From IMG/VR virus record IMGVR_UViG_3300049444_000130: a stretch of DNA of 64,000 nt, one strand, 5' to 3'. Origin of the DNA: a virus (taxonomy: Duplodnaviria; Heunggongvirae; Uroviricota; Caudoviricetes). How positions within the stretch are numbered: the stretch's first letter is position 1; each line of letters opens with the position of its first letter. Position numbers and translations under genes: made by a program. Positions 1 through 64,000 of this stretch are shown in pieces. A model generated the notes under the pieces. It was not told the origin of the DNA, made no database searches, and was given only the letters and a program-made list of their open reading frames with translations.

Positions 1-20
1 CGACCCCGAGCGCCGCTGCC

Positions 21-308
21 ATGTCGCTCCAGGACATCAACCGCTACACCGAGCGCATCATTGCGGAAGGCGTGGTCAGTCCCCGCTTCACCGATCAGCG
101 GGGGGATACCGGGAAGCCCATCTACGGCACGCATGCCATCCATGTGTCGATGCTGGATACCGCCGACCGGGACTTCCTGGCGACGGCGTTGTTTCAGAAG
201 CTGGGCTTAACAACGGGGGATGCCGTAGCAATCCATGCCTTTCGCGAGGACGAACAGCGCCAAAACGATCCGAGCGTTAGCCCAGGAGTATCAGTGCCTT
301 CCGAGTGA
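21..308 (+). CDS. hypothetical phage protein; possible tail assembly chaperone (upstream of tape measure)
   Basis: ORF immediately 5' of the tape measure gene, overlapped by a second ORF in another frame (235..480). Position matches gpG/gpGT-type chaperones. No motif recognised. Confidence 0.3.
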   Translation: MSLQDINRYTERIIAEGVVSPRFTDQRGDTGKPIYGTHAIHVSMLDTADRDFLATALFQKLGLTTGDAVAIHAFREDEQRQNDPSVSPGVSVPSE

Positions 309-480
309 CATCCTTAAGCGGTGCACCCCTGGAGACCTGTTACTCAACATGTTGATCACCTGGCCTGAGATGGCGCAGGGACAGACACCACGGAGAGAAC
401 GAGAGCCAGATAGTCCCAGTTTCACGGCGCTGCTACGGGAGTTACGGCGCGAGCGCAACGGCCACCAGACGGAGTGCTGA
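235..480 (+). CDS. overlapping ORF (+1 frame relative to 21..308); possible frameshift extension of the chaperone, or a separate small gene
   Basis: Overlaps 21..308 by 74 nt and ends 2 nt before the tape measure start. Positional analogy only. Confidence 0.2.
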   Translation: MPFARTNSAKTIRALAQEYQCLPSDILKRCTPGDLLLNMLITWPEMAQGQTPRREREPDSPSFTALLRELRRERNGHQTEC

Positions 481-481
481 G

Positions 482-3352
482 ATGGCGGACACCAATCCCA
501 AGATTACGCTGACCGCGCAAGACAATATGAGCGGCCCGCTGACGTCGATTGCAGCGGCCCTCAAGCGCTTGGAGACGGCGGGGGAAGAGAACCTCGCGTG
601 GGTGACCCAGCTCGCCGCTGGCTTTGGCGGTCAGCAACACGCTGCCGAGCAACTCAGTACGGCGCTCCAGGGCGTGCAGACGCAACTGGCAGCGGGCATC
701 ACGGCACAGCAAGCCAACGCCACTGCGACCCAGGGGGCCACCCAGGCACTGACGCAACAAACGCAAGCGGTCACCGCCACCGGCACCGCCTGGCAGTCCA
801 TCCTCAGCATCGCTGGAGGCGTCGGCATTGCCACCAGTATCAGCGCCATTGTCGGGCAGCTCAAGCAGTTTGTCAGCGAATCCGTGCAGCTCGCCATCAA
901 AATGCAATCCCTCACCGCCTCGTTCACGGCGATTACCGGGAGTAGTGCAGGGGCACAGCATGCCCTCGGGTTTTTGCGCAGCATTGCCGTCCAGACCGGC
1001 ACAGATTTCCTGACCCTCGCCCAGTCCTTTAAGAACTTTGAGGCGGCGGCGCGAGGCACAGCCCTAGAAGGCACGAAGGCCGAAGGCGTGTTCCGGGCCG
1101 TAACCGGCGCCGCCCGCGTCATGGGCCTGTCGAGTGCCGATACGGGCCGGGCCTTGCTCGCCCTGGAACAGATGGTGTCCAAGGGCACCGTGTCCATGGA
1201 GGAATTACGCCGGCAGTTGGGCAATGCCCTTCCCGGCGCCTTCCAGATTGCGGCCCGGGCCATGGGGACGACGACCGAAGGGCTCCAGGCCATGCTGAAG
1301 CAGGGCATCGAGAGCAGTGACTTTGTGACCCGCTTTGGTGCGCAACTGCAACGAGAATTTGGCCCGCGCCTAGCTGATGCCGGACAAACCGCCGCCGCCA
1401 CCTTTGGGCGCCTGGGCAATGAAGTGCAAGCGATGGCCACCAGCGTGGGGGCAAGCATCCTGACGATCTTGACCCCGGTAGCCAGCTTTCTCGAAAGCAC
1501 GCTGCGGAAGGTGCGGGAGACGGAAGAAGCGGCGACCCGACGGGCCAAGGTCGGGCTGGGTGGGATTCCCGAAGGCGCCACCGAGCAGGAAGCGGCACGC
1601 CTCCTTGAGTTACAGAAAAACCAAGATGCGCTGCGGGGGCGCATGGCAGGGGGAGGGCCATTCCCGCAATTTCAAGGGCTCACGGCGCAGCGAGAACAGG
1701 CCGAACTGCTTGCCATTCAAGAACAGATCAAAGCCCGTAAAGACCTCAATGCCACGTTCGCGCGGGATGTCGCCCCCTCGCCCCTGCCCGGCATCCCCTT
1801 TGCCACCGAAGCCCGCAACATTCAGAAAGAAGTCCAGACGCTCCGGGACGAACTGAAAGCCACCAATGTGCAGGCGCAGGTCTTCCCCGCCATGAGTCAG
1901 GACAAGCTCCAGAACGCCAAAGATACGCTGAAAATCCTCGAAACCAGCCTGGAGAAATTGGCTGAGCAGATCGCCCAGACCAAAGACAAAGCGCCGGGCG
2001 TGATGGAGGATCAGAAAAAGCTCCTCGCCACCTTGAACCAGGAATATGCCGAGGCCCTCGCCAATGTGACCAAACTGGAGGCCGCCAAAGAAGCGGAAAC
2101 CGAGGCCACCCGCAAAGCCGCACGGGAAGCCGAGAAGGCCGCGCGCGACAACGAACGGCGGACGCGCGACAGTGCCAAGCTCCTAGCGGAGATGGGCATT
2201 GCGGCCCGACTGGCGGACACCACCGCGCAGGCCGGCGGCGATCCCGAGGCCATGCAGGCCGCCAAGAATGCGGCGGAAGAAGCCACGCTGCGGCAGACCA
2301 TTGCGGAGAAGGGGCTGGGCGCCGCGGTGGAAGAAACGGCGGTCGCCTTTCTCCGCCAGAAGCAAGCTGCCGACGACAGCGCCGCCACGATCGCGGTCAT
2401 GGTCAAGGAGCAACGCGACCGTATCCAAGAGCTGGCCAAGGACCTCGATATCTTTGGCCTCAACCTCGCCCCAGACCAGGAGAAAGCCCTGGCCTTCAGC
2501 AAGAAAATCCAGGATGCCCTCGCCGTCGCCCAGGCCCCCAAAGAGGAACGTCCAGAAACCCGCCTCCGTGCCCTGGCCGGGAAAGAAGGCATCCCCCTCA
2601 GCCCTGCCGATGAAGCGGGCTTGCGTCAGCTCACTCTCACGCTCCAAGAACAGGCCCAGGCACGGGAGATGGAGAAGATTACCACACAGCTCGCGAACAA
2701 TATGCGGCAGACGTTTGACACGCTCTGGGAGCAGGTCTTTACGGGGGGCGTGACGTCCTTTCAGCAGCTCGGGCAAGTGGTGGTGCAGTCGCTCCAGCGT
2801 ATGTTTGCGCAGCTCACGGCGCAAATCATGAACATGCTCCTCAATGCGGCGTCCGGGACCATGGACGAGAAGGGCGGCTGGGAGGGAGCGCTCGCACGGG
2901 GGATTGTCGGCGTGGGGCTGGCAGCCCTGGGGGGCAGTGACTTTGGCTCCGATATCCCGGGCATGACGAATGATCCCGCGGTGATTGGGGATCTCCAGAG
3001 CCAGATAAATCTCCTGGGCACCAGCTCAGCGGGGGGCAATGTTTTTCCAGGGTTGGGCACCATTCGCATGCTGGCCGGGGGCGGCATTGTGAATCGCCCA
3101 AGTTTCACCACTATTGCCGAGATGGGCCAGCCCGAGGCCGTGGTCCCCTTGAGTGGTGGGCGGTCGATTCCCGTGGAAATGCGGGGACAGCAGCCTGCCG
3201 GGAATCAGCCCATCGTCATTGAAATTCACAACGATTACACCAATGCCGTCAGCCCGAGTGCACTCAAAACTGGGAAGAAAGAGATTATTCAACATTTTAT
3301 AAGCGACTACAACGCCGATGGGCCGACCCGTCGTACCATCAAGGCAGGATGA
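482..3352 (+). CDS. phage tail tape measure protein (TP901-family core region)
   Basis: 956 aa, Ala/Gln-rich and coiled-coil. Contains the conserved tape-measure core segment ALEQMVSKGTVSMEELRRQLGNALPGAFQIAARAMGTTTEGLQAMLKQG. Many nested out-of-frame ORFs on both strands are GC artefacts. Confidence 0.9.
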   Translation: MADTNPKITLTAQDNMSGPLTSIAAALKRLETAGEENLAWVTQLAAGFGGQQHAAEQLSTALQGVQTQLAAGITAQQANATATQGATQALTQQTQAVTATGTAWQSILSIAGGVGIATSISAIVGQLKQFVSESVQLAIKMQSLTASFTAITGSSAGAQHALGFLRSIAVQTGTDFLTLAQSFKNFEAAARGTALEGTKAEGVFRAVTGAARVMGLSSADTGRALLALEQMVSKGTVSMEELRRQLGNALPGAFQIAARAMGTTTEGLQAMLKQGIESSDFVTRFGAQLQREFGPRLADAGQTAAATFGRLGNEVQAMATSVGASILTILTPVASFLESTLRKVRETEEAATRRAKVGLGGIPEGATEQEAARLLELQKNQDALRGRMAGGGPFPQFQGLTAQREQAELLAIQEQIKARKDLNATFARDVAPSPLPGIPFATEARNIQKEVQTLRDELKATNVQAQVFPAMSQDKLQNAKDTLKILETSLEKLAEQIAQTKDKAPGVMEDQKKLLATLNQEYAEALANVTKLEAAKEAETEATRKAAREAEKAARDNERRTRDSAKLLAEMGIAARLADTTAQAGGDPEAMQAAKNAAEEATLRQTIAEKGLGAAVEETAVAFLRQKQAADDSAATIAVMVKEQRDRIQELAKDLDIFGLNLAPDQEKALAFSKKIQDALAVAQAPKEERPETRLRALAGKEGIPLSPADEAGLRQLTLTLQEQAQAREMEKITTQLANNMRQTFDTLWEQVFTGGVTSFQQLGQVVVQSLQRMFAQLTAQIMNMLLNAASGTMDEKGGWEGALARGIVGVGLAALGGSDFGSDIPGMTNDPAVIGDLQSQINLLGTSSAGGNVFPGLGTIRMLAGGGIVNRPSFTTIAEMGQPEAVVPLSGGRSIPVEMRGQQPAGNQPIVIEIHNDYTNAVSPSALKTGKKEIIQHFISDYNADGPTRRTIKAG

Positions 3353-3355
3353 GCC

Positions 3356-5158
3356 GTGAACCTGACCGAGCACCGTCACTTTGCCGATGAGCTGTATCTG
3401 AGTTTGCAGCGCTGCGAATCCGCCTATAACGTCCCCATCCTGCAATGGGACGCCACCACGGCCACGCAGCTCACCGGCATAGACGACGCCAGCGTGCACG
3501 AGCAGTGGAACGATACCCTCGTGGGCGCCGACGCCATCCGCCTAGGCTCCCGCCTCGCCGCCGTGCACGCCCTGGCCTTGCGCAGCATGCTACTCCCGGT
3601 CACCCTCCCCCGGGTCACGCTCCACGCCCTCACGGGCTTGCTGGGGTTGACGCTGGGCCAGGTGACGACCGTGCAACAACTGGTGCCGTTGGTCCCCAGC
3701 TATCGGCACCGGCTGACGCTGGCCCCGCCGACCCAGCTCCCGAGTATCAGTGCACAAATCGGGCATCTGCAGAACGTGTACGCGCTCTATGGCGGGATCA
3801 AGGGGGACAGCTTTACCCTCCAGAACAACAGCGCCTATCTCCGTCTGACCACCCAGCTTATCGGCGCGGGCAGCCGGGTCGAAAGTACGGGCACGTTCCC
3901 CCGGGCGCTGACGCTCCTCACGACGGGCACGCCCCCCGAGGCGCACCGGATCGCCGATGCGGCGGCAGGGGTGTGGTATGTCTCCCCGGATGGCACCGGC
4001 AGCCTGCTCATCGATACCGTGCCCCCAGCGGGTGTGAGTCTGAACGTGGGTACGGGCCTGACGTTGCGCAGTATTCCCGGCCCGCGCTACCGCCTCGGCG
4101 TGGGCACGGAGGGCAGCCTGGAACTGCCGGTCGTCAGCACCGCACCGGCGGGGCTCCTCGAAGTCGCAGCCCTGCGGGATGCGACGGGCACCACCTGGTA
4201 CCTGTGGATGGACGGCGACACGCTGACCCTGGATGTGACCCTGCCCCCGCCCGCGCTCGTGCCCCGGGAGGAGCCCGCGTTGCGCTGGGGGACGGGACGG
4301 ATCTGGCTGGCCGACGTCACGGACACGCCGGCGCCCATCCCCCTCTTTCTGACCCAGGGGGCGCCCAATATTGGCCCGGCGCCACTGGAGGTGTCCAGTC
4401 GCGTCGTGGGGCTCACGCTCACGGGGGAGAATCATCTGCTGGCGACCGACGCCTATCGCCTGGCCAGTGGCGCCGTGCGGAGTAATTTCCACGCCGCCCA
4501 CCAGGCCCTCACCGTGACCCTCCAGCTCGAAGTGGACCCGGCGCGGGAGGCCGCCGACCTCGCCGCCTATCTCGATCAGCGCCTCCTGGCCCTGGAGTGG
4601 CAGTGCCTGCAGGAGGCGGTGACCATCGTCCTGGTGACCGCGGGCACGCCGCCGCTGTGGCATCAGGTGACCGACAGCGGCGGGGGCACCTGGTATCTCG
4701 GGGTCGATGTCCTGGGAGAACTCACGGTGAGCGACACGTCCCCAGGCGGCAGTGGGCTGGTCGTCGGCACGGGGCTCCAGCTCCTGGCCCTCGACGGCTG
4801 GCGCTATCGCCTGGGGGTGGATGGGTTGGGACAGTATCTCCTGACCCAAACCACGTTGGTCGGCCCCACGCCGCCGCGCACGGAGATGGGTGCGCTCCGC
4901 GACCCCAGTGGCGGCACCTGGTACGTGTGGCCGGATGGGTTTGGGGGCGTGGAAGTCTCCGCCACACCCGTCCTGCCCTACTGGCACCACGGCTTTGCCT
5001 GGCTGTTTCCTCGGCTGCAATGGCGCGCCCTGGTGCGGTCGACGCAAGCGCAAATGGATATTCTCGAACTTACGGGCACGGTCGAGGAGACGCCGCCCGA
5101 GGAGCCCGTCGTGCTCGATGTGTGGAATGCCCAACCGGGCTATGTCCAACTGGCGTAG
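3356..5158 (+). CDS. phage tail protein with internal repeats (distal tail / tail-associated)
   Basis: GTG start 1 nt after the tape measure stop (TGA..GTG). 600 aa with four repeats of a GGTWY(L/V)W-DG...V(T/S) motif and two RYRLGV(G/D) segments. Location fits a Dit/Tal-like gene. Confidence 0.5.
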   Translation: MNLTEHRHFADELYLSLQRCESAYNVPILQWDATTATQLTGIDDASVHEQWNDTLVGADAIRLGSRLAAVHALALRSMLLPVTLPRVTLHALTGLLGLTLGQVTTVQQLVPLVPSYRHRLTLAPPTQLPSISAQIGHLQNVYALYGGIKGDSFTLQNNSAYLRLTTQLIGAGSRVESTGTFPRALTLLTTGTPPEAHRIADAAAGVWYVSPDGTGSLLIDTVPPAGVSLNVGTGLTLRSIPGPRYRLGVGTEGSLELPVVSTAPAGLLEVAALRDATGTTWYLWMDGDTLTLDVTLPPPALVPREEPALRWGTGRIWLADVTDTPAPIPLFLTQGAPNIGPAPLEVSSRVVGLTLTGENHLLATDAYRLASGAVRSNFHAAHQALTVTLQLEVDPAREAADLAAYLDQRLLALEWQCLQEAVTIVLVTAGTPPLWHQVTDSGGGTWYLGVDVLGELTVSDTSPGGSGLVVGTGLQLLALDGWRYRLGVDGLGQYLLTQTTLVGPTPPRTEMGALRDPSGGTWYVWPDGFGGVEVSATPVLPYWHHGFAWLFPRLQWRALVRSTQAQMDILELTGTVEETPPEEPVVLDVWNAQPGYVQLA

Positions 5159-5508
5159 ACAGGAGCGGTGTGACCACTCCGCCAGCTCAAGCTTGGCGGC
5201 TTCTTTTGGAAGTGCCGTACTTGAACAGCGGCTTCGTGCAGCACGCATGAGTTGACAACCTCTACGTTACGCTGCACAGGCACGATCCATGCCCCACACC
5301 GCTGGCCCGACACTGACGTGGCAGCCTCAAAGGGTCGCGGATACTAGGAGTATAGCATGGTAGGACGTTTTGAAACAGTAAGCAAAGCCTAAACAGATGA
5401 CGAAAAACCTTGAACAAAGTCTGTCGAGGAAGAAAAAACTGGTGACCTTTCAGGCCAACCTTTCATTCCTCTGCCAGATACATCGGGCAGTCCCCTGAAA
5501 GGAGTTTT

Positions 5509-5880
5509 ATGGAAGGTCACGCCCACGACCGCATCACCATTAACATCATGACGCCGATGGAGGCGCAACAACTCATGGACACCTTTGCGGACATTCAAGC
5601 CAAACTCGCCCATCTCCAAGCCAATTCAAGCGAACTCAATGCCGGCATGGAACACATTGCCAGCGGGCTCGTGATGCTCCAGATGCAAGTCACGGAACAG
5701 ACGGCCCTCGTGCAACAACTGCGGGACCAACTGGCCGGGGGAACGGCCATCACGCAAGAACAAGTCGATGCGCTCGGCGACCAAGCCGACACGATCCAAG
5801 CCACGCTCAGTGAGGCGCTGGGCCATGAGCAGGCCATCGAGGACCTCTTACACCCGGAGGAGCCCCCCCCGGCTCCGTAA
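5509..5880 (+). CDS. hypothetical coiled-coil protein
   Basis: 123 aa with heptad-rich Q/L/A sequence. Preceded by a 350-bp AT-richer intergenic gap (5159..5508). Confidence 0.4.
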   Translation: MEGHAHDRITINIMTPMEAQQLMDTFADIQAKLAHLQANSSELNAGMEHIASGLVMLQMQVTEQTALVQQLRDQLAGGTAITQEQVDALGDQADTIQATLSEALGHEQAIEDLLHPEEPPPAP

Positions 5881-5891
5881 AGGACACTGCG

Positions 5892-7604
5892 ATGCATCCC
5901 TGGCACCCTCTCCGGCACCCCTGGCTATGCCTGCTGCTCCTGCTCCTGGTCTGCCTTGTGCCTCGTCATGGGACGAGCGCGACCAAGACGGGCCTGATGC
6001 AAGAGGACGCCGGCATTGTCAACGCCCTCAAGTACGGGGCGACCACGACGGCCCGCAATACCACGACGCTCACGGCGGCAGTCGCGGCGATTGGGGCAAC
6101 CCCGAAAACCCTGATGCTCTCTGCGGGCGCCTGGACGCTGACCGCCAATCTCACCATGCCGCCGACGTTGACGCTGTGGGTGCCCCAGGGGAGCACGTTA
6201 GATATCGACAGCGGGCATACGCTCACGCACCAGGGGCCGCTCAAGGTGGACGGCTGCAACCATTTTACGGGGGCCGGGACGATCCTGCTCCCGGCCATTG
6301 CGGAACTCAACGTATGTTGGTTTGGCGCCACGGGGCAACTCGACGTGGACGATACCGCCGCGTTTCAGCGGGCCGCGCGTGCCCTGAACATGACGCCCAC
6401 GGGGGGCCATGCCACGGGCGTGGGCTGTTGTGCGCCGGTCTTCCGCATTCCTGCGGGCTCGTACAAACTCACCGCGCCGATCCAATTTACGCATGGGGTG
6501 TCCATTAAAGGCCACGGCCCCGCCAATACGCTGCTGGTCGCCTTTAATCTGGCCGGGAATACGTTTGAAACGGGGGGCATGAGCGGGACCGCAGCCCGCT
6601 TTGCGGTCGAGGACCTGACCTTCCTAGCGCTCACACCGAAAACGGCAGGGGCCGCCATTCTCGCGAGTACCCCCAATCCGCTCGACGATTCGCAAGTGCA
6701 ACTCTTCATTCACAATGTCTCGTGCCGGGGGCATTTCAACTGCTTTGATCTGCAGAATAGCGCCTATGCCCATATTGTCGACAATATGCTGGAAGACGTG
6801 CGCGGCACGGGCATCGCTATTGCCACCTCCGGCAATCCTGATGCCGGGGACAACGTCATTGCCCATAACGTCATTGCCGGGGCGGCGGGGTCGGTCGGCA
6901 TTAGCGTGCGCACGGCAGGCCAGCGGATCGTCAACAATAAAATCCTGGCCTTTAGTGTGGGCATTAGTGTCGATCCCATCTCCACGACGGTGAATGACAG
7001 CGACATTCTCATTGCCAATAATAGCATCGAACTCCAGGGCACCTTTGGGATTCTCGTCCAAACCAGTGCCCTGGGGGGGCATCTCTACCATCTCCAGATT
7101 ACCAGCAATCAGTTGGCGCTGCTCCAAGGGGGCAGCCCCTCCGCCTCGATTGCCCTGTCCGGGCTGATTTCCTACACGACGATTGCCAATAACCTGATCA
7201 CGATGGCCGCCCAGGAGGGGACCTATGCCATTCTGCTCTCCTCGAATATTCGCGGCGAGACGCCAAGCGGCTGGGCCATTACCGGCAACCATATTGCGGC
7301 CCCGAACCTGACGACGGCCATTGGCATTCAGATCCCCCAGATTACCCCCCTGGAGTATCGCGGGATGGTGATGGGGAACTATGTCACCGGGCTCACAAAG
7401 CCGTATAGCGGCAACACCGCCGCGTTTATCGGGGGGACGTTTACGAGTGCCACCCTCACTGGGTTTGGAGGGCCGGGGTCCATCGTCTATTGCGCGGGCT
7501 GCGGGGTCACCAGCGGGGCCAATAATACCTGTGCGGGCTCAGGGCCGGGTGCCATGGCGATGCTCACGGAAGCCGGGTGGAAGTGTTTCAATAATCAGAA
7601 CTAG
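5892..7604 (+). CDS. secreted right-handed beta-helix (pectate-lyase-like) protein; tailspike/depolymerase-like
   Basis: N-terminal signal peptide. NVCWFGATG motif typical of pectate-lyase-3 domains. Repeated (I/V)xNN(S/K)I beta-helix rungs. The N-terminal ~100 aa are paralogous to those of the 13156..15384 protein. Confidence 0.6.
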   Translation: MHPWHPLRHPWLCLLLLLLVCLVPRHGTSATKTGLMQEDAGIVNALKYGATTTARNTTTLTAAVAAIGATPKTLMLSAGAWTLTANLTMPPTLTLWVPQGSTLDIDSGHTLTHQGPLKVDGCNHFTGAGTILLPAIAELNVCWFGATGQLDVDDTAAFQRAARALNMTPTGGHATGVGCCAPVFRIPAGSYKLTAPIQFTHGVSIKGHGPANTLLVAFNLAGNTFETGGMSGTAARFAVEDLTFLALTPKTAGAAILASTPNPLDDSQVQLFIHNVSCRGHFNCFDLQNSAYAHIVDNMLEDVRGTGIAIATSGNPDAGDNVIAHNVIAGAAGSVGISVRTAGQRIVNNKILAFSVGISVDPISTTVNDSDILIANNSIELQGTFGILVQTSALGGHLYHLQITSNQLALLQGGSPSASIALSGLISYTTIANNLITMAAQEGTYAILLSSNIRGETPSGWAITGNHIAAPNLTTAIGIQIPQITPLEYRGMVMGNYVTGLTKPYSGNTAAFIGGTFTSATLTGFGGPGSIVYCAGCGVTSGANNTCAGSGPGAMAMLTEAGWKCFNNQN

Positions 7605-7670
7605 GGGAACCGTCTGGCCTATTTTGCTCTCGGGGGCGCGTTACAACTGTCGTTTAATCCACACTATCCC

Positions 7671-8186
7671 GTGACCCGGACGCTGGTGGCGCCGCGCCTC
7701 GCCACGCCGGTGGGGGGCGGCGCCAGTCAACTGCGCCGGCGCTACGCGCGGCCCCTCTACCAATTTACACTCAACGAGACCCAGAGCACCCGCGCGGAGG
7801 CGACCGCGTTGCTGGGGTTTCTCACGTTTGTGCAGGGGGATATCCCGTTTTTCTGGAGTGGCGGCGAGTGGGGCACGCAGAATACCCCCCTCCTCGTGGG
7901 CTATGGCGATGGCGTGCGCCAGCAGTTCTTGCTGCCCAACCGGTACATCACGGGAAACCTGGAGGTGCAGGTCAATGGCGTGGCGATCCCGACCCCGGGC
8001 CTCGATGGGGCGACCGGACTCCTCAGCCTCCCCACGATTGCCTGGGGGGCCCTGATCACCGCGACCTATACCTGCACGTACCGCGTGACGCTGTGGCAGG
8101 AGGGCGAGACGCTGGCCACCGAGGAGAATATCGCCCTGGGGCTCTTTCGCCGGCAGGGGATCGTGTTCCGGGAATTTCCGTTCTAG
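7671..8186 (+). CDS. conserved phage tail protein, possibly DUF2460/GTA-gp12-like
   Basis: 171 aa. The gene order here (tape measure, this gene, BR0599-like, NlpC/P60, host specificity) mirrors GTA/HK97-like tails. Sequence-level assignment is not verified. Confidence 0.35.
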   Translation: MTRTLVAPRLATPVGGGASQLRRRYARPLYQFTLNETQSTRAEATALLGFLTFVQGDIPFFWSGGEWGTQNTPLLVGYGDGVRQQFLLPNRYITGNLEVQVNGVAIPTPGLDGATGLLSLPTIAWGALITATYTCTYRVTLWQEGETLATEENIALGLFRRQGIVFREFPF

Positions 8187-8283
8187 GAGGCGTGGGACGA
8201 AAAGTTTCAGTCAAGAGTATATCAGCGCACTCAATCGTCTCGACCAGACGGGCGGATTCTTTTGCGCCGGCATCGCGTTTGAA

Positions 8284-8709
8284 GTGGGGGATGTGGCCGG
8301 CACGACCCTCTACTTTGCGGACGTGCAGACGCCGTTCACGTTCGAGAACCATGCGTACCAGCCGCTCCTCCTGCGCTTTGACGGTCTGAGTCAGGCAAGT
8401 CAGCAGCAGTTGCCGGCGGTCAGTGTGACGGCGCCCAATATTGATGGCCAACTCGGGGCGTGGCTTGAAGTCCATGACGTGTGTGGGCTGATCATTATTC
8501 TGTACCTGTTTCACCTGGACGCAATAGGGCAGGCGACGGAAGCGGATCGGGTCCGGCTCAGTATCCTGGCCGCCGAATGGGATTGGTTGCAAGCAACGTT
8601 GCATTGTGGGTTGGATCTCGGTTTATCTGAGGTGCTCCCAAGAACACTCTATAATGCCCTGGAAGAGCCAGGCAGCCCCGAAGGACTACGCCGTGCCTCC
8701 ATTTTGTGA
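8284..8709 (+). CDS. conserved phage tail protein, possibly DUF2163/BR0599-like (GTA gp13-like)
   Basis: 141 aa from the first ATG. The start may lie upstream at a non-ATG codon. Assignment rests on position only. Confidence 0.3.
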   Translation: MGDVAGTTLYFADVQTPFTFENHAYQPLLLRFDGLSQASQQQLPAVSVTAPNIDGQLGAWLEVHDVCGLIIILYLFHLDAIGQATEADRVRLSILAAEWDWLQATLHCGLDLGLSEVLPRTLYNALEEPGSPEGLRRASIL

Positions 8710-8710
8710 C

Positions 8711-9373
8711 TTACTCTTGCAGCATCCACCAGACGCGCAAGGCGCGTTGCGCGGAGGCCCACGCGGCGGGATCAAAGGGCCGACCGAGGGCCTCCATTTC
8801 GGCCTGGACATGCGCCTGTTCAACGGCAAAGGTGGGAGGCGGCGAGGTCAGGCCCGCGTACATATTTTGGTATTTGACCAGCTGATCCTGCTCGGCTTTG
8901 ACAAAACGGAGCCCGGCAAAATGTATCCGCAATTGCCGGATGTCCATCGTGGACCCCGCGGCGACCAAGCCGACGAACGGAATAAAGCTGGCGGCGTGGG
9001 GCGTCGAGGTCATGGCCACGTAGACCCACGTACTCTGGTCGTCCGGAAGGTACAGGACATCGGCGGGTTGACCATAGCGGCGGGCCAGCGCCTCTTTCGT
9101 CATCGTGGTCGTGAGTGTGCCCGTGTGGACATCGGGCAAGGCGGGGGTGAGGGCCTGGGTACAGCTCAGCAGCATCAGACTGAGCCAGAGAATCAGACAG
9201 CCGAGGAAGGTCTTGCCGGCATCCTTCAGCGCCGTTGTTGTCGTACTCCAGGTATGGAGGCGTGACTGCATGAGTCGTGAAACTTCCTTGCTGGCGGAGG
9301 TGCCGTGCTCCAGGCAGGCAATGCGAAAGGCACGCCACACCGCGTCATCGAGATACAGAGTTACTTTCGTCAC
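8711..9373 (-). CDS. opposite-strand moron: ribbon-helix-helix N-terminus fused to, or overlapping, a lipoprotein (lipobox LLSC)
   Basis: Minus-strand ORF embedded in the + strand tail operon. The N-terminus MTKVTLYLDDAVWRAFRIACLEHGTSASKEVSRLMQ is CopG/RHH-like. Then FLGCLILWLSLMLLSC (signal peptide plus lipobox) and a ~150 aa periplasmic domain. GC3-rich codon usage favours this strand over the antisense ORF 8606..9265. Confidence 0.45.
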   Translation of the reverse strand: MTKVTLYLDDAVWRAFRIACLEHGTSASKEVSRLMQSRLHTWSTTTTALKDAGKTFLGCLILWLSLMLLSCTQALTPALPDVHTGTLTTTMTKEALARRYGQPADVLYLPDDQSTWVYVAMTSTPHAASFIPFVGLVAAGSTMDIRQLRIHFAGLRFVKAEQDQLVKYQNMYAGLTSPPPTFAVEQAHVQAEMEALGRPFDPAAWASAQRALRVWWMLQE

Positions 9374-9430
9374 CGTCGTCTCCTTTGCCTATGCATTCAT
9401 ACGTCATTACGTAAAGCAGTCTATCAACCC

Positions 9431-10258
9431 ATGCGTGCTTCGGCAAGGACAGCTATGAAAATTCTTGTGGCTGGTCAACCGAGATCTGGCACGAGCGCCC
9501 TGTTTTTCCAGCTCCAACACGCCATGCCCCCAGACACCCTGACCCTCTTTGAGCCTGCCACCTTGGACGGGACGGGCTGGGACACGGCGCCCCAGAGTGT
9601 GGTGAAAACCCTCGTCGCCAGTCTCCCGGGGGACACCACCCCACCGGTCGACCCCCTGCTGTTTGACCGCCGGTATGTGCTTGTGCGTGACCCTCGGGAC
9701 CGGCTCATCAGTCTGCTCCTCTTTCTGCCGCACTGGAGCACTGCGGCGTATCCGCCGCTCTGGCGCACGCGCGCCCTGGAGTTAAGCCACTATGTCGCTA
9801 CCCTCCGCACCAAAGTCCTCGACCCCGCCCGCGTGCCGACGTGGCTCCTCTTTGAGCGCTGCATGCGACTGCGCTTCGGCTGGCGGCATGGCGAGGCGCT
9901 CCCGACGCTGCACTACCTCCAACAGACGTTTCTGCACTGGCATGCCACCCTCCCGGACCACGAGACCGTGTTCTATGAGGCGCTGACCATGGCGCCGTGG
10001 GGGCAGGGGGTGGATGCCCTCCTCCCACGCGCCTACGCCCGCGTGCTCCGCCGTGGGCTGGTTGGTGAGTGGCGCCAGTGGTTCACCCCCGAGGATTGCG
10101 CCTATTTCCGGCCCGTGTTTCAGCCGTACCTGACCTGGTATGGCTATGACAATGACTGGACCCTCTCTGACACGCCCCAGATTGACCACGCGACCAGCAT
10201 CCGCTATCTGGAGACCTGGCTGCGCGTTGACAGGAGGGCTGCCCGTGCGTCTGCCTGA
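9431..10258 (+). CDS. sulfotransferase-fold protein (PAPS-binding motifs)
   Basis: KILVAGQPRSGTSALF resembles the 5'-PSB P-loop (PKSGTTW). YVLVRDPRDRLISLL resembles the 3'-PB motif (RNPRDxxVS). The track ORF starts at 9305; an in-frame start at 9431/9455 is more plausible. Confidence 0.5.
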   Translation: MRASARTAMKILVAGQPRSGTSALFFQLQHAMPPDTLTLFEPATLDGTGWDTAPQSVVKTLVASLPGDTTPPVDPLLFDRRYVLVRDPRDRLISLLLFLPHWSTAAYPPLWRTRALELSHYVATLRTKVLDPARVPTWLLFERCMRLRFGWRHGEALPTLHYLQQTFLHWHATLPDHETVFYEALTMAPWGQGVDALLPRAYARVLRRGLVGEWRQWFTPEDCAYFRPVFQPYLTWYGYDNDWTLSDTPQIDHATSIRYLETWLRVDRRAARASA

Positions 10259-10643
10259 TCCAGCGCCCGTCCTGGCCGCTCTGCAAGCGCTCGTGCTCCA
10301 GCACGTGCCGTGGTCCCAGGGCGGGCTCGATCCCGCCACGGGGCTGGGGTGCTATGGGCTGGTGGCACTCGCGTTCGCCCAGGTGGGTATCAGCCTCCCC
10401 CCCACGGCGGAGGAGGGGCAGGACTGCTTTACGATGATTCCCCCGCCGTATCAACCGTTTGATGTGGCCCTGATGCGCTTTGCATCCCCGCTGACGGCCC
10501 GGCATGTCGGGGTACTGCTCACCCCGACGACGGGCTACCAATGTTCCTGGCTCACGAACGGGGTGTCACAGTTTTGTATTCACGAGAATATCTGGAAACG
10601 CACCTTTCGGCATGGCTTGCGGTACAAGGAGTTTCTGGGATGA
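10245..10643 (+). CDS. NlpC/P60-family cell-wall peptidase (lambda gpK / GTA gp14-like tail protein)
   Basis: GTG start with a GGAGGG RBS overlapping the upstream stop. A GLGCYGLV catalytic Cys context and a downstream HVGVLL His. The stop overlaps the next gene's ATG (ATGA). Confidence 0.55.
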   Translation: MRLPDPAPVLAALQALVLQHVPWSQGGLDPATGLGCYGLVALAFAQVGISLPPTAEEGQDCFTMIPPPYQPFDVALMRFASPLTARHVGVLLTPTTGYQCSWLTNGVSQFCIHENIWKRTFRHGLRYKEFLG

Positions 10644-13156
10644 GACTCACCGTCACCGCGCCCTTTGACCACGAGCGCCACCTGCAAGTCCCTGCCGTCC
10701 CGGGGCAGACGCTGGGGACCTGGTTCCAGCCCCACGTCTACGAGCACATCACCGCCTGTATGGTCAATGGAGCCTTTCGCGACGACTGGCCGGCCTACGA
10801 GCCCCAGCCCACCGATCACATCCGCCTGTACCTGCGCACCGGCGCGCTCTTTACCCTCGGGGCCACCGCCACCATCTGGGGCATCCTGGCCACTGCCGCC
10901 ATCACCGCCGCCGTCAGTACGGGGGTGTCGATAGGCCTCGGGATGATCATGGGGAAGTTACGGAGCAGCGGGTCGGGGGGAGGCGTCACGCCGCATCAGA
11001 CCGAAGGCAAGGCGGAAAGTGCGTTCGGCATCAGTGGGCGCACCAACACCACGGCCCAGGGCACCCCGAAACCGCTCTGTTACGGCCACCAGCGCGTCTA
11101 TGGGCATATCTTGACGACGCGGGTGGCCCTGGCCGATGAGGGCCGCGCCCTGGCGTTCGGCATCCTGTACAGCCTGGGGGAAGGCCCGGTGGCGTCGGTG
11201 TACAACCCCCAGATTGACGATGTGGACCTCGCCCAGTTTCCGGGAGTCGAGGGGTATTCCCGGCTCGGGGGGGCCGACAATGCCGCGCTCATCCATGCCG
11301 ACTTTGCCACCCTCTCGCAAGTGTGGAGTGATGGACGCCAGCTCCCGCTCGCGCAACCCCTCATCTATCAGACGCGGAGTAGTCGCACGACCAAAATCAC
11401 CCTGTTTCTCTTTCTCCCCTTCCTGCGCACGGCGGAGGGCCTGGCGGCGGGGATGCATTTCCAGGTCGAAGTCCGCGCCATTAATGACCCCACCTGGATT
11501 CTCGCCTCTGCAGCCGTGTTCTGGAGCGGCCTGAGCAACGCGGGGCGCTTCTTCCCGCTCGACTACACGCTGCCCAGCGCCAATCAATGGCTCGTCCGCA
11601 TTACGCTCCTGGATACCACGGTGCAAGAAGGCGTGCTCCCCACGCTCTACGACGTGATGGAAGAGCAAGACGGCAATCCGCTCTATCCCACGCTGGCACT
11701 GTTGGCCATCCGAGGCATCTCCTCGGCGCAGATCCAATCGTTTGACGCCATGCGGGGGTCGGCCATGGTGCAGGGGCGCCTCGTGCCGGTCTGGAACGGG
11801 ACGAGCTTTACGACGCAATGGTCGCAGGGCCGCGCCTGGGTGCTGTACGACCTGCTCACCGAACCCCGGGTCGGGCTCGGGCATCGCCTCGATCCGTCCC
11901 TCATTGATGTCGCCTCGTTCCATTTCGCGCAAGGCTACTGGGATGACCAGGCGGGGGCCAACGTCAACATCGCCCGGGATCGCTGTAACGTGCTCATCAA
12001 TGACCGCCGCCCGGCCTGGGATTGGATCAAACTGCTCCTGGGAGAAGCCCGGGCCGCGCTGATTCCGTCGCAGGGCCTCCTCAAGCTCGTGGTCGATCGC
12101 CCGGGCGAGCCCGGCTTGCTCTACAGTCACCCGGGCAATATCGTGGAAGGCACGGTCCAGGCGAGCCAGGGGAACGGCCAGGGCGTGCGCCCCAACACGA
12201 TCTTCGTCCAATTCCCGGATGAGGTGATTGCCAACCGGCCCCACCTCCTGATCTACCGGGAGCCGGGCAGCGAAAGCGAGCCGCAGCGGGAAGCTCCGGC
12301 GGTGACGCTGGTCAGTCTCAGTGGGTACGAGCATGCGTACTGGATGGCACGCTATACGCTGTTGCGGCAGCGGCTCGTGCAACGGCAGGTAAGTTGGCAC
12401 AGTCCGCTCGGGGCGCTGGTGTCGGAACCATTTGACCATGTGGCCGTGAGTTACGATACGCCCAATTTTGCGCGGGGCACCTCGGGGTTTCTCAGTAGCG
12501 ATAGTACGGTGGACCGCCTGGTGCTCGATCGCCTCGTCACCCTCGAACCCGGCCAGGGCTATACAGTCCTGGTGCGCCATCAGGCCACGAATAGCATGGA
12601 GAGTCGCGCCGTCCTCGGCACCGGCGCGGTCGCCGTGGGGGTGCTGCTCCTCACCGCACCGCTCGGCACGGTGCCCGACGCGGGAGATCTCTACGCGCTC
12701 GGGGTCACCAATACCGCCCTGCACCATCTCGTGCTGGAGCAGGTCACCCAGGACGGAGACCAGGGCTGGCAGCTCGTGGGCGGGGTCTATGCGCCCACCC
12801 TGTATGACTATCCCGTGCCGCCGGCCTCGCCGCTCCCCGCGCCCGCACCGCTCAGTAGCAGTGCCGGGCCGCCGGAGGCACCCCTGCTCGAGGGCGTGGA
12901 AGACACGGAGGGGGGCTTTCTCATGCTGACCTGGAGTCTGCCGGCCGTGCCGGCCGGGGATAGCCTCGTGGGCTTCCACGTGTGGTTTAGCGTCACCGAT
13001 GAGGTGCATTTTCTCTTCTACGGCGATATCGGCATGGAGACGACCATGATTCGGACACTCACCGGGCAGGCCCCAGGCTGGTACGCCGTGCGGGCGCTCA
13101 GTACCCTCGGGGGAGCAGGCCCGCTCTCCAACCACTTTCATGTCGCGGGGATCTGA
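10640..13156 (+). CDS. host specificity / central tail fibre protein (lambda J-like, GTA gp15-like)
   Basis: 838 aa immediately after the NlpC/P60 gene with an ATGA overlap. A large beta-rich protein with a C-terminal FN3-like segment (LTWSLPAVPAGDSLVGFHVWFSV). The track ORF starts further upstream, at 10541. Confidence 0.6.
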   Translation: MRLTVTAPFDHERHLQVPAVPGQTLGTWFQPHVYEHITACMVNGAFRDDWPAYEPQPTDHIRLYLRTGALFTLGATATIWGILATAAITAAVSTGVSIGLGMIMGKLRSSGSGGGVTPHQTEGKAESAFGISGRTNTTAQGTPKPLCYGHQRVYGHILTTRVALADEGRALAFGILYSLGEGPVASVYNPQIDDVDLAQFPGVEGYSRLGGADNAALIHADFATLSQVWSDGRQLPLAQPLIYQTRSSRTTKITLFLFLPFLRTAEGLAAGMHFQVEVRAINDPTWILASAAVFWSGLSNAGRFFPLDYTLPSANQWLVRITLLDTTVQEGVLPTLYDVMEEQDGNPLYPTLALLAIRGISSAQIQSFDAMRGSAMVQGRLVPVWNGTSFTTQWSQGRAWVLYDLLTEPRVGLGHRLDPSLIDVASFHFAQGYWDDQAGANVNIARDRCNVLINDRRPAWDWIKLLLGEARAALIPSQGLLKLVVDRPGEPGLLYSHPGNIVEGTVQASQGNGQGVRPNTIFVQFPDEVIANRPHLLIYREPGSESEPQREAPAVTLVSLSGYEHAYWMARYTLLRQRLVQRQVSWHSPLGALVSEPFDHVAVSYDTPNFARGTSGFLSSDSTVDRLVLDRLVTLEPGQGYTVLVRHQATNSMESRAVLGTGAVAVGVLLLTAPLGTVPDAGDLYALGVTNTALHHLVLEQVTQDGDQGWQLVGGVYAPTLYDYPVPPASPLPAPAPLSSSAGPPEAPLLEGVEDTEGGFLMLTWSLPAVPAGDSLVGFHVWFSVTDEVHFLFYGDIGMETTMIRTLTGQAPGWYAVRALSTLGGAGPLSNHFHVAGI

Positions 13157-15384
13157 TGCAGTTACCTCGATCGCTCCTGCTCGGAGGGCTCTTCCTACTC
13201 GTGCTGGCCCGGGCCAGCACGGCGCAACCCTATGGGCCGCCCTACCATACGCTCAATCAAGAAACCATCGGCATGGTCGACATCGCCCGCTCGCCGTACG
13301 GCACGGCCCTGAATTCCGCCACGTTGGCCGCCGCCGTAACGGCCCAGGGCAGCGCGCCCCATTTGCTCCTCCTCAAGTGCGGCACGTGGACCTTGACCAC
13401 CAGCCAGGTCATCCCCGAGACCTTACGCCTCTGGGTGCCGCTGTGTACGACCGTGACCGTGGGCGCGGGCGCCATCCTCACGCTTCAGGCGCCGCCGCTG
13501 GTGGATCAAGAACAATGGTGGAGCGGTCCAGGCCAGGTGGTCTTGGACTTTGTGGTCACCCCACCTCATACCGCCGTCGGGGCCGCCGGCAGTCTCCAGG
13601 CGGCAGATGGGCTCGGGGGCCTGGCGGCGTATAGTGGGTCAGGCGCCTGTGCCGCAGGCCAGTTTATGTCGGAGCTGCTGCCCACGGGGCTCAAAATCTG
13701 CGGCACGCCGGTCTCCCCCAGTACCACGGGCCATCTGCTCACCGACCGCGTCGAGCCGCTCATTCCCAACGCCATCAATCTGGGCGCCCTCTCCTCCGGC
13801 TTGTTGCGCACGACCACCAGTGGTGGGGTGGCCGCCGTGACCACCGTGCCCCTGCCCGCAGGCGCGCTCGTCGGGACGGACGCGGTACAAACGCTCACCA
13901 ACAAATTTGTGGCCCTGCGCGTCGTGCCCGAGGCGACCAATGTCACGCCCGTCGTGATTGACCTGTCGAATACGGATATGACGGTCATCAGTGAGCTGCT
14001 GCAAAATACGCTGATCACCGATCCCCTCGGCAGCTCCGGGACCGGGCAACTCCTCTGGATGCTCGTGCATTCCACGCTCCCCCGGCTGCTCACCTGGAGT
14101 GCCACGTGGACGGGCGACAGCGGCATCCCGCTCCCCACCACGACCACGGGGGGGAGTACGTTTGATCTGTTCGCGTTCCTCTACAACCCCATCAGCGGCA
14201 AATTGGTGCTCGCCTACAATTCCCAACTCCTGCGGCCCGATCCCGCCTCGGGGGTCACCCCTGGGGCCTACACCTGCCCGGCCACGCTCAGCGTCGATGT
14301 GCATGGGCGGATTACGGCCCTCACGAGTGGCACCTGTGGTGGGAGCAGCGGCACGGCGGCGGGGGTCAAAGGCGATGTGCAGCTCAATGGCGGTGGCGTG
14401 CTCGCAGCGGACACCGGCACGCTCTCGCACGATGTCTCAAGCCACATCACGTATACGCAGGGACTCCAGGCGGGCGCCGGCAGTGGCTATGTGGAGTTGA
14501 CCGATGTCCACGGCTTCAAGGGCTGGCTGTTCCCCAGTGATCTGACCAGCGAGCGGGCCTGGAAGCTTCCCAACACGAGTGGCACGCTGGCGCTCCTCAG
14601 TGACATCACCGCCGGCAGCGGCGCCGCGATTAGCGGGGTCCCGACCACCGGCCAACTGGCGACATGGACCAACGCCACCACGATCCAAGGCGTGACCGCA
14701 CTCCCCGCCGCCAACTTCCCCGCCTTGACGGGGGACGTCACGACGACGGCAGCCAGCCTCACGACCACCATTGCGGCGGGGAGCGTCAGCCTGGCCAAGA
14801 TGGCCAATCTGGCCACCGCCACCCTGATTGGCCGCACCACGGCAGGGACCGGCGTGCCGGAAGCATTGACGGTGCTCCCCGCCGCGCTCGAACCGGCGCA
14901 CACGGGGGACGTGACCAATAGCGCCGGGTCGCTCGCCCTCACCATTGCGGCCAATGCGGTGACGTCCGCCAAGATGGCGGCGGCGAATACCTTCCGCACC
15001 TGTACGATGCTGGCGGGGGTGGACAATGGGCCGGTCTTAGTCGATGCGGACCTGGGACCGCAGCTGCACCAGTGTCTCGTGCCGGTCGCCTCCACCATTG
15101 TGGAAATTGTCGTCTATGCCGATGCCGGCACGCCTAACGTGATTGTTCATCGTCGCACAGGGACGACGAATACTGCGGTCCTCAGCAGTGCCCTGGCGAC
15201 GGCGGCCAGTGGGGCGCTCGCGTGTAGTAAGACGACGGGCGTAGCCGGGATTGCAGGAACGACCTGTAGCGCCACGCTCCAAAATACCACGGTCGGCGCG
15301 GGGGATACGCTGGGGCTCACGAGTGGGAGCGCGGGCGGAGTCGCCAAGCGGATGAGCGTGGCGATTGTCATGACCGTCAACTAG
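13156..15384 (+). CDS. tail fibre-like protein with signal-peptide-like N-terminus
   Basis: 742 aa and Thr/Gly/Ala-rich. Internal repeats LTGDVTTTAASLTTTIAAGSVSLAKMANLAT and HTGDVTNSAGSLALTIAANAVTSAKMAA. The N-terminal domain is paralogous to the 5892 protein. Confidence 0.5.
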   Translation: MQLPRSLLLGGLFLLVLARASTAQPYGPPYHTLNQETIGMVDIARSPYGTALNSATLAAAVTAQGSAPHLLLLKCGTWTLTTSQVIPETLRLWVPLCTTVTVGAGAILTLQAPPLVDQEQWWSGPGQVVLDFVVTPPHTAVGAAGSLQAADGLGGLAAYSGSGACAAGQFMSELLPTGLKICGTPVSPSTTGHLLTDRVEPLIPNAINLGALSSGLLRTTTSGGVAAVTTVPLPAGALVGTDAVQTLTNKFVALRVVPEATNVTPVVIDLSNTDMTVISELLQNTLITDPLGSSGTGQLLWMLVHSTLPRLLTWSATWTGDSGIPLPTTTTGGSTFDLFAFLYNPISGKLVLAYNSQLLRPDPASGVTPGAYTCPATLSVDVHGRITALTSGTCGGSSGTAAGVKGDVQLNGGGVLAADTGTLSHDVSSHITYTQGLQAGAGSGYVELTDVHGFKGWLFPSDLTSERAWKLPNTSGTLALLSDITAGSGAAISGVPTTGQLATWTNATTIQGVTALPAANFPALTGDVTTTAASLTTTIAAGSVSLAKMANLATATLIGRTTAGTGVPEALTVLPAALEPAHTGDVTNSAGSLALTIAANAVTSAKMAAANTFRTCTMLAGVDNGPVLVDADLGPQLHQCLVPVASTIVEIVVYADAGTPNVIVHRRTGTTNTAVLSSALATAASGALACSKTTGVAGIAGTTCSATLQNTTVGAGDTLGLTSGSAGGVAKRMSVAIVMTVN

Positions 15385-15395
15385 GGAGACGTTCT

Positions 15396-15902
15396 ATGCG
15401 TCGAGGGTATCTACTCCTCTTGGTGCTGGTGTGGGGGCCGGGGGTCTGGGCAGACTGTACGCCGCAACAACTCCAGACCGCCCTCACCACGGAAACGCCG
15501 GCACCGCCCGTGAGTCTGGGCCTCACAGCCTTCACCGCAGGCGCCACGCGCAATGATGCGCAACTGGTCTTCCTCATGAATCAGGCGCGTAGCGGCGCGT
15601 TCTACGAACAAAACGCGGGCATCATTCCGGCCTATGCCATTGTGCGGGCCTTTGACCCCAATGAGTACGGGGGCCTCACCGCCGCCAAGTATCAAGCCCT
15701 GAGTCCACTGCTCGCACCAGGGCTTGTGGATACGAGCAATGACAATGTGCGCACGATCCTGGGAGCGATTTTCCCGGCAAGCGGTCCCACACGGGCGGCC
15801 CTCATCCTCTTGAGTAAACGGCCAGGGTCCTATGCCGAGGTCGTGTGCGGCAGGCCGGTCACACTGGAAGAGGTGACCATCGCCCTGGGGGTGACGCCAT
15901 GA
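15396..15902 (+). CDS. secreted hypothetical protein
   Basis: Signal peptide MRRGYLLLLVLVWGPGVWA. 168 aa. Confidence 0.4.
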   Translation: MRRGYLLLLVLVWGPGVWADCTPQQLQTALTTETPAPPVSLGLTAFTAGATRNDAQLVFLMNQARSGAFYEQNAGIIPAYAIVRAFDPNEYGGLTAAKYQALSPLLAPGLVDTSNDNVRTILGAIFPASGPTRAALILLSKRPGSYAEVVCGRPVTLEEVTIALGVTP

Positions 15903-16429
15903 AGCAGCGGTCCTCTCTCCTCCACGGATTTTTGGCCACCATGCTCCTCATCGCCTGGTACGTGTCCCCAAGTTGGGGCGCGGCTGTGGTCACTACCTGG
16001 AAACGGGGCGCCGTCGATACCTGGCTGACCAACTCGACCGATGTCACCAATAACAGTCTCATTCTCAGTAGTGCCATTACCATTACGAACACAGGCTATA
16101 CCTTCGCAGAGTGCCAGATCTTTGTGAATAGTTTTAGTGGCACCGTTACGGCGAATACGGCGATTAGTGTCTGGCTGTTGACGGAAGTGGACGGGACCAA
16201 TTATGACGATGGAGGGACGTCGGTCACCCCGGCACGCCTCCCGGACATCGTGTTTCCGCTCCGGGCGGTCTCCACGGCACAACGCGTCGGGGTGAAGAAT
16301 GTCCAAGTCCCAGCAGGACTGTTTAAGGCTTTGGTGAAAAACGATGGGACCGGGGTCACGATGCAAGGGAGTACGGGTGGTGTTCCGTGGACTTTAAAGT
16401 GTGTGCCTCAGACTACTCAGAGCCAGTAA
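15899..16429 (+). CDS. secreted hypothetical protein
   Basis: Start ATG overlaps the upstream stop (ATGA). Signal peptide MKQRSSLLHGFLATMLLIAWYVSPSWGAA. Beta-rich. Confidence 0.4.
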   Translation: MKQRSSLLHGFLATMLLIAWYVSPSWGAAVVTTWKRGAVDTWLTNSTDVTNNSLILSSAITITNTGYTFAECQIFVNSFSGTVTANTAISVWLLTEVDGTNYDDGGTSVTPARLPDIVFPLRAVSTAQRVGVKNVQVPAGLFKALVKNDGTGVTMQGSTGGVPWTLKCVPQTTQSQ

Positions 16430-16437
16430 GGAGACGC

Positions 16438-17397
16438 ATGCGACGACTCCAACTCTGCTTGCTTCTGCTTCTGCTCCTGCCAGGGGGACTTTGCGCCCAG
16501 CGCCCGAACCTGGATGGAGCGCCGCCCAGCGCCAGTGGCGTACTCGATACGCGCCATCCGATCCGACGTCAGCACCCCCTCGCCCGGGGCTTGATCGGTG
16601 CCTGGCGCGTCGTGCCCGGCCTCAGTGGCGGGGTGATGCTCTATGACCTTATGGGCCAGGTACACGGCACGCTCACCGGCATGACGACGGCGGTGACCAC
16701 CGGCTGGAATGGCACGGCCAGGCCGGGCGGGGATGGGGAGTTGCGCTTCAACAATACCGCCGCGACCGTCGCCCTGGGCGCGCCAGCCAGTCTCAACCTC
16801 ACGGGGGTGATGTCGCTCTTTGTCTGGGCCAAGCCCCACCTCCTCGTCTTTGGTGGGGGCGGCGGGGATCCCCTCGTCAGCTATGGCGAGAGTGCCAGCC
16901 CGGACGAGCCCTATGGCCTGCTGATCGGTCGGGCCGATAACGCGGTGAGTGTCCGATGGAACGATACCGATGTCCTCGTGAGTAGCGCGAGCATCCCGAC
17001 GATTGACCGCTGGTACCATGTCGGGTTTACCCGCAGCGGCAGTAGTGGGAGCTGGCCGACGGTCGTCTATGCCAATGGCGTGTCCATTGGCTCGGCCACG
17101 GTCACGACCAATCCTGCCGGAGTCGCCGGCGCCGGCGTGCTCAATTTTGGCAAGCGCGGCGCCGCGGGGGCCTTCCTCGACGGCGCCCTCGATGAAATCC
17201 TCATTTACAACCGGGCCCTCTCCGCACAGGAAGCCTACACCCTCTATGTCCTATCGGCACAAGGGCTCCCCGGCTTGCTCAACCGGGTGCTGCCGCTGGC
17301 CGTCGCCGGGTCGGGCGTCGTGCCCATGCCACGCAAGCCCGTCCAATGGAATTGGCTCCTCGACTCATTCTGGAGGTATGCATATGTCCCTGACTAA
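16438..17397 (+). CDS. secreted LamG (concanavalin A-like lectin) domain protein
   Basis: Signal peptide MRRLQLCLLLLLLLPGGLCAQ. The C-terminus WYHVGFTRSG...FLDGALDEILIYNRALSAQEAYTLY is the classic Laminin_G_3 signature. Confidence 0.55.
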   Translation: MRRLQLCLLLLLLLPGGLCAQRPNLDGAPPSASGVLDTRHPIRRQHPLARGLIGAWRVVPGLSGGVMLYDLMGQVHGTLTGMTTAVTTGWNGTARPGGDGELRFNNTAATVALGAPASLNLTGVMSLFVWAKPHLLVFGGGGGDPLVSYGESASPDEPYGLLIGRADNAVSVRWNDTDVLVSSASIPTIDRWYHVGFTRSGSSGSWPTVVYANGVSIGSATVTTNPAGVAGAGVLNFGKRGAAGAFLDGALDEILIYNRALSAQEAYTLYVLSAQGLPGLLNRVLPLAVAGSGVVPMPRKPVQWNWLLDSFWRYAYVPD

Positions 17398-18874
17398 ACG
17401 ACTCGCTCTGCTCCTTGTCGTGCTGCTTCTCAGCGTGCCCTGTGTCTTTGGGCAAGGCGTGGGCCAGCGTGGCACCACGTCTGTCGGCTTTGCCCCCAAC
17501 GAAACGAGTACCGGCACGACCCAGTACCTGCTCGCCAAGATTGTCGCCGGCAAGGCGATCAAGGCCCTGACGACCGATACCGCCATCCCGCTCTATGTGG
17601 TGGTGTCGAGTACCGCCATTACGGGCGATGCGGTGTATGTGGTCGCCGGGACCACCTCCTGTGTCATGGACGCCACCAACGCCAGCGGCATGTCGAACCT
17701 GCCCGTGGTCGCCAGTGTGACGACCGCAGGGCGGTGCCATGTGCAGGCGAGTCTGCCCGCAGCCGGGTGGATTGTCGGCACGATGGTGGATGACGCCACG
17801 ACTTCTGGAAGCTTGGGGAAGATCAATGGGTTTACCGTGCCGTCGTTCCCCGCCGCAGGGGCCGGCAGTGGCACGGTCACCAGCGCCGCATTGAGTATGC
17901 CGGCGGAGTTTACGGTGAGTGGTTCCCCGGTCACGACGGCAGGCACCCTCACCGCCACGAAGGCCAACGCCGCGACGAACTGCGTCATGGCCGGGCCAGC
18001 CTCGGGGGGGGCGGCGCCCTGGGCCTGTCGCGGGCTGGTGGCGGCGGACCTTCCAGGCGGCGGCAGTCCCCCCACGGGCACGGCAGCAGGGGATCTGGGA
18101 GGCACGTATCCCAACCCTACGGTGCTGAAAGCGAGCGGTGTCTGGGCGCTGACGGGGGATACGACGCCGACCACGCTCACGGGGGATTTGAACGATGCCA
18201 ACCTGGCCGGCTTTACGACCAATAGCGTGATCCGCATTGATGGCGGCGCCGTCGAGCGCATCATTACCGGGTTGGTCGCCACGGCGCGCGGCGATATCAA
18301 GATCATCAAAAACGTGGGGACGCAGCAGCCGATCCTGTTTCCCAATGAGAATGCGAACTCGACGGCGGTGAATCGATTCCACTTCCCCGGTGACATCTCC
18401 CTCTTGCCCGGCGATGCTCAGCCCATGCAATACGATACCACGCTGAACCGCTGGACCCCGTTTGGGCCGGCGGCGCTCCATGTCTATCGCTGGCGGCCCT
18501 GCAACCTGGGCGCCGGCTCCCCCGACCCCAGTGCGGCGCCCCTCTCCGCGACGGATGCCCTCAACGAGGCGTGCCCGAATGACTACGGACGCGATCTGGA
18601 ACTCATGGCCCTCTCCTGTCGGGCCAACAATACCGGCGTGGTCATTACGCCCATCCTGACGGGAGGGTCGAGCACCAGCATCCTGACTGGCCCGCTCACG
18701 TGTGGCAATGCGACCTGGGCGGACGGCACGGTGCAAACGACGCGGCCCGTCCTGCACACCTACAGCGGCACGGGCAATACGTGCGCGGTCACGCCGTGTT
18801 CGATGGCGGTCACGTGGACGACGACGGGCCTGGCGAGTGAGGTGCAAATCAAAATACGGATGCGACTGAAATAA
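17384..18874 (+). CDS. secreted hypothetical protein (fibre/adhesin-like)
   Basis: A GGAGG RBS followed by the signal peptide MSLTKRLALLLVVLLLSVPCVFGQG. Thr/Gly-rich. The track ORF extends upstream in the same frame (17003). Confidence 0.4.
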   Translation: MSLTKRLALLLVVLLLSVPCVFGQGVGQRGTTSVGFAPNETSTGTTQYLLAKIVAGKAIKALTTDTAIPLYVVVSSTAITGDAVYVVAGTTSCVMDATNASGMSNLPVVASVTTAGRCHVQASLPAAGWIVGTMVDDATTSGSLGKINGFTVPSFPAAGAGSGTVTSAALSMPAEFTVSGSPVTTAGTLTATKANAATNCVMAGPASGGAAPWACRGLVAADLPGGGSPPTGTAAGDLGGTYPNPTVLKASGVWALTGDTTPTTLTGDLNDANLAGFTTNSVIRIDGGAVERIITGLVATARGDIKIIKNVGTQQPILFPNENANSTAVNRFHFPGDISLLPGDAQPMQYDTTLNRWTPFGPAALHVYRWRPCNLGAGSPDPSAAPLSATDALNEACPNDYGRDLELMALSCRANNTGVVITPILTGGSSTSILTGPLTCGNATWADGTVQTTRPVLHTYSGTGNTCAVTPCSMAVTWTTTGLASEVQIKIRMRLK

Positions 18875-18900
18875 CCCATGAAAACAATCGGGAGCGCAAA

Positions 18901-20757
18901 GTGGTGCGTCATAACAACACATGGACTCGTCTCACGCTGGCCCTTCTCTTGCTCCTATGGTTTAGTCACTCAGCGTACTGTCTGGAATATTTTGTATCGA
19001 CAGGAGGGAGCAACGCCAATTCCTGCACCGCCGCCAGAACGGTCAGTACGGCCAAGCGGGATATCAACAACGCCACGGGCTGCCTCGCCAGCGGCGATAC
19101 CGTCACTGTGAAAGCAGGGCTCTACGCCGAAGGCAATGTTCAGCTTCCGTCCGGCTCCGCCGGCGCCCCCACCACGATCCGCGCGGCCCCGGGGGAAACG
19201 GTCACGCTCCAGCCCAATAATATTAGTATCGACCAGATTATCAAACTGAACACCGGTCAGAGCTATATTACGATTGACGGCCTGATTCTTGACGCCGGCA
19301 GCCCCACCGGCACGCGCCTGTCCTTTGGCACGGTCGTCAATCAGGACCACGACAGCCCCTCCGGGCATCACTTCACGGTCAAAAACTGTGAGGTGAAGAA
19401 TGGGCGGCATCAGGGGCTCCACATTGCCGGCGCGAACTGGACGGTGGAGAATAACCATATTCACCACAACGGCACCGACGTGGATCTCGATCACGGGATC
19501 TATTTTTCGGCCCACGATAGCCTCGTGAAGAATAACAACATTCATGACAATCGCTGTTTTGGCATCCAGAACTACTCCAGCACCTTCACGAACGTGAACA
19601 ATAACACCTACATCGGCAATACGTTTACGGCCAATGGCTGTGGCGTCGTCATCTCCCAGGGCAGTGGACACCTGTTCATGAACAATGTCATGCATCACGA
19701 CGCCACGCGGGGGACCGTCCCGGCCTTTCGGTGTTGCTCCGATGGGAAGTACTATAACAACACCATCGTGAATAATGTCGGGAGTTCCGGGCTGGAGGGC
19801 TATGGTCCCACCCTGGGCAGTGGTGTGATCATCAAGAACAATATTATCTGTGGCAATAATGGCGCCCAGATTGGCAGCACCGGCGCCACGATGAGCAATA
19901 ACCTGACCACCTGTCCGACGTTCGTCAATAGTGGGGCGAACGACTACCACCTGGTGACCGGCAGTGCGGCGTTAGGCGCGGGAACCACGCTGACCGAGGT
20001 CACGACCGACAAAGACGGCGTGCCACGCCCGCAACCGCCCGGGGGCGTCTATGACATTGGCGCCTACGAGGGCACGGGCAGCGGGGGGCCGCCGCCTGAT
20101 CCCCCGCTCGCCGAGCAGATGTTCGCGCGATGGACGCTCGATGAGGGCACGGGGACGAGCGCGGCGGATGCCACGGGCAATGGCCGCACGGGGACGCTCT
20201 CCGCCAGTGGGCTGTGGAGTCCAGGCCGGGTCGGGAAATTTGCTATTACCATGGGCGTCACCGATATGCTGACCGCTCCCACACTCTGGCCCCTCACGGC
20301 CTATACGTGGGCCTTCTGGCTCAAGGCGGCGACGGCGCCCACGGTCGGCGTGGGGGAAGAGACGCAGCCGTTCTTTTACGGCGCGCAAGCCACGCCGGCG
20401 TTTTGGTTCAGCTGGTCGCATGTGACCGTCGGGGCCGATCAAGCCGCGGCGCAGCAAGATACGGGTGGGGGGAATACCCGGGCGCGCATTGGCAGCACCC
20501 TCCTGGCGAATCGATGGTATCATCTGGCCGCGACGTGGGACGGCACCACGCTGAAACACTACCTCAATGGCGTGCTGCAAGCGTCCACCGCCATCTCGAC
20601 CATGTTCACGCCCGTGGGGCCGGTGTCGGTCGGAAATGGGTTTGTAGGGAGCGTAGATGACGTGCGGCTGTATAACTTCCCCCTCGATGGGGCGGCCATC
20701 CTGGTGCTGTACCGGCAGAGTGCGGGCATGCCTCGGCACAGAATGAGTATGCGATAA
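18901..20757 (+). CDS. secreted right-handed beta-helix protein with C-terminal LamG domain
   Basis: Signal peptide. Repeated NN(N/T)xIxxN rungs typical of the pectin-lyase fold. A C-terminal LamG signature: WYHLAATWDGTTLKHYLNGV...GSVDDVRLYNFPLDGAAILVLY. Confidence 0.5.
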   Translation: MVRHNNTWTRLTLALLLLLWFSHSAYCLEYFVSTGGSNANSCTAARTVSTAKRDINNATGCLASGDTVTVKAGLYAEGNVQLPSGSAGAPTTIRAAPGETVTLQPNNISIDQIIKLNTGQSYITIDGLILDAGSPTGTRLSFGTVVNQDHDSPSGHHFTVKNCEVKNGRHQGLHIAGANWTVENNHIHHNGTDVDLDHGIYFSAHDSLVKNNNIHDNRCFGIQNYSSTFTNVNNNTYIGNTFTANGCGVVISQGSGHLFMNNVMHHDATRGTVPAFRCCSDGKYYNNTIVNNVGSSGLEGYGPTLGSGVIIKNNIICGNNGAQIGSTGATMSNNLTTCPTFVNSGANDYHLVTGSAALGAGTTLTEVTTDKDGVPRPQPPGGVYDIGAYEGTGSGGPPPDPPLAEQMFARWTLDEGTGTSAADATGNGRTGTLSASGLWSPGRVGKFAITMGVTDMLTAPTLWPLTAYTWAFWLKAATAPTVGVGEETQPFFYGAQATPAFWFSWSHVTVGADQAAAQQDTGGGNTRARIGSTLLANRWYHLAATWDGTTLKHYLNGVLQASTAISTMFTPVGPVSVGNGFVGSVDDVRLYNFPLDGAAILVLYRQSAGMPRHRMSMR

Positions 20758-20795
20758 GCAAGCTTGCAAGCAAGGAAGCAAGCTTGCAAGCAAGG
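20756..20795. promoter_or_regulatory. 2 x 20-bp tandem repeat AAGCAAGCTTGCAAGCAAGG containing the 10-bp palindrome GCAAGCTTGC
   Basis: A perfect tandem duplication lying between the stop of the 18901 gene and the holin-like gene at 20808. Confidence 0.6.
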
Positions 20796-20807
20796 AAGGG
20801 ATACGGT

Positions 20808-20966
20808 ATGGGTCTGCTCCTGATTCTCCTGTGCGTCGTGCTGATCGTCAGCGGTGTCCCGCAAGCGCCCTGGGGCACGTGGCATGGTGGCGGGTGGGGC
20901 GTCAGTGGCCTGGGCACCGTGGTGCTCGTGGTGCTCCTGGTGCTCCTGCTCACTGGGCGCCTGTAA
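20808..20966 (+). CDS. small two-TM membrane protein (holin-like)
   Basis: 52 aa with two hydrophobic helices separated by WGTWHGGGWG. Positioned at the start of the small-membrane-protein cluster. Confidence 0.35.
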   Translation: MGLLLILLCVVLIVSGVPQAPWGTWHGGGWGVSGLGTVVLVVLLVLLLTGRL

Positions 20967-20977
20967 AGGAGTCTGCC

Positions 20978-21541
20978 ATGGCCCTCCCCCCGAACACGCC
21001 CAGCAGCGCACCGCCGGCCTCGACCCTGGTGACGCCCCTCAAAGGCCCCACGATCTCGGCCTGGCATCGACCGGACGCGCCCGTGAGTTTCACCATCCCC
21101 CCCGTCGTGTTCCTCGGGCTCTTAGTGGCGTGCATGGCGTTTGCGGCGGTGCTGACCTGGTTTGTCCTCTACCACCAGGCCCGTACGGACGAGACGCTGG
21201 CCGCCCTCGTGACCAAGACGGAGACCGCCCTGCGGGGGCTCGACGGACGCCAGGACACGTTAGAGCGGGCGCAACAGGAGATGCTGCGGGAACAAGCCCG
21301 ACGCACCGCCCTGGTCGTACAAATTCCCGCGGTGCAGGCCCTTCTCCAGGCCCAACAAACGCATATGAGTGACAATACCATCACCCTGAAAGCGGTTGAG
21401 GATAGAGCAACGACGAATGCCCAGGCGATTGGCGAACTCAAAAAAGAGACGCTCGATCTGCGCGTGCGGATGAACGATTTGTTGTATGTCAAACGGGTCC
21501 ATCCCCCACCGAAAAAGGAGCGCCCGTATGACGCTCCCTGA
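20978..21541 (+). CDS. membrane-anchored coiled-coil protein (N-terminal TM)
   Basis: TM helix VVFLGLLVACMAFAAVLTWFVLY followed by a long coiled coil. Confidence 0.4.
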   Translation: MALPPNTPSSAPPASTLVTPLKGPTISAWHRPDAPVSFTIPPVVFLGLLVACMAFAAVLTWFVLYHQARTDETLAALVTKTETALRGLDGRQDTLERAQQEMLREQARRTALVVQIPAVQALLQAQQTHMSDNTITLKAVEDRATTNAQAIGELKKETLDLRVRMNDLLYVKRVHPPPKKERPYDAP

Positions 21542-22016
21542 GCCCTTCTGGCCGCACGCCCTGTGTCTGCTCCACGATCCAAGCCTAATCGGGCTGCATG
21601 TGCTGGCGGATGGGATGATCGCCCTGGCCTACTTCGCCATCCCGAGTGCGCTGGCCTATTTTGCGCTCAAGCGGCGGGTGTTCCCGTTTCGCGGCATCGT
21701 CCTCTGGTTTGCGGCGTTCACGGTGGCGTGTGGCCTGACCCATGTCGGGAATGTGGTGGAGATGTTTTCGCCGGCAGCCTATTGGATCACCGGCGCGGGG
21801 AAGCTGATCACGGCGGCGCTCTCGTGGTGGCTGTTGCGGCTCCTCCTCCCCGTGCTCCCCCAGATGCTGGCCCTGCCGGGCCTGGACCAATTGGACGAGG
21901 TGCGGCAGTGGATGAGCATGCCCGTCGGAGAGACCCTGCCGCAGATGCAGGCGGAGCTCGATAAACTGATCGACGTGCTGACGACGCTCACGCCTCCCAA
22001 AGCGCCCGAGAGGTAA
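21528..22016 (+). CDS. stand-alone ethylene-binding-domain (ETR1 N-terminal-like) membrane protein
   Basis: Three predicted TM helices. DGMIALAYFAIPSALAYFALKRRVFPFRGIVLWFAAFTVACGLTHVGNVV aligns almost residue-for-residue with ETR1 [50 protein letters not shown], including the Asp, the Tyr and the Cu-ligand Cys/His pair. There is no output domain. Confidence 0.6.
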   Translation: MTLPEPFWPHALCLLHDPSLIGLHVLADGMIALAYFAIPSALAYFALKRRVFPFRGIVLWFAAFTVACGLTHVGNVVEMFSPAAYWITGAGKLITAALSWWLLRLLLPVLPQMLALPGLDQLDEVRQWMSMPVGETLPQMQAELDKLIDVLTTLTPPKAPER

Positions 22017-22026
22017 AGGAGGGCGG

Positions 22027-22401
22027 ATGGGCGAAGCCCCACCACGCGGCCAGTTGGACCAACTGCGGCGCGACATGCAGGACACCACGACGAAGCTCGC
22101 GGATGTCGTGTATCAACTCCGCGATACGCTGCGCCAACAGCAGCATGTGGAAGAGGATATGCGGGAGACGCGGGCCGCCGTGCAGAGCATCCATCAGCTC
22201 CTCCAGGGCGGGGATCTGCCGCTGCTCACGCGGATGATCGTGGTCGAGGGGAAGGTGAAAGAGGTGGAAGCGAGCCAGTTCCGCAACCGCGATTGGTGGC
22301 TCAAAATCGCCGCGACCTTGACCACAGCGCTGATTGTCGCCATGGCGGGATTGCTGCTGGTGCTGTACGTCAGCACGAAAACCCCGCTGCCGAAGCCCTA
22401 G
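22027..22401 (+). CDS. coiled-coil protein with C-terminal TM anchor
   Basis: 124 aa: a coiled coil followed by WWLKIAATLTTALIVAMAGLLLVLYV. Confidence 0.4.
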   Translation: MGEAPPRGQLDQLRRDMQDTTTKLADVVYQLRDTLRQQQHVEEDMRETRAAVQSIHQLLQGGDLPLLTRMIVVEGKVKEVEASQFRNRDWWLKIAATLTTALIVAMAGLLLVLYVSTKTPLPKP

Positions 22402-22461
22402 GAGCGTATCCGATGTCTGCCGACTGTTTCCAACTTTCTCCATGCCACAAGGAGTGACGCT

Positions 22462-22953
22462 ATGCGTAACCGCCTTCTCCTCCTCATCTTGGCGCTCCTC
22501 GTGCTGCGCATTGGCACAGCACGAGCGCAAGTGACCGACACGAACACGGCCCCCGATGGCCGCACCACGACCCACAATATGGACTGCATGGGCAACATGT
22601 GGCTCTGGACGCAGTGGACCATCTTCACGGACGCGGGCCGGGGGGGCCGCCGCGTCATCCGGTTTGTGCAGGACTGCGTCTCCACCGAGGGGCACCCTTC
22701 GACGGCCAACCGGGACAACTGGCCCACCCTGACCCTCCGCGATGGCAACGTCAAGGCTATCTGGGTCGAGGGCTTCAGTCACTTTGCCCAGGCCATCCCC
22801 GGCGCTGTCGCCCAGTTCTGGCCGTTCCGCTTCGAGCAACGCGCCGACCGTATAGATTTTCCGGTCTTTACGGGCGATGAACCCGCGACAGACGAGCAGC
22901 ACGAGCAGACCAGCTACGCGAGCATCTATTTTTTCGCCAGCAGGCCCAGGTAA
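22462..22953 (+). CDS. secreted hypothetical protein
   Basis: Signal peptide MRNRLLLLILALLVLRIGTARAQ. 163 aa. Confidence 0.4.
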   Translation: MRNRLLLLILALLVLRIGTARAQVTDTNTAPDGRTTTHNMDCMGNMWLWTQWTIFTDAGRGGRRVIRFVQDCVSTEGHPSTANRDNWPTLTLRDGNVKAIWVEGFSHFAQAIPGAVAQFWPFRFEQRADRIDFPVFTGDEPATDEQHEQTSYASIYFFASRPR

Positions 22954-22996
22954 GGACCGTATCAACATCCCGACGCCGGAGGAAGGACGGTGCGCC

Positions 22997-23341
22997 ATGT
23001 CTGCCGACGCCCTCGGGAAGTGGATCATGGGCCTGGTCGCCACGCTGCTGGTGCTGGGCCTGGGGTCCTATATTGCCACGACGAATCGCCAGTTGGACGC
23101 GATGGAAAATCGGCTCGATGCCCTCACGGAGCGGCAAGGGGAAGTGCGGGAGCAGTTGCGGCATCTCGAAGTCGTGCTCCCGGAGATGACGGAGCGGCTG
23201 GCGGACCTGCGACGGGAGTGTCTGGCGCTCCAGGCGCGGGTGGTGCTCCTCGAAACGCAGGGTGTGGTGCTGGCGGAGCGGCTCCGGGTCCTCGACCAGC
23301 ACCACCAGGAAGGGTGGCGCCCACGTGAGGACGGGCCGTGA
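22997..23341 (+). CDS. membrane-anchored coiled-coil protein (N-terminal TM)
   Basis: MSADALGKWIMGLVATLLVLGLGSYIATT followed by a coiled coil. Same architecture as the 20978 gene. Confidence 0.4.
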   Translation: MSADALGKWIMGLVATLLVLGLGSYIATTNRQLDAMENRLDALTERQGEVREQLRHLEVVLPEMTERLADLRRECLALQARVVLLETQGVVLAERLRVLDQHHQEGWRPREDGP

Positions 23342-23730
23342 CGGCGCCCACGTTGGCGGAAATCGCCTACCGGGCCTGGTGTGCGCAGCAACCCCTACCG
23401 CAGCCGCTCTATAAGGCCCTCACGTTCGAGGAGAAACTGGGGTGGGCAGTCGGGGTACAGGAAGCCCTGGAGGCAGCGCTGACCGTCCCGGGCCTCCCCC
23501 CACCGCCGACTGTGGACCTGACGCAGACCATCACCCAGCTCCGTCAGGCCGTGCAGAGGGCGCTCCAGCCCCACGCGTACAGCCTCGCCCAGGCCAGCCG
23601 CGTCGTCGGGGTGAATCGGCGCACCCTCACACGCTGGCTGGCGGGAGAAGACAATTTGACGCTTCGCACGCTCCAACGACTGGAGACGTGGGTAGGGAAC
23701 AGGTGCCGAAAGCAAGACGATGGGCCTTGA
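23338..23730 (+). CDS. HTH DNA-binding protein
   Basis: C-terminal SLAQASRVVGVNRRTLTRWLAG helix-turn-helix. Confidence 0.4.
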   Translation: MTAPTLAEIAYRAWCAQQPLPQPLYKALTFEEKLGWAVGVQEALEAALTVPGLPPPPTVDLTQTITQLRQAVQRALQPHAYSLAQASRVVGVNRRTLTRWLAGEDNLTLRTLQRLETWVGNRCRKQDDGP

Positions 23731-24426
23731 GCCAAGCCTCAAGCTCGTCCCAGTAGCCAGACGGCCTGTCATCAGGGGTCGCATACCAGGCGTCCAGCAA
23801 CGCAAGGGCGGCAGCATTGGGCACGGCGGGCGGCTGCTGCAGTGTAGGGCCTGTTTCTGACATATATACTTCCTAACTCATTGGTTTTTCTGGCTTCACT
23901 GGCGCTGCAGATCTGGGGCTGGCACAGAAGACTCCTCAAGGGGAGGGCGGCGGTGCCGTACACAGGAGGAGCGCGAACAGGATGCAGGCGGTACACACCC
24001 CCAGATCCCCGGCCAGCCGTGCCACAGGATCATTGGCAAAGAACGCAAGCGGGGTCGCCCCACCCAGGAAGCCAACCGCCAAGGCCGCCACCCCACACCG
24101 CAGGCCCCCAATCAGCCTATGGGACATAGACAGGTCCTCTTGTGTGAAGCTCCCTCCCACCTAACCCTCGCCGGGCACGGGGTAAAGCACAGTGCTCTAC
24201 ATCCTCATTGGCAAAGAGCGGCTGCGGGGGTGGTGGTACTGACGGGAGGTTTCTCATTTTGACGTCCTTGTCACACTGGCCGGCCTCGCTGTGCTTCCAG
24301 TGGCAGCCAGAAACGCCTGAAGCAGCTCCAACGGAAACGGAAAGACGACGGTCGAATTCTGCTCAACGGCAATTTCCGCCAGGGTTTGGAGATAGCGGAG
24401 TTGGAGCGACATCGGATGCCGTCCCA

Positions 24427-25059
24427 TCACCTCAGCGGCTTCGGCGAGCCGAGTGGCCGCCTGGAATTCGCCATGGCGGCAATAATCTTGGCGCGGCGTT
24501 CGCGTTCGGCCTCGGCTTGCTTCGCCATCGCCCGCTGCATCTCCTGGGGTAAGTCAATATGTTTGACTTCGACCGCATCCACTTTGATGCCCCAGGGCTC
24601 CGTCCCCGCATCCAACATGCTTTGGAGCCGATGGTCAATCCTGTCAATTTGTGTCAACAAATCATCGAGCTCAAATTGCCCCAAAACACTACGCAAGACG
24701 GTTTGCGCTTTTTCATAGGTGGCGTCTTCAAAGTCTTCGACCGCGATCACCGCTTCTTTGGGGCTCGCCACATGAAAAAAGACAATCGCATGGACCTTGA
24801 GCGTAATATTGTCTTTGGTAATGATGTCTTGGGGGGGGATATCGAGCGTAATGACCTGCGTAGTAATCCGCGTCATGCGATCAATAACTGGGAGGAGAAG
24901 GACAATCCCGGGTCCTCGCACCGCCCGGAAGGTCCCGAGCCGCAGCACGACGCCGCGCTCCCACTCGCGCAAGATTTTCAGACTCATACATCCGAGTACC
25001 AGGAGCAGGAGGGGCAGGCCAAGACCAAGACTGAGCAGAAACATACACATGCCTTTCAT
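24427..25059 (-). CDS. SPFH/band-7 (stomatin/HflC-like) membrane protein
   Basis: N-terminal TM followed by [16 protein letters not shown]...PVIDRM...ITKDN...[17 protein letters not shown], the canonical SPFH domain. The start was chosen at MKGMCMF. The track ORF extends to 25239. Confidence 0.7.
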
Positions 25060-25103
25060 GGTTGCGGTTGTAGAAGGCGGTGGTACGCGCGGGAACCTAG
25101 CGC

Positions 25104-25472
25104 TTACACGGTGCTCGTCCCCTCGACCCCCCGACGCAGCCGCGCCTCGGTGCGCATGTGAAGCCAGTCCATGGCCATGATCACCGCGTCGAGGGCCTCG
25201 GCGTTCTCCTGACAGGCGTAGGGACCCGCTTGGAAACATGCCAATCGATCCCGCACCACCGCCAGGAGCGCCTCGTTCGAGACGCCGTTGGCACCCGCCT
25301 CCGCGATGGGGCCTTCCTGAAAATGGAGATCCCAGTGGAGCAGGTCGAGGCCATCACGAGGAATATGCAGATGATACTGATGGCACGCCCCACCGGCGCC
25401 CGGTTCGTCCAACACGGTGATCGTAATCGCCTCGTTCAGGCCCTTGACGGTATGCGTCGTAATGGTTCTCAT
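25104..25472 (-). CDS. hypothetical phage protein
   Basis: 122 aa ORF with GC3-rich codons and consistent spacing in the - strand operon. Confidence 0.35.
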
Positions 25473-25864
25473 AGGGGAAATTCCTCCTCGTCCTCGCTGC
25501 CATACTCCCTCTCTCCAGCCTCGTCATACCGATGACGCGCCGCCCGCTCCCCCGCCGTCAGTTGGGGCGGGAGATACACCGTCACGGGTTCGGTGCGGAT
25601 ACTGCGAGCCGCCGCCACGGCCAACTCCTCCGTGACCAGCGTCAGGTCAAAGATACTGCTCACCCCAATATAGCGGGTATAGGCGGGGTGCTCGTCCACG
25701 GCGGGGATATCCACCCGCAGGAGGGCACTGCCGCCCAGGAGTACGGTGGACACCCGGCCAGCGAGTTTCGTGTGGCCAAACTGGGAGACAATCGCCCAGC
25801 CGTCAATCGTGGTTGGTTCGTCAGACATGTTTTGCTCCTTGCTGCAAGCGTCGAGGGTCAACAT
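25469..25864 (-). CDS. hypothetical phage protein (acidic C-terminus)
   Basis: 131 aa. Overlaps its neighbours by 4 nt (operon coupling). Confidence 0.35.
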   Translation of the reverse strand: MLTLDACSKEQNMSDEPTTIDGWAIVSQFGHTKLAGRVSTVLLGGSALLRVDIPAVDEHPAYTRYIGVSSIFDLTLVTEELAVAAARSIRTEPVTVYLPPQLTAGERAARHRYDEAGEREYGSEDEEEFPL

Positions 25865-26271
25865 CAGCGCGGTGGCAGACTCGTCAACCGTGGCAGCTTC
25901 CGGCCATTAAAAGGCCGATGGGAAAAGCGCATCCCGGCCTTGGCCAGATTCCGCAAGAGATCGCCCATCCAGAGCTGTGTTTGCGTGCCAAAATCTTGCA
26001 ACTGGTGGAGCATATGCCCCGTGCCCAGGGCGAGCTGCTCCGCACGCGTTGGCCCCTGCTCCGCCGTCTTCAGCCGGAACCGAAAACCCAGCGGGAGAGT
26101 GTCATCCTCAATTATACAGTTCCAAGTAGTATAGACGGGATAGGTGAAGGCCGCCTCATGTTCGCTCACTAACATAATGGCCCCCGCCAGGTCGTATTCG
26201 CGGCAAATGATCTGGATCATGGCGAGCGCTTCCTGCAAGCGTGGGTCCTCTATCGGACGGTCATTTCTCAT
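25864..26271 (-). CDS. hypothetical protein; intact copy of a gene whose 5' end is duplicated at 27016..27168
   Basis: Starts MRNDRPIEDPRLQEALAMIQIICREYDLAGAIMLVSEHEAAF. A second diverged copy of this N-terminus lies upstream of the HNH gene. Confidence 0.45.
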   Translation of the reverse strand: MRNDRPIEDPRLQEALAMIQIICREYDLAGAIMLVSEHEAAFTYPVYTTWNCIIEDDTLPLGFRFRLKTAEQGPTRAEQLALGTGHMLHQLQDFGTQTQLWMGDLLRNLAKAGMRFSHRPFNGRKLPRLTSLPPR

Positions 26272-26906
26272 AAAGGCCCTTTTTCTTGAAGTAGGTGTTT
26301 CCAGGTATGCTCACAAACAATGTGGCTAATACATGACGGCCCACGTTGGTATTTTTCTTGGAGTGCCTTGACCGTCATGCCATTAAGCCGGTCTGCTCGA
26401 ATTGCTCGAACGACAGACTCTGTGAGTGTTGCACGGCCATTGCATTCACCTTGGGCAATCTCAGGATGGAGATGCATATAGTTATTCTCTGGCCGTCGAT
26501 AGCGATACATTTCTTCAGCCGGAAAAACACGACCCATTTGGATCGCATCAGCCATATTTTCTTTGGCTGTCCCTTGATATAAGTGCCTAATACACGCACG
26601 GATGAGACAAGGGGGCGTGTGGAGAACGAATTGCTTCCGCGACAAAGGTCCATAAAGCGCATCATAGAAAAACCGATGGGCATTTACAGAATGCCCCCTA
26701 TATGAAAAGGCGCCATAGCCATTGTTTAATGCCTGTGCCCATCCCGTACAACGCTCCTCCCAGGGATGGCATGCACAAGCTGCCTGCATGGTAACTTGCT
26801 GCCAAAAACGCATCACGACATTAGAGGAATAGCGACGCCGCATGAGGGCACGCATTTTTTCGAGCTGTGAAAAATCAAAAAGTGTGGGATGCTCTGCGGA
26901 TGCCAT
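26268..26906 (-). CDS. HNH homing endonuclease (HNH_3/AP2-like)
   Basis: GYGAFSYRGHSVNAHRFFYDALYGPL...HTPPCLIRACIRHLYQGTAKENMADA. Low GC relative to its surroundings. The stop overlaps the downstream gene start. Confidence 0.7.
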   Translation of the reverse strand: MASAEHPTLFDFSQLEKMRALMRRRYSSNVVMRFWQQVTMQAACACHPWEERCTGWAQALNNGYGAFSYRGHSVNAHRFFYDALYGPLSRKQFVLHTPPCLIRACIRHLYQGTAKENMADAIQMGRVFPAEEMYRYRRPENNYMHLHPEIAQGECNGRATLTESVVRAIRADRLNGMTVKALQEKYQRGPSCISHIVCEHTWKHLLQEKGPL

Positions 26907-27015
26907 GGCACTGTACCTCGCATGTACGGTGGTATGGGAGTGTCTGGTGGTGCTCGATACACCACCAGAACATAAAACGCTGTAATTATATCACATCTCA
27001 TTGATTTTTCAACAC

Positions 27016-27168
27016 TTATTCCACAAAGAACAGTTGGTACCCAAACGCCGCCTCCTCCTCGTTGACCAGCATCACGGCACAGGCCAGGTCTTGCTCCCGG
27101 GCCAGGGCCAGCACCGCGTCGAGGGCCGCCTGGAGGCGGGGGTCGTCTATCGGTCGATCATTCCTCAT
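27016..27168 (-). pseudogene. 5' fragment (about 46 codons) of a paralogue of gene 25864..26271
   Basis: MRNDRPIDDPRLQAALDAVLALAREQDLACAVMLVNEEEAAF then diverges and stops. The nucleotide similarity covers the start region (..tctatcggtcgatcattcctcat vs ..tctatcggacggtcatttctcat). Confidence 0.5.
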
Positions 27169-27357
27169 CGTGGTCCCTTTCGTGCGGCACTGCCGCCGCA
27201 TTCCGACACACCGCCTCGACCGTCGCATGCCAGCGGCAGTAGCGCCGCGGCGCTTTGTGGGGGCGCGTGCCGCGCTGGTCAATCGCCCAGCGCTGGTGGC
27301 TGGGCGTGTAATAGACGCCATGCGTGGCATCGTGCAGGCAGCCCGCGTGGCAGCACC

Positions 27358-28041
27358 TCATGGCGGAGGCACCTTCTCGAGGGGCACCAGCACCAGGGCG
27401 CGTTGCGTCATCGCGTGCAAGGCGCGGGTGGCTACCGGGCCTTCCTCGCGGGCCATCGCTTCGAGGATCGGCAGTCCTGACTCGATGGCCGCCAGGACCT
27501 CTGCCCGTATCGCGTCGCGTCCCTCGCAGTACCAGGCAATGGACGTGGGCTCCCCCAGCGCAAAGAGCACCCCGCCGCCTGGGACCGCAAACGGACGCAC
27601 CCGCCGACTCGTCCAGAGACAGCACACGCCCGGATTGCGTTTCAGGCCAACGCCAGCGGCCTCAACGACGGTATCGGGCAGGTGTCCGTCGCGGCGGACC
27701 ATATGGGGGCGTGCGAGAAACGGGCAGGCTTGGGCGGCATACTGCGCACAGTCGAGATGCGAGGGCGGTTCCGCAATGGTGCGGTTGATGGCACACATGG
27801 GACCAATCACCGACGTGAGATAGCGCCCCAAGACCTCGCCACAGATCCAGCACCGATGTTCGTCACAGGCGCGCTGCATCTTCTCGGGCTCGATGATGCG
27901 GAAGTCCGGTACCCCGTCAATCCAGGCGACGAACCACGGGACGGGAAATCCGCGTGGGTCCAACGGCAAACGCGCAATGCGCGCGGGTCGTTCCACATCT
28001 GCAAGAGACGGATGGAGGGGTGGGAGCGTCATTGGAGTCAT
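27358..28041 (-). CDS. hypothetical Cys-rich protein
   Basis: The start at MTPMTL is preceded by an AGAGG RBS. 228 aa. No family recognised. Confidence 0.4.
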   Translation of the reverse strand: MTPMTLPPLHPSLADVERPARIARLPLDPRGFPVPWFVAWIDGVPDFRIIEPEKMQRACDEHRCWICGEVLGRYLTSVIGPMCAINRTIAEPPSHLDCAQYAAQACPFLARPHMVRRDGHLPDTVVEAAGVGLKRNPGVCCLWTSRRVRPFAVPGGGVLFALGEPTSIAWYCEGRDAIRAEVLAAIESGLPILEAMAREEGPVATRALHAMTQRALVLVPLEKVPPP

Positions 28042-28112
28042 ACGTACCTCTTTCTTTTGCACAGGCCATTGGTGTCCACACGGCAGCTTACAACCCCGCA
28101 CGAGACGCAGTA

Positions 28113-28856
28113 TTAGCGTACTTCCCGATCCAGATGCCGACATCGCGGACATCCTTTGAGTTCCCATTTGTCCTTCGCCAGGGCGTCCGCATAGGTCTGC
28201 CACTGAAGATTCTCTACCGCATCTTTCCCTCCGCAAGCGAGGGCGTCAACATGATCACGGATATACCCCGGGCACTTCCCGGTCGTCTTCCCCGTACTGG
28301 GGCAGGGGTGCAGCCGTTGAAAGGCGCGCAACACCGCCTGGGAGCGCGGAATCACCGGGCAGGTAGCCTGGCTGGGGGCGGCCAGGGCGACCAGGAGGAG
28401 CGGTACGAACAGCCAACTCTTCAAGGTCCCGGCCCCTAAAAACGTCAGTTGACCAGCGGCTTCCCGTTGGAGGCGCCGCGTTTCGGCCCGGTGCTGACTG
28501 TGCAATACCCCATCAGTGCGGAGGTGACAGCGGTTGCACATGGCTTTGACATGGGCCGCTTCGACACAGGGGGGATCACAAGAACAGAGATGCGCCACCG
28601 TCAACACCACGCGCCCCCGAGCCCACTGGGCCGGCTGCTGATCGCGCTCGACACACCGTCGAGGGCCAGGATGCGTGCGATGCAAGCCACACTCCCCACA
28701 ACATTCGCATTGACCCAGCGCCCGCTCAAACCGAATGGCCCGGGAAAACACCTTCCAGGTGGGAGGATACGTCAATCGAGGGCGGCGCATACGGCCTCCG
28801 TGTTGGCCCCAGCACCTGCCAGGGCCGTAGAGAGGAATAAGTGTCCCAAGTGCCAT
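28113..28856 (-). CDS. HNH nuclease domain protein (zinc-ribbon N-terminus, internal signal-peptide-like segment, canonical C-terminal HNH)
   Basis: N-terminal CECCGECG...CNRCH zinc ribbon. An internal MKSWLFVPLLLVALAAPSQA-like segment (TTG codon). C-terminal RDHVDALACGGKDAVENLQWQ...CPRCRH, which is a DH-GG-N-CxxCxH HNH motif. This may be two genes. The first 236 codons of the track ORF are judged spurious. Confidence 0.45.
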   Translation of the reverse strand: MALGTLIPLYGPGRCWGQHGGRMRRPRLTYPPTWKVFSRAIRFERALGQCECCGECGLHRTHPGPRRCVERDQQPAQWARGRVVLTVAHLCSCDPPCVEAAHVKAMCNRCHLRTDGVLHSQHRAETRRLQREAAGQLTFLGAGTLKSWLFVPLLLVALAAPSQATCPVIPRSQAVLRAFQRLHPCPSTGKTTGKCPGYIRDHVDALACGGKDAVENLQWQTYADALAKDKWELKGCPRCRHLDREVR

Positions 28857-28989
28857 TTCTAGGCCTCTGCAAGCGCCGTCAAGCCACGATCTTTTTCCAC
28901 ACTTCAAAGTACGCACGTGGGGGCTCCAACGTCTCCTTGCCTGATCTCTCACGCAAAAAACGGCATGCCTGTCCTGTCTCTCTTCTTGC

Positions 28990-30252
28990 TCACTCCTGGG
29001 CCGCGTCGAGGATGTCGAGCACCGCGCTCGCCAACTGCTCCGCCTCGTCCGCCGTGGCGGGTTCGACTGTCGACAGCGCAGACCGGATCTGCTCCAGCAT
29101 CTCGCTGGGGAGATGGGCATCGTCTTGGTGCGTGCGCAACGTCTCCCACGCCCGGCCTTCGGTGGGAGGCGCAGCCGTCGCCCCTGCCTTGGAGACCACC
29201 CAGGCGCTCTGCGTGCCGTCCTGGGGCTGCTGGGGACCTTCCTGGGCGGTTCCTGACGTGCCCCCGCCATCGCCAAACAGATCGGCATGCGCTTGCGCGG
29301 CAGACGCCCGCACCGCCCGCTGCACCTCCGCGACCACGGTGGGCGCGTCCCACTTGACCCCGGCCCGGGTGGCAATGTCCACCACCTGCCCCGCCACGGC
29401 CAGCCGATCCTCGTCCAAGAACGGCAGGTCATTGGCCCGCAACGGCTCGCCGAACACCGCCAGAATGGCTTGGACTTGCGTCGAGGCCCGTAAGCCCCGC
29501 AACCAGGTCCGCAGGGGAGCCAGCAGCGCTTGACGTTCGGCATCCTCGTCGCGCTGGTCTTCATCGGGATCGCCTAGCTGGGCAAACATCTCACTCACCA
29601 GCGGCAGGGCTTTCACGGCGGCGCTTTTGGCCCGTTTGACCGCCATCTGCAACACCGTGGCTTCCACGTCGGCCAGGTCGTCATTGTCCAGGCGGTAGCG
29701 GGTATAGGTGCCCGAGCGGCCCTGACTTTCTCGTTGCTTCAGGCTGGTCTTGTCCACGCCCTTGGGGACCTGGTTGCCCCCCACCCAGCGATACGCATAC
29801 TTGCTCTCACGGGTCGAACAACTGCCGGTGCCGGCGCCCATCGGCTGGCCGGAGTGGGAGGAGATCAGTCGCACGGTGGCGCGGCACATATAAAAGCCGT
29901 CCTCACGGCTCTCATAGATCGTCGGTTCATCCGGGTAACACTGGAACAGGGACATCAGGTTGTGAATGCCGTCCTGATTCAAGGCCGGCTTCTGCCCCTC
30001 GGCACTCATGGCGGCCAACGCCTCGGGGGTCAGCGGGGTATAGCGATTATTGGCAAAGCTGTAGAAATGGCGCTTGGGGTCCATATGCTTCTGCACGTAT
30101 TCGAGAAGCACCGGGCGAAACTCGGTCATCCAGGCCATGTGCTGCTTGATCTCCGCGATACTGCGCAGCGAGGACACCGGAGCCGCCACGACAAGGGCGG
30201 TGGCATCGGTATGGATCGGGACCAAAGCACGGGTATCGGTCGCCATGGTCAA
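28990..30252 (-). CDS. Erf-family-like ssDNA annealing recombinase
   Basis: PKRHFYSFANNRYTPL resembles the P22 Erf PKNQYNSFGKYKYRS motif. GTGSCSTRESKYAYRWV resembles GSAxTYARRY. It has an acidic C-terminal tail. Confidence 0.4.
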   Translation of the reverse strand: MTMATDTRALVPIHTDATALVVAAPVSSLRSIAEIKQHMAWMTEFRPVLLEYVQKHMDPKRHFYSFANNRYTPLTPEALAAMSAEGQKPALNQDGIHNLMSLFQCYPDEPTIYESREDGFYMCRATVRLISSHSGQPMGAGTGSCSTRESKYAYRWVGGNQVPKGVDKTSLKQRESQGRSGTYTRYRLDNDDLADVEATVLQMAVKRAKSAAVKALPLVSEMFAQLGDPDEDQRDEDAERQALLAPLRTWLRGLRASTQVQAILAVFGEPLRANDLPFLDEDRLAVAGQVVDIATRAGVKWDAPTVVAEVQRAVRASAAQAHADLFGDGGGTSGTAQEGPQQPQDGTQSAWVVSKAGATAAPPTEGRAWETLRTHQDDAHLPSEMLEQIRSALSTVEPATADEAEQLASAVLDILDAAQE

Positions 30253-30563
30253 CCCCTTTCAGGTGTGGTAGACTGAGAGTGACACTGTACACGTTCGGCA
30301 TCGATCTCCCTGGGACTCCCGGAATGGGTCCCAGGGCCTTCCTCCGCCGCCATCCGCACCTCCAGCCGCACAGACGGCGGCGTCTCGTCCGTGCAGACGG
30401 TCATATCCTCGGCCAACAGGTTCACCAGGCGGCGCGGGGTCTGCACTTTGATGGGGCAGGCCGCGTACCCCTGGTCTTCCAGGTCCAGCAGCAGCGCGAT
30501 CAGGTCATGCACGGTCATCAGGTTCCTCCTCTCGACACACATGATCCTCACCAAAGACGCCAC
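30249..30563 (-). CDS. hypothetical protein
   Basis: 104 aa ORF in operon register. Confidence 0.3.
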   Translation of the reverse strand: MASLVRIMCVERRNLMTVHDLIALLLDLEDQGYAACPIKVQTPRRLVNLLAEDMTVCTDETPPSVRLEVRMAAEEGPGTHSGSPREIDAERVQCHSQSTTPERG

Positions 30564-30674
30564 TCACTTGCTTCCCCAGCTCGCGCCAGTGCGGCGGGTC
30601 CTCTTTCGACGTCCCGTGGACCCACACCCGCGTCAGCACTAGGGCACCACAAGGGCAGGGGGTGAAGGCGGTCG

Positions 30675-31100
30675 TCATGCGGCGGCTCCTTCGCGCCGGG
30701 GTGGGACATCGGCCAGGCAGGTGAAGCCCTCCACCGTGCGTGTCTCCCAGCGCTGACGATAGGCATCAGGCGCTCGCTGGTAGGCCGCCTGGGCAATGGT
30801 CTCCCGTTGCTGCGCCATCATCTTTCGCGCACGCCACCAGGGCAGCGGTGCGCCGGTCTCGGGGTCCACCATGCCGGCGTACTGCGTCATCAGGGCGGCG
30901 ATCCAGTGCACGATATCATCCACGAGGTCTGGGCGGCGCTTGTCTGCGTCCCGGCTCTCCACGTAGAACAGCCGGAGATGGGCGCGGAGGACATCACATC
31001 CGTTTTCGTCATTCCCCACATTGGCGGCAATGGCCATCTGATGGGCACTACGGACCTGGGGATCCCGGTCGGCACACCAGGGACAATCGTTCGCGGTCAT
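30675..31100 (-). CDS. hypothetical protein
   Basis: 141 aa ORF. Confidence 0.3.
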   Translation of the reverse strand: MTANDCPWCADRDPQVRSAHQMAIAANVGNDENGCDVLRAHLRLFYVESRDADKRRPDLVDDIVHWIAALMTQYAGMVDPETGAPLPWWRARKMMAQQRETIAQAAYQRAPDAYRQRWETRTVEGFTCLADVPPRREGAAA

Positions 31101-31613
31101 CTAGGGCTCCTTCTGCTCATCTTGGATTTTCCGGGCTTGCCGCAAGAGCCGGGCTTTGCGGTCGGCATATTCCCATTCCTCCAACGGCGTGCAGTACTCA
31201 GGGATACGCTTGTCACGGGGTGGGGCGGGGATGGGCACGCCCTCAGCGACCTGATCCAGCAGCGCTTGTATCTGGTTTTTCACATAGTCAGGGGGCATTG
31301 GCCCGGCGAGCAGGGCCTTCTGCGTCTTTGCACGATAGTCGGCATCAAAAGCGCGTACGGCATCTCGCTTCCGGTATTCATCACGATAGGTAGCGACATA
31401 CCTGAGCAGAATGGCGGGGAGCGGGACCTTGTGAAAGGCCTCGTGCTCCATCACGCCGTAACACGCCTGCTGCCACTCCTCGATGGTGCAGTTGTCCTTC
31501 ATCACCTGCCAGTACAAGCGTTGGCGGGTCTCGGTGAGCTCATCAGTGAAGAAGGTGCCGAGAAGATTCAGGGAGTGGTAAAAGATCACCTCGTCCTGTG
31601 AGGTCATGCGCAT
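31101..31613 (-). CDS. hypothetical protein (replication module)
   Basis: 170 aa. Lies immediately downstream of the replication initiator. Confidence 0.35.
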   Translation of the reverse strand: MRMTSQDEVIFYHSLNLLGTFFTDELTETRQRLYWQVMKDNCTIEEWQQACYGVMEHEAFHKVPLPAILLRYVATYRDEYRKRDAVRAFDADYRAKTQKALLAGPMPPDYVKNQIQALLDQVAEGVPIPAPPRDKRIPEYCTPLEEWEYADRKARLLRQARKIQDEQKEP

Positions 31614-32514
31614 GCTCCTCTAAAATGCGTTGCGTGGCTAAGGCCGTCCGATAGCCCTTCTCGCCCAGCCGAGCATAGGCGGCCTCGGCGGGGGTTTCGT
31701 CGTATTTCCCTTCCGCGACTTTCACACAGTTCTCTGTGCCATCCTTGCCCTTGCTCAACAGCCAATCAAAGTCCGCACGCCAGCCACCATGACCGTTCGA
31801 GACCTTCTCCCCCCGCAGAAAGGGCGAGGCGCCGATATGGGCGAACACCTCAGACCACCACGCAGGATCAGGAAACATACGGAGATACTGCTTGGCCTTG
31901 GCCAGTCGAGCGGGGGAGAGCGTTTTAATCTTTGGGTGACTGGTGGGAGTGTCGGCATTGTACATCGCGACTAATTGCTCTGGAGTCAGCACAGCGGGGG
32001 ATGTCGCGGTAGCGACAGGGGGGTTACTCTCTTCAATATTTTCTACAATCAATACTTGCTTCTTCTCAATACTAACTAGCAGCGGATTAGCCGACTTCGG
32101 TTGATCCGACTTCGGTTGATCCGACTTCGGTTGATCCGACTTCGGTGACGTGGTGGCGGTCAGGCCAATCGTCTCGGTCGAGGAGGAGGCGTGCATCTCT
32201 TGGTCCGCCAGCGTGGGCGTTTCGTAAATGGTGGTATCCCATCCAGCCATGCGACCTTTGGCACCCCGGAGCTTCTCCCGATGCAGATAACCTGCCTTCT
32301 GGAGTTCGGCCAGTGCTGAGCGAATGGCATCCCGGCCTTCGCGGGGGGACGAGTGTTCGAGTTGCTCGATATACACCTGCCAGCCATCTGGTTTGGACAT
32401 CAGATAGGTATGGATACCTTTGGCCCGATAGCTGAGTCGGTCATCATTGAGCGCGGTCGTATCCAGCATGACAAAGGGTTTTTCCTTGGATTTCTTGGTA
32501 CGGACAACGCTCAT
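31543..32514 (-). CDS. replication initiator / replisome organiser with winged-helix N-terminal domain and KSDQP tandem-repeat linker
   Basis: Start at MSVVRTKK with a GAGGG RBS. KPFVMLDTTALNDDRLSYRAKGIHTYLMS...AIRSALAELQKAGYL has the HTH_36/DnaD-like pattern. Contains a 15-bp tandem repeat encoding KSDQP x3.7. Confidence 0.5.
   Translation of the reverse strand: MSVVRTKKSKEKPFVMLDTTALNDDRLSYRAKGIHTYLMSKPDGWQVYIEQLEHSSPREGRDAIRSALAELQKAGYLHREKLRGAKGRMAGWDTTIYETPTLADQEMHASSSTETIGLTATTSPKSDQPKSDQPKSDQPKSANPLLVSIEKKQVLIVENIEESNPPVATATSPAVLTPEQLVAMYNADTPTSHPKIKTLSPARLAKAKQYLRMFPDPAWWSEVFAHIGASPFLRGEKVSNGHGGWRADFDWLLSKGKDGTENCVKVAEGKYDETPAEAAYARLGEKGYRTALATQRILEEHAHDLTGRGDLLPLPESSRHLLH
32091..32146. 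repeat. 15-bp tandem repeat CCGACTTCGGTTGAT (about 3.7 copies) inside the replication initiator gene
   Basis: Seen directly in the sequence. Confidence 0.8.
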
Positions 32515-32682
32515 AGAGATACCCTCGTGTGCGTCACAGCGCAGCATGCACTACACTTCTGGATATTCAATACTGCGCACCACAGATATGTATATTACAC
32601 ATTTGTACTTACGATTGCAACGTAAAATATAATTTGCCTTGTGTAGTAGGCTCATATCTGTAATAATCTCTCAGCTCATATC

Positions 32683-32940
32683 ATGAGAGGACATCAGATG
32701 CCCATCGGGGAACGTATTCGTACAAGGCGCCGGGAGCTTGGTTGGACCCAGGAAGAGCTTGCCCGTCGGCTCGGGGTCAGACAGAATGTCATTTCGCGTC
32801 TGGAAGCCGGGAATGTGAATAACCCGAGTGTGCATATGATTCGCTCTCTTGCCCGTATCCTGGGCGTGACGGCTGATTACCTCATTGGCATGTATGACGA
32901 CGACCCCGCGTTACTGGCTCTCACTGCGTCCTCTCCCTGA
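32683..32940 (+). CDS. XRE-family HTH transcriptional regulator
   Basis: ERIRTRRRELGWTQEELARRLGVRQNVISRLEAG. Divergent from the replication operon across an AT-rich 130-bp region. Confidence 0.6.
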   Translation: MRGHQMPIGERIRTRRRELGWTQEELARRLGVRQNVISRLEAGNVNNPSVHMIRSLARILGVTADYLIGMYDDDPALLALTASSP

Positions 32941-32986
32941 TCCGCCGCCTCCTGGCCGACGAACGCCAGCGCCGCACCGCCTCCCC

Positions 32987-33181
32987 CTAACCCTCCCCCG
33001 CCGCCGTCAGGTCCGCCTCGAACACGCGCACGCCATCGGCCCCAGGGGTGATGCTGTACATAATCCAGGTCTCCCAGGCGCTCTCGCAGTACCAGCGCCG
33101 CGTAATGGTCCACACCTGCCCCTCGTAGCGCACGCGCTGGCCCACGTGATAGCGGAAGGTGAGGCGCACTGTGTCAGGCAT
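32987..33181 (-). CDS. small hypothetical protein
   Basis: 64 aa counted from MPDTVRL. Confidence 0.3.
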   Translation of the reverse strand: MPDTVRLTFRYHVGQRVRYEGQVWTITRRWYCESAWETWIMYSITPGADGVRVFEADLTAAGEG

Positions 33182-33551
33182 GCGGGATGTCCTCGCTCGT
33201 CCCCAGTGTGACGCTGCCGTGCGCACTGCTGAACGTGATGCCGGTCATGTCGGGCACCACCCGCTCCGCGTCCAGGGCGTCCAGATGCCGCATGACCACG
33301 CCCTCCAGCACCGCCTGATGCGCCAGCGTGAGCGATCCCTTGGGGGAGACGGCCAGCTTCCGCCGGGCACGGACCACTTTGAGGGCGGTCGAGAGTGCCC
33401 GCATGGGGAAGTCATCGGCATAAGACTCTTTGAGGAGGCGCAGCTCCTCCCGCAGGCGGTCCTGCTCATCGTCCAGGGCACACGCCCGGGTGAGATACTC
33501 CCCGAGCTTCCTGTCATCGTAGGCAAAGGGCAGGTCGAGTTGGTCAGTCAT
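33174..33551 (-). CDS. GapR-like (DUF2312) DNA-binding protein with C-terminal extension
   Basis: LREELRLLKESYADDFPMRALSTALKVVRARRK parallels GapR [30 protein letters not shown]. Confidence 0.45.
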   Translation of the reverse strand: MTDQLDLPFAYDDRKLGEYLTRACALDDEQDRLREELRLLKESYADDFPMRALSTALKVVRARRKLAVSPKGSLTLAHQAVLEGVVMRHLDALDAERVVPDMTGITFSSAHGSVTLGTSEDIPHA

Positions 33552-33715
33552 TCGATACCTCCGTGCTATCTAACATTTTTCTAGCCCGGCGACACGCACC
33601 AGGCGCGGCCCGTGTCCCTGGGCATCGAGGATGACGTGATGCAGGAAGGCCACCGCCAGGCTTCGCTCGGGGGACGGGCCGGTCAGGGCGTGATTGGGGA
33701 GCGCGTAGGCGCGGG

Positions 33716-34720
33716 TCATCGCGGCTCCTGCACGCCGAACAGCGTCAGTTGGGGGGCATCGTTGCGGAGACAGTGGGGAGAAAACCAGAGGACTTCGCGG
33801 TGCTTATTGATCCGCCCGCGCCCGTCCCCCTGATTCCCGTACCCGCCCTGGGTGGACCAAGAGACTTTCTCCCACGTCGCAGGCATGGTATACGTGGGCG
33901 TTTCATAGCCACAGAGCACGATCCGCAGCAACGGATGTTCCCCATTGGCCAGCGCCCACTGCCGCACGTCCTCAGCAATGCCCGGTGTCTCACAGGCATA
34001 GACGTCGTCGCGTTCGTCCGCTGGATAGGGCGGGTCGAGCACGATGCCCGTCAGCCCGTGCGTCCAGGTCACACTCGGCCCGAGCACCCGCGTCCAATCG
34101 CCGCAGCAGCTCCGCACGCGGCGTAACCGCGTTTGCAAGGCCGCGAACCAGGCGCGAAGGCCCTCGCCCTCCACGAGCTTCCGCTGCACCCCCTGCCCCG
34201 CATTCCCCAGGTGCACGCGCTTCCGCTGCACCCCCCGCCCCGCATCCCCCAGGTGCACGAGCTGGCGCGTCCCATCCGCCTGGACCACGCTTTGCCACGG
34301 CCCGTCCCCGGAGCACCACCCACCGCCAATCCAGCACGCAATGCCCCAGAGCCAACGTCCCGCAACTTGCGCGTCGTAGTAGTCGGGATCGCCCATGAGC
34401 CGGGCCGTAAAGGTTTCACGCTGGCGGACCAGCCAACCATGCACGGCGTGCTGGTGGCACTCATCGACCGGGAAGTCACACCAATACGCCACAGCGTCGG
34501 GATCGGCCTGCAAGGCTCTCGTCACGTTGCAGATAAAGCCATCAATATCGTTCACGGTCTCCAACCCAGGCTCGTGGGGGCGTGCCCACAGTTCGGCCCC
34601 ACTGCCAAAGAACGGGAGCACCAAATTGGGCACGTTCCCTAGGCGTGGCCAGATCAGGGGCGCTGCCCGGGCCTTGCCGCCATACCACGGATAGGGCGCC
34701 TTGAGCGGGGGCATGGCCAT
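33716..34720 (-). CDS. dam: Dam-like N6-adenine DNA methyltransferase (D12 class)
   Basis: Start at MAMPPLKAPYPWYGGKAR (GGGAGG RBS). PFFGSGAE motif I and VLDPPYP motif IV. Confidence 0.75.
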   Translation of the reverse strand: MAMPPLKAPYPWYGGKARAAPLIWPRLGNVPNLVLPFFGSGAELWARPHEPGLETVNDIDGFICNVTRALQADPDAVAYWCDFPVDECHQHAVHGWLVRQRETFTARLMGDPDYYDAQVAGRWLWGIACWIGGGWCSGDGPWQSVVQADGTRQLVHLGDAGRGVQRKRVHLGNAGQGVQRKLVEGEGLRAWFAALQTRLRRVRSCCGDWTRVLGPSVTWTHGLTGIVLDPPYPADERDDVYACETPGIAEDVRQWALANGEHPLLRIVLCGYETPTYTMPATWEKVSWSTQGGYGNQGDGRGRINKHREVLWFSPHCLRNDAPQLTLFGVQEPR

Positions 34721-34927
34721 CGCGCTAATTCCTCCCCTGCCTGCCGGCCTGGTAGCGCCACCAGCCGGCATCCGTCTGCGTGCCCGTGGTGGTGAGCACC
34801 CAGGCCAGCAAGGCCCGCGTGGCGTCCACCTGCCCGAGCGGCTGGGTGCCATCCAGACAGATCGTGCCCGGGCGCAACACGTGCAGGCCCAGGTCGCCGG
34901 GCGTGGGGTCGGGGGTGCTGGGCAGGA

Positions 34928-35248
34928 TCATGGTGCCTCCGTGCATGCGGAGAGATTGTCGAGCAGCATATCAGACTCCTCTACGACGGTACTCCGGTGC
35001 TCAAGAGCCGCGACATACGAGAGACTGCTCTCGCCAATACCGCGCAACTGGGCGATGGCATCACGCGGCACACCCGCCTTGAGGAGCGCCTGCACCTGGG
35101 CCGTCTGCGCCGGGGGATACTGCGTATGCAGATAGCGGCCATTCCACTTTGCGAGATACCAGAAAGGTTTCTTTCTCTCGTCAGTCTTCACGGCCCCTCC
35201 TTCCTGGCACACACGATCGCAATATGTTTGTCCAGCAGCCGCTGCCAT
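34928..35248 (-). CDS. hypothetical protein
   Basis: 106 aa. Confidence 0.3.
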   Translation of the reverse strand: MAAAAGQTYCDRVCQEGGAVKTDERKKPFWYLAKWNGRYLHTQYPPAQTAQVQALLKAGVPRDAIAQLRGIGESSLSYVAALEHRSTVVEESDMLLDNLSACTEAP

Positions 35249-35532
35249 CCCCGCAACACCGTCAGCCGCGCCGCCGTGGTCCCAATGCGAAACGTCTGGC
35301 GCTGTTCCTCCAGGGCGGCCTGGAGCGCCAGGTACACGGGGTCAAGAGGGAGGCCATCCGGCTCCGGAGGCGCCTCTCCCAGCACCAGTCCGTGCAGGTC
35401 GAGGAGTGCACCCGGCACGCGCCACGGGCGGCCTGCGCTCTGGGTGTCCTGGGTGCGCAGCTTGTGGCGAATTTCGGCATAGGTCGCAGGACTGACGGTC
35501 ATCAGGGCGTAGGCGTGCTCTGTGTGGCGCAT
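35188..35532 (-). CDS. hypothetical protein; tandem paralogue A (SPATYxEIRxKL N-terminal domain)
   Basis: MRHTEHAYALMTVSPATYAEIRHKL is shared with the adjacent gene 35502..35726. Confidence 0.35.
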   Translation of the reverse strand: MRHTEHAYALMTVSPATYAEIRHKLRTQDTQSAGRPWRVPGALLDLHGLVLGEAPPEPDGLPLDPVYLALQAALEEQRQTFRIGTTAARLTVLRGWQRLLDKHIAIVCARKEGP

Positions 35533-35726
35533 AGGGGTATCTCCTGTTCCGGTGCGCACGAGGTAGCCCGTAAGGCGATCCCGTGCATGTCGATCACTTC
35601 GCCGTCTCCACGCTCGTGCTGGATGGCATGGCCATAATCCACCGACAGCAGCTTGGCGCGTATCTCCCTATAGGTTGCGGGACTCACCTCCAGAATGGCG
35701 TAGGTGTGGGTCTGTCTCAGTCTCAT
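35502..35726 (-). CDS. hypothetical protein; tandem paralogue B
   Basis: MRLRQTHTYAILEVSPATYREIRAKL. Confidence 0.35.
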   Translation of the reverse strand: MRLRQTHTYAILEVSPATYREIRAKLLSVDYGHAIQHERGDGEVIDMHGIALRATSCAPEQEIPLCATQSTPTP

Positions 35727-36007
35727 AAGATATCCCCCCGCAGGAGGTCGAATCCTTCGCGCTGCATATAGGCGTCCGCTTCTTCCCGCGTGCCGTCGTA
35801 TTCCCCTTGCTTCGCAGCCTCAGCCAGAGACCGCAAGGACGGAAGCCCGGTGGCGAGACAATCCCGCACCAGGTCGATAATCGGCGTGACAGAATCGGAT
35901 TCGTATTCATCGTATTGACCAGCGTGGGCCTTGCGGAGCATAAAGGTGGGGGCGCCGGCATTAGTGAGGGCCTGGAAGAGACGATCTTTCGTGGGCAGGG
36001 ATGCCAT
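35723..36007 (-). CDS. hypothetical protein
   Basis: Start MASLPTKD with a GAGGAG RBS. 94 aa. Confidence 0.4.
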   Translation of the reverse strand: MASLPTKDRLFQALTNAGAPTFMLRKAHAGQYDEYESDSVTPIIDLVRDCLATGLPSLRSLAEAAKQGEYDGTREEADAYMQREGFDLLRGDIL

Positions 36008-36009
36008 GG

Positions 36010-36384
36010 TTATCTCCTCGTGAGGAACTGCTGGATAAGGGGCCAATGCGCTGGCGTATACACCGCCACCTCGACCGACGTCACCCGCGCCAGGGCCGCC
36101 AGCCAGCGCTGCTGATCCCCGCTCGGCTGTTCCGTCGCACGCTTCCACTCCCACAAATACAGCGGGCCGCCATCCCGATGGCAAATCGCGGCGTCCGGCC
36201 AGCCCGGGGTGCTGCCTTGGGATTTGCGCGCGTGGTAGTACAGGTGATCGGTCGCCTTGCAGAGCGCCTGCGTCCGACTCCGCAACAGGTCTTCGGGGGC
36301 ATCTGCAGCGAGCGGCATCAGCAGCGTCGGGCGGACGGCGCGCCCCTCCAGGTACGCATGATATTGTTCCGGGGTCCAGACGTC
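36010..36384 (-). CDS. VRR-NUC domain nuclease (PD-(D/E)xK)
   Basis: GWPDAAICHRDGGPLYLWEWKRATEQPSGDQQRWL...VEVAVY. Own AGGAG RBS and ATG. The reading frame is also contiguous with the upstream methyltransferase ORF. Confidence 0.55.
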   Translation of the reverse strand, partial: DVWTPEQYHAYLEGRAVRPTLLMPLAADAPEDLLRSRTQALCKATDHLYYHARKSQGSTPGWPDAAICHRDGGPLYLWEWKRATEQPSGDQQRWLAALARVTSVEVAVYTPAHWPLIQQFLTRR

Positions 36385-38430
36385 ATCGCTCATAGGGGTC
36401 TCCTGTGGTGGTTGGGGGCGGGCCAGGGGGCAGCGTGCCGAGCTGGCCGGACGTGGCGCCGTAGGCGTCGAAGCATCGTGCTCCCTGCGTATATCCCTCC
36501 CCCCTCCCGTGGTAGGTCCGCCGGTGAGGGCGGTAGCGGCATACGGCGGCGAGCTGACACACGCCGTCACGCCCCCTCCCCCGGCACCGACCGTGGTACT
36601 GGCCGGCTTGCTCATACACACCACGACTTCGTAGTCAATCGCCAGGTCGGGGCGCTTGGCCTCATGCAATCGTCTGAAAAAACTTTTTTTGGCCGTGGTA
36701 TGCTGCGTGTCCTCGCCAAACAACCCGCCCTGGGTACCGTGGTGCTCGACCAGCAGCGCGTGGTGCTCGTGCAGCGTCACAAACCCGACATGCTCACACA
36801 GGGCACGCCACTGGCCGGGGAAGTCCACAATTTTGCCTGCCCGGCAGTAGGCTTTGACGACCCAGATGGCATGGCCGCCTGGCTTGAGGACGGCGTACAC
36901 CTGCGCCAGAATTTCCCGGGCTGCAGACCAGAACGTCGTGCCCTGGGCATTGCCGAGCTGGCCGGGGGAGGTGCCGTAGGTACTGTCCTTGTAGGTTTGT
37001 CCCCCGGTCCCAAAAGCGCGGGGATCGCCTTGCGCATGGCTCGGTTCCTGGTCTTCCCAGGGGGGCGAACTCACGACCGCCTCGACCCGGCCCGGAGGGA
37101 GTGCGGCGAGTTGGCCGGGGGCGAAACCATAGCCCTCGCCTTTATAATTCGCGCGATTAATGACGCCACGGTCTGTCCGTGCCCCCTGCGCCCACTGCAG
37201 GCTGGGGTCGGCTGCCTGATCGCCGCCTTTGGGCGTCAGGTTGGCATACGGCGGACTACTGACACAGCACGCTATCTCCGCCGCCTCAATGACCGCCTGC
37301 AACTGGCGCGAATCGCCCTGCAAAATTATTGGGATAGGCGCTAGGAGTTTGCCGCACGTTTTGCAGCAGTCTTCTCCTGCCGTAAGAGGCGATTGTACGC
37401 CACTCCGCACGCGAGACTCTTGCACTTGTAAAACCGAACATTCTTCCGTGTGGTCCGCAACATCTCGATCCCACAGAAATCGCATTTGATCAGGATGGGC
37501 GTGCGCCGGCGCGTCGTTTTTGCATGGTAGGATTTGAAATGTTGAAGTTGTCTCAGGCGGTGGCAGGCAGGACTGCACAGTTTCTGGTGCGGCTTCCCCA
37601 GAAACTCTTGGTGGCAAATCATGCATTGACATCGTACTAGATGTTTGATGATGCCATGAGGATGGTGGTGCTTCATGTGTTCTGAGATCGTCAGAAGTTC
37701 GAGGTTTTCTCTGCGATTGTCCTGACGATTGCCGTTGATGTGATGCACCACCTCCCCCTTCTGTAATCGGCGCCCCATCTCCTGTTCGAGAATATTGGTG
37801 TGCTCCTTGCGGTCCTTGCCGTTTGCCCGAATGTGTACGTATCCCTGTTTGTCGATGTACCTTCCGCCCTTCCAGTGTCCATTTTTCTCCTTGGCTCTGT
37901 TGCCATTGCTCGCAAGACGGCTGAGGGTTTGTTTCATCTCGTCTGACCATGGTCGCCCCTTGTTCCATGGAATTCGACATGTCTTGCTGCAATAGGGGCC
38001 GGTTGGACTTTTCTTTAACTCCGATGGGGCCCTGTGGAACGTCTTTCCGCAGGTGCGGCATTGTACTTGTGGCATGGTTACACTCACAGATATAGCGTTG
38101 AGTCCAAAGTTTTATATTGCTATCAGAGAGCGCAACAAAAGTTTTTTCTAATTCTATTCCAATCCACTGTAGTCTATGAAAAATTGCATCAATACCTCCT
38201 AGGGAACATCCCCCAAAGGGATCAATCACGGTACTCTCGCCCGGCACCAGCCAGCCCTCCGCGAGCGCATGCTGGTAGATTTTTTGTATCAGCGACCGAC
38301 TAAATTTTGCAGGGTGACTATATGCCTCATTCGTAATTAACCCATTCCATCCTTTCCCATAGCATCCTTGCCACTCATCGACCGTCGGCGCTTGTCCCAT
38401 CCCTTGCGACTCCTTCCGGGTTGCTGTCAT
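36010..38430 (-). CDS. DNA methyltransferase reading frame (motif I DPFGGCSLGG N-terminal; three SSPPY/W motif-IV-like repeats). It is interrupted by, or nested with, HNH gene 37341..38087 in another frame, and is C-terminally contiguous with the VRR-NUC gene
   Basis: The methyltransferase-like sequence before 38088 and after 37340 is meaningful (VIDPFGGCSLGG; CVSSPPYANL, VVSSPPWED, CVSSPPYAAT). The ~250 codons in between, in this frame, are low-complexity Q/S/R-rich read-through across the HNH gene. Confidence 0.4.
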   Translation of the reverse strand: MTATRKESQGMGQAPTVDEWQGCYGKGWNGLITNEAYSHPAKFSRSLIQKIYQHALAEGWLVPGESTVIDPFGGCSLGGIDAIFHRLQWIGIELEKTFVALSDSNIKLWTQRYICECNHATSTMPHLRKDVPQGPIGVKEKSNRPLLQQDMSNSMEQGATMVRRDETNPQPSCEQWQQSQGEKWTLEGRKVHRQTGIRTHSGKRQGPQGAHQYSRTGDGAPITEGGGGASHQRQSSGQSQRKPRTSDDLRTHEAPPSSWHHQTSSTMSMHDLPPRVSGEAAPETVQSCLPPPETTSTFQILPCKNDAPAHAHPDQMRFLWDRDVADHTEECSVLQVQESRVRSGVQSPLTAGEDCCKTCGKLLAPIPIILQGDSRQLQAVIEAAEIACCVSSPPYANLTPKGGDQAADPSLQWAQGARTDRGVINRANYKGEGYGFAPGQLAALPPGRVEAVVSSPPWEDQEPSHAQGDPRAFGTGGQTYKDSTYGTSPGQLGNAQGTTFWSAAREILAQVYAVLKPGGHAIWVVKAYCRAGKIVDFPGQWRALCEHVGFVTLHEHHALLVEHHGTQGGLFGEDTQHTTAKKSFFRRLHEAKRPDLAIDYEVVVCMSKPASTTVGAGGGGVTACVSSPPYAATALTGGPTTGGGRDIRREHDASTPTAPRPASSARCPLARPQPPQETPMSDDVWTPEQYHAYLEGRAVRPTLLMPLAADAPEDLLRSRTQALCKATDHLYYHARKSQGSTPGWPDAAICHRDGGPLYLWEWKRATEQPSGDQQRWLAALARVTSVEVAVYTPAHWPLIQQFLTRR
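37341..38087 (-). CDS. HNH homing endonuclease
   Basis: GYVHIRANGKDRKEHTNILEQEMGRRLQKGEVVHHINGNRQDNRRENLELLTISEHMKHH plus zinc-finger CxxC pairs. Lower GC than its neighbours. Lies inside the methyltransferase ORF in a different frame. Confidence 0.7.
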   Translation of the reverse strand: MSVTMPQVQCRTCGKTFHRAPSELKKSPTGPYCSKTCRIPWNKGRPWSDEMKQTLSRLASNGNRAKEKNGHWKGGRYIDKQGYVHIRANGKDRKEHTNILEQEMGRRLQKGEVVHHINGNRQDNRRENLELLTISEHMKHHHPHGIIKHLVRCQCMICHQEFLGKPHQKLCSPACHRLRQLQHFKSYHAKTTRRRTPILIKCDFCGIEMLRTTRKNVRFYKCKSLACGVAYNRLLRQEKTAAKRAANS

Positions 38431-38760
38431 GCGATTCCTCTTGTGGTGGCACGATCGTCACACACGCTCGACACGCCGCGATCCGCGTACTCACATGCTG
38501 CCGGCCACACGGACACAGCACATACACCGCCCCACACGCGCACTCCAGTTGCGGGGCGGGACAGGGGAGCAGGGGGATGACGAGGCGGCGGTCAGGCATG
38601 GGGTACCTCTCTTCAGGAGTCTTCCGCCATCCCGGTCTCATCGGGCGACCACGACTCCAGGTCGCCGAGAAACCCCTCGACGTGCGAATCACAATAAAAC
38701 TCCAGGCCGGCGGCTTCGTCGGGGCAGTCCGCCATGTGGGTGAGCCGCACGCCGCATGCC

Positions 38761-39741
38761 TCACACGTGTGGCTCTGCCGTGTCATGTCGCACCGCCTCG
38801 CTGGTTAAGATGCGCCATGCTGCGACTGCCACTGCTGGAACAATGCCATTGCCAAGGGCTCTAATACGGTCCACATGATGGGCCAACCGAGGAGCCACTC
38901 GGCGAACATCGGGTTCAGTAGTCCACCAAGTTGTTCGTTCAAGGGGCGAGCGTTGCGCTCCAGGGTCTCCGGTGAGGCTTTGCCCGACCGCCCGGGACTG
39001 GCGGTCGGGGTCGCAAACATCTCGGTGTTGCCGTGACTGTCGGGGACTCCCCACTTGTTCGCCCTCGGCGTTGGGAATTTCTTCACGGCCCCACTCAGCG
39101 TGTCCCACTGATATTTGCCTTTGCGTTGATAGGGGTTGTTCTTCCAGTCTGACGCTTTGATCGTAGGCCACATCTTGACTGCCCCGTCCAAACTGAGGTG
39201 TTTCTTGTCCATGGATGGCCCGGTATTGTTGCGCGGGGTAGGCCAGTATCCAAAGCCGCTTCCTGATATGGGGCGCTCCGACTTCGTCAGCCCCCAGACA
39301 GCACCAGCGTGCATCCATCCCCAACGCGGCAAGGTCTGTAAGCACTCGGGGAAGCCCTCGAACAGCGAGATCTGCGGTGTTCTCAATGAATGCGTAGCGG
39401 GGTCGTACTTCGCCAAGAATGCGGGCAAACTCTGCCCAGAGACCTGAGCGTGGGCCAGTAATACCGATTCGCTTGCCGGCCTGGGAGATATCCTGACACG
39501 GAAATCCTCCAGCGACGACATCGACGTGTCCGCGCCAGGGGATGCCGTCAAAGGTGACAACATCGTCCCAGATGGGGAAAGGGGGCAACACGCCGTCCCG
39601 TTGGCGGTGGACAAGCACATGCTGGCAGTAGGGGTCGATCTCGACGGCACACACAGGCACATGCCCGAGCAACAGGCCGGCGAGGATGCCTCCCCCGGCG
39701 CCAGCGAAGAGATGCAATTCTCTGAGGGGAGATGTCTCCAT
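38761..39741 (-). CDS. dcm: C5-cytosine DNA methyltransferase (Dcm-type)
   Basis: LFAGAGG motif I, GFPCQDIS motif IV, ENT motif VI, RLWIL and a C-terminal GNGIVPAV. GGGAG RBS. Confidence 0.8.
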   Translation of the reverse strand: METSPLRELHLFAGAGGGILAGLLLGHVPVCAVEIDPYCQHVLVHRQRDGVLPPFPIWDDVVTFDGIPWRGHVDVVAGGFPCQDISQAGKRIGITGPRSGLWAEFARILGEVRPRYAFIENTADLAVRGLPRVLTDLAALGMDARWCCLGADEVGAPHIRKRLWILAYPAQQYRAIHGQETPQFGRGSQDVAYDQSVRLEEQPLSTQRQISVGHAEWGREEIPNAEGEQVGSPRQSRQHRDVCDPDRQSRAVGQSLTGDPGAQRSPLERTTWWTTEPDVRRVAPRLAHHVDRIRALGNGIVPAVAVAAWRILTSEAVRHDTAEPHV

Positions 39742-39742
39742 G

Positions 39743-39934
39743 TCATTTCATCTCCCGTGCGACCGCCTCGTTACCGTTGACACTGGGGGTCAGCTCGGGT
39801 GCCACGTCCGCTAACGGGGCATCAGGTAGCGGGGGGTCAGGCCGGGCATGCGCGTCGAGGTGATGTGTGGACATCTCACTGAGTGTGGTGAACTGGGCAG
39901 GACAGGACCAACAGGATACGCGGATGAACGTCAT
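39743..39934 (-). CDS. small Cys-containing protein upstream of dcm
   Basis: MTFIRVSCWSCPAQF... Its stop lies 1 nt before the dcm ATG. Confidence 0.25.
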   Translation of the reverse strand: MTFIRVSCWSCPAQFTTLSEMSTHHLDAHARPDPPLPDAPLADVAPELTPSVNGNEAVAREMK

Positions 39935-40695
39935 GAGGTGACTCCTGGGGAAAAAAGTGCGACTTGGGAAGGCCGTGCAGAGGCAGTGGGCGGAAACAAT
40001 GGCAATTGTTGGTACGCGGCTGCGAGGCGGTGACAAGCGAGGGCAAAGTAGCGTGGGTCTTGTTCAATGCCGATAAACCGTCTGCCCATTTCGAGCCAAG
40101 CGATACCCGTCGTCCCGCTGCCCATAAAGGGGTCGAGAATCTGTTCACCGGGGAGACTAAACTCCCCAATCCACGCGCGCAGCAGGGCAAGCGGTTTTTC
40201 AGTGGGATGCCCGCTCGTAGTCGCGCCTTTCGGAAACGTCCATACGGCATGCTTTCCTCCACCATTCCAGAATTTCCGACCAGGCCGGTGACAGATGGCC
40301 ACCGCCTCCCAACCCGTCCCGGGCCGATCTCCCGTAAACTGCGGGGAACCATCCGGTTTCCGCCAGATGCCCAGCCGTACGAGGAGCCCAGCGGTTTCCA
40401 GGGCGTGGGCATACCGCCAGTCGCACGTAAAAATGACCCACCGCCGTGCCAGGGCCGTCCAGGTGTGCACATAGGAGACACATTCCCCCAACGATATGCC
40501 CGCAAATGGGAGAGCCTGCCCGGCAGGCTCTCCAGTGCGGAGGAGCACGGTCGCAAGGTGGTGCGCATGGGAATGCGCTGTCCCATAGGGAGGGTCAGTC
40601 ATGATGAGATCGACCGTGTCAAGGGTGGGCAGTACGGCGACACAATTTCCGCATATCAACCGGCACGCACCTATCGTCACCTCCTCAACACTCAT
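39931..40695 (-). CDS. beta-class N6-adenine/N4-cytosine DNA methyltransferase
   Basis: DLIMTDPPYG (motif IV) is N-terminal and ILDPFMGSGTTGIAW (motif I) is C-terminal. Start at MSVEEV with an AAGGAG RBS. Confidence 0.8.
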   Translation of the reverse strand: MSVEEVTIGACRLICGNCVAVLPTLDTVDLIMTDPPYGTAHSHAHHLATVLLRTGEPAGQALPFAGISLGECVSYVHTWTALARRWVIFTCDWRYAHALETAGLLVRLGIWRKPDGSPQFTGDRPGTGWEAVAICHRPGRKFWNGGGKHAVWTFPKGATTSGHPTEKPLALLRAWIGEFSLPGEQILDPFMGSGTTGIAWLEMGRRFIGIEQDPRYFALACHRLAAAYQQLPLFPPTASARPSQVALFSPGVTS

Positions 40696-40890
40696 GAGGT
40701 GACTCCTTCTGGCTTGTGCCACGCCTGCCACGCAAACCCCACACAGCCAGCCTGCACATGGGGGTGCTCACACATTATGGGATGAGGCAGCCCATGACAG
40801 AGACACCGTTGGCGCAGGAGCGGCATGACCCGGGCCTCGAAGGCCCGGATGGTCATCGGGGTCGCCGCGTACACGGCACACAGGGCACAG

Positions 40891-41106
40891 TTAGGCTGTC
40901 GCATCGTCCACCTCCCGCAGCCAGGCTCTGATCTGGCGAAACGCTTCTTGCCCGGTCGTCACCCGCGCCACCCGCAGGTCCGTCCCCAGGTCCCGGGCCA
41001 GGGTGGGGGCTCGGGAGAGCATCGCCCAGCCGTCGTGGGGCCACAGGGCGACGAGAAAGGCGGGGGCGGGTCCCAGGGGCTCCGGATCATTCGCGGGAGT
41101 CAGCAT
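40891..41106 (-). CDS. small hypothetical protein
   Basis: AGGAGG RBS. 71 aa. Confidence 0.3.
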   Translation of the reverse strand: MLTPANDPEPLGPAPAFLVALWPHDGWAMLSRAPTLARDLGTDLRVARVTTGQEAFRQIRAWLREVDDATA

Positions 41107-41350
41107 GGGACACCTCCTGGGGGCGCTGGGTCGCTGCATGATGGCACAGGATCGCCCGATCAATCGCGCGCACGAGGTGACTATTGCTCGACTCACTCAC
41201 GTGCAGGATGGCGCGGGCCATGACAGACCACAGCTCGGGGGTCGCCCGGCCACTCATGAAGAGGCTACATACTGCCGCGACATAGTGGTCAGGGCCGAGG
41301 GCGTGGAACACGGCCAGGTCGTCGGGGGTCAAGTCGTCAGGGATGGACAT
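41087..41350 (-). CDS. small hypothetical protein
   Basis: AAGGAG RBS. 87 aa. Confidence 0.35.
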   Translation of the reverse strand: MSIPDDLTPDDLAVFHALGPDHYVAAVCSLFMSGRATPELWSVMARAILHVSESSNSHLVRAIDRAILCHHAATQRPQEVSHADSRE

Positions 41351-41362
41351 TGGGGGCTCCTT

Positions 41363-42094
41363 CTAGCTGCTGGGATGCAAGAGCCGGACTTGCTGGGGTT
41401 TGCGTTGCTCATGGCGGAGCCACGCGGCCAGTGCGGCTAAGGGATAGCCGTTCTCATCGGTCCAGGATTGTCCGTACACGGGGACTTTCGGGACGTGAAG
41501 GCCATTCTCCAGGCAAAAGTCCTTGAGCCAGCGGCTATAGGCCGCAAAGTGACTGCGGGGGAATTGACGCAGCAGCCCATTTTTTAGCACGAACTCTTCC
41601 AGAGTCATCCGGTGCGCGTCTTCGAGCGCGAGGTCCGCTTTCGTCTCTGCGATCGTGGCGACGTGTTTGGCCTCTGCCGCAAGGGCGCGGGCCTCGTCCA
41701 GTTGCATGGCCATGTCGATGAGCATCTGAATGGCGGGGTCCCGGACCTTGGGATGCGTGCTCTGGCTAAGGGAGAACTGTCCGGTTTTGCGGATCTGCGG
41801 CAGAACAGTTACAAAGACCCAATCTTGAAAATGCTTCGCTTCAGGTTTGTTGCTCCGAAAGATCAGTCGATACAATCCAGGCTCATTAATGAGCAGCAAT
41901 CGATGGGGCATGCCATCCTCAGAAAAACTGAGGATGGTTGATTCTGAAGGAGAAAGGCGTGCGACAACCTCACTGGGATTGGTCAGCCCCAACGTTGCAC
42001 ACACGTCTTTCGCAATCCACCAAGGATGCCCCTCGTTATCGACCTGGACACGAATGGCATGTTCCCCATACTGAAAAGGAATAATGTTTGACAC
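41363..42094 (-). CDS. phage antirepressor (Bro-N domain + ANT/KilA-C-like)
   Basis: MSNIIPFQYGEHAIRVQVDNEGHPWWIAKDVCATLGL is Bro-N. Sits immediately downstream of the Cro-like gene. Confidence 0.65.
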   Translation of the reverse strand: MSNIIPFQYGEHAIRVQVDNEGHPWWIAKDVCATLGLTNPSEVVARLSPSESTILSFSEDGMPHRLLLINEPGLYRLIFRSNKPEAKHFQDWVFVTVLPQIRKTGQFSLSQSTHPKVRDPAIQMLIDMAMQLDEARALAAEAKHVATIAETKADLALEDAHRMTLEEFVLKNGLLRQFPRSHFAAYSRWLKDFCLENGLHVPKVPVYGQSWTDENGYPLAALAAWLRHEQRKPQQVRLLHPSS

Positions 42095-42313
42095 TTACGC
42101 TCCTTCGACGCTGGCTGGCGTGACGGCCAACTCAGGATCAATGTCAATGGCCGCGACGTTCAGTGCCCGGGCAATCTCTTTCAACGTGTCAAGCGGGAGG
42201 GTGGCACTCTGTTCCCAACGCCACACGGTTGCTGGATCAACGCCAAGGGCACGAGCGAACGCAACACGACTGACGCCACGGGCTTCGCGGAGTGCTTTGA
42301 GACAATTGGACAT
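42095..42313 (-). CDS. Cro-like XRE HTH regulator
   Basis: 72 aa: LKALREARGVSRVAFARALGVDPATVWRWEQS. Confidence 0.6.
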   Translation of the reverse strand: MSNCLKALREARGVSRVAFARALGVDPATVWRWEQSATLPLDTLKEIARALNVAAIDIDPELAVTPASVEGA

Positions 42314-42489
42314 CGGGAAACCTCCGTTGCATAGAGTGCAATAACAGAAGCCATTCTACAGGATCATTGCATGCCTTGCAACGTTTTTCCTCACAGAAAT
42401 CTCACTTGCATTGCACATCAAGCAACGGTATATTTGGTAGCATTGCATCATTTACAATGGATATCGTGCAGGGAGGGAATGGACGTCAG
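42314..42489. promoter_or_regulatory. divergent switch region with repeated TTGCA(T)/ATGCAA operator-like half-sites
   Basis: gttgcatagagtgcaat, cattgcatgccttgcaacg, cttgcattgcac and gcattgcatc lie between the divergent XRE genes. Confidence 0.5.
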
Positions 42490-42927
42490 ATGGATGCGAT
42501 TCGCAGGGTGTTTGGGGCGCGGGTACGGACATTGCGGGAAGCAAAAGGATGGGAGTTGGACGATTTAGCTGCACGACTTGGTAAGTCCCGGTCGAGTATG
42601 TCGCGCATCGAAACGGGCAAACAGAATTTAACATTGAGGGCCATTGCGGCCATTGCGACGGCTTTAGATGTGTCGGTCCCTTTCCTCTTTGGCGCTGCTG
42701 AGCCGCTTGTGACACCCCCCGTGGTGGCGGGCATTCTCACGCGAGCCGAGCGTCTGCATACGACCCTGGAACATGCTTTCCAGGATGCAACCGCGTTGAA
42801 AGAAGCGTTAGTCCCTTTCCAAGACCCCCCCCAGTCCAAAGAGCAATATTCAGGCCTGGAAGAATCTGAACTCCTAGACGACTTCTTCGCGGTCGATGCC
42901 TTCACCCGCTGCGTCCTCACCTCCTAG
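42490..42927 (+). CDS. CI-like XRE repressor
   Basis: MDAIRRVFGARVRTLREAKGWELDDLAARLGKSRSSMSRIETGKQNLTL plus a C-terminal domain. The track ORF starts at 42367. Confidence 0.55.
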   Translation: MDAIRRVFGARVRTLREAKGWELDDLAARLGKSRSSMSRIETGKQNLTLRAIAAIATALDVSVPFLFGAAEPLVTPPVVAGILTRAERLHTTLEHAFQDATALKEALVPFQDPPQSKEQYSGLEESELLDDFFAVDAFTRCVLTS

Positions 42928-43109
42928 TCATGCGACCCCTTGACAGCCCCTCCCCTCTGCCTCTAGCACACCCCCCGCGTCTGTGCCGTGCGCCTCCCCC
43001 CATGCCGCCTGTATGCGTGCCCCCTGTTGCCCGGGCCTGCAGGGGTCGATAGAGCCCGCGTGTCGCGTGTCGTCTTGCGTGCCGTCTTGCGTGCCGTCTG
43101 GAGGTCGCT

Positions 43110-43982
43110 ATGAAGACGTTACCGGATCTCTGTGCCGCCTATCTGGCCGAAACGTTCTTGAATCACGAGCCATCTACGCATTATCAGCAAACGCGCTTTT
43201 TTGCGGGGCTCATCGCCGACCTGGGCGCCCTGCCGCTCCCCGAGGTCACCCCAGACGTGCTGCGGGCTTGGAAGGGCCGGCTGGCCCTGCGGCACAAACC
43301 GGCGACCGTGTACCGCTACATGATGTTTCTGGGGGCCGCCTTGCGCTACGGCGTGGAGTGCGGTTGGCTGGCGAGAGATCCTATGCGCCGTATCCGCAAG
43401 CCCTCGCCGGGGCGCGGTCGGGTGCGTTTTCTGACCACGCCTGAGCGTCAGCGGCTCTTACTCGCCTGCCGGATGAGCCGACAGCCCCTCCTGTATCCCC
43501 TCGTGGTCCTGGCGTTGGCGACGGGCGGCAGGAAAGAAGAGCTGCGACAGCTCCGCTGGCCCGAGGTCGATTTTGCGGCGGGGGTCGTGCGTTTCCTCAA
43601 GACCAAAACCCATGCGCCGCGTAGCGTGCCGCTCGTGGGCGAAGCGCGGACATTGCTGGAGCAGTTGGCCCAGCGGAAACGCCCGGCAGAGGTGTGGGTA
43701 TTTGCGCGGCCAGATGGGCAACAGCCGATTGAGATGGAGAGTGCGTGGCGGACGGCGCGGACGTTGGCCCAGGTGGACCAGTTTCCCTTTCATGCCCTGC
43801 GGCATACGTATGCCTCGTACCTCGCGATGAGTGGGGCCAGTTTGCGGACCATCGCGGAGTTACTGGGGCATGCCAAGATCACCCAAACGATGGTGTATAC
43901 GCATATGTTAGAAAGTCATACAACAGGGGCGGTAGAGAAAATGTATCGATGGTTGCGCGAGAAGGAGGAGCCGGGGCCGTGA
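43110..43982 (+). CDS. int: tyrosine recombinase / phage integrase
   Basis: An N-terminal SAM-like region, then HALRHTYASYLAMSGASLRTIAELLGHAKITQTMVYTHM (the R..H..Y catalytic box). Confidence 0.8.
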   Translation: MKTLPDLCAAYLAETFLNHEPSTHYQQTRFFAGLIADLGALPLPEVTPDVLRAWKGRLALRHKPATVYRYMMFLGAALRYGVECGWLARDPMRRIRKPSPGRGRVRFLTTPERQRLLLACRMSRQPLLYPLVVLALATGGRKEELRQLRWPEVDFAAGVVRFLKTKTHAPRSVPLVGEARTLLEQLAQRKRPAEVWVFARPDGQQPIEMESAWRTARTLAQVDQFPFHALRHTYASYLAMSGASLRTIAELLGHAKITQTMVYTHMLESHTTGAVEKMYRWLREKEEPGP

Positions 43983-44305
43983 CACCCCGGCGTGTGTTAG
44001 TCCGTGCTGGCGACAAAGCGGACAGTAGACAGGCGTTGCGCGAGCTGCCCGAGGGTAAAATGATCCTTGTGCCGCCGCCAGAAACCCGCACAACAGAGCG
44101 GCCGGCGGAGCGGGGAATGATGGCAAATGCGATAGCCGGTAAAGAATTGGGAGCAGTGGGGATCTGCTATCTCGGCTTCCAGGTCGGAGAGATTCAGGGG
44201 CGACTCCGTGCGATAGATGCAGGTCGTACAGGGGGACTGTTGCACGTCGAACATGGGGCGTCCTTTCTGGGGGCCGGGGTATCCCTACCCCGGCGGGGGT
44301 GGTTA

Positions 44306-44632
44306 CTAGCGGCCCCCAGTGGGGTCCCTGTCCTTGGGAAGACACTGATACCGCATGTCCCATAGGCCCAGCGTGCTGGCAGGGACATCGGCAGCGGCAA
44401 ATGTGCCTGCGACATTCCCGGCGGCGTGATCGTGTGCGAGGCGGGTGGTGATGGCCTCCTCACACGCGGCGGCAGTCTCATAGAGGGTGACAATCCCCCA
44501 GGCAGCATGCGGCGTTGGGGCGGGGTCTCCCTCGCAGCGTATGCGGGTATCGGGGAGCGGTGTACAACGCATGGGGAGCGGTTGTTGCCAGAGCACCCAG
44601 GCGCAACTGAGCAGAATGAAGGTGTGGTTCAT
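44306..44632 (-). CDS. secreted/lipoprotein-like hypothetical protein
   Basis: AAGGAG RBS. MNHTFILLSCAWVLW is a signal peptide with a lipobox-like LLSC. Confidence 0.35.
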   Translation of the reverse strand: MNHTFILLSCAWVLWQQPLPMRCTPLPDTRIRCEGDPAPTPHAAWGIVTLYETAAACEEAITTRLAHDHAAGNVAGTFAAADVPASTLGLWDMRYQCLPKDRDPTGGR

Positions 44633-44682
44633 AGGGGCTCCTTGAGAGAAGCCGGGGCGGTGATACCCCGGCAGTGTGGTGG

Positions 44683-44940
44683 TTAGGAGCGCGCGGCGTC
44701 CGCCCGGTCTTCGAGCTCCGCCAGGGATGCATCGCATTGGTCGATGTCAGCCAGCAGCGTCGGGGGCAGGGCGCCCAGTGCGGTACGGGCGGCCCGCACC
44801 GCGAGCACCACGCTCATCATGTCCTGCCAGGTGGTCGCACTCTCGGTATACAGGGTCTCGGCCAGCTCCTCCACATAGCGGAGGGATTCCACGATATCCT
44901 GCCAGCCCTGGTGCAAATCAAGCAACGGAAATTCCGCCAT
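44683..44940 (-). CDS. small hypothetical protein (cassette array)
   Basis: AAGGAG RBS. A hairpin lies upstream. Confidence 0.35.
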   Translation of the reverse strand: MAEFPLLDLHQGWQDIVESLRYVEELAETLYTESATTWQDMMSVVLAVRAARTALGALPPTLLADIDQCDASLAELEDRADAARS

Positions 44941-44997
44941 GGTCGGGCTCCTTGCTGGTGAGTGAAGGGGGGTCTCGCTCCCCCCGGTGATGGTGCG

Positions 44998-45372
44998 TTA
45001 GGGCCGGGCGCCCTCGCGCTGCATGGCCTGCTGCACCGCCTCCCACAGGTGTTGGTGCGCTGCCTCTTCCTCCTCGTGTTCCCGCTGGCGTTCGGCATAG
45101 CACTCGGCTTCCAGCGCGTCCTGGCGCGGATCGTCGGCGTCAACGTTGGTCCAGGTGTTCATCGTGCTCTCCTTCTGGGTGGTGGGGGAGGTGGCTCCCC
45201 CGGGGGTGTGACTGCGTGAGCGGTGGACGATCCTGCGCGTGATACGCACCGTCTGCCCGTCGCTCCGCAGGCGCTGGGCGATCTCTTGGGCGAGCGGGAG
45301 CCCCTGCGTGCGGCAGTGGGTGATCCACCGCACCCCACGCTGGACTTGGATGCGGTACAATCCTGCGGTCAT
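44998..45372 (-). CDS. small hypothetical protein(s); a hairpin/RBS module lies inside the ORF at 45161..45210 with an internal ATG at 45162
   Basis: AAGGAG RBS at 45372. May be two genes. Confidence 0.3.
   Translation of the reverse strand: MTAGLYRIQVQRGVRWITHCRTQGLPLAQEIAQRLRSDGQTVRITRRIVHRSRSHTPGGATSPTTQKESTMNTWTNVDADDPRQDALEAECYAERQREHEEEEAAHQHLWEAVQQAMQREGARP
45161..45210 (-). repeat. hairpin + RBS module copy 1 (GGGGGAGGTGGCTCCCCCGGGGG)
   Basis: About 50 bp, nearly identical to the modules at 46279 and 46561. Confidence 0.7.
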
Positions 45373-45581
45373 TCTCGTTTCTCCTTGTGGGTGAGGGGGA
45401 GGCGGCTGAAGTGGGGGCGTTTTCCGCCCCCCGTCCTGCATCAGGGTATCTCCTCAGTAAGATGGTGTTTCGGCCCTCCATAGGCCCTCGTCAGGGGGGC
45501 GGTCTCAGCCCCCGACACCCTCGCTTCTTGGCCTCCCGACGCGCCCTAGGGTGATGGGGGAGTTGCCTCCCCCGTGTGATG

Positions 45582-45854
45582 TTACGCGCGCAGCATCTCC
45601 CGCGCGCATGCAATGGCCGCGTAGCCATGACGGGCGTCGTCGGCGGCGCGTTGCGTCTCAGCAATATCGCACCGGCCATATAAGAGCAAGTCACTATCTT
45701 TGTAGCTCACCAGGACGGCTTGCCGCTGACCCTCGGGTCGGAACAGGTAGCCCGAGCCACACACCAGCTCGGCGGTGCCGCTGACTTCCTGGCCCTGTAC
45801 CAGGTAACTGGCATAATGCTTGATGGGGGTCACGTTTTGTGCTATCGTGCTCAT
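45582..45854 (-). CDS. small hypothetical protein (cassette array)
   Basis: GGAGAG RBS. Confidence 0.35.
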   Translation of the reverse strand: MSTIAQNVTPIKHYASYLVQGQEVSGTAELVCGSGYLFRPEGQRQAVLVSYKDSDLLLYGRCDIAETQRAADDARHGYAAIACAREMLRA

Positions 45855-46023
45855 GGGTACTCTCCATGCTCCCCGTAGGGAGGGTGTCTGCTGATGTGTG
45901 ATCTGGCCCCACCGCTCTATTGGGGGGAGGTGGGGCCTCTCTCTTCTTCGACTCCGTCTTCCGTCTAGCGTTGGTCCTCAATTCCTTCGTGTTCCTGCAC
46001 CAGACTGGCGCGCAGGGGGATGG

Positions 46024-46281
46024 CTACTCAGCCTCAGCGACCTCTTCCAGCCTACCAATTTGATCCACGAGCTGATACCAGGGCGTGCCCGCGATACACA
46101 GGATGAGGCTATGATCCTCATGCCAGGTCTCAGGCGCCGTTGGGAGAAAGGTTCCTGACCAATCGACAAAATCGGCGCCGTCGGCTTCAATGTTCATGGC
46201 AACGTCCTGCGGATCGAGATGCGTGGTGAAATGCCCGAACAGCGTCCCAGATGCATTAAACAACGGTATGCGTGTTGCCAT
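46024..46281 (-). CDS. small hypothetical protein (cassette array)
   Basis: Conserved module ..GAGGAGAGACGACGATG. Confidence 0.4.
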   Translation of the reverse strand: MATRIPLFNASGTLFGHFTTHLDPQDVAMNIEADGADFVDWSGTFLPTAPETWHEDHSLILCIAGTPWYQLVDQIGRLEEVAEAE

Positions 46282-46333
46282 CGTCGTCTCTCCTCGTAGG
46301 TGTGGGGGAGGCGGCTCCCCCGGGGGTGGTTAG
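46279..46333 (-). repeat. hairpin + RBS module copy 2
   Basis: catcgtcgtctctcctcgtaggtgtgggggaggcggctcccccgggggtg. Confidence 0.75.
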
Positions 46334-46563
46334 GCTATTTCCTGCATCGTCCCCGCTGTGAACCGCGCTTGCATCATCGTGAAGTCCCAGGTCGTCTGGG
46401 GGGCCATCGTCCCAAAACACCGTTGGAGCTCTGTGCGCACGCCGACCAACACTTTTCCGTCCACGCGGCGGATGCGTTCAACCACATAGGTAGTATCCAT
46501 CGGGCCGTCGCCGCGCTTGTAGGGGGTCGCAATCTTCATGCCAACTCTTAGCTTGCTTACCAT
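46330..46563 (-). CDS. small hypothetical protein (cassette array)
   Basis: Conserved module ..GAGGAGAGACGACGATG. Confidence 0.4.
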   Translation of the reverse strand: MVSKLRVGMKIATPYKRGDGPMDTTYVVERIRRVDGKVLVGVRTELQRCFGTMAPQTTWDFTMMQARFTAGTMQEIA

Positions 46564-46612
46564 CGTCGTCTCTCCTCGTAGGTGTGGAGGAGGTGGCTCC
46601 CCCGGGGGTGTG
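46561..46612 (-). repeat. hairpin + RBS module copy 3
   Basis: catcgtcgtctctcctcgtaggtgtggaggaggtggctcccccgggggtg. Confidence 0.75.
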
Positions 46613-46867
46613 CTAGCCGATCCTGCTACCAGTCGCGTGGAGGGCGTTGCTGAACTCGCCCGTGCTAAAGCCTGCCGTGTACACGCGCACCGTCTCCAGC
46701 TTGGCGCGTTTGGCGCGGCGGGTGGGCTTGGCGACTACGGTTTCCCAGTAGCTGCCTGGGCGGGTATCGAGGGCCGGCAACACCGCCTGGGCTTCGGCCA
46801 GGGTCAAGGTCCAGACTTCTTGCTGCAAGGCCAGGTTGCCAGGGTAGGAGGTCGTGTAGGTCGCCAT
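46613..46867 (-). CDS. small hypothetical protein (cassette array)
   Basis: GGGGAGAG RBS. Confidence 0.35.
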   Translation of the reverse strand: MATYTTSYPGNLALQQEVWTLTLAEAQAVLPALDTRPGSYWETVVAKPTRRAKRAKLETVRVYTAGFSTGEFSNALHATGSRIG

Positions 46868-47039
46868 CGCTCTCCCCTTTCGCAGGGTGAAGGTTTCGCC
46901 CTCGGCATGCGCCTGGGCTCGTCAGTGCGGGCACACACCCGCAGACCTTCTCGTCTCTTGGCTCTTCCGCGTCAGGCCCCTACTGCTCGATCACCCGAGC
47001 TAGGTCGTCCTACCCTTCGCGGTGGCACCCGGTCTACCC

Positions 47040-47219
47040 GGTCGCTTTGTATAGTGAGAGTATAGCATCAGAGTTTCTCATATGCAACACTTATTTCCAT
47101 CATGATAGAAAATAAAATGCCGAAATATTTTCTAGATAGTGGGTGAGAATTGTAGTAGACATTTTCTATGGGAAGGGGTACCATTGACTCATTAGTCAAC
47201 ACTTCTCTCTGAGGATGGG
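47040..47219. promoter_or_regulatory. AT-rich promoter/operator island with the perfect palindrome TTGACTCATTAGTCAA about 30 bp upstream of the XRE gene
   Basis: A local GC drop in a 65% GC background. The inverted repeat lies at ~47183..47198. Confidence 0.5.
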
Positions 47220-47498
47220 ATGAGCGAAAAGGAGACGATGGGGGATCGTATCAAGAAGTGGCGCTTGAAGAAAGGCTGGAGTCAGCGCGAACTTGCCCGG
47301 GCAACCCGACTCGATGTCTCGTGGATCAGTCGCCTTGAAAGTGATGAGCGGGCCAATATTTCGTTAGACGGTGCCCGGCGGATTTGTGAGGCCCTGGGGA
47401 TCTCGTTGGATTATTTGGCAGGGCGCTATGACACCGAGGGCAACCCTGTGGCCGCTACGGCGGACAGTGTGGAAGCTGCGACCGCCGTAGCAGGATAG
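47220..47498 (+). CDS. XRE-family HTH transcriptional regulator
   Basis: IKKWRLKKGWSQRELARATRLDVSWISRLESDERANISL. Confidence 0.6.
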   Translation: MSEKETMGDRIKKWRLKKGWSQRELARATRLDVSWISRLESDERANISLDGARRICEALGISLDYLAGRYDTEGNPVAATADSVEAATAVAG

Positions 47499-47686
47499 AG
47501 GCTGTGCTCAACCAAGCCTCCTGGCTATTGTAGCATGACGAGCAAGGGGAGGAAATGGCTTCTCACGGTGCAGGAGTTCTGCCCCCCGGGGTAGGTGCGC
47601 GAGAGAGACGACCCACCCCGGCAGGCGAGCGCGTGCACCACACACGCACCGGAGCCCGAGTGTAGCACACGGGAGGAGGAAAGACG

Positions 47687-47968
47687 ATGCCGCGACCCCC
47701 TGATGGCCTGACCAAAGCCCAGCGTGACGAAGCCCGCTTACGGCAGCAGCTCGCGGCCGTGCAGGCGGAGCGGGCCGCTAAACTCACCCAAACCGCACGG
47801 CTTGAAGCCCAACTGCGGCGTCTCGCCCGCGAGCAACGCGGCACCCTTCAGGCCGAGGTGGGGAAACTGGCGGACGCCGCCGGGCTATTGGCCTTCGATC
47901 TGCCGACCCTAGAGAAGGCGTTTGCGCGGCTGGCGGAGGCGTTGGGGAGCGGCGAGGGAACGGCATGA
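47687..47968 (+). CDS. coiled-coil hypothetical protein
   Basis: 93 aa, Ala/Leu/Gln-rich. Confidence 0.35.
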   Translation: MPRPPDGLTKAQRDEARLRQQLAAVQAERAAKLTQTARLEAQLRRLAREQRGTLQAEVGKLADAAGLLAFDLPTLEKAFARLAEALGSGEGTA

Positions 47969-48363
47969 AAAGCATCCTGTGTGGGGGGCGCGATGCTCCA
48001 CCATTCACCCCAGCCGAGACGGCGTGGCTCGATGCCTTTGCGGTCGAGCATGCGCTGTCGCTCGTGGTCGAAGGCGGGGCGCCTGGCGTGGAGACCTACG
48101 GGAGAGTGTGGGCACAGCGCCGGGGTATTGAGGTCGTCACGTTTTGGGCGAATGGGGTGGCCTGGGGCTGCGAGGCAGAGCGCAAACGGAACCGCCGCAT
48201 GCTCGATTATCTGATGCTCGAAGGACTGTCTGTGGGGGAGGCGGTGAGCGTCATCGCCTTCCCGGGAGGGAGCGGGACGGCGCAGATGTGTCTGCTCGCG
48301 GAGCGCGCCCATGTGCAGGTCTTGAGGCGGCTGGCGCCAGTGAGGACGGGCGAGGCGAAGTGA
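47965..48363 (+). CDS. DUF2493/SLOG-family protein
   Basis: ILCGGRDAP...VVEGGAPGVETYGRVWAQRRGIEVVTFWANG...ERKRNRRML...VIAFPGGSGT matches the DUF2493 pattern (GSR..HGGA.GAD...A...G..V..F.A.W...G..AG..RN..M). Confidence 0.45.
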   Translation: MKSILCGGRDAPPFTPAETAWLDAFAVEHALSLVVEGGAPGVETYGRVWAQRRGIEVVTFWANGVAWGCEAERKRNRRMLDYLMLEGLSVGEAVSVIAFPGGSGTAQMCLLAERAHVQVLRRLAPVRTGEAK

Positions 48364-48485
48364 GGGGCGTTGTGGCAGCCTCTGGCAGTGCTGCTGTGGC
48401 CGGATCGCAGAGCTTCTCCAGCCTTCGCAGTACGAATGACGGGGAGGGGAAAGATGGCGACGCGGCTCTCTGGAGGGACAACGAC

Positions 48486-48749
48486 ATGAGCGCCTACCAA
48501 CTACGCACCCCGGCCTTTACCTGTCTCGTCGTCACCGACCTGGACACGGCGACGGGCCAGGAGATGGTCCTGCGGGAGAGTGCCCCCATTGTGCGGTGGG
48601 CGCATGGCAAACCGCTCACCCCGTTGCGGCGCTGGTGTGAGACGAAATGGCCAGGAAAGGTCGAGTGGGTCGCCCTGGAGAATGCCCAGGGCGAGGGGAG
48701 AGGGGAACTATTTGAGCCCGTTAGGTATTTCTCTCACGAGAAACACTGA
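48486..48749 (+). CDS. hypothetical protein
   Basis: GGAGGG RBS. 87 aa. Confidence 0.3.
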   Translation: MSAYQLRTPAFTCLVVTDLDTATGQEMVLRESAPIVRWAHGKPLTPLRRWCETKWPGKVEWVALENAQGEGRGELFEPVRYFSHEKH

Positions 48750-48765
48750 GCAATAAGGCGGGGAA

Positions 48766-49059
48766 ATGGCCCTCTACCATGTCAATGCCAGTGTGATTAC
48801 CAAAGGGAAAAGCCCGGGGGGAGGGAGTCGCTCCGCTGGCGCGTGGTGCAGGGGTGGGTACTGCCGGTGCAGGCGCCCCAGGTGGTGGTCACGCCGAAAA
48901 GGGGGAAGTGATGCCAGAGACGCCTTGGTATGTAGAAATGACGTGGTGGGAGTGGGGTCCTATCGGGGCCATGACCCTGGGGCCATTGGTAGGCTTCTGG
49001 CTCGTGGACTGGCTCAAGAAACGTCGGGAACGTTCGGCGAGGGGGAAGTGATGGAGTAG
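48766..49059 (+). pseudogene. remnant of MobA/MobL-family relaxase N-terminus
   Basis: MALYHVNASVITKGKS matches the MAIYHxxxKxxSRSxG relaxase start. Similarity is lost after a CCCGGGGGGAGGGAG tract (48811..48825). The ORF stops at 97 aa. Confidence 0.35.
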
Positions 49060-49214
49060 AACGGGAAGCAATTTCCCTCGGATGAGTGGCTTGCCTCGCC
49101 AGAACTGAAGAAGCTCAAGCGGGCGATTTCTGCGAGCGGGCGCGACAAGCTTCCCCTCGCTCGAAATAGGTATGACGGGGAGGGGAGGTGGCTACGCTGG
49201 TAAAGGAAGACGGG

Positions 49215-49745
49215 ATGAAAGACAACACGAGAAACCCCATGCTTTCAAGGAGAATCGCTATGACACGTGTATGGGTCATGGCCCTATTGGGAAGTGCTCT
49301 TGTCGGGGCGAGTATCGGACCAGGCGCGGTGCTGCACGCCTCGACCGTCCAGGGGACGGCGGTGCAAATCACGGGCTTGGACGATCTCAATGCGACGGTG
49401 GACCAACAGGCCCGCAAAGGCAGTGGCAAGATTCTGGCCACGGCGCTCGGCGTGGGCGGGCTGATCACGATCGGCGCCGGCCATCACTACCTGGGCGCCG
49501 CTGGCGTTGGGGCGGGCTTAGGCACGGCATTCATTCCCGGCATGATGTCGAGTGCCTTTGATGCGGCCCCTGCGGCCACCAGTCTCGCCGTCGAGCATGT
49601 CGCCTCCGGGGCCTGGTGGGCGCCGCTGACGGCCCTCCTGTACCCCCTGTTCCTGGCCCTGCGCCTGTTGCAAGACCCCGTGGTACTCGCGGCGGGCGTG
49701 CTGGCCCTGGTCCTGGTACGGACCCGAGGTGCCTATGTGGGCTGA
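49215..49745 (+). CDS. traA: conjugative pilin precursor (TraA/VirB2-like)
   Basis: Long leader, then two hydrophobic segments (ATALGVGGLITIGAG...; WWAPLTALLYPLFLALRLL). First gene of the tra operon. Confidence 0.45.
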   Translation: MKDNTRNPMLSRRIAMTRVWVMALLGSALVGASIGPGAVLHASTVQGTAVQITGLDDLNATVDQQARKGSGKILATALGVGGLITIGAGHHYLGAAGVGAGLGTAFIPGMMSSAFDAAPAATSLAVEHVASGAWWAPLTALLYPLFLALRLLQDPVVLAAGVLALVLVRTRGAYVG

Positions 49746-50010
49746 GTGCCCGCGCGTGTTGGATGTCCCGGTGAAAATCCTTGGCTTTGAAATAGAGGAT
49801 TTTGCCGCCGTGGCCGTGTCCCCCCTCTTCCTGAGCTTCGCCTGTGACGCCATGCTGAGCTTTGCCCTGGCTGGGGCGCTCGGTGCGGCGGTGTATCTGT
49901 CGAAGCGGGGACGTCCACAAGGCGCGTTGCTCCATACGCTCCACGCCCTCGAACTGCTGAAGCTCCCAGGGGTCCTGGGACCACGAGAGAAAAGGTATTC
50001 AGCGTGGTAG
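49729..50010 (+). CDS. traL: TraL (VirB3-like) T4SS protein
   Basis: KILGFEIEDFAAVAVSPLFL...YLSKRGRPQGALLHTLHALELLKLPGVLGP parallels F TraL ...MKRRKPGLHHLLHLLYRLGLG.... Confidence 0.55.
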   Translation: MPMWAECPRVLDVPVKILGFEIEDFAAVAVSPLFLSFACDAMLSFALAGALGAAVYLSKRGRPQGALLHTLHALELLKLPGVLGPREKRYSAW

Positions 50011-50603
50011 CACCTCCACAGACCCCGCATGACTTCTATGGCCATCTCCAGGCTCGCAATAGCCGCCTGGAAGCCACGTGCCTTGTCTTGAGCCTGGCCG
50101 TCTTGGCGCTCGGGGGGCTGATCGCCTGGTACGTTGTCCGCGGCGTGCCGGTGCACTTCGTTCCCCCCGGGGGGCCGGGCCTATCGCAGCCGGGAGTCAT
50201 CCCCGACGACAGTGCCACGGCCTTCACCAGTCGCTGGCTGGCCGCGCGCTATACGTTCACGCCCGCGACGGTCAAGACGATGCACAACGCCATGCTCTCA
50301 ACACTCCATCCTGTCCTGAGTCTCCCGTTCAAAGCCCAGGCGGAGCGGGAGGCGGTGCTGGTGAAAGAGGCGCAGCTCAGTAGCCAACTCGTGGTGGTCA
50401 GCACCAGCGTCAGCCGGCCTGGTGGCGTCGTGCTGGTGGACCTGGACGCACGGCGGACCATCTGGATCGGTGGGCAGCAGACGCGGGACGAGCCCGTGCA
50501 TGCGACCATCGCCGTCGCCCCCTGGGTGGTGCATGGGGATCCGAAAGGATTGGTGGTCTCTCGGGTGGTCATTACCCCGACGTTGAGCGTCTCGGGACCC
50601 TAG
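50004..50603 (+). CDS. traE: TraE (VirB5/8-like) T4SS protein
   Basis: N-terminal TM followed by a periplasmic domain. F-type gene order. Confidence 0.45.
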   Translation: MVAPPQTPHDFYGHLQARNSRLEATCLVLSLAVLALGGLIAWYVVRGVPVHFVPPGGPGLSQPGVIPDDSATAFTSRWLAARYTFTPATVKTMHNAMLSTLHPVLSLPFKAQAEREAVLVKEAQLSSQLVVVSTSVSRPGGVVLVDLDARRTIWIGGQQTRDEPVHATIAVAPWVVHGDPKGLVVSRVVITPTLSVSGP

Positions 50604-50627
50604 CCCGAGCGTATTGCTCTCGCCACT

Positions 50628-51365
50628 GTGCGAGGTATGGAGTGGTCGATGCGTGGTCCTGTGGTCGCTCTCCTTCTCCTGCTGGTCCTTGCTCCTCGCG
50701 CCTATGCGGCCCGTACGGCGTCCACGGACCAACCCGTGGCGGTGCGCCTCGAAGTCGCGCAACCCACTGCGATCGCCCTCCCTGAGCCGGTGGCCAGTGT
50801 GAGTGTGGGCATAGAGCCGACGCGTTTCAGTCTCGACTACGACGGCCCGTATCTCTTCCTGCTCCCCCTTGATCCCACGGTCAGCGGTCGCCTGTTTATC
50901 GTCGGGCAGTCCGGCAAGCTGTACACCGTGCTCTTTAAGGTGGCGTCCCCTGCCGATGATGTGGTCGCGCTGGTCACGTCCGTGCCAGGCCCAGCCAAAG
51001 CGCCACCCTTCTCGACCGCCTCCTTCCTGCGGGCCTTACGCACGGGCACGGTGATCCCTGGGCAAGGGACCGAGGACCTCCCCGCACCCACCATGCCCGA
51101 CAGTCGTCTCACACTCCTGAGCACGGCGACCGTGCGTCTGGGGGCACAGCTTGGCCAGGTCCTCACCGTGAAGAATACCGATCTGCAGCCCCTCCTGGTG
51201 GATGTCCGGGTCGGGCACCAGGACGTCCATCACGAGGCCGGCACGATCGCGCTGAACACCTGGGCCTTCCCCCCGCGCCTGACGATTAAAGCGGTGGCGA
51301 CGGAGCCGGAAACCCTGGCCCCGGGCACCGAAGGCCGGGTGTATCTGATCTACGAGAGGCGGTGA
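50628..51365 (+). CDS. traK: TraK (VirB9-like) T4SS protein
   Basis: Signal peptide. Position in the F-like order. Confidence 0.45.
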   Translation: MRGMEWSMRGPVVALLLLLVLAPRAYAARTASTDQPVAVRLEVAQPTAIALPEPVASVSVGIEPTRFSLDYDGPYLFLLPLDPTVSGRLFIVGQSGKLYTVLFKVASPADDVVALVTSVPGPAKAPPFSTASFLRALRTGTVIPGQGTEDLPAPTMPDSRLTLLSTATVRLGAQLGQVLTVKNTDLQPLLVDVRVGHQDVHHEAGTIALNTWAFPPRLTIKAVATEPETLAPGTEGRVYLIYERR

Positions 51366-52582
51366 CCATGCCCACGTTTCTGACGCAGCTCCTGGCCTCG
51401 ATCCGCCGCCGTCCGCTCATCGCCCTGCTAGGCAGTGGCCTGGTCGGCTGGCTGGTGTGGGCGCAGATGACCCCCACGCTGCCGGTGTCCCGGGCCGCCG
51501 TGGCCAAGACGCCAGCGATCCCCGGCCTGGGGATCGAGCGCGCGACGATGGAGAAGACGTTACTCGACGTGCAGAAAGATAATGCGCAGCTTCAGGAACG
51601 GCTCAAAGAGCAGGAGCGCACGGTGCACACCATGCAGCAAGCGCAGGCGGGGGATGCGCGGGAACGACAGGCCGCGGCGCAAGCGCAGGAACAAAAGCTC
51701 GAAGAGATTCTGAAGCGGGCGCAACAACTTCCCAAGCCCACGCCCCAGCCGGTGCGGGTGGTCACGAAAACCCCGCTCCCGGCTGCGAAGAGTGCGCCGG
51801 TGGCGGCAGACCCGCCGGTGCCCCACGACGCGGGGGTGAAGGTCCGCATTCTGCGCAGCGACAAAGCCGCCTCGTTCGCTGGCCCTCCGCCTGCCGCGAA
51901 CCGAGGGGACGTGGCGTATCTGCCGGCGGGCAGTTTTGCCCACGCCCGGGTGATAACCGGCGCCATTGCCACCAGTCGGGCCGGGGGCGCCCTTCCAGTG
52001 CTGTTCAGTGCCGTGGGACCCTTCCAGCCGCCGTGGCAGCTCCAAGGGCCAGGCGTCTTCCCCGTCCGCACCGAGATGCCGGCGCAAGGATGTTTCGTGT
52101 TGGGCAAGGCGCAGGCGGACCTCGGGGCCAACCGCGTGCTCGTGCAGGTGGACCTGCTGTCGTGTGTCATGCCGGACGCGGCGACGTTTGAAGTGCCGAT
52201 CCGGGGGTATGTGGTGGACGTCGATGGTTCTCTGGGCATGGTCGGGCGCCTCGAAACCCACGACAGTGCCGTGCTCGCCAAAACCTTTCTCACGAGCCTC
52301 CTGGCGGGCGCGGCAGAGAGTTTCAAGCTGGCCAAGCAGAGCAGTATCACCACGCCCCTCGGGGGGACGATCACGACACAACAGGGCCAATACGGCGAGG
52401 CCGCAGGCTTTGCGGCCCTGGCCAACGCCAGCGCACAACTGAGTCAATTCTACCTGAGCCAGGCCAGCCAACTGCTGCCCACGCTGGCGCTCGATGCTGG
52501 CCAAGCGGCGCGCGTGGTGCTCCAAGAAGGGGTGTCCTTTGACGGCTTTCCCCTGACCACCACTCTTGTGAAAGGACGCTAA
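51362..52582 (+). CDS. traB: TraB (VirB10-like) T4SS protein
   Basis: N-terminal TM, a Pro-rich coiled-coil linker and a C-terminal beta domain. Overlaps its neighbours by 4 nt. Confidence 0.5.
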   Translation: MTMPTFLTQLLASIRRRPLIALLGSGLVGWLVWAQMTPTLPVSRAAVAKTPAIPGLGIERATMEKTLLDVQKDNAQLQERLKEQERTVHTMQQAQAGDARERQAAAQAQEQKLEEILKRAQQLPKPTPQPVRVVTKTPLPAAKSAPVAADPPVPHDAGVKVRILRSDKAASFAGPPPAANRGDVAYLPAGSFAHARVITGAIATSRAGGALPVLFSAVGPFQPPWQLQGPGVFPVRTEMPAQGCFVLGKAQADLGANRVLVQVDLLSCVMPDAATFEVPIRGYVVDVDGSLGMVGRLETHDSAVLAKTFLTSLLAGAAESFKLAKQSSITTPLGGTITTQQGQYGEAAGFAALANASAQLSQFYLSQASQLLPTLALDAGQAARVVLQEGVSFDGFPLTTTLVKGR

Positions 52583-52584
52583 CG

Positions 52585-53025
52585 ATGCGCTACCGTTTTT
52601 TCCTCCTGCCTGTGGCCCTGGGCATACTCACCGCCTGTGCCCCGATGGGCCTCGGGCCGGAAGTCGATCTCACGACGCTCGCCACGCCTGATCCCCTGCC
52701 GCCGCCGCCTCGGGCGCTCCCGCCCTCCCTGCCAGGTCCCACCCCGGGCGCGGACCAGTGGCGCGCCTGGGTGCCACCCGAGGTCACGGCTCACGGCGAT
52801 ACGATCGACGGCCATTTCCTCCTGATCAGTCGCACGCCTCCCCCGCTCGAAACCCTCGAACCCAGTGCGCCGATCCCTCGCGCGCCCAAAGTGCACCTCA
52901 GTGCGAAGCCCAAGCCGCCTCCGCCGCTCGCCGTCCCGGCACCACCGCTCAGCCCAGCCCGCCCGCTGTCGGGCGGTCGCGCCTCCCCCGGCCCGCTGAC
53001 GCTCCCCACGCTGGGAGGGCCGTAA
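52585..53025 (+). CDS. traV: TraV-like lipoprotein
   Basis: MRYRFFLLPVALGILTAC lipobox. Pro-rich. Confidence 0.5.
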   Translation: MRYRFFLLPVALGILTACAPMGLGPEVDLTTLATPDPLPPPPRALPPSLPGPTPGADQWRAWVPPEVTAHGDTIDGHFLLISRTPPPLETLEPSAPIPRAPKVHLSAKPKPPPPLAVPAPPLSPARPLSGGRASPGPLTLPTLGGP

Positions 53026-53026
53026 C

Positions 53027-55576
53027 ATGGTGGCGTGGACCCGGCGGGATTTCGAGGATGCCGATCCTTTTAGTGCATTGCTGCCCCATGGCCTGATCCT
53101 CGAAGAGACGGAGGGCACGGTCTTACTGTCCACGCCACGCTGGGGGCGCCCCGGTCTCGCGGTCGGCGGTGCCTGGGCGGTGGAACCACGCAATATCGAG
53201 GTGTGTGATGAGGCGGTGTGTCTGGACATGGCCCGGGCGCATGACAGCCTGTTACGCAGTCTGCCCCTGGGCAGTGCCCTGCAGGTACTGATGACGATCG
53301 CCCCGACGTGTGAGGTCCCGGGCTGGGAACGTCTCCGCGCGTCTGTGCGTCCTGCTGGCTGGCTGGCGCCGATCCTGGACGCACAGGGGACAGCCCTGGC
53401 GCAAGGTTTCCCCCATCACGACGGCGCCGCGCCTGGCCGCTTGCGGACCATTCGTACCCTCGTCACCTTCCGTCTGCCGGTCGGCGCTCTGGCGCCCAGT
53501 ATTCCCTTACTCCTCGACGCGCTGCTGAGCCTCCCCAGTCGCCAGAGTCAGGGACTGGCGGGCCGTATGCGGGCGGCCCTCGCGGAGACCGTCACCCAGC
53601 TTGGGGGCTATCGGGCCGGGATTGCGGAGACCCTGCGCGCGGCAGGCCATCAGGTCACCGCCCTCGATGGGGCCGGAGTGGGGCAGGCCCTCGCGGCGGC
53701 GCTCGATCCCTTGGGCGATATCCCCAGTGCGCTGGATGATGCCGTGCCGCTCAAGGAACAGGTCCTGACGCACGACGCCACCCGGCAGACCGGGGGCTGG
53801 ACGTTTGGCCAGGGGGAGACGGCCCTGACGGCCCGGGTGCTCTCCCTGCATCGCGCGCCGCCGCGCACCTATCCGGGCATGCTCAGTGCCCCACGGGCTC
53901 CCGAGGGCGCGCAACCCCTGGCCCTGTGGGACGCCTGGCCGGGAGCACTGACCCTCTGCGTGAACGTGGCGGTGATTGATCAGGGCAAAGAGCGGGATCG
54001 GCTGCGGTGGAAGCGGCACTTTGCGGTGCTCCAGGGCAAGAGCCTGGAGAATGCGGCGATTAAAGACGAACTCGATGGCCTCTTGCGCACGTTCTTTGTG
54101 AGTGGGGGCCACCTCTTCTGGACCCGTATCCACTGCGTGCTGTGGGGCGCAAACCCGCCGCGCCTCGCCCGGGGGGTGCAGGATGTCATTCGGGTAGGCC
54201 GGCGGCTCGACCTGGAGTGGGTGCCCGAGCCCACCCTCGGGAGTACGTTGTTCCTGCAAACGCTCCCGCTCGGGTTTGATCCCACCTGGCCCAGCGAGAA
54301 GACGTTGCGCCGTGAACGGCGGATTCCCGGTATCCATGTGGCGAATCTGTTGCCGCTCTATGGCGGGTTTCGGGGGACACCGACGGCGAGCGTCCTCTAC
54401 TTGAATCAGCGCGGGGAGAGCGTGGGGTTTGATCCGTTCGACAATGTCACCAATCCCCATATGGTGATCACCGGGATGAGTGGCGCGGGGAAGAGCTTCA
54501 CCGTCGGCCATCTGGCGCAACAGGTGTTGCCGCTGGGCGCCTCGATGGTGATTCTCGATCGCTTACCCAGCTACCAGGACTTGTGCGCGGTGTGGGACGG
54601 CACGTATCTCGCCATGAACTTTCAGATGCCCTTGTGTTTTAATCCCTTCTATGGTCCGCTCGATGCCGAGCATGTGGCCTTCCTGACTGCCGTGCTGGCC
54701 GAACTCGCCAGCGGGGGCACCGAACGGTTGAACCGCGAGGCCCTGAATGTGTTAGCGGATGCCGTGGCGTACTTTGCGCAGCGTTGGGAGCCGGCACGGG
54801 GGGAGCCACGGCTGGGCGTGTTTGTCGAGGAGGTGCTCCAGGATGGCGCCTTCAGTGCCAAGGATGCCCTGGCACGGCGGCTTGGGAAGTCGTTGGCCCG
54901 GAAATTGAGCATGTTTCACTCGCGCGGACCGTTTGCGGGCTTCTTTGATGGCCCCAACCAGCTCGCCCTGCACCCCACGCTGACCGTGGTCGAACTCTCC
55001 CAGCTCCGGGATGCGCCCGACTTGCAAGGCGGGCTGCTCTTCTGCCTTTTGCACTTACTCAAGGTGCATTTTGCCGCGCCAGAACGCCTGCATCAACGCA
55101 AGTTTTTCGTGAGTGACGAGACCTGGAGCTTGCTCAAACACCCCGCGACGGCGGAAGTCATTGAAGAAATTGCCCGGACGTATCGCAAGCTGCGGACGAG
55201 TGCGATCTTCCTCAGCCAGTATGCGGAGGACTTCAGCTCACCGGCGGGTCGCGTCATTCGGAAAGGCAGCCCGGTCACCCTCTTCCTCCAACAGGAACAG
55301 GAAGAACTGGCGGAGCTGACGGCGTTGCTCAAACTCTCGCCCGCCGAGCACGCTCTGCTCACGCAGGTGGGGCGTCATGCGGGCTGGAGTACCATGTATC
55401 TGCGCCTCCCGGCTCACACAGGGGGGCTCGTGCGGCTGATCCCGGATCGGTATACGGCGCTGCTGCTCGGGCAAGATGACCAGACCCGACGGCGGCGGGA
55501 TGCCGCGCTCGCCCAGACGGGTGGCAATATGCGAGCGGCGATGGCCCTGCTGCTGGCGGAGGAGCGCGATGCGTGA
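53027..55576 (+). CDS. traC: TraC (VirB4-family) T4SS ATPase
   Basis: 849 aa. Walker A VITGMSGAGKSF. Size and position match F TraC. Confidence 0.75.
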   Translation: MVAWTRRDFEDADPFSALLPHGLILEETEGTVLLSTPRWGRPGLAVGGAWAVEPRNIEVCDEAVCLDMARAHDSLLRSLPLGSALQVLMTIAPTCEVPGWERLRASVRPAGWLAPILDAQGTALAQGFPHHDGAAPGRLRTIRTLVTFRLPVGALAPSIPLLLDALLSLPSRQSQGLAGRMRAALAETVTQLGGYRAGIAETLRAAGHQVTALDGAGVGQALAAALDPLGDIPSALDDAVPLKEQVLTHDATRQTGGWTFGQGETALTARVLSLHRAPPRTYPGMLSAPRAPEGAQPLALWDAWPGALTLCVNVAVIDQGKERDRLRWKRHFAVLQGKSLENAAIKDELDGLLRTFFVSGGHLFWTRIHCVLWGANPPRLARGVQDVIRVGRRLDLEWVPEPTLGSTLFLQTLPLGFDPTWPSEKTLRRERRIPGIHVANLLPLYGGFRGTPTASVLYLNQRGESVGFDPFDNVTNPHMVITGMSGAGKSFTVGHLAQQVLPLGASMVILDRLPSYQDLCAVWDGTYLAMNFQMPLCFNPFYGPLDAEHVAFLTAVLAELASGGTERLNREALNVLADAVAYFAQRWEPARGEPRLGVFVEEVLQDGAFSAKDALARRLGKSLARKLSMFHSRGPFAGFFDGPNQLALHPTLTVVELSQLRDAPDLQGGLLFCLLHLLKVHFAAPERLHQRKFFVSDETWSLLKHPATAEVIEEIARTYRKLRTSAIFLSQYAEDFSSPAGRVIRKGSPVTLFLQQEQEELAELTALLKLSPAEHALLTQVGRHAGWSTMYLRLPAHTGGLVRLIPDRYTALLLGQDDQTRRRRDAALAQTGGNMRAAMALLLAEERDA

Positions 55577-56042
55577 TCCGCAGCCCGTCAAGGCGTTGTT
55601 CCTGCTGACGGTCCTCGCGGGCGTCGGCCTGGCCGCGTGGTGGGTGATCGGCCTGACGGCCAGCGAGCGGCTGGGGCACCTGGCGGCAGTGATGGTCCGG
55701 GAACACGTACCGACCGTCCCTCCCGAGGGGCTGTGGGAGCAGGCGGTGTGGCTTGTGACGCACCGCCTGACGCAACTCCAGGGCATGACGGGGGTGCTGC
55801 TCGTGGCGGTGCTGGGGGGGAGCGGGGAAGGGATCGCACGACGGCGGGTGGATGTCCTCGGGGGGTTCCTCTTGCGCCTCTGGACGGTCGGGGTCGTGGG
55901 GCTGGCCCTGCTCCCGGGCGCGGTGGCGGGGTATCTCCTGGCACCCTGGCCGCTGCCCGCGCGGGCAGCGGCCGGTGGCCTAGCAGGGCTGGTGGCCGTG
56001 AGTAGCTATGGCGTGGGAGCGGGAAGGCCATATGTACCCTAA
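55569..56042 (+). CDS. polytopic membrane protein (tra operon)
   Basis: ATG overlaps the traC stop. Four or more hydrophobic helices. Confidence 0.4.
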   Translation: MRDPQPVKALFLLTVLAGVGLAAWWVIGLTASERLGHLAAVMVREHVPTVPPEGLWEQAVWLVTHRLTQLQGMTGVLLVAVLGGSGEGIARRRVDVLGGFLLRLWTVGVVGLALLPGAVAGYLLAPWPLPARAAAGGLAGLVAVSSYGVGAGRPYVP

Positions 56043-56063
56043 GAATGTGAGAAGGGAGGAACC

Positions 56064-56288
56064 ATGACGTTTGAAGGCAAACACTTTACGCCAGACGAAT
56101 GGGACGTCTCGCCCGAGCGCAAGAAGCTGATGAGACAGCTCTGGGGGGCTCGGGTGGGCATGGGGGTGTGCTGGACTGCTATGAGCGGGCTCCTGCTGCT
56201 CGGCCCACGGCCCTGGAAGGAAAAGATCGCCTTGTGGATACTGGGAACCGTCTTGATGGTGTTTCCGTGGGGAGGGTACCGTCGATGA
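56064..56288 (+). CDS. small membrane protein
   Basis: 74 aa with two TM helices. Confidence 0.35.
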   Translation: MTFEGKHFTPDEWDVSPERKKLMRQLWGARVGMGVCWTAMSGLLLLGPRPWKEKIALWILGTVLMVFPWGGYRR

Positions 56289-56545
56289 CCACCCGCGAAT
56301 TGCTTGTTGACATGATCCAAGACCCACGCGTGCTCACCGAACGCGAAATTGACACGCTCTGGCGGCTCATCAACAATCCGTTTCAAGCGTTTGCGCTCCT
56401 TGCCCTCGTGAATGATGCTGACATCCGGGCCATTCATTGGGTGGCCCAGGCGCTTATCTCTTGTCCTGAGTTGCGCCCCTTTGCCCAGGGCTTGCAGGAT
56501 GGCATCCAACGGTATCTGCAAGCGCGCGCTGGGGGCGCTTCTTAG
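56285..56545 (+). CDS. small hypothetical protein
   Basis: ATGA overlap with the upstream gene. 86 aa. Confidence 0.3.
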   Translation: MTTRELLVDMIQDPRVLTEREIDTLWRLINNPFQAFALLALVNDADIRAIHWVAQALISCPELRPFAQGLQDGIQRYLQARAGGAS

Positions 56546-56557
56546 CGAAAGGCATGT

Positions 56558-57823
56558 ATGGGTACGCAACGACACAGGGTTGGGTGGGTGGTCTTGTTCC
56601 TCTTGGTGCCTTCCCTCGTCTCCGCCGATCTCTTCGACACGGCGCGCCAGGCCATCCGCACCGATGTAGGTCGGGCCGATAGCAGTGGTGTGAGCGTGCG
56701 CGGCGGGGCGGCGATCACCTCGGGCGTCACGGCGACCAGCGTGCCGCTCTTGCGGGGACAGCTCACCACCGGCGGCGGCTGCGGCGCGTTCTCGTTTGCG
56801 ACCAGCCTCACGCAAGTTTTCGAGGAAGTGCCGGAGTTACTCGAGGCCCTCGCCCAACAACTCGCGAATAACCTCCCCATGTTGGTGTTGTCGTATGCCT
56901 GCCCGACGTGCGTCGATCTGGTGAAGCATGTGCAAGCCCTCTCGAATGTGCTCGTGAACGCCCGCTTTGCCCAGTGCCAGGCGATGACCGCGGCGGCGCA
57001 GTATGGGGGCATGCGATTACGCGGTGGGGAAATTAGCCAGTGCCTGTCCGATGAGGTGGCCGCCGGCCATGGGATCAGCGCCGCCTTACGGACCTGCAAT
57101 GGCGACGTGACCGACGTGCGCTCGCCGACGGGCCGCCGGGCGCCCCGGGTCGAGGTGCTGGCCGAGACCCTGGACGCGGCAGGGGCCTCGCCTGAAACGC
57201 GCACCCTGGCCAAGAGCCTGCTGGGGGAACTCACGATGAGCGCCAACGGGGGGCAGCTTGGGACGCAGCAAGACCGGCCCAGTGCTGGGATGCTCGCGCG
57301 CTATGAGGCGAACCGGCTGGCCGCCGACACGGCATTACGCACCGCGATCGAGGAGCTGAAGACGACGGGCCAGGTGTCTGATGCGACCTTACGCGCGGTC
57401 TCAGTGCCCGGCCAACCGCTCCCCCGGGCGGCCCTGGATGCCCTCGTCGCCCTCCAGCAGGACCCCACGCGCTACGAGACGCTCCTCGGCAAGCTGAGTA
57501 CCGGGCTGGCCGTGACCCAGCTCACCTGGGAATGTGACGATCTCAAGAGCCAGCTCGCCGGATCAATCGAGAGCAATCAGGAGCTGACAGACGAGCAACG
57601 GCGCCTCCTCGAACGACGCTTAGAAGCCTTGGAGCGGGATCTGAAGCAGGTCATTGCCAAGAAAGACATAGTTGAAAAACACCTGCAACCCGCCTTGGAC
57701 GCGCTCTTGCAGGAGTACCAGGCGGTGCAGAGTGTGGCAACCCAAGCCGGATTCCGGGCGCCGGCGAAAGTGGGACCTGTGATGCCCTATCGGACACAGG
57801 GGCCAGGCGGATACGGGCAATAA
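56558..57823 (+). CDS. traH: TraH-like T4SS protein
   Basis: Signal peptide. GGGCGAFSFATSL parallels F TraH AGCGGIDAYLGSFSF. C-terminal coiled coil. Confidence 0.5.
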   Translation: MGTQRHRVGWVVLFLLVPSLVSADLFDTARQAIRTDVGRADSSGVSVRGGAAITSGVTATSVPLLRGQLTTGGGCGAFSFATSLTQVFEEVPELLEALAQQLANNLPMLVLSYACPTCVDLVKHVQALSNVLVNARFAQCQAMTAAAQYGGMRLRGGEISQCLSDEVAAGHGISAALRTCNGDVTDVRSPTGRRAPRVEVLAETLDAAGASPETRTLAKSLLGELTMSANGGQLGTQQDRPSAGMLARYEANRLAADTALRTAIEELKTTGQVSDATLRAVSVPGQPLPRAALDALVALQQDPTRYETLLGKLSTGLAVTQLTWECDDLKSQLAGSIESNQELTDEQRRLLERRLEALERDLKQVIAKKDIVEKHLQPALDALLQEYQAVQSVATQAGFRAPAKVGPVMPYRTQGPGGYGQ

Positions 57824-57864
57824 CACGTTATATTTGAAGCATTTATGTTGAATTGAGTGGGGGA

Positions 57865-57942
57865 AAATGGTAGAATAACGGGGTAGGGAGGAGCTGTAAC
57901 TCCTCCCGCCCCTAAACACACGCCTCTGAGAAGGAGAAGCGC
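57865..57942 (+). repeat. conserved HNH-cassette leader: AT-rich box + 13-bp-stem hairpin GGGGTAGGGAGGAG..CTCCTCCCGCCCC + GAAGGAG RBS (copy 1)
   Basis: About 80% identical to 61641..61720. Confidence 0.7.
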
Positions 57943-58563
57943 ATGTCTGACGAGCACCATACCACAGATCCCGACAGTTCCCAGAGACAAAAGATCAGCA
58001 AGCGTCTCGAATATGGGCCAAGAAGAAAGAAATATGGAGAGGGGAAATATGTCGCCCCTCGTAGTGATTTGAAACCAGGCGCAATTACTCGAAGAGAATG
58101 GTTGCGTTTTATGAGTTATGTTGAGGAAGGAAATACCTGTCTCTGCACTCCTGAAATTCCTCATCGTCATTGGGTATGGATTGGTGTTCGAACGAGAGAA
58201 GGCTATGGGAGATTTAGCTGGAGAGGACGAAACTATCTGGCCCATCGGTTTGCCTATATTGCTTTACGTAGCGTCATCATAGATGGTCTGGAGCCAGACC
58301 ATCTATGCCGAATGACGTGCTGTTGTAATCCAGATTGTATTGACATCGTATCGCCGCAAGTCAATAAATTGCGCGGCAAAGGCATTGCGGCGATGTGTGC
58401 ACGAAAAACACATTGTCTTAAGGGGCATCTTTTAGAAGGGCAAAACCTTCGTGCATGCAAACTCAAAAAAGGGTGGCGCGCCTGTCGTATATGCTTTAAC
58501 GAATCCCATCGAATAGCCAAACACCACAAAAAACAGGCGAAGGAGGGGCTATCGACTTTTTAA
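57943..58563 (+). CDS. HNH homing endonuclease (HNH_3 family)
   Basis: WVWIGVRTREGYGRFSWRGRNYLAHRFAYIAL...GLEPDHLCRMTCCCNPDCIDIVSPQVN. About 45% GC. Paralogue of 61715..62512. Confidence 0.75.
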   Translation: MSDEHHTTDPDSSQRQKISKRLEYGPRRKKYGEGKYVAPRSDLKPGAITRREWLRFMSYVEEGNTCLCTPEIPHRHWVWIGVRTREGYGRFSWRGRNYLAHRFAYIALRSVIIDGLEPDHLCRMTCCCNPDCIDIVSPQVNKLRGKGIAAMCARKTHCLKGHLLEGQNLRACKLKKGWRACRICFNESHRIAKHHKKQAKEGLSTF

Positions 58564-58565
58564 CG

Positions 58566-60026
58566 ATGAGTCTCCCGGAAGCAAGCTATCTCTTCTTGGG
58601 TTTGGCTTTGCAGAGCATTGTTCGTGCCTCTTCATTGCGCCACATCCCGCGTGTCATGGTTCTCATATGGACCCTCGTAATGTTGTGGCGCGCAGGTGGG
58701 CGCGCAGGGGGGTATCGCGCGGTGGTCGGCTATGTGGGGACGTCGCTGGTGCTCTGTGTGCTCTTCTGGCCCGAGGCGGTCCCGTATGGCCGGCTTCTGG
58801 TCCAGACAACGGCCCCAGAGCAAGTCGCCTCCTATGCGGCCAGTCAAGATCCGGGTGCGGAGATCGTGACCGCGGCAGACGCGGGCATGGTCCCAGAGAT
58901 GCTCACGCAACCGGTGCCCATTCCCCCCGGGCTGCGGCTGCTCCTCCGGGCCGTGACCCAAACCCCGCTGGCCCTCGCCCGGGGAATCAATCTGCAAGCC
59001 CATCGCCTGTTCGCCAATCTCATGCCGCTCGCGTGGTTTCTGGATGTCAGGCTGCCCGCTGACGCGACGGCGGCGATTGCCGATTTTGTCCACGGGTGCT
59101 ACATCCCCACGCTCCTCGAAATGCTCAATGGCCAGCCCGGGCGCACCAGCGAGGACCTCCTGCCCTTTGGCGACTCCCCCATGCGGCAACAGTTGGCCCT
59201 CCATTCCGTCATCCCCGGCGCCCAGAGTGGCTTGACCATGATCAGCGGCCCCAATGCGCGGAATCTCACGCCGTGTCATGTGTACCTCAGTGGGTTGGAA
59301 CTGAATGCCCAGCGCTGGCTCAGTGAGCTGCGCTCTCCGCGGGGGGTGCCGTACCTCGAACTCTTTGCCACGGAGCTGGGCCTCGACGCCCCCACGCAAG
59401 CGGCGATCCTGCTCTACCGGGAAATGCTGCACGCCGCGGGCCCGGGCGTGCCAGCTCCCAGCCTGGCGGCGCAGTATGCCACGTTACGCGGGGGGAGCGT
59501 GCTGGGCAGTGTGGTGGAAGGGACGGCCCTGGGAGCCGTCGGGGGCTGGGCTGGGGCAGGTTTTGGCGCCCTGACGGGGTTGGTGCGTGGCGTCAATGGC
59601 GAATGGCAGCGCAGCCTGGAGGGCCTGACCTGGCTGGTGCGGGTGGCCATGGCGCTGGTGTGGTATAGCCCGTATATTTTAGGCATGGTGAACATGGTCC
59701 TCGTGGGGCTGTTCCCCTTTCTGCTGCTCTGGGCGCTCCTGCCGGGGACGCAATTCGAGCCGTTGGCGCATTATTTCATGGCGCTGCTGTTTACGAGTTC
59801 GGCGCCCTTGTGGTTGGCGCTGGTGGACCAGGCTGCGCGCCTCGGCGCGCAGCAACCCCCTGCGGTCGAGGGCGCCATGGGGGCGGTCTGGAGCGTGTTT
59901 ATCACCACGGGGTTGTGGAGTGCCTCACTCACAGCGCTGGGGCTGCTGCTGATCCCATTGGTGTTAGCAATTTTGTACTTTGCTGCCTTTCGTGCGATTG
60001 GGCATTTGTGGCGAGGAGGAGTGTAG
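58566..60026 (+). CDS. polytopic membrane protein, TraG N-terminal-domain-like (mating-pair stabilisation)
   Basis: 486 aa with multiple TM helices flanking a periplasmic domain. Position after traH, as in F. Confidence 0.35.
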   Translation: MSLPEASYLFLGLALQSIVRASSLRHIPRVMVLIWTLVMLWRAGGRAGGYRAVVGYVGTSLVLCVLFWPEAVPYGRLLVQTTAPEQVASYAASQDPGAEIVTAADAGMVPEMLTQPVPIPPGLRLLLRAVTQTPLALARGINLQAHRLFANLMPLAWFLDVRLPADATAAIADFVHGCYIPTLLEMLNGQPGRTSEDLLPFGDSPMRQQLALHSVIPGAQSGLTMISGPNARNLTPCHVYLSGLELNAQRWLSELRSPRGVPYLELFATELGLDAPTQAAILLYREMLHAAGPGVPAPSLAAQYATLRGGSVLGSVVEGTALGAVGGWAGAGFGALTGLVRGVNGEWQRSLEGLTWLVRVAMALVWYSPYILGMVNMVLVGLFPFLLLWALLPGTQFEPLAHYFMALLFTSSAPLWLALVDQAARLGAQQPPAVEGAMGAVWSVFITTGLWSASLTALGLLLIPLVLAILYFAAFRAIGHLWRGGV

Positions 60027-60027
60027 G

Positions 60028-60219
60028 ATGCATCCTGTGGTGGCGAAGGTGGTGTTATGCAGTCCGATGCTGGCCCTCTTTGGGCTGGTGCTCGGGCTCT
60101 CGTGTCTCTTTCTGCGGACGTGCCCGGCCTGTAAGCGGCGGATTGCCCGCACGGCGACGAAGTGTCATTGGTGTCATACGTTGCAACCAGTGAGGGCACA
60201 GCGGGATCATGCCTTTTAA
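60028..60219 (+). CDS. small membrane protein with CxxC..CxxC zinc ribbon
   Basis: MHPVVAKVVLCSPMLALFGLVLGLSCLFLRTCPACKRRIARTATKCHWCH. Confidence 0.3.
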   Translation: MHPVVAKVVLCSPMLALFGLVLGLSCLFLRTCPACKRRIARTATKCHWCHTLQPVRAQRDHAF

Positions 60220-61519
60220 CCGTTGGCGAGGGCTCGTGCTCGGGCTTCTCCTAGCGCCGGGCTGCTGGGCACACGCGGGATCGGTGGAATTGCACTGGGA
60301 GTATGACCTCGCCTGGCAACGTGATACCACGTATCGGCTGCGCATCGTCACGCTCCAGGGCGGACGGCCCACGGCCAGCGAGCGCACCCTCGACCCCTTC
60401 ACCCCGCAGCAGTGTGCGCAGTCGCCTGACCCGGCCCGGACCCCCGACACGCTCTGTGGGACGGTGTGCCTGGAGCCGGGCGACTACACGCTGAGCCTCA
60501 CAGCGGTGCACCGAAGGCAGCAGAGTGCCCCAAGTAATCTGCTCGACGTGGACCTGACATCGAGCACCTCCTGTGTCCCAGGTGGGAGCGCCGCTCCGGT
60601 CTCTGCATCTCCCCCTGCGCCTCCCCGTCCGACCTCGTCAGCGGGGTCGGCAGGCGGCGGCCTGGCGGTGGGCGGGGCCGCGGCGGCGCTTCTAGCGGCG
60701 CAGCAACAGATACCCGGGCTGTTCGGGCTCCCGAATCTTGGCTGTGTGCAGTGGCTGCCCGTCGAACCGTGCGTCTGCCCCCCCTTCCTCCCGTGCACGC
60801 GCGTGACGTATATGGAACCGGCCTATATTGTCGAGGTCGTGCCCAAGCCAGGGGAGACCGTGGTGCCCCTCCTGGGCGGGTTGCTGCGGGAGGCGCTGGC
60901 GACGGTCGGCAGCCCGGCGCTCGGGGGCGGCGGCGCGGCAAACACGTCGGGGCCAACGAATCTCCATTACAACGAGGTGCATGTGTATGATTTTCCGAAC
61001 ATCTTCGGGGGCCCCTGTACGGGCTGTCTGCCCGGTGGTGGGCTCGCGCTGCACTATGCCAGTGAGCTGGACGCGGTGAGTTGGCGCACGGCGGCCATCA
61101 CGCCCACGCCCGTCGATCTCCTTCAGCAGATAGGGGTGTGGGGGCCGCTCTACCCCCGGGGAGGGAAAGTCATCCACGGGAGTGGGGTCATTGCCGGCGC
61201 ACTGGCCGCCGTGCGCGGCATGGATATCGCGCACCAGCCGATTGGCAGCCCGCCCCATGTGGATGCCCATGTGGTGCCGCTGCCGGCCCTCGGGCGGGCG
61301 GGCTGCCTGCAACTGGCCTATCCGAAGCAACTGCCCTGCATGGACCCGGGGGGGCCTCCGCCCCTCTGGGAAACCGGGACCACGAGCCTGAATGGCCGCT
61401 ATCTCTATATCGTCTGGCAGCGGCGCACGTGCTGTGTCCAGGTGCCGACCTGTGGCATTACCCTGCCAGGGATTGGGGGCTATGGGCAAAACCTGTGCGC
61501 GTTGTCCCTCGTACCGTAA
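60209..61519 (+). CDS. traU: TraU-family T4SS protein with N-terminal extension
   Basis: CVCPPFLP...TYMEPAYIVEVV parallels F TraU ICPAPPP...INYWEP. EVHVYDFPNIFGGP parallels HVHWYKYPLTYWLN. GCLPGGGLALHYASELD parallels GCLEGGDMDIAYLSEID. GRYLYIVWQRRTCC parallels FGYLMWRKRNCV. Confidence 0.7.
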   Translation: MPFNRWRGLVLGLLLAPGCWAHAGSVELHWEYDLAWQRDTTYRLRIVTLQGGRPTASERTLDPFTPQQCAQSPDPARTPDTLCGTVCLEPGDYTLSLTAVHRRQQSAPSNLLDVDLTSSTSCVPGGSAAPVSASPPAPPRPTSSAGSAGGGLAVGGAAAALLAAQQQIPGLFGLPNLGCVQWLPVEPCVCPPFLPCTRVTYMEPAYIVEVVPKPGETVVPLLGGLLREALATVGSPALGGGGAANTSGPTNLHYNEVHVYDFPNIFGGPCTGCLPGGGLALHYASELDAVSWRTAAITPTPVDLLQQIGVWGPLYPRGGKVIHGSGVIAGALAAVRGMDIAHQPIGSPPHVDAHVVPLPALGRAGCLQLAYPKQLPCMDPGGPPPLWETGTTSLNGRYLYIVWQRRTCCVQVPTCGITLPGIGGYGQNLCALSLVP

Positions 61520-61529
61520 GGAGAGGTGT

Positions 61530-61607
61530 ATGAAATGGCTTCCCCTCGTCCTCTGTCTGGCCGGGGGGCATGGCCAGAACACGTGTGCCTTGCCACCAAT
61601 ACCTTAA
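61530..61607 (+). pseudogene. 25-codon remnant of a signal-peptide gene start (MKWLPLVLCLAGG...), displaced by HNH cassette insertion
   Basis: An AAGGAGAGG RBS and ATGAAATGGCT.., similar to the start of 62509 (ATGAAGTGGCT..). Confidence 0.4.
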
Positions 61608-61640
61608 AGAATCAATAGGTTATATTGTGTAAAAACGGAC

Positions 61641-61714
61641 GAAATGGTATACTAACGGGGTAGGAAGGAGCTGAAACTCCCCCTACCCCTGAACACACGC
61701 AGCTACGAAGGAGC
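61641..61714 (+). repeat. conserved HNH-cassette leader (copy 2): hairpin GGGGTAGGAAGGAG..CTCCCCCTACCCC + GAAGGAG
   Basis: Paralogous to 57865..57942. Confidence 0.7.
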
Positions 61715-62512
61715 ATGCGCATGTCTAAAAGAAGACTTATCACAGATCCCTATTTCTCACAAACTGTTCTGTCTGGGAAAGGGCGGTTGCGTAGCCCAAA
61801 CAGAGCGGCGCCTGGGCAAGGAATGTACAAAGCACCGCGGAGCGACTTGCGGCCGGGCGCTGTCACACGACGGGAGTGGCTACGTTTTATGAGCTACATA
61901 CAAGAAGGGGAACAGTGTCTGTGTACTCCGGGCGTTTTTCATCGCCACTGGATATGGGGAGGCTGGCGGACCAAGCAGGGTTATGGGAGCTTCAGGTGGC
62001 GAGGAAGAATGTATCTCGCCCACCGTTTTGCGTGTATCGCTATGGGAAGGTCCATACCAAACGGACAAGAACCTGACCACCTCTGCCGGGTTACATATTG
62101 TTGTAACCCGGCTTGTATCGACGTCGTTCTTCAATCTGTCAACATTCTACGAGGCAGTGGTATCTGTGCGTGCCATGCACGCCAAACACATTGCAAATGG
62201 GGACATCTTTTAGAGGGAGACAATCTTCTTCCTGCCCCATGGATAGCGGAAGGGCATCGCATATGTCGTGCGTGTGCAAAAAAATCTAAGAGCGAACAAT
62301 GGGCACACAGAAGGGCGACTGTTGGCTCAGGTTCAATATGTCTTGTCATCGCTCAAAAAACGCATTGTAAGCGTGGGCACCTCTTCACAGAAGAGAATCT
62401 TGATCCTTACCTTCTCAAGCATGGTATTCGCAAGTGCCGTCGATGTAGAAATCTACAAATACAACGAGCCAAACAACGCAAAAAGCTCCAAGAAATGGAG
62501 GGCTCTGTATGA
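61715..62512 (+). CDS. HNH homing endonuclease (HNH_3 family), paralogue of 57943..58563
   Basis: HWIWGGWRTKQGYGSFRWRGRMYLAHRFACIAMGRSIPNGQEPDHLCRVTYCCNPACIDVV. Low GC. The stop overlaps the next ATG. Confidence 0.75.
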   Translation: MRMSKRRLITDPYFSQTVLSGKGRLRSPNRAAPGQGMYKAPRSDLRPGAVTRREWLRFMSYIQEGEQCLCTPGVFHRHWIWGGWRTKQGYGSFRWRGRMYLAHRFACIAMGRSIPNGQEPDHLCRVTYCCNPACIDVVLQSVNILRGSGICACHARQTHCKWGHLLEGDNLLPAPWIAEGHRICRACAKKSKSEQWAHRRATVGSGSICLVIAQKTHCKRGHLFTEENLDPYLLKHGIRKCRRCRNLQIQRAKQRKKLQEMEGSV

Positions 62513-62835
62513 AGTGGCTCTGTATGTTCCTCGCCTTTCCCTTCTTGGTCTCTGCCCAAGAAATGCGCTTTCTTGATTGTGGACAGGTCAATTTTTTTGG
62601 AGAAGCTTGTCCTTCACAATCACCGCCGCGCCTTCTCCCACCCCCGGCCCCAGAGCCCCTATTCCCTCGTGAGTCAATGGCGCCTGACACTCCGAGTCTT
62701 ATGATGAACCTCTTGGAGCAACCAACCCCAGAAAATGCACAAAAGTTCCTGGCCTGGCAGGCGCAGCGCACGACGCGCATCCAGGAGGTGCAGCAGCTCC
62801 TCCACACCCTGACCCTGCAGAGGAAAGCGCCGTAG
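62509..62835 (+). CDS. secreted hypothetical protein (tra operon; TrbC/TraW-like position)
   Basis: Signal peptide MKWLCMFLAFPFLVSAQ. Confidence 0.35.
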   Translation: MKWLCMFLAFPFLVSAQEMRFLDCGQVNFFGEACPSQSPPRLLPPPAPEPLFPRESMAPDTPSLMMNLLEQPTPENAQKFLAWQAQRTTRIQEVQQLLHTLTLQRKAP

Positions 62836-62837
62836 CC

Positions 62838-63230
62838 ATGAGCACCAGACACGAGAAAAGCACGCCGTATCGGTGGGCATCCTGGCAGCAGTACCTCATG
62901 GGCCATGCCCTTCTCCCGCCCGACGCAGCCCAGCGGGACTACACCATGTTGCGGGTCCGGCCCAGCCTGCGACCGGCCTTCTTTGTGGTGCTCGATCTCC
63001 TGAGTGCCCGGGTGCATCTCGAAGATCGGGCACTCCCCCTCCTCGCAGACACACCACCCGGGCCAGGGCTGGCGGAGGCGCAGGCCGCCTGGCTCGCGTG
63101 GCAGCAGTGGACGCGGCGCCTGGCCGCGTATCTCGACCGCCTCGCCACAGGCCGGGAGGGTACGCTCCCCCCGGTCCCTGACGTGCTGACGACGCTGCTG
63201 GCAGACGGGAAGGGCGAGGATGGCGCGTAA
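62838..63230 (+). CDS. hypothetical protein
   Basis: 130 aa. Confidence 0.3.
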   Translation: MSTRHEKSTPYRWASWQQYLMGHALLPPDAAQRDYTMLRVRPSLRPAFFVVLDLLSARVHLEDRALPLLADTPPGPGLAEAQAAWLAWQQWTRRLAAYLDRLATGREGTLPPVPDVLTTLLADGKGEDGA

Positions 63231-64000
63231 GTGGCCGGTCAGGGAGGCGGCCCTGCTCACCGTGGCGGGGAGTGCCTGTCTCGGGGTAGTCCTGGCGCCG
63301 ACAAGTCCGTACCTCGCGCCCGAGCTGCGCCCCCTCGCCCTCACGCTCAGTACCGCGTGGGTCGTGTGGCGGCTGCTGGCCCTCGACCGGGTGGTGGCGC
63401 AGCGCCGCGCCTGGCACCACGCCACGGCGTGGGTCGTGACACCCGCCGCGCTGGCGTGCGCCACCCTCTCCCCCTGGTGGCCGGACCAGCTGGGCCGTGA
63501 GACGCCTACCCACGAAGGGTTGCTGTTGGGACGAGCGTTCCCCTGGCACGCGGGCCACACGCAGGTCTTGGAAACCGCCCTGGCCACGGACGGCGCCTTA
63601 CCCATTGCCGAGGACAACCGGGGGGGCCATCCTGCGCTCCATGCCGTGGGGACGGATACCGAGCAGGCCCTGGTCGTCCCCTGGAGTGAGTTGGGGGGGC
63701 ATGTGCTGGTCACGGGCACGACCCGGAGCGGCAAGACGCGGCTGCTCGAAGTGCTGGCGTCGGAAGCGATCCGAGGACCCGGCGCCGTGGTCGTGCTTGA
63801 TCCCAAGGGCGAGCGGGAGTTGCTGGCCCGCTGTGCCGCCGAGGCCCACCGCCAGGGCCGCCCCTTTGCCCTGATCACCCCCGCCTTTCCCGAGCAGTCT
63901 GCCACGCTCAACGTGCTCGACACTGCCACGACGCCGGCGGAAGTGTCCGCCCGCATCCGGGCACTGATGCCGAGCGGTGGGGCCCGGGGAAGCGATCCGT
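63220..64000 (+). CDS. traD: type IV coupling protein (TraD/VirD4-like), 5' partial; runs off the window
   Basis: Not in the ORF track because no stop is reached. Two N-terminal TM helices, then Walker A VLVTGTTRSGKT and VVVLDPKGE. Confidence 0.6.
   Translation, partial: MARKWPVREAALLTVAGSACLGVVLAPTSPYLAPELRPLALTLSTAWVVWRLLALDRVVAQRRAWHHATAWVVTPAALACATLSPWWPDQLGRETPTHEGLLLGRAFPWHAGHTQVLETALATDGALPIAEDNRGGHPALHAVGTDTEQALVVPWSELGGHVLVTGTTRSGKTRLLEVLASEAIRGPGAVVVLDPKGERELLARCAAEAHRQGRPFALITPAFPEQSATLNVLDTATTPAEVSARIRALMPSGGARGSDP

Follow-up and report, generated by a model that had tools for sequence, protein, structure and literature searches.

The DNA methyltransferase gene at positions 36,010 to 38,430 of the viral sequence analysed here (the window, 64,000 nucleotides) is best explained as carrying an inserted out-of-frame homing endonuclease gene of the ShiLan-domain kind, with a host frame that would be read through without splicing; we assign this reading a probability of about 0.7. 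The sequence-level statements of the original prediction on this region, i.e. ORF sizes, motifs, GC contents and the nested HNH gene, all hold. Coordinates and motif positions of the 806-codon ORF on the minus strand were reproduced, with methyltransferase motifs at both ends (VIDPFGG at aa 67-73, SSPPY/W at aa 392, 455 and 627). The low-complexity stretch between the methyltransferase parts comprises 253 codons (aa 114-366) with many S, Q, P, T, G and R residues. It is spanned by a nested HNH ORF (37341..38087), likewise on the minus strand but shifted to frame +1 with respect to the long ORF. The HNH gene and the 5' part of the methyltransferase gene are AT-richer (GC 0.525 and 0.478, respectively) than the 3' part (0.634) and the whole window (0.629). 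The features of the locus are as follows.

36010..38430, minus strand: long ORF of 806 codons, comprising methyltransferase N-lobe, putative read-through loop, catalytic lobe, frameshifted tail and VRR-NUC-like ORF (ORF list, sequence, alignment)
38092..38430, minus strand: N-part of the methyltransferase, aa 1-113 (HPAKF ... DPFGG ... GIELE ... NIKLWTQRY), the AdoMet-binding segment (Pfam, PDB profile matches, AF2)
38151..38180, minus strand: TTCATA-18-TAGAAT, a weak sigma-70-like site within the AT-rich 5' segment some 75 nt ahead of the HNH ATG, no more than a lead (two sites versus 1.0 +/- 0.9 in shuffles)
37333..38091, minus strand: insertion of 759 nt, aa 114-366 of the methyltransferase frame, boundaries accurate to within a few codons (alignments, composition, AF2, shuffle tests)
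38080..38088, minus strand: C-E-C, aa 115-117 of the methyltransferase frame, shortly before the HNH ATG
37341..38075, minus strand: HNH_3 homing-type endonuclease gene, 244 aa, frame +1 versus the methyltransferase (Pfam, PHROG, homologues)
37348..37365, minus strand: C-K-T-C-G-K, aa 356-361 of the methyltransferase frame, in overlap with the final codons of the HNH gene
36604..37332, minus strand: catalytic part of the methyltransferase, aa 367-609, GC 0.634 (alignment to intact homologues, AF2)
36383..36619, minus strand: alternative frame with the ancestral methyltransferase C-terminus, ending in YGATSGQLGTLPPGPPPTTTGDPYER and a stop (ORF list, sequence, homologue alignment)
36010..36393, minus strand: VRR-NUC-like nuclease ORF, 127 aa, with its own AGGAG and ATG (36393)

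The N-part of the host protein is homologous to the C-terminal end of beta-class N6/N4 methyltransferases. Positions 160-218 of the Pfam profile N6_N4_Mtase (PF01555), which is also present in the methyltransferase homologues, match aa 37-101 with 27.9 bits against a cut-off of 26.7, the match being confined to the AdoMet segment. PDB profile matches were obtained for 2zie (195-278 of 297), CcrM, DpnA, PvuII and RsrI, the C-termini of which align to the N-terminus of the window methyltransferase. The catalytic part contains, in this order, LQGDSR, two SSPPY/W ... YGxxPGQLG modules, TFWSAA ... LKPGG, SFFRRL and CMSKP. Compared with the order in beta-class enzymes (IV ... VIII, then X-I-II-III at the C-terminus) the arrangement is reversed, with SPPY following the AdoMet segment. 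By motif order, the host is a circularly permuted relative of the beta-class N6/N4 enzymes, with the AdoMet-binding segment first and the SPPY catalytic segment second; motif I precedes motif IV at roughly the spacing that had been given for it. AF2 models the N-part with pLDDT values of 77-97 and aa 495-610 of the catalytic part with values above 90.

The two ends of the long ORF had been proposed to represent one methyltransferase interrupted by an exact HNH insertion, and alignment with intact homologues bears this out. In these proteins (45-55% identity), the corresponding region is contiguous (...N[IL]xLWQRRYGHLPxWxxPxxLQGDS...), and the insert in the window takes the place of a linker of about eight residues, 'GHLPQWVA', between the AdoMet-binding and the catalytic lobes. 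The distance from DPF to QGD amounts to 56-57 aa in intact homologues (82 with an unrelated upstream insert) as opposed to 301 in the window, and none of the 120 best homologues carries an insert at this site in the alignments.

The inserted gene probably starts with ATG 38075 and not with GTG 38087, and it ends with TAG 37341, so that the ATG lies 17 nt inside the insert and the TAG about 8 nt before its estimated 3' boundary. The encoded protein consists of an N-terminal CxxC finger, an HNH core (HH-N-...-N-LE-...-H) and C-terminal zinc-finger-like Cys motifs. It matches Pfam HNH_3 (PF13392) with an E-value of 2e-13 (50 bits, cut-off 24.8) and is further supported by PHROG HNH families and by homologues (P0122-P0124); its designation as a homing endonuclease agrees with this membership in a homing-type family.

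The most telling property of the locus is the open host frame, which had previously been treated as incidental. Over the insert it contains no stop in 253 codons, and the methyltransferase parts stay in phase. When the HNH gene was shuffled synonymously with preservation of composition, protein sequence and codon usage, none of 20,000 shuffles was stop-free in the methyltransferase frame (mean 9.2 stops); for three related loci (L005, L006 and L007) the shuffle means were 5.4, 8.9 and 6.7 stops. The third frame across the HNH gene contains ten stops. In four loci, codons ending in T are completely avoided before AA, AG or GA (0/44, 0/46, 0/41 and 0/42, together 0/173), while they occur at 131 of 473 other positions (28%). 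In 19 free-standing HNH relatives, which served as a control, the corresponding frame contains 10.6 stops per 100 codons and 46% of the dangerous junctions have T-ending codons, i.e. there is no avoidance. Codon choice thereby shows that the open methyltransferase frame is actively maintained by selection against stops and makes it a key feature of the locus. Because of this maintenance, the locus can be placed in the class of 'hidden out-of-frame HNHs' described in 2025 (Arsenault, Gosselin & Gogarten, Genes 2025, PMC11855218).

At least ten further diverged metagenomic loci (L005-L008, L010-L013, P0313 and P0315) have an HNH gene at this site, again in the +1 frame; HNH identity is 42-70% and the GC content of the HNH genes ranges from 0.36 to 0.56. 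In one of them, L010, the HNH gene is broken by a stop within it and by a deletion at the N-terminus, but the host frame remains open over 377 codons. One more locus, L009, has two host-frame stops; they correspond to two G-to-T differences from L008 and may be sequencing errors or mark a decaying copy, because they sit in a contig of about 2x coverage. The stops in L009, the frameshifted tail of the window gene (see below) and a coding strand with only 17% T are the points in favor of a chance effect or a decaying pseudogene, in which T-poor composition would have left the frame open in a dead methyltransferase. This is scarcely tenable in view of shuffles that keep the composition and still produce about nine stops, an avoidance that is specific for the dangerous junctions and recurs despite the divergence of the HNH proteins, and catalytic motifs that are intact in the alignment to homologues. 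Methyltransferase activity may well be retained.

Homing endonucleases are thought to survive in genes via self-splicing introns, inteins or gene splitting. An intron-like arrangement had in fact been suggested for the window. HNH ORFs are frequent in phage group I introns such as those of I-PfoP3I (PMC3428280) and I-HmuI, the insertion resides inside a conserved gene and its flank looks co-converted. A group I or other self-splicing intron with an HNH ORF that is removed from the methyltransferase message is nevertheless highly improbable. An Rfam scan for group I and group II introns (E<=1) returned no match in the window or in eight related loci, and 735 of the approximately 759 inserted bases belong to the HNH ORF; the remaining 24 nt or so therefore leave no room for a ribozyme core. 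Moreover, a spliced intron needs neither a stop-free host frame nor a length that keeps the phase, and splicing would not select for them. The authors of the ShiLan study likewise obtained a negative result with RNAweasel (PMC11855218). Removal by protein splicing, as part of an intein with an HNH domain, would agree with an insert that keeps the phase of the host frame and starts close to a Cys. We consider its probability negligible, given that the HNH is out of frame (+1) and that the host-frame insert is of low complexity, predicted to be disordered and free of Pfam Hint/intein domains. It ends with ...CGKLLAPI and lacks the C-terminal HN followed by Cys, Ser or Thr.

Another possibility raised by the original prediction was a free-standing homing endonuclease that has split the methyltransferase gene; in such a model, two polypeptides would reassemble as for Aeh1 nrdA-a / mobE / nrdA-b. 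The JGI annotation, with a separate HNH (198 aa) and a separate C-part (437 aa, TTG start), points in this direction, and so does the location of the split, flanked by two lobes that make up the chain termini of beta-class enzymes. However, the frame of the upstream fragment has no stop before 36010 and the downstream fragment (LQGDS) is preceded neither by a Shine-Dalgarno sequence nor by an ATG, the TTG start being the choice of the gene caller. In addition, genes in pieces would not be expected to experience selection against host-frame stops, which is very strong in all loci. We therefore regard this arrangement as very unlikely.

A different type of explanation holds that the open frame serves expression of the HNH gene, either by a +1 shift near the CxC motif that yields a fusion of the N-lobe with HNH or by translational coupling to the HNH ATG; host-frame stops would then be avoided only so that neither polarity nor Rho termination sets in before the downstream genes. 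No clear Shine-Dalgarno sequence was found ahead of the HNH ATG, here and in most of the related loci, HNH is in the +1 frame relative to the host in every member and the 2025 paper (PMC11855218) offers no explanation for HNH translation either, all of which lends this proposal some weight. On the other hand, the ATG that heads the N-terminal zinc finger of HNH is kept in eight of nine loci examined. Coupling or frameshifting at the 5' end requires neither 240 more open codons nor an in-phase rejoining of the catalytic part, the 3' CxxCGK motif is conserved in the host frame and in L010 the frame is open in spite of a broken HNH gene. Taken together, the versions of this explanation appear unlikely to us.

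The ends of the insert are marked by cysteines. The CxC and CxxC(G/S)K motifs are conserved in the host frame of all related loci with readable junctions, and cysteines are absent from this position in the alignment of intact homologues. The codons of the motifs vary synonymously between loci (TGT/TGC, GGC/GGA/GGT), and the C-termini in the HNH frame differ (AANS, AAK or VEKE before the stop) while CxxC(G/S)K in the host frame stays. With a correctly aligned MSA, AF2 predicts both lobes with confidence and gives pLDDT values of 73 for the junction at aa 111-120 and 77-84 for that at aa 351-370, as opposed to about 28 for the loop (aa 120-348); in a first run with a misaligned MSA, the CxxC segment was at low confidence. 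The four cysteines came in with the insert, and it is probable that they make up a small zinc knuckle holding the ends of the loop together.

For the preferred read-through insertion, we propose that a mobile HNH_3 gene and a leader of about 17 nt were copied into the linker between the methyltransferase lobes and that the element stays in RNA and protein, with a length that is a multiple of three and a codon choice that excludes host-frame stops. A ribosome starting from the methyltransferase ATG (38430) would read the HNH gene in frame -1 relative to HNH. In the product, a disordered loop of about 250 residues would connect the two lobes, and at its base CxC at the start and CxxCGK at the end would form the knuckle; in beta-class enzymes, the natural N- and C-termini lie at the position equivalent to this joint. 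Translation of HNH would start separately at its own ATG (38075, +1 frame). The protein is presumed to cleave alleles that lack the insert, repair of which would copy the element and, along with it, a portion of the 5' exon. Homing with copying of the 5' exon is proposed because the low-GC segment 37341..38430 fits such a process. GC content steps from 0.478 in the 5' to 0.634 in the 3' methyltransferase part, and nucleotide identity to L008 in the 180 nt upstream of the insert (76-87%) exceeds that of the HNH gene itself. Both the low GC of the 5' part and this identity gradient accord with the flank co-conversion suggested earlier, and the low-GC N-part (38092..38430) was probably co-transferred with the HNH gene. 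A more tentative idea, which we put forward as a possibility with slightly less than even odds, is that the cassette carries its own 'tolerance device': the CxC and CxxCGK half-sites would fold as a zinc knuckle and staple a disordered loop of 150-250 residues, and the element would thus settle in an interdomain joint without splicing.

The closest phage relatives of the window HNH, and its best tblastn matches, are the hidden HNHs of the methylase gp65 from mycobacteriophage ShiLan and its relatives (Arsenault, Gosselin & Gogarten, Genes 2025, PMC11855218), an arrangement first noted in PMC9957025. The window HNH is 34.6% identical to that of ShiLan gp65 over aa 3-173 (E 2e-18). In both cases, a phage DNA methyltransferase gene has received the insertion without acquiring a host-frame stop, the HNH ORF occupies another frame of the same strand, starts about 17-18 nt inside the insert and ends in its last few bases, intron and intein signals are lacking and the host-frame product is predicted as a loop. 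The ShiLan gp65 host, however, has the classical beta-class layout with DPPY at the front and motif I at the end, and it matches the permuted window methyltransferase only at motif level in blastp, the insertion sites differ and the HNH frame is +2 in ShiLan and +1 in the window. Furthermore, the start of the ShiLan insert resembles the downstream exon and bracketing CxC...CxxC motifs as in the window are absent. ShiLan hosts are Mycobacterium phages, whereas the window-type loci stem from uncultured phages or prophages in several metagenomes. Judged by these comparisons, the locus is a ShiLan-type out-of-frame HNH insertion in the broad sense that departs from the strict type in family, site and frame.

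The 'DNA methylase' g59 of Cylindrospermopsis phage Cr-LKS3 (OM373202.1) likewise contains an HNH ORF in another frame, 31% identical to the window HNH (E 2e-14) and also among its closest phage relatives; it is a beta-class methylase with HNH in frame +2, in contrast to the permuted enzyme and frame +1 of the window. No paper describing g59 as a hidden-HNH methylase was found in the literature searched. Pacc40 gp60 (PMC11855218) resembles the window in having an out-of-frame putative HNH within a methylase gene with an open host frame but is a helicase-methylase fusion with a different HNH at a different site; HNHs related to that of Pacc40 gp60 stand free upstream of the methylase in other phages (PMC11855218). 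I-HmuI, I-PfoP3I (PMC3428280) and HNH inteins share endonuclease superfamily, homing logic and flank co-conversion with the window but splice RNA or protein, while the window has neither a ribozyme core nor a Hint domain.

Parallels also exist in which homing endonuclease genes reside inside essential or useful genes at positions tolerating interruption and the mobile cassette supplies the means of toleration. In Aeh1 nrdA-a / mobE / nrdA-b the endonuclease splits the gene and the host protein is made in two pieces, and in T4 gene 39/60 with mobA the ribosome hops over a gap by a 50-nt translational bypass. In the window, by contrast, nothing is skipped and the host frame is apparently read through the endonuclease gene.

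The hidden HNH kind as such is known, as a barely explored alternative described from sequence; host methylase family, insertion site and relative frame are new here. Hidden HNHs are not confined to actinophage beta-class methylases but arose in, or moved to, an unrelated position of a permuted family. To our knowledge, the window and its approximately ten relatives provide the strongest sequence-level evidence for host-frame selection, owing to junction-specific codon avoidance and a natural control set of free-standing relatives. The conserved four-cysteine bracket is a directly testable structural feature. If the tolerance device is real, it would constitute a third general answer, beside introns and inteins, for homing endonucleases inside protein-coding genes, and the locus would represent natural long dual coding (about 735 nt) kept by selection on both frames.

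At the 3' end of the gene, homologues end with YG(H/A)T(P/E)GQLGAMP(A/P)G, and relative to them the window is frameshifted in a G-run at about 36495..36510; the long ORF therefore continues into the next gene. The ORF indeed runs, as originally noted, into a nuclease-like ORF with its own ribosome-binding site and ATG, the latter overlapping the ancestral methyltransferase stop (ATGAGCGATGA); the assignment of this ORF to VRR-NUC is weaker, as the match to Pfam VRR_NUC (PF08774, profile positions 32-110 of 116) is below threshold (E 0.014, 15.9 bits versus 23.8). The methyltransferase-nuclease fusion considered at that time is a product of the tail frameshift, and the ancestral C-terminus survives in the other frame (36383..36619). 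Given its frameshifted tail, the methyltransferase gene could be on its way to decay, although six contigs of different sample origin with the gene call agree with the window to at least 99.96% over their overlaps. Three further methyltransferase genes are present within 7 kb of the locus, and the hidden-HNH methyltransferase may be dispensable because of them.

In the JGI gene calls, HNH and methylase are truncated (198 and 437 aa, the latter, P0001, being the C-part that begins at TTG 37323) and the N-fragment has no call at all; elements of the hidden-HNH kind can therefore escape automatic annotation.

The locus is built as the original prediction had described it, and its reading frames, Pfam matches and base composition all bear that description out. 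The following features, all on the minus strand, are referred to below.

36010..38430, minus strand: long ORF of 806 codons (host frame)
37341..38087, minus strand: nested ORF of 248 codons, in a different frame from the long ORF
38075, minus strand: ATG, the likely HNH start
37341..37343, minus strand: TAG, the HNH stop
~37333..38091, minus strand: insert, consisting of a 16 nt leader, the 735-nt HNH ORF and a few further bases
36383..36619, minus strand: ancestral methyltransferase C-terminus in another frame, ending in YGATSGQLGTLPPGPPPTTTGDPYER and a stop

The nested ORF lies in frame +1 relative to the long ORF and matches HNH_3 (Pfam, E 2e-13), while the third frame of the same stretch contains 10 stops. 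The sole Pfam match of the long ORF is N6_N4_Mtase, with profile positions 160-218 of 221 falling on residues 37-101. GC content is 0.478 in 38096..38430, 0.525 in the HNH gene and 0.634 in 36620..37340, the whole window having 0.629. In the JGI gene calls on the same phage the HNH protein has 198 aa, the part of the methyltransferase downstream of the insert is a protein of 437 aa with a TTG start and the N-terminal part is not called; these calls are artefacts of the unusual layout. A promoter scan gave one weak site 5' of the HNH gene, a count not above chance expectation.

When the N-terminal part of the methyltransferase was conceptually fused to the C-terminal part, more than 1,300 homologues were found with the joined query, many of them covering 88-99% of it at 40-55% identity. 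These proteins are unbroken at the site (...N[IL]xLWQRRYG-HLPxWxx-PxxLQGDSR...), where the window has NIKLWTQRY, 253 residues and then PIILQGDSR. In 120 homologues DPFGG and QGDS are separated by 56-57 residues, or by 82 where an unrelated insert lies upstream, as compared to 301 in the window. The insert replaces about eight linker residues, and the LWQRRYGHLPQWVAPTLLQGD region of P0014, an insert-free homologue, represents the insert-free allele of the HNH site. Alignment to intact homologues thus confirms the proposal that an HNH gene invaded a single methyltransferase gene, and the insertion is exact. None of the 120 homologues checked has another insert at the HNH site; the larger gaps in P0006, P0010, P0032 and P0048 belong to a different, upstream site and are due to in-frame zinc-ribbon-like segments. 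Megablast of 35000..40800 against phages gave no match, nor did tblastn with the spliced methyltransferase at 1e-5; genomes of isolated phages essentially lack the family.

An intron or a split gene had been put forward for this arrangement, and neither holds. The search for a group I intron, run as an Rfam scan with permissive thresholds, returned nothing in 35500..40500, and tRNA was the sole match in eight related loci. Since nearly the whole insert is ORF, there is furthermore no space for a ribozyme core. A split gene is rejected because the upstream fragment meets no stop and the catalytic part is preceded by neither a Shine-Dalgarno sequence nor an ATG. An intein is likewise rejected, since the HNH gene does not share the host frame and Pfam gives no Hint domain for the insert as read in that frame.

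The same layout is found at other loci. In the protein database, the nearest relatives of the HNH protein (69%, 52% and 46% identity) are all encoded on short contigs (L005-L007). On each of these a homologous methyltransferase is interrupted at the same position by the HNH gene, in frame +1, and no host-frame stop occurs along the entire contig. Further members came from scanning metagenome contigs (L008, L010, L011, L012 and L013) and from a phmmer search of the full library with the loop peptide, which returned P0313 (632 aa) and P0315 (594 aa) as complete ORFs, besides P0314, the ORF of L013. In L010 the HNH gene has lost its N-terminal finger and acquired an internal stop, and the host frame is still open over 377 codons, which looks like a decaying endonuclease in a host gene that is still maintained. 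This member (L010:2817-3434) is low in GC (0.36); its stop interrupts the HNH motif (DN*IENLE), and the ATG is missing together with the finger. The status of L009 as an exception to the open host frame is uncertain; it carries two host-frame stops, both G-to-T changes, and its contig, covered about 2x, differs from L008 at 7 of 1,290 bases. A second hidden endonuclease gene is present in the related methyltransferase of L011 (2535-3233; HNH PF01844, Pfam, E 4.6e-5, with zinc ribbons). This gene is in frame +2 and has a site of its own, close to the last SPPY module; here too the host frame contains no stop, resulting in an 800-codon ORF.

Could the host frame be open by chance? Synonymous codons were shuffled within the HNH gene 20,000 times with protein and codon usage kept. 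The shuffled genes had on average 9.2 host-frame stops (minimum 2; 0 observed in the window) and, as none of the 20,000 was stop-free, chance is rejected. For a host-frame stop to arise, an HNH codon ending in T must precede a codon beginning with AA, AG or GA. At junctions where a T-ending codon would create such a stop and a T-ending synonym exists, the window HNH gene uses T-ending codons in none of 45 cases, as compared to 39/134 elsewhere. In a comparison with its three closest relatives, the window has 0 stops against a shuffle mean of 8.7, with T-ending codons at 0/44 dangerous junctions and 38/131 elsewhere. The three closest relatives behave alike: L005 has 0 stops against a shuffle mean of 5.4, with T-ending codons at 0/46 dangerous junctions and 28/135 elsewhere, the corresponding values being 0 against 8.9, 0/41 and 32/79 for L006 and 0 against 6.7, 0/42 and 33/128 for L007. 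Nineteen more distant, free-standing HNH relatives taken from these scans served as a natural control; their equivalent frame contains 10.6 stops per 100 codons, and they have T-ending codons at 46% of dangerous junctions versus 49% elsewhere. Codon usage therefore provides strong evidence that selection keeps the host frame open.

The host-frame peptide points in the same direction. At every locus with readable junctions the insert starts with (Y/W/F)-C-x-C just 5' of the HNH ATG and ends with C-x-x-C-(G/S)-K-x-x-(A/V)-P-x-P..LQGDSR. The codons for the bracketing cysteines and for glycine differ synonymously (TGT/TGC; GGC/GGA/GGT), the HNH-frame C-termini encoded by the same bases differ (RAANS, RAAK or IVEKE before the stop, with read-on in L013) and cysteine is absent from this position in intact homologues, which together indicate selection on the host-frame protein. 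AlphaFold2 was run on an alignment (A5) that had been checked by eye and included three insert-bearing ORFs. It gave pLDDT values of 73 for residues 111-120 (5' junction with CxC), about 28 for residues 120-348 (loop) and 77-84 for residues 351-370 (3' junction with CxxCGK), and isolated beta-bridges were predicted at residues 114, 355 and 362. The bracketing cysteines may form a zinc knuckle that would staple the loop ends together. With a MAFFT alignment (A2) both lobes were also confident and the loop also disordered, but the LQGDS...SSPPY stretch of the homologues was misplaced on loop residues ~147-171, so that the junctions were uninformative; the confidence bump at residues 141-160 and the low confidence at the true junction in that run are spurious and stem from the misalignment. 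About 12 residues N-terminal to the HNH site, six insert-free homologues (P0048, P0101, P0111 and P0032, besides P0006 and P0010) possess either an in-frame segment resembling a zinc ribbon (CxC ... CPxC) or larger inserts. Cysteine-bracketed loops near this joint are thus already tolerated in the family.

In a PDB profile search the N-terminal part aligned with the C-terminal AdoMet-binding segment of beta-class N6/N4 enzymes (TTHA0409, residues 195-278 of 297, CcrM, DpnA, M.PvuII and M.RsrI). As the SPPY catalytic modules come after the AdoMet segment and not before it, the motif order of the family is circularly permuted with respect to the beta class. The insert is placed exactly at the joint that matches the chain termini of beta-class enzymes, plausibly a place where a long loop could be tolerated. 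Foldseek of the AlphaFold2 model against the PDB returned weak Rossmann-methyltransferase matches only, the best being TTHA0409, and phmmer with the HNH protein found none in the PDB at E<=0.01. The number of tandem 'SSPPY ... YGxxPGQLGxxPxG' modules varies from about 1 to 8 in the family (homologues P0002-P0120); in the window SSPPY copies occur at residues 392, 455 and 627.

The closest known system is the ShiLan domain in the gp65 methylase of mycobacteriophage ShiLan (Arsenault, Gosselin & Gogarten, Genes 2025, PMC11855218). That insertion has no host-frame stop and no intron or intein features, and its hidden HNH protein of 195 aa is encoded in another frame that starts 18 bp into the insert and ends in its last four bases. 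The study is computational throughout and presents Pacc40 gp60 as a second case; it neither tests for selection at the codon level nor mentions cysteines that bracket the insert (PMC11855218). The best tblastn matches of the window HNH among 50,697 phage records are the hidden HNHs of ShiLan and its relatives (33-35% identity, E down to 2e-19), followed by a Cylindrospermopsis phage methylase (E 2e-14). The window resembles the ShiLan type in kind, with an insertion that leaves the host frame open, neither intron nor intein features and a related, out-of-frame endonuclease. However, the ShiLan-type and Cylindrospermopsis hosts are ordinary beta-class enzymes, their insertion site is a different one and their HNH genes are in frame +2 instead of +1. 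Given a related HNH in a different host, site and phase, the window contains the same kind of element placed elsewhere. The Cylindrospermopsis case (L058; phage Cr-LKS3, OM373202.1, g59) is annotated as a 617-aa 'DNA methylase' with an HNH ORF in frame +2, and our literature search found no paper flagging it as a hidden HNH. New here are strong evidence that the host frame is under selection, a family of about ten additional loci and the conserved four-cysteine bracket. The best explanation for the sequence data is that the methyltransferase would be translated by read-through across the out-of-frame HNH gene; for the window locus we infer translation, activity, zinc binding and homing.

With respect to origin, the window and L008 share 76-87% nucleotide identity over the 180 nt that precede the insert, as compared to 57-79% within the HNH gene and ~60% further upstream, and the alignment stops ~90 nt downstream of the insert. 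Because of these changes in identity and the GC step (0.48-0.53 vs 0.63), the data fit acquisition of the HNH gene along with most of the methyltransferase gene's 5' part, in agreement with the suggested invasion by a homing endonuclease with co-transfer of flanks. Homing with asymmetric co-conversion would generate such a pattern.

The methyltransferase-nuclease fusion considered possible in the original prediction is not ancestral. Homologues end with ...SSPPYA, about 25 residues and YG(H/A)TxGQLGAMPxGxxP, then a stop. The tail of the long ORF is frameshifted relative to all homologues at a G-run (~36495..36510, minus strand) and thereby enters the frame of the next gene, which has its own AGGAG and ATG and a sub-threshold VRR_NUC match. 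The ancestral end is kept in the other frame, its TGA overlapping the ATG of the next gene (ATGAGCGATGA). The apparent fusion therefore arose secondarily, by accident, in a tail that is dispensable, or may reflect systematic misassembly. Where they overlap the window, the six contigs on which the gene is called match it at 99.96% identity or more; L001-L004, which have the same gene call and this level of identity, offered no informative variation.

A second unusual methyltransferase gene lies nearby (38761..39746, minus strand), a C5-cytosine methyltransferase with two same-strand ORFs that overlap over their full length:

38761..39741, minus strand: frame A, 326 aa; Pfam DNA_methylase (E 5e-25), phrog_363
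38805..39746, minus strand: frame B (+1), 313 aa; phrog_1008

Frame A encodes motifs I-VIII, about 100 junk-like residues and then a motif-X-like ...RIRALGNGIVP. The N-terminal half of frame B is a 'shadow' of frame A and its C-terminal half is well conserved (WPTP repeats, LNPMFAEWLLGWPIMWT); frame B matches at least 140 database proteins, none of which has a Pfam domain. Both frames are open in gene 60 of the AT-rich Acinetobacter phage vB_AbaM_ABMM1 (L059), with 28 stops in the third frame, and over the whole gene in the metagenomic L060 and L062. In L061 only frame B is open throughout, and an insertion parts the B-type and A-type C-terminal motifs and puts both in one frame. Judged from these sequences, this looks like a C5 methyltransferase that is produced either from two ORFs in complete overlap or through a double frameshift; we found no description of a fully overlapping two-ORF enzyme of this type. 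Inside an insertion of the L061 C5 homologue that the host frame reads through, an alternate-frame ORF (L061:2276-2761) has HNH-like Cys/His motifs and no Pfam match, and the hidden-HNH trick may therefore extend to C5 methylases.

The HNH-bearing gene and the C5 gene are two of four DNA methyltransferase genes within 7 kb (33716..40731, minus strand) of a temperate-phage early region, the other two being:

33716..34852, minus strand: D12-like methyltransferase gene (weak Pfam match)
39931..40731, minus strand: standard N6_N4 methyltransferase gene

An integrase, HTH regulators and Bro-N are encoded on the same phage contigs as this cluster.

Follow-up and report, generated by a model that had tools for sequence, protein, structure and literature searches.

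What role do repeated hairpin and RBS modules play between the tiny genes of a mobile element? The question is raised by a viral DNA of 64,000 nucleotides, the whole of which was analyzed and is here called the window. A preliminary description had noted six small ORFs on the minus strand between the integrase gene and the T4SS/XRE block, with a nearly identical module in three of the spacers, and had read them as modular cassettes in which a terminator or RNA-processing hairpin stands at the front of the next gene. Six minus-strand ORFs of 77–124 aa do lie within 44683–46920, but the array continues with two more, 44306–44632 and 43997–44254, as far as the integrase stop. On balance, positions 43970–47087 of the minus strand are best explained as a single operon under repressor control, carried by an integrative mobile element and made up of small accessory genes that are hypervariable. 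Its eight or nine genes, all tiny and without an assigned function, lie between the T4SS/XRE block and the integrase gene. The palindrome and the promoter listed with them were read from the sequence.

47220–47498, plus strand: XRE-family HTH regulator (Pfam HTH_3, E 1e-13), divergent from the array
47184–47199, unstranded: palindrome TTGACTAATGAGTCAA in the AT-rich divergent control region
47059–47087, minus strand: putative array promoter, TTGCAT-17 nt-TATACT
46613–46867, minus strand: gene A, 84 aa
46330–46563, minus strand: gene B, 77 aa, between two 94%-identical direct module copies
46024–46281, minus strand: gene C, 85 aa, with four distant small homologues
45582–45854, minus strand: gene D, 90 aa
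44998–45372, minus strand: genes E and F, one 124-aa ORF containing module copy 3
44683–44940, minus strand: gene G, 85 aa
44306–44632, minus strand: gene H, 108 aa
43997–44254, minus strand: gene I, 85 aa, Cys-rich, with a weak DUF6283 match (Pfam E 0.0015, below the cut-off)
43110–43982, plus strand: Xer-like tyrosine recombinase, the integrase (Pfam Phage_integrase, E 4e-28), convergent with the array

Gene A, with 17 homologues at 58–76% identity, is the only array gene kept in relatives, and a structure search with its AF2 model (pLDDT 87.6) gave no fold match. Gene B is an ORFan that found just itself among 5.8 billion proteins. Domain searches of all array proteins returned no nuclease or RNA-binding domain.

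The XRE regulator is presumably the repressor of the array promoter, and its homologues occupy the same divergent position in the related loci L024/25, L189 and L196. Likewise, a TTGCAT...TATACT-like pair occurs at the equivalent site in L025, L189, L194, L196 and L199. A consensus promoter scan missed the array promoter because its -35 hexamer matches at just three of six positions; such a scan also found no promoter-like site on the minus strand inside the array, where the spacers are GC-rich and ~50 nt long. The palindrome TTGACTAATGAGTCAA, a candidate operator, is unrelated in sequence to the module hairpins. In the stoperators of Cluster A mycobacteriophages, one asymmetric site recurs, both in the operator of the promoter and at numerous places between genes. 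The array does not fit the stoperator type, as the control-region palindrome differs from the hairpins and the hairpins are symmetric.

Position of the repeated hairpins

The pattern CCCCCGGGGGAGCCRCCTCCYCCAC has exactly three matches in the 64-kb window, all on the minus strand (45182–45206, 46302–46326 and 46584–46608), and shuffled sequence gave no match. The three near-identical ~50-bp modules first reported are thus confirmed, confined to the array where chance predicts none. A repeat search returned a 54-nt family in which 46557–46610 and 46275–46328 share 94% identity, the copy at 45155–45208 is 61% identical and a partial fourth copy at 45366–45419 is 72% identical. The variant hairpins reported earlier also exist, at slightly shifted coordinates (45413–45431 rather than ~45395, and 44967–44985). 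All remaining spacers of the array likewise contain a GC hairpin of variant sequence.

46561–46612, minus strand: module copy 1, with TAG, CACACCCCC, hairpin, ACACCUAC, GAGGAGAG, ACGACG and ATG in that order
46586–46603, minus strand: hairpin of module copy 1, GGGGGAG-CCAC-CUCCUCC, one G.U pair
46279–46329, minus strand: module copy 2, hairpin at 46304–46321, GGGGGAG-CCGC-CUCCCCC
45855–46023, minus strand: long C/D spacer, with a purine-rich stretch and a 9-bp hairpin at 45905–45937 (GGCCCCACC...GGUGGGGCC); folding z -2.6
45556–45573, minus strand: hairpin after D, GGGGGAG-GCAA-CUCCCCC, 8 nt past the D stop; z -3.9
45366–45431, minus strand: hairpin (45413–45431, GGGGGCG-GAAAA-CGCCCCC), partial module copy and RBS of gene E
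45184–45201, minus strand: hairpin of module copy 3, then RBS and ATG (45160–45162), in frame within the E/F ORF
44967–44985, minus strand: hairpin after F, GGGGGG-7-CCCCCC, 12 nt past the F stop, then the RBS of G
44651–44672, minus strand: hairpin after G, GCCGGGG-8-CCCCGGC, 10 nt past the G stop, then the RBS of H
44273–44294, minus strand: hairpin after H, GCCGGGGUA-GGGA-UACCCCGGC, then the RBS of I
43970–43991, unstranded: terminal hairpin, GCCGGGG-8-CCCCGGC, common to the convergent ends of the array and the integrase gene

Five of these hairpins (45556–45573, 44651–44672, 44273–44294, 43970–43991 and 45905–45937) are newly listed here.

Although the hairpin had been described as the front of the next gene, it is better regarded as following each gene. 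Array hairpins have stems of 6–9 bp and start 5–12 nt past the stop codon, and they are present after the stops of D and I, where neither a gene start nor an RBS lies directly downstream; after the D hairpin, a hammerhead ribozyme (HH2, below) takes the place of the RBS. The hairpin is tied more closely to the stop codon before it than to the start codon after it. Perfect GC hairpins with stems of 6 bp or more, beginning no further than 15 nt past the stop, were found for six of the eight array genes and for none of the 50 other genes in the window, and the array count rises to seven of eight if one G.U pair is allowed (hypergeometric p ~7e-7). Module copy 3, between E and F, has no preceding stop codon and lies inside the 124-aa ORF.

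Neither a T-run nor an internal promoter accompanies the hairpins, which speaks against the shared terminator suggested at first. In a scan for hairpins followed by a T-run, none of the array hairpins qualified on the minus strand, and intrinsic Rho-independent terminators were rejected, although the U-tract rule may not hold in the host. The hairpin tails are instead ACACCUAC, AUCACCC, UUCACUC and CCCCAG.

Folding z-scores of single spacers against dinucleotide shuffles were modest, from -0.05 to -3.9. In the minimum-energy fold of module 1, the 3' arm of the hairpin pairs with the Shine-Dalgarno (SD) sequence instead (CUCCUC with GAGGAG), an alternative that hints at a translational role. 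For modules 2 and 3, the hairpin is the preferred fold and leaves the SD unpaired. The interior non-Watson-Crick pairs identified in the stems are all G.U on the sense strand, and these wobble pairs point to structure at the RNA level. In its RBS half, the module has an ordinary, strong Shine-Dalgarno and start context of the kind seen before unrelated genes everywhere. Additionally, a specific protein might recognize the hairpins, which would also account for their identity within an element.

Hammerhead ribozymes and a structured leader

Two predicted hammerheads are the demonstrable RNA-processing elements of the array. Both of them, as well as the leader that precedes the first, were absent from the preliminary description.

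46944–47046, minus strand: conserved structured 5' leader, 103 nt, from an alignment with L196, L199 and L200; its 3' end is the HH1 cleavage site
46888–46951, minus strand: type III hammerhead ribozyme HH1 in the 5' UTR of gene A (RF00008, 39.7 bits, E 2e-6)
45462–45521, minus strand: type III hammerhead ribozyme HH2, mid-operon (RF00008, 33.4 bits, E 1.4e-4)

The hammerhead core consists of CUGANGA, GAAA and a cleavage triplet N-U-H, and in type III the open ends are at stem III. The GUC / CUGACGA / GAAAC core is intact in HH1 and HH2, both of which were found by a descriptor script. Their minimum-energy folds are three-way junctions, with one mismatch or bulge in stem II of HH2. Judged by sequence, HH1 and HH2 are members of the already known type III class, with scores below the Rfam gathering threshold for RF00008 (48.5 bits). 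The E-values listed were obtained over 3.5 kb and become 4e-5 (HH1) and 2.5e-3 (HH2) over the whole window. The predicted cuts fall after C46944 in HH1, 14 nt upstream of the gene A Shine-Dalgarno, and after C45514 in HH2.

Seven hammerhead or hammerhead-like copies from six loci were compared, four of which meet the descriptor while those of L196, L199 and L189 are irregular. Across this set, stems I and III are 93% paired with changes on both sides in nine of 12 pairs, and the covariation score is 0.82 versus 0.27 in shuffles, a value that none of 500 shuffles reached. HH1 and HH2 are proposed to cleave themselves in vivo. Cleavage is not assured family-wide, because stem II is irregular in L189 and L196 and the core carries a U4-to-C change in L199.

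The alignment of the leader (window, L196, L199 and L200) contains 25 predicted pairs, seven of them with compensatory changes, and an Rfam search matched it to no family. Cleavage by HH1 would free the leader as a separate RNA. Further downstream, the D hairpin and HH2 fit together, the former giving a protected 3' end before the predicted cut and the latter a structured 5' end after it.

Proposed cassette exchange and competing readings

Related elements have a common plan of XRE repressor, promoter, leader, ribozyme, small-gene array and convergent integrase. The ribozyme slot holds a hammerhead or, in one relative (L193), a twister candidate that heads the array. Despite this same architecture, the small genes are almost wholly different. 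Between the window and L189, for example, the XRE regulators are 42%, the integrases 46% and the gene A products 68% identical, and the remaining genes are unrelated. Each relative has its own repeated hairpin in the same position: GGGGGC/GCCCCC twice in L025, GGGCCGC/GCGGCCC four times in L189, TGCGCCC-UUCG-GGGCGCA three times in L191 and GGGCGCUC/GGGCGCCC four times in L200. The distribution is specific to mobile elements.

Homology breakpoints fall at the modules. Between the window and its close relative L194, homology spans gene A and the module but does not extend past the start codon of the following gene. An unrelated family of phages that has the same GGGGGAG/CTCCCCC stem as the window was compared as L013 versus L011, L019 and L020; here module copies form the borders where single genes have been inserted or deleted, and a single module of L011 aligns with two modules of L013. 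The earlier idea of modular cassettes that share a hairpin and a translation-initiation region is borne out, since relatives keep the layout while their genes are unrelated and cassettes are gained or lost at module copies. A hairpin is not obligatory, because the gene A arrays of L193 and L026 have few or none. Additionally, an L193 spacer duplicates the 3' half of the head ribozyme, suggesting that linkers arise by duplication.

We consider it somewhat probable that the hairpins and ribozymes act at the RNA level as punctuation of a polycistronic early transcript, with the linkers doubling as recombination joints for cassette exchange. Transcription would start at the conserved TTGCAT/TATACT promoter and pass through the conserved 103-nt structured leader. 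HH1 would then remove the leader, leaving an mRNA that starts with a 5'-OH and the ribozyme stems 14 nt before the gene A RBS, and HH2 would make a second cut between D and E. A GC stem-loop of 6–9 bp would close every cistron 5–12 nt past its stop, followed by a G-poor single-stranded linker and the strong Shine-Dalgarno of the next gene. The stem-loops would most likely be barriers to 3'-to-5' decay as well as structural insulators, so that each small cistron would be independently stable and translated wherever it is placed. Being repeated within the element, the linker would also provide short homology for gene gain, loss and replacement.

Five other accounts of the hairpins and a further extension of our own were weighed. 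If the hairpins were leaky U-tract-independent terminators or attenuators, expression would fall in a gradient along the operon. This is quite unlikely: no minus-strand hairpin has a T-run after it, the E–F module sits inside an ORF and must be read through, and efficient termination would silence seven of the eight genes because the ~50-nt spacers lack promoters. The case for it lies in GC-rich stem-loops directly past stop codons, in the last hairpin (43970–43991) lying between convergent genes as a bidirectional terminator would, and in a 62% GC host that might use terminators without a T-run. A sequence-specific factor of the element or host, either an RNA-binding or processing protein with Cas6/Csy4-like logic or a stoperator-like DNA repressor reading the palindrome, would account for hairpins that are homogeneous within an element and different between elements, as expected if the partner co-evolves with its site, and the CCCCCGGGGG palindrome does overlap the stem. 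However, several stems (GGGGGAG, GGGGGCG, GGGGGG and GCCGGGG) occupy equivalent sites in one element, loop sequences vary, interior G.U pairs amount to A.C mismatches in duplex DNA symmetry, the candidate operator does not resemble the hairpins and no array protein has a detected nuclease or RNA-binding domain, leaving such a factor distinctly improbable. We give the same low probability to the linkers being mere footprints of cassette acquisition by duplication or homologous exchange, with an RNA role limited to carrying the RBS. Breakpoints that coincide with modules, the L193 spacer that repeats the 3' half of the head ribozyme and the generic strong start context of the RBS half all fit footprints; a stem-loop kept at a fixed distance past stops with quite different sequences in at least six element lineages, G.U wobbles confined to the sense strand and hairpins that lack a downstream cassette (after D and after I) do not.

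A translational switch, in which an anti-SD-like 3' arm (CACCUCC, CUCCUC) pairs with either the 5' arm or the downstream SD and translation depends on ribosome traffic over the upstream stop, is very unlikely. The minimum-energy fold of module 1 has this pairing, and a hairpin start 5–12 nt past the stop is within the footprint of a terminating ribosome, but the anti-SD-like sequence occurs only in GGGGGAG-type stems and not in GCCGGGG, GGGCCGC, TGCGCCC or GGGCGCUC, and modules 2 and 3 favour the hairpin with the SD left free. We find it scarcely credible that the module is a generic REP-like host repeat or an integron attC site, even though a repeated palindrome in intergenic spacers adjoins a tyrosine recombinase. 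Searches of 596 Gb of representative genomes gave 31 scattered single matches, one of which has an RBS and start downstream of it. REP/BIME-like repeats were rejected, the module being multi-copy in none of 185,579 representative genomes and having no further copy in the 64 kb; the refuting case named in the preliminary description was thus not borne out. Integrons have an IntI-type integrase with an extra domain, divergent from the cassettes, and attC sites with imperfect R''-L''/L'-R' arms after each cassette. Integron-integrase models scored the recombinase at 58.5 bits (cut-off 265) and 38 bits (cut-off 435), and its gene is convergent with the array; the array stems are perfect, of 6–9 bp with loops of 4–8 nt, and are not 57–141-bp imperfect attC sites. 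Both candidates were rejected.

The extension of the favoured punctuation model, which we regard as unlikely, is a portable cassette platform spread across several integrative-element lineages. It would combine a head unit (promoter, leader and ribozyme) with element-specific stem-loop and RBS linkers and a convergent integrase as a recombinase-independent counterpart of the integron, and the leader would represent a novel regulatory RNA class that acts in cis or is set free by the ribozyme. If true, any small gene between two linkers would be an autonomous, stable and translatable RNA unit, with the linkers mediating exchange, and bacterial hammerhead and twister ribozymes would serve to fix where the RNA of hypervariable accessory (possibly anti-defence) operons begins and how it is segmented.

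Relation to known systems

This family of elements offers a tractable case for why bacterial hammerhead and twister ribozymes share prophage/integrase neighbourhoods (PMC6765202). Its ribozyme has a fixed place at the head of a repressor-controlled hypervariable operon, after the leader and before regularly spaced hairpins with a probable role in stability, and the twister candidate of L193 makes it directly testable whether ribozymes define mRNA ends in cassette operons. The stem-loop and RBS linker would explain how non-T4 elements can shuffle ORFans yet keep expression, which bears on the search for genes of anti-defence or host takeover.

Intercistronic stabiliser hairpins and processing sites include REP in malEFG, the puf and pap operons and the RNase III sites of T7 early transcripts, and synthetic insulators include RiboJ, a hammerhead and hairpin before an RBS, and Csy4 sites. 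The array may be a natural counterpart of these insulators. As in those systems, a structured element between cistrons would decouple the stability and translation of neighbours and, as with RiboJ, a ribozyme directly upstream of an RBS would give a defined structured 5' end. Unlike REP, the modules are not chromosome-wide; unlike RNase III sites, their stems (6–9 bp) are far too short for that enzyme; and no processing enzyme is assigned to the plain hairpins.

Bacterial type III hammerheads occur near integrases and flank genes in prophage operons, with multiples in polycistronic phage/ICE transcripts (Perreault et al. 2011, PMC3088659), and hammerhead and twister share gene contexts (PMC6765202). 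The window resembles them in its intact core, three stems, intergenic site a few nucleotides before an RBS, nearby integrase and HTH regulator, and the presence of at least two ribozymes around a group of small genes. The ribozyme class has apparently been exchanged, as the twister candidate at the head of the L193 array suggests. The window differs in that neither copy reaches Rfam's gathering threshold, HH1 is joined to a conserved, covarying 103-nt leader that belongs to no described RNA family, and plain hairpin and RBS linkers occur in a regular series alongside the ribozymes.

In T4-type phages, promoter-early stem-loop cassettes (PeSLs) combine an effective terminator with a strong promoter of the sigma-70 type (Arbiol et al. 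2010, PMC2839356; Comeau et al. 2014, PMC4122927). Similar to the modules, they are short repeated stem-loop cassettes that flank small ORFans in hypervariable regions, and they mark the limits of the genes that are inserted, deleted or replaced between relatives (here L013 versus L011/L019/L020, and the window versus L194). In contrast, the modules have no promoter and no T-run and carry an RBS instead, and the elements are temperate or integrative, with GC-rich hosts, and not T4-type.

The SAS of Cluster K mycobacteriophages is an RBS-containing repeat just before the starts of non-structural genes (Pope et al. 2011, PMC3203893). Its 13-bp consensus, GGGATAGGAGCCC, lies 3–7 bp before start codons in one orientation and is absent from the host genome; half of the copies have an inverted repeat further upstream (the ESAS, whose inverted repeats are imperfect and 17 bp long), the authors obtained no support for RNA pairing of these repeats, and no function was assigned (PMC3203893). 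A search of the window with GGGATAGGAGCCC gave one match with two mismatches, at 29701, fewer than expected by chance. Both systems place a repeated RBS-bearing sequence with an inverted repeat upstream of start codons, but the stems described here are perfect, with covariation between elements and G.U pairs on the sense strand, and their conserved part is the hairpin past the stop rather than a 13-mer at the start. We regard the linker system as PeSL/SAS-like phage cassettes in a new form.

Array genes and the linkers between them

A tight row of small ORFs occupies the minus strand from 46867 down to 43997. The preliminary description recognized six ORFs in this array; those six correspond to genes A to G, and two more genes (H and I) continue the array to the stop of the integrase.

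46613-46867, minus strand, gene A (84 aa)
46330-46563, minus strand, gene B (77 aa)
46024-46281, minus strand, gene C (85 aa)
45582-45854, minus strand, gene D (90 aa)
44998-45372, minus strand, gene E-F (124 aa; F has an internal start at 45162)
44683-44940, minus strand, gene G (85 aa)
44306-44632, minus strand, gene H (108 aa)
43997-44254, minus strand, gene I (85 aa)
43110-43982, plus strand, integrase, convergent with the array

Searches of all array proteins against Pfam, PHROGs and NCBIfam identified no family except for a weak DUF6283 match in gene I, and blastn of the array nucleotide sequence against 50,697 phage records returned zero matches. Gene A belongs to a small conserved protein family (18 sequences, 58-76% identity) with the invariant motif G-N...W...G..W...T-A-F. 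Its predicted fold, beta-beta-alpha-alpha-beta-alpha, comes from a confident model (pLDDT 87.6) for which Foldseek against PDB and BFVD found no significant structural relative. Gene B is an ORFan located between two 94%-identical modules. A metagenome gene caller left gene I uncalled and predicted a 128-aa ORF on the plus strand (43979-44365) that is antisense to genes I and H and overlaps the integrase stop by 4 nt. Based on composition and the weak DUF6283 match, we favor gene I on the minus strand over this antisense ORF.

The window is composite, with a phage-like part (1-43000) on one side versus a conjugation-type block (47220-64000) on the other. The former includes a tape-measure protein (482-3352), beta-helix tail fibres, DNA methylases, Bro-N and a cro/cI-like divergent pair (42095-42927), while the latter includes TrbI, TraU and a TraC/VirB4-like protein with at most 27% identity to plasmid homologues. 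The array and integrase lie at the junction, and in the relative L189 the array goes with the T4SS block.

The repeated hairpin and RBS module that had been reported between the array genes was recovered: CCCCCGGGGGAGCCRCCTCCYCCAC occurs in exactly three copies in 64 kb and in none of the shuffled sequences. All three copies lie within the array as described, but the E/F copy is not preceded by a stop codon and sits within an ORF, in its reading frame. Across 54 nt the A/B spacer is 94% identical to the B/C spacer, and two more-diverged copies are present besides. A GC stem-loop folds in all array spacers. Perfect GC hairpins with a stem of 6 bp or more, beginning no more than 15 nt past the stop, follow 6 of the 8 array genes versus 0 of 50 other window genes; allowing one G.U pair raises the array count to 7 of 8. 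Each spacer has the order stop codon, 5-12 C/A-rich nt, stem (6-9 GC pairs, loop of 4-8 nt), 6-13 G-poor nt, Shine-Dalgarno, 4-7 nt and ATG. A hairpin also follows gene D, where the predicted hammerhead HH2 comes next instead of an RBS, and gene I, at the operon end. The starts of A, D and E, which have no stop codon directly before them, lack a hairpin at the usual distance. Thus, the hairpin belongs to the 3' end of the cistron. No promoter-like site was found within the array.

Two of these regions have features of their own. At the E/F module (45160-45215, minus strand), AGT occupies the stop position, versus TAG in module 1 (the A/B spacer), and either a 124-aa E-F fusion or a separately initiated 54-aa F is possible. 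A start at another in-frame ATG (45441), which has a Shine-Dalgarno of its own, would lengthen E to 147 aa, through a hairpin at 45413-45431. The C/D spacer (45855-46023, minus strand) is unusually long, 175 nt, and contains a purine-rich stretch, GAAGACGGAGUCGAAGAAGAGAGAGG, and a hairpin at 45905-45937 (9 bp, 15-nt loop; folding z -2.6); it has neither a ribozyme core nor an Rfam match.

Predicted ribozymes and a conserved leader at the array head

A permissive Rfam scan detected two type III hammerheads in the window, both on the minus strand and both under the Rfam gathering score of 48.5 for hammerhead.

47059-47087, minus strand, putative promoter TTGCAT-17-TATACT, upstream of the leader
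46888-46951, minus strand, HH1 (39.7 bits), in the 5' UTR 14 nt ahead of the gene A Shine-Dalgarno
45462-45521, minus strand, HH2 (33.4 bits), between D and E

Both have the full core (GUC, CUGACGA, GAAAC), and each folds into a three-way junction. In relatives, which were located via the XRE protein (the regulator divergent from the array) and gene A homologues, a hammerhead or hammerhead-like sequence is found at the HH1 position. L200 has a canonical copy and L024/25 a near-canonical one; L196 and L189 have an irregular stem II, and L199 has a core U4-to-C change. Across the seven copies compared, pairing in stems I and III reaches 93%, with both sides changed in 9 of 12 pairs. The resulting covariation score of 0.82, versus 0.27 for shuffled alignments, was attained by 0 of 500 shuffles.

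Between the putative promoter and the predicted HH1 cleavage site is a 103-nt leader that is kept in L196, L199 and L200; of its 25 predicted pairs, 7 are compensatory. The leader has no Rfam match, and a relaxed scan of viral contigs with its core gave only chance matches in an AT-rich phage gene.

In L193 the gene A homologue sits in a different array, and directly ahead of that array's first gene is a twister-P1 candidate (2520-2588, plus strand; 35.7 bits, E 1.5e-5 in 2 kb, under the gathering score of 67.2). In the next spacer (2753-2821, plus strand) a hairpin is followed by a second copy of the twister 3' half (GUCAGCACAAAC.CAGAG..CACC), a pattern that would fit linkers originating as duplicates of the head sequence. 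In the window, the linkers might be decayed ribozymes, judging from the resemblance of the module sequence CUACGAGG to the hammerhead core CUGACGAGG less one G. The module itself matched neither pistol, hatchet, twister nor any sRNA family in Rfam at E up to 5.

In bacteria, hammerheads cluster close to integrases, and within prophage operons they flank genes (PMC3088659); twister has the same gene contexts for unknown reasons (PMC6765202). The window's ribozymes and the L193 candidate fit these contexts.

Linkers in relatives, their distribution and gene exchange

The relatives L189 and L190 have the same plan as the window: T4SS genes, a divergent XRE gene, a leader that includes a hammerhead-like element, a homologue of gene A together with seven small genes, and an integrase convergent with them. 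Identity to the window is 42% for XRE, 46% for the integrase and 68% for gene A, and the remaining genes are unrelated. The linker hairpin differs by relative while its position, 5-12 nt past the stop, is constant.

Repeated linker hairpins in relatives
L189, GGGCCGC-loop-GCGGCCC, 4 copies
L025, GGGGGC-6-GCCCCC, 2 copies
L191, UGCGCCC-UUCG-GGGCGCA, 3 copies
L200, GGGCGCUC-4-GGGCGCCC, 4 copies, each with a sense-strand U.G pair

L193 and L026 have few or no hairpins. In one L189 copy (7447-7540, plus strand), 57 nt are inserted into the loop and both arms are intact.

An automatic hairpin finder counted three G.U versus two A.C wobbles, too close a split to decide. Both A.C pairs are optional outer extensions, and all interior wobble pairs are G.U on the sense strand. 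Because place and structure are kept while sequence is not, and because the wobbles are on the sense strand only, these comparisons argue for hairpins that work at the RNA level and not as a DNA operator.

The two halves of the module are distributed differently. An exact-pattern metagenome scan with the RBS half, ACGANGGAGNNACGACGATGG, matched more than 120 unrelated true gene starts, which marks this half as a strong but generic initiation region. The hairpin core, CCCGGGGGAGNNNNCTCCNCCAC, gave 31 scattered single matches in 596 Gb of representative genomes, with an RBS and start behind only 1. Viral contigs yielded 19 matches at 15 loci, 17 of the 19 followed by an RBS and start codon; these loci group into roughly five sequence families, and the association holds in three of them. 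This distribution marks the module as a feature of mobile elements and not as REP-like.

Similar units occur elsewhere. Four viral contigs of an AT-rich phage family (L010, L012, L017, L022) have a single hairpin, CCCGGGGGAG-GNRA-CUCCCCCAC with loops GAAA and GCAA, after an AT-rich promoter-like stretch and immediately ahead of the RBS of a single conserved gene (MPSTDI...); a very different genome thus uses the same stem for a hairpin in the 5' UTR. The only hairpin and RBS unit in the window outside the array is at 57879-57950 (plus strand) within the T4SS block, where AT-rich promoter-like sequence precedes a hairpin, GGGAGGAG-CUGUAA-CUCCUCCC. Behind this hairpin come an A/C-rich linker, an RBS and the start codon (ATG) of a 206-aa ORF (57943-58563). 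Rfam matches the site to an R1162-like plasmid antisense RNA at 41.9 bits, below the gathering score of 55.

DNA homology between the window and the relative L194 begins just ahead of gene A, extends across that gene and the A/B module and stops at the ATG of the next gene, which is unrelated. The gene A homologue is the second gene of the L194 array, where leader and hammerhead persist as a remnant only. In the spacer before it (360-440, plus strand) the leader's first 13 nt, AGCGACCGCGCAC, are joined to the hammerhead end, GCGAAAACCUUU, which suggests that a deletion left only this remnant of the leader and ribozyme head. A separate phage family (L011, L013, L014, L015, L019, L020, L021) carries up to seven copies of GGGGAGAUUUCUCCCC with an RBS. 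Individual small genes occur in some members but not in others, with junctions within modules, and one L011 module aligns to two L013 modules, a signature of recombination between module copies. Homology breakpoints coincide with modules; from this pattern we infer recombination as the mechanism.

Proposed mechanism, rival readings and relation to known systems

Several other readings of the linkers were weighed. One takes them as leaky terminators; no T-run stands behind any array hairpin. Protein recognition sites, pure recombination scars and a Shine-Dalgarno/anti-Shine-Dalgarno switch are further rivals, as are REP elements and attC sites; the attC, REP and stoperator readings were tested and rejected, and an integron fails on integrase, orientation and site structure. 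An RNase P minihelix (7-bp stem plus ACCA) was rejected since ACCA follows the stem in one module only, an RNase III substrate since the stems are too short, and lambda boxB/nut since loops are not conserved and boxA is absent.

We propose that the locus is one repressor-controlled operon with punctuated RNA. Given standard hammerhead chemistry, the ribozymes would make defined ends, and the downstream fragment would begin with a 5'-OH and structured stems. By analogy with the intercistronic hairpins of REP, puf, pap and T7, the post-stop hairpins probably shield each upstream cistron against degradation by 3' exonucleases and keep neighbouring initiation regions insulated from one another. 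The D hairpin, followed after 33 nt by HH2, fits this protect-and-cut logic well. The repeated linkers probably double as homology for gene exchange.

In their working the modules resemble the T4 PeSLs (PMC2839356, PMC4122927), but they have no promoter or terminator T-run and carry an RBS instead. They share position and restriction to non-structural genes with the SAS/ESAS of Cluster K (PMC3203893), from which they differ in sequence and in having true covarying stems. HH1 and HH2 are additional predicted hammerheads of an established type. The most promising leads are the conserved leader and the apparent interchange of hammerhead and twister at array heads.

Follow-up and report, generated by a model that had tools for sequence, protein, structure and literature searches.

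Phage morons, as described in lambdoid phages, are single extra genes with their own promoter and a deviant base composition, inserted between two genes that are neighbours in relatives. The free-standing endonuclease genes of T-even phages are characterised by distant cleavage sites, by co-conversion, and by control through their own promoters and RNA hairpins (PMC2988022). In the SXT/R391 elements, hotspots occupy only intergenic sites of the conserved F-type tra backbone, so that core functions stay intact, and their left boundaries lie immediately after a tra stop codon (PMC2791158). The window analysed here, a stretch of 64,000 nucleotides catalogued as viral (IMGVR_UViG_3300049444_000130), bears two HNH nuclease genes, HNH1 and HNH2, between the genes of a conjugation operon. 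From sequence comparison we consider it probable, at roughly two chances in three, that each cassette is a free-standing selfish gene of the homing-endonuclease type, specialised on one intergenic junction in a family of F/G-type type IV secretion system (T4SS) operons. This would amount to the colonisation, by phage-type selfish genes, of the DNA-transfer machine of an uncultured soil mobile element.

The conjugation operon and its HNH genes

The host operon encodes TraC (F-type, E = 1e-74), TrbI (8e-21), TraU, TraE (1e-7) and a weakly matching TraH, so that the TraC/VirB4, TraB/TrbI, TraE, TraH and TraU functions of an F-type (MPF-F/G) conjugation system are found together in one operon. Most NCBIfam scores lie under the family cut-offs, which points to a distant relationship with the known F-type families, and identity between this backbone and known TraC proteins is only about 25%. 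The TraH-like gene shares 40–72% identity with its counterpart in related loci, and an MKWL-type gene is the next after TraU in more than 25 of them. The label 'TraG-N-like', originally given to the gene at 58566, finds no support in either Pfam or NCBIfam. The features discussed below are collected in Table 1.

Table 1. Features of the two cassettes and their flanks, in window coordinates
Feature	Position	Strand	Basis or description
TraH-like gene, upstream flank of site 1	56558..57823	+	weak Pfam TraH and NCBIfam TIGR03755 matches
Inserted DNA of cassette 1	57824..58542	+	aligned at the junction with 10 empty alleles and 3 more occupied ones; GC 0.46
Sense promoter-like site, cassette 1	57848..57876	+	TTGAAT-17-TGgTAGAAT, sigma-70-like; 3 nt separate the -10 box from hairpin 1
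Predicted cis-antisense unit	57874..57961	-	minus-strand -10 box TATGGT (57961-57956), TG in front
Hairpin 1 (HP1), cassette 1	57880..57912	+	13-bp stem, one bulged A, 6-nt loop
ACACACGC box and hairpin 2 (HP2)	57916..57945	+	HP2 at 57921-57941; start codon at 57943
HNH1	57943..58563	+	206 aa, His-Me finger (HNH) nuclease with Cys/His zinc ribbon
Native junction kept within HNH1 3' end	58543..58565	+	aligns with empty alleles
486-aa membrane protein, downstream flank of site 1	58566..60026	+	first ~120 nt (58566-58685) low-GC
TraU gene, upstream flank of site 2	60209..61519	+	Pfam TraU, E = 2e-18
Recombination relic	61520..61607	+	read from sequence against TraU C-termini and next-gene N-termini in 28 loci
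Cassette 2 leader	61608..61720	+	TTGTGT 61625-61630; TGgTATACT, -10 at 61648-61653; HP1 61657-61689; Shine-Dalgarno 61707-61713
HNH2	61721..62512	+	263 aa, HNH1 paralogue with second C-terminal THC..CRxC zinc-ribbon repeat
108-aa secreted protein (MKWL...), downstream flank of site 2	62509..62835	+	first ~240 nt low-GC

The predicted paralogy of the two nucleases is borne out by identity at 111 of 189 residues (59%, E = 2e-75). HNH2, which is identical to P0002, was originally taken to start at 61715, but the start that aligns with that of HNH1 is the ATG at 61721 (MSKRRL); its second zinc-ribbon repeat is common to the site-2 homologues L023, L042 and L050. Assignment of the pair to Pfam HNH_3 (PF13392) applies to the family more readily than to its two members here: HNH1 has no Pfam match at E < 0.01 and HNH2 reaches 21.9 bits, under the gathering threshold of 24.8 bits, while 12 of 14 family members match the model (best E = 2.9e-10), so that HNH1 and HNH2 are best regarded as divergent members of the superfamily. 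The catalytic and zinc residues of a His-Me finger nuclease are kept, and the predicted fold has the homing endonucleases I-HmuI and I-PpoI as its nearest neighbours, placing the encoded nuclease in a recognised homing-endonuclease superfamily. None of 185,579 reference genomes contains the subfamily marked by the N-terminal motif PGAITRREWLRF, which is only weakly represented in collections of phages and plasmids; farther family members are located in phage-like strings of small genes.

The compositional difference first noted (genes of about 45% GC in an operon of 65% GC) is real, HNH1 and HNH2 having a GC content of 0.46 and 0.50 respectively against 0.64–0.70 in both flanks. Each gene does end at the next start codon: the HNH1 stop (58561–58563) lies 2 nt upstream of the following ATG (TAAcgATG), and that of HNH2 overlaps the ATG of the MKWL gene (ATGA). 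All of the five HNH genes counted in the window match PHROG HNH families. Since three phage-type HNH genes beyond HNH1 and HNH2, and a phage tail module as well, are present in the window, it is only with reservations that such cassettes can be called unusual in a conjugation operon, the more so as the SXT/R391 hotspots are known. A fourth HNH gene is nested in a different frame within a methyltransferase ORF, which remains open, and the ORF at 28113 has an over-extended N-terminus.

The leader and a predicted antisense RNA

The leaders of the two genes (57865–57936 and 61642–61713) are 83% identical over 72 nt, against 37% for the third codon positions of the two genes; a conserved leader does precede each gene. 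A search for the repeat elsewhere returned this pair alone in the window, where 0 chance matches are expected, and the leader, judged by the pattern of its ACACACGC box and HP2 in 46 loci, occurs only upstream of HNH genes. The AT-rich box reported in the leader is present, and is better identified as a sigma-70-like promoter motif in both copies (TTGTGT-17-TGgTATACT at 61625–61653 in cassette 2); a TAnnnT box is found 2–3 nt before HP1 in all eight leader-bearing cassettes. In the six other contigs of this element the sense -10 box reads TAGAAG, with G at position 57876. The 13-bp stem ascribed to both hairpins is seen in copy 1 (-33.7 kcal/mol for the 81-nt leader, z = -3.9) but not in copy 2, which has 12 bp with a small internal loop (z = -4.7). 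Over nine leaders, HP1 is Watson–Crick paired in 109 of 118 cells, with changes on both sides at 11 of 13 shared positions. The predicted GAAGGAG precedes each gene, and in cassette 1 this Shine–Dalgarno sequence (57930–57936) lies partly within the loop of HP2, for which compensatory changes are likewise seen between leaders (UCU/AGA versus GCU/AGC; A-U versus G-C in L012). The whole architecture is kept in eight cassettes, with compensatory changes; L045 has an HNH gene without any leader, and L007 has the hairpin with the promoter boxes absent. No U-run was found after HP1 on either strand, and no terminator-like site closing either cassette. Similar hairpin-CACAC-SD spacers lie between unrelated small genes at 44.9–46.7 kb.

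On the opposite strand, a -10 box falls within HNH codons 5–7. A TAnnnT box occupies this fixed position in six of eight cassettes, despite differing codons, and in one more it is shifted by 1 nt; it is degenerate in cassette 2 (TAAGTC), and was not found in leaderless relatives. From this conserved box, the promoter-like box on the sense strand and the two hairpins with their compensatory changes, a cis-antisense RNA of about 76 nt (57949 to 57874) is predicted, whose sequence would be the complement of the start codon, the Shine–Dalgarno sequence and both hairpins. What was described as a hairpin leader is, judged from these motifs, better read as a putative two-hairpin sense/antisense control region.

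A competing reading, with a chance somewhat short of even, dispenses with the antisense RNA: HP1 would work only at the level of sense RNA or DNA, by stabilising the 5' end, by terminating (without a U-run) or insulating tra transcripts from upstream, or by binding the nuclease. The constant spacing between -10 box and hairpin speaks for this, as do the hairpin of L007 and the spacers at 44.9–46.7 kb. It accounts less well for an opposite-strand box, often after TG, that persists over non-conserved codons, or for a sense strand of HP1 nearly without G.U pairs (1 of 118 cells), the minus-strand fold being equal or stronger in eight of nine hairpins; the excess of A.C over G.T mismatches (7 versus 1, p = 0.07) is not significant. 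Comparison with Rfam bears on both accounts. In accord with the predicted antisense unit, the FinP model (RF00107) gives a full-length minus-strand match that spans exactly 57874–57949, at 31.2 bits against a gathering threshold of 45 bits, and the R1162 model (RF00043) gives full-length plus-strand matches at 41.9 and 32.1 bits against 55 bits. No match reaches its gathering threshold and neither model matches the orthologous leaders of L017 or L012, which favours the sense-only account; membership of either family was rejected.

Empty and occupied junctions

The comparison drew on 40 or more related T4SS operons from metagenomes. Site 1, between TraH and the next gene, has 10 empty and four occupied alleles, the window included; site 2, between TraU and the next gene, has at least 20 empty and five occupied ones. 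The flanking genes of empty alleles are spaced by 15–25 nt at site 1 and by -31 to +53 nt at site 2, with the upstream stop codon adjoining the ribosome-binding site of the next gene, and the insert sits at precisely that point. No scars were seen in these empty alleles (at least 10 at site 1 and at least 20 at site 2), and homologous HNH cassettes lie at exactly these two junctions in diverged operons. The inserted DNA of cassette 1 begins directly downstream of the TraH stop and ends directly upstream of the native ribosome-binding site GAGGGGCT, which is retained together with the old start region of the next gene (ATC GAC TTT TTA ACG); the corresponding sequence in empty alleles is exemplified by L022 (tag followed by GAGGGGTTATCGACTTC) and L012 (taa followed by GACGCTATCGACTTTTTA), while in L045 the HNH stop codon (TAG) falls exactly on the boundary with the native junction. 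The genes are thus intergenic, outside any intron or intein, and present or absent at an identical site among relatives; it is because related elements carry the same junctions empty that they behave like phage-type selfish 'homing' genes. The original proposal of insertion is supported by the occupied and empty junctions, by the foreign third-position composition (GC3 0.36–0.47 in all hosts, against about 0.78 for tra genes) and by the polyphyly of occupied alleles on the TraH tree. The observation named beforehand as refuting it, ancestral operon genes of normal GC in related elements with no empty sites, was looked for in these comparisons and not obtained.

The flanks bear further marks of recombination. 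The relic upstream of cassette 2, read as a duplication scar, is a fusion made at a GGGGGG run: its first part carries the resident ribosome-binding site and the 13 initial codons of the gene downstream (MKWLPLVLCLAGG), its second part the 12 terminal codons and stop of a foreign TraU (HGQNTCALPPIP), and the chimeric part proper spans 61530–61607. In the gene at 58566, GC is 0.48–0.53 over the first 120 nt and 0.75 thereafter; residues 1–40 match occupied L017 at 34 positions and empty L010 at 28, and residues 41–80 match them at 17 and 28 respectively. The MKWL gene has GC values of 0.52, 0.43, 0.68 and 0.45 in successive 60-nt bins, and higher values after that. The chimeric relic and the low-GC, L017-like first 40 codons fit a possible co-transfer of flanks. 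The unrelated HNH3 cassette is arranged in the same way, 50 codons of the gene downstream of it persisting as a relic; a relic was noted at 27168–27016.

Not one of 100 bootstraps of the TraH tree recovered the occupied alleles as a clade; HNH sequences cluster according to site, and certain HNH pairs show higher identity than the backbone genes beside them (59% versus 40%, 63% versus 43%). The history of the gene differs from that of the backbone in these trees, which are neighbour-joining trees of few sequences, and the higher HNH identity could instead reflect slower HNH evolution. The cassettes of the window and L017 are 53% identical and their flanks 57–68%, a similarity of divergence that also fits long vertical co-inheritance. 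No near-identical, recently transferred cassette was seen in two different backbones among the related loci, so all transfer events detected are old.

An alternative with perhaps one chance in five likens the cassettes to moron cargo: general recombination of the element, and not the HNH nuclease, would have placed single genes, each with a promoter of its own, in operon hotspots, and the HNH protein would be of use to the element, for instance by excluding rivals, in defence or in processing DNA. In relatives, these tra spacers and others nearby do hold unrelated low-GC genes (a DPPY methylase, an ORF6N protein, unknowns of 135 and 158 aa, and proteins of 299 and 431 aa); the SXT/R391 hotspots, which begin directly after tra stop codons, hold varied cargo (PMC2791158); and a private promoter-like site and deviant composition are as expected of such genes. 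Against this, the two junctions are occupied repeatedly by a single HNH subfamily, in backbones that are only 40–57% identical and with lineages specific to a site; the relics and putatively co-transferred tracts are on the side expected for cleavage by a free-standing endonuclease; and the cassettes have no closing terminator. That the HNH genes are ancestral operon members, lost many times, is very improbable: the neat coupling to downstream genes and the comparable divergence of cassettes and flanks between the window and L017 would suit it, but not the GC3 values, the scar-free empty alleles at both sites, the polyphyly of occupied alleles, the relics of displaced resident sequence, or the occurrence of distant family members in phage-like strings of small genes.

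Proposed mechanism and comparison with known systems

We infer that the cassettes spread by endonuclease-driven homing. When two related elements share a cell, the HNH nuclease would cut the junction that lacks a cassette, probably within the 5' region of the gene downstream, and repair would copy the cassette together with neighbouring DNA; one side may sometimes be resolved via microhomology, leaving relics. The operon would be spared, the next gene either retaining its ribosome-binding site or being translationally coupled to the HNH stop. Expression would be driven by the cassette's own promoter, with transcription starting inside HP1 to give a 5'-terminal hairpin, and HP2 would partly occlude the Shine–Dalgarno sequence and AUG. 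A convergent promoter in codons 5–7 would yield the antisense RNA over the whole leader, keeping the nuclease low in established hosts. A bolder and distinctly speculative extension is that the cassettes constitute a conjugation-coupled gene drive, an HNH family homing between T4SS operons, silenced in established hosts by a leader-encoded FinP-like cis-antisense RNA, and with a nuclease that fires mainly just after transfer into a cell harbouring a cassette-less relative. If so, adjacent tra alleles would be dragged along and the mating apparatus reshaped.

The leader resembles those of FinP/traJ in F-like plasmids and of R1162 (RSF1010) in having two hairpins at the 5' end, a Shine–Dalgarno sequence in or next to the second and, as predicted here, a convergent promoter for an antisense RNA of ~75 nt ending after a long hairpin. 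The gene regulated is a nuclease and not traJ or repA, and the resemblance is one of design and not of homology. Morons share with the cassettes the promoter-like site, deviant composition and insertion between adjacent genes, though no terminator-like site closes either cassette, and the cargo here is a nuclease able to explain its own mobility. As in SXT/R391, the cassettes are intergenic in a tra backbone and start right after a tra stop; but the cargo there is multi-gene and heterogeneous, and is attributed to recombination between elements, whereas one nuclease family and one conserved leader recur here at given junctions. The seg and mob genes of T-even phages ('intronless homing') are likewise sporadically distributed, intergenic, single-gene nuclease cassettes. 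In the T-even genes flanking markers are co-converted, as may have happened here, and the cleavage site is expected away from the insertion site; they too have a private promoter and RNA hairpins near the ribosome-binding site, features predicted from sequence for the present cassettes, and MobE, like I-HmuI, belongs to the same HNH/His-Me superfamily. The cassettes described here differ in lying within a T4SS/conjugation operon and not among phage replication or metabolism genes, in the predicted convergent antisense promoter of their leader, and in the PGAITRREWLRF motif that marks their subfamily.

The HNH cassettes and their junctions

The presence of two HNH nuclease cassettes between conjugation genes was confirmed: HNH1 lies at the junction of traH with a gene for a 486-aa protein (site 1), and HNH2 at the junction of traU with a gene for a small secreted protein (site 2). 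Their genes are paralogues, as had been proposed, with identity at 111 of 189 residues (E 2e-75); for HNH2, the start codon that aligns with that of HNH1 is the ATG at 61721 (MSKRRL), and the 263-aa product is identical to a database protein, P0002. The low GC content also stood (HNH1 0.46, HNH2 0.50, flanks 0.64-0.70). The GC content at third codon positions of the HNH genes is 0.36-0.47 in every host, independently of the overall GC content of the flanks, which ranges from 0.54 to 0.70. The stop codon of HNH2 overlaps the next ATG, and that of HNH1 falls 2 nt short of it. All five of the HNH genes that had been named match phage HNH families. Across the HNH family there is no variation at D119-H120, N141, R144 or the Cys/His ligands, and 12 of 14 members match Pfam HNH_3, HNH1 and HNH2 themselves scoring under the threshold; the AlphaFold2 model has a mean pLDDT of 83.

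Judged by sequence matches, the surrounding genes form a distant F/G-type T4SS operon, with TrbI/TraB (E 8e-21), TraC (TIGR02746, E 1e-74), TraE (E 1e-7), TraU (E 2e-18) and, through weak matches only, TraH. TraC is only about 25% identical to the TraC of any sequenced plasmid, and the label 'TraG-N-like' for the 486-aa protein is tentative, as no family match was found. The same element, at more than 99.7% identity, is present in six metagenome contigs; JGI samples with the element include 3300046615, 3300046725, 3300046658 and 3300047093. None of 72,556 plasmids (PLSDB) matched the region at the nucleotide level, and even weak relatives of the HNH family occur there on only 12 plasmids, none of them conjugative; a search of 185,579 reference genomes for relatives of TraU and of the HNH family yielded none. 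Related metagenome loci were retrieved by a profile of TraU homologues (34 loci), more were added through look-ups of HNH homologues, and the window proteins were placed in them by tblastn.

Comparison with these tra operons revealed empty alleles, lacking an HNH cassette, at both junctions. Site 1 is empty in L010, L012, L014, L022, L023, L024, L026, L027, L035 and L042, and is occupied by an HNH homologue in the window, L017, L044 and L045; site 2 is empty in at least 20 loci and occupied in the window, L012, L023 (same as L043), L042 and L050. At an empty site 1, the ribosome-binding site (RBS) and start of the next gene come immediately after the TraH stop codon, for example (boundary marked by a slash) tag/GAGGAAGAG ATG GAC TTT CTT GTG... 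(MDFLVLSLPEA). In the window this native junction is kept within the 3' end of HNH1, as ...GCG AAG/GAGGGGCT ATC GAC TTT TTA ACG ATG AGT CTC CCG, which allows the inserted DNA to be delimited as 57824-58542. The HNH stop codon TAG of L045 lies precisely at the native boundary; in the window and L017 the boundary codon is AAG instead, and the HNH reading frame is 8 codons longer. At site 2, in each of the five occupied alleles, the conserved DNA 5' of the HNH gene (the leader) starts directly where the TraU stop codon ends.

Two further observations concern site 1. In several alleles the conserved start (M/I)DFL of the gene 3' of TraH is encoded with ATC (L012 2768-2790, L022 7751-7775, window 58551) rather than the ATG seen elsewhere, and the alleles with ATC have a good RBS 5-9 nt upstream; translation may initiate at this codon as AUC, or ATC may mark a variant of the target site that is associated with HNH cassettes. 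The HNH homologue of L045 (6718-7330) has neither promoter nor hairpin leader, reading TAG GAGGTGTTC ATG, and may represent the cassette in an ancestral or operon-integrated state.

Coordinates of the principal features, in the window unless a related locus (L number) is named
Feature	Coordinates	Strand	Remarks
HNH1 gene	57943-58563
HNH1 leader	57865-57936
HNH2 leader	61642-61713
Chimeric relic 5' of HNH2	61530-61607		26-codon ORF
HNH3 gene	26268-26906	minus	whole cassette layout 25864-27168
Methyltransferase ORF	36010-38430	minus	806 aa, N6/N4 DNA methyltransferase
HNH4	37341-38087	minus	other reading frame within methyltransferase ORF
Tape measure protein	482-3352
Tail fibre J-like protein	10541-13156
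Bro-N protein and tyrosine integrase	41363-43982
F/G-type T4SS operon (distant, by sequence)	47000-64000
Other low-GC spacer genes	L013 1808-2215, L015, L040
Other low-GC spacer gene	L012 463-1509
Other low-GC spacer gene	L023 8922-9164
Other low-GC spacer genes	L014 5401-6300, 9081-9815, 11727-12203
Other low-GC spacer gene	L022 5185-6480

Leader architecture and a predicted antisense RNA

The leaders of HNH1 and HNH2 are indeed conserved, being 83% identical over 72 nt, and form the sole repeat of such kind in the window, where no chance matches are expected; since identity between the genes at third codon positions is only 37%, the leader is under its own constraint. Both leaders form the long hairpin that had been claimed (z -3.9 and -4.7 against shuffled sequence). 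One architecture is common to eight tra-linked cassettes: an AT-rich region that contains a TAnnnT box, in many cases TGnTAnnnT, at a distance of exactly 2-3 nt on the 5' side of a first hairpin, HP1; HP1 itself, with a stem of 12-15 bp; a CACA(C/T)(G/A)C box; a second hairpin, HP2, whose loop contains most of the Shine-Dalgarno (SD) sequence and which pairs part of the AUG; and then the ATG. The sequence of HP1 varies among cassettes with its pairing kept, 109 of 118 cells being Watson-Crick and 11 of the 13 shared positions having changed on both sides; these pairs were counted by script in a hand-registered alignment rather than with covariance-model tools, because MAFFT did not align the leaders in their structural register. 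HP2 likewise covaries (UCU/AGA versus GCU/AGC; A-U versus G-C in L012), and the HP2/SD pattern was found, across 46 loci, only 5' of HNH genes. The leader pattern had no match among IMG/VR viral contigs. A role of the 3' arm of HP1 (CUCCUCCC) as an anti-Shine-Dalgarno was rejected, the arm sequence not being kept in L012, L007 and L023, as was one of HP1 as an intrinsic terminator, there being no U-run after it on either strand.

The non-canonical cells of HP1 are A.C in seven cases versus G.T in one, an excess that is not significant, and in 8 of 9 cases the minus-strand RNA forms a fold at least as stable as that of the plus strand. Given this asymmetry the opposite strand was examined, and it bears a TAnnnT box that occupies the same coding-sequence position, +14 to +19, in six of the eight cassettes (shifted by 1 nt in one more), with TG one base upstream of the box position in five of the eight. 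The codons beneath the box specify different amino acids in each cassette; an offset scan within 120 nt gave the box in no more than 4/8 at any other offset, and the leaderless relatives examined are without it. A convergent promoter at this point would yield an antisense transcript of some 76 nt (57949 to 57874) able to pair with the AUG, the SD and both hairpins, and the HNH nuclease may be under antisense control. Three points weaken this reading of the leader: the antisense box of cassette 2 is degenerate; HP1 lacks a U-tract after it; and at 57876, the last base of the sense -10 box of HNH1, the window has T where six of six other contigs of the element have G (TAGAAG), the single SNP common to all six, over 2-14 kb.

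The Rfam model of FinP matches the minus strand at 57874-57949 with 31.2 bits, under its gathering threshold of 45, and the R1162 leader model matches the plus strand of both window leaders with 41.9 and 32.1 bits, under its threshold of 55; at gathering threshold, Rfam searches of eight sources gave no match. Homology to either was rejected, the matches being sub-threshold and missing from the leaders of L017 and L012, and we treat the resemblance as a similarity of design.

Elsewhere in the window, four 54-nt intergenic repeats lie between small minus-strand genes at 45155-46610 (within 44950-46900). Each comprises a GGGGGAG-loop-CTCCCCC hairpin, a CACAC box, GAGGAG and ATG, which is the hairpin/CA-box/SD layout of the HNH leaders without the AT-rich promoter box.

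Signs of cassette mobility and scars in the flanks

The HNH proteins sort according to site: HNH1 groups with its homologue in L017, and L044 with L045, all of them at site 1; HNH2 groups with L023 and L042 at site 2, and an extra zinc-ribbon repeat is common to these and is found also in L050. In the TraH tree the four occupied alleles form a clade in 0 of 100 bootstraps, and the window groups with empty alleles. The HNH proteins of L044 and L045 are 59% identical, as against 40% for TraH, and those of L023 and L042 are 63% identical, as against 43% for TraU. Distant members of the HNH family (L007, L047-L049) lie within phage-like strings of small genes, which hints at the source of the tra-associated clade. 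Insertion and mobility of the cassettes are supported by this independent comparative evidence, and the endonuclease itself probably drives their homing.

The gene 3' of HNH1 has a GC content of 0.48-0.53 over its first 120 nt and of 0.75 thereafter. Over residues 1-40 of its product the window agrees with the occupied L017 at 34/40 positions and with the empty L010 at 28/40; over residues 41-80 the figures are 17/40 and 28/40. Co-conversion was also sought on the TraH side, with no clear mosaic signal. In L001, the gene 3' of HNH1 lacks 22 bp in its 5' end (equivalent to 58606-58627), which shifts the frame, and 9 bp are missing at the equivalent of 56361-56369.

The relic 5' of HNH2 begins like the resident downstream gene (MKWLPLVLCLAGG, with its own RBS) and ends like a foreign TraU C-terminus (HGQNTCALPPIP before the stop codon; compare GGYGQNLCALSLVP in the resident TraU and GGHGQNMCMLP in L023, each likewise before a stop codon), the two parts meeting at a GGGGGG run, and the complete gene 3' of HNH2 is low in GC for about 240 nt. 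The HNH2 cassette would have arrived with a piece of a donor TraU 3' end and a donor allele of the downstream gene, through a left crossover that was presumably illegitimate. The unrelated HNH3 cassette has the same type of scar: a GC-rich, 50-codon relic of the downstream gene (27168-27016) is followed by a private promoter-like site (TTGAAA-16-TGaTATAAT), a 9-bp hairpin, an ACAC box and the HNH gene, whose stop codon overlaps (ATGA) a full, lower-GC copy of the downstream gene (25864-26271). These scars fit free-standing endonucleases that cut in a neighbouring gene, with ensuing co-conversion, as is the case for the seg and mob genes of T4 (PMC2988022).

A different arrangement is found for HNH4. 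The host methyltransferase frame is free of stop codons across the 747 nt of HNH4, and none of 5000 synonymous shuffles was so (mean 9.2 stops); insert-free homologues (P0060-P0063) bracket the insertion point between 'LWQRRYGH' and 'LLQGDSR'. In a diverged copy (P0056/L046, 3001-5250; HNH 43% identical) the host frame is open too, again with 0/5000 shuffles stop-free, and the database protein P0080 has an HNH_3 domain in frame elsewhere in the same methyltransferase family. HNH4 resembles a homing gene that has neither intron nor intein and is tolerated because the other frame is read through; a literature search found no precedent for nesting of this out-of-frame type.

Genomic setting and comparison with known systems

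A phage tail module with beta-helix fibres makes up the left 21 kb of the window (482-21000), and because this module, the Bro-N protein and the integrase share the window with the T4SS, the latter may be part of a phage-conjugative hybrid or the neighbour of a prophage. In L007, beta-helix, Mom and methylase genes occur together with a VirB-type T4SS. The window also contains four tandem 15-nt units (CGGTTGATCCGACTT) at 32083-32142, in a lower-GC stretch, which may be iterons or partition sites, and two tandem 42-nt units at 34172-34255, within the gene 33716-34852.

The tra spacers of the relatives also hold other low-GC genes, encoding a methylase, an ORF6N protein and several unknowns, so that tra junctions are general insertion points, and a moron-type reading of the cassettes is a live alternative on that account. 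Among the contents of these spacers are a 135-aa unknown at site 2, a DPPY methylase between the 486-aa gene and traU, proteins of 299 and 431 aa with repeated 'YGGRGI..DR.D..Y.P.N..W' modules, and unknowns of 80 and 158 aa. The best explanation of the cassettes is that they are free-standing homing-endonuclease cassettes. What is new is the recurrence of one nuclease subfamily, with one conserved leader, at defined T4SS junctions and, as a prediction, the sense/antisense design of that leader.

Homing endonuclease genes are credited with shaping the genomes of phages and organelles, and the diversity of conjugative elements is usually ascribed to cargo hotspots and inter-element recombination. 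If the nuclease family targets T4SS junctions, then 'intronless homing' and the logic of marker exclusion would extend to conjugative elements, and a mechanism for mosaic tra operons would be provided. The empty and occupied alleles define candidate target sites, and the conserved leader offers a compact, testable example of restraint on a potentially toxic selfish nuclease.

In function, the nearest known class is that of the free-standing homing endonuclease genes of T-even phages (PMC2988022), with which the cassettes have in common an intergenic site, sporadic spread, putative co-conversion, and a predicted private promoter and control by RNA hairpins. As to the niche, the nearest precedent is provided by the hotspots of SXT/R391 elements, whose left boundaries follow tra stop codons, as they do here (PMC2791158).
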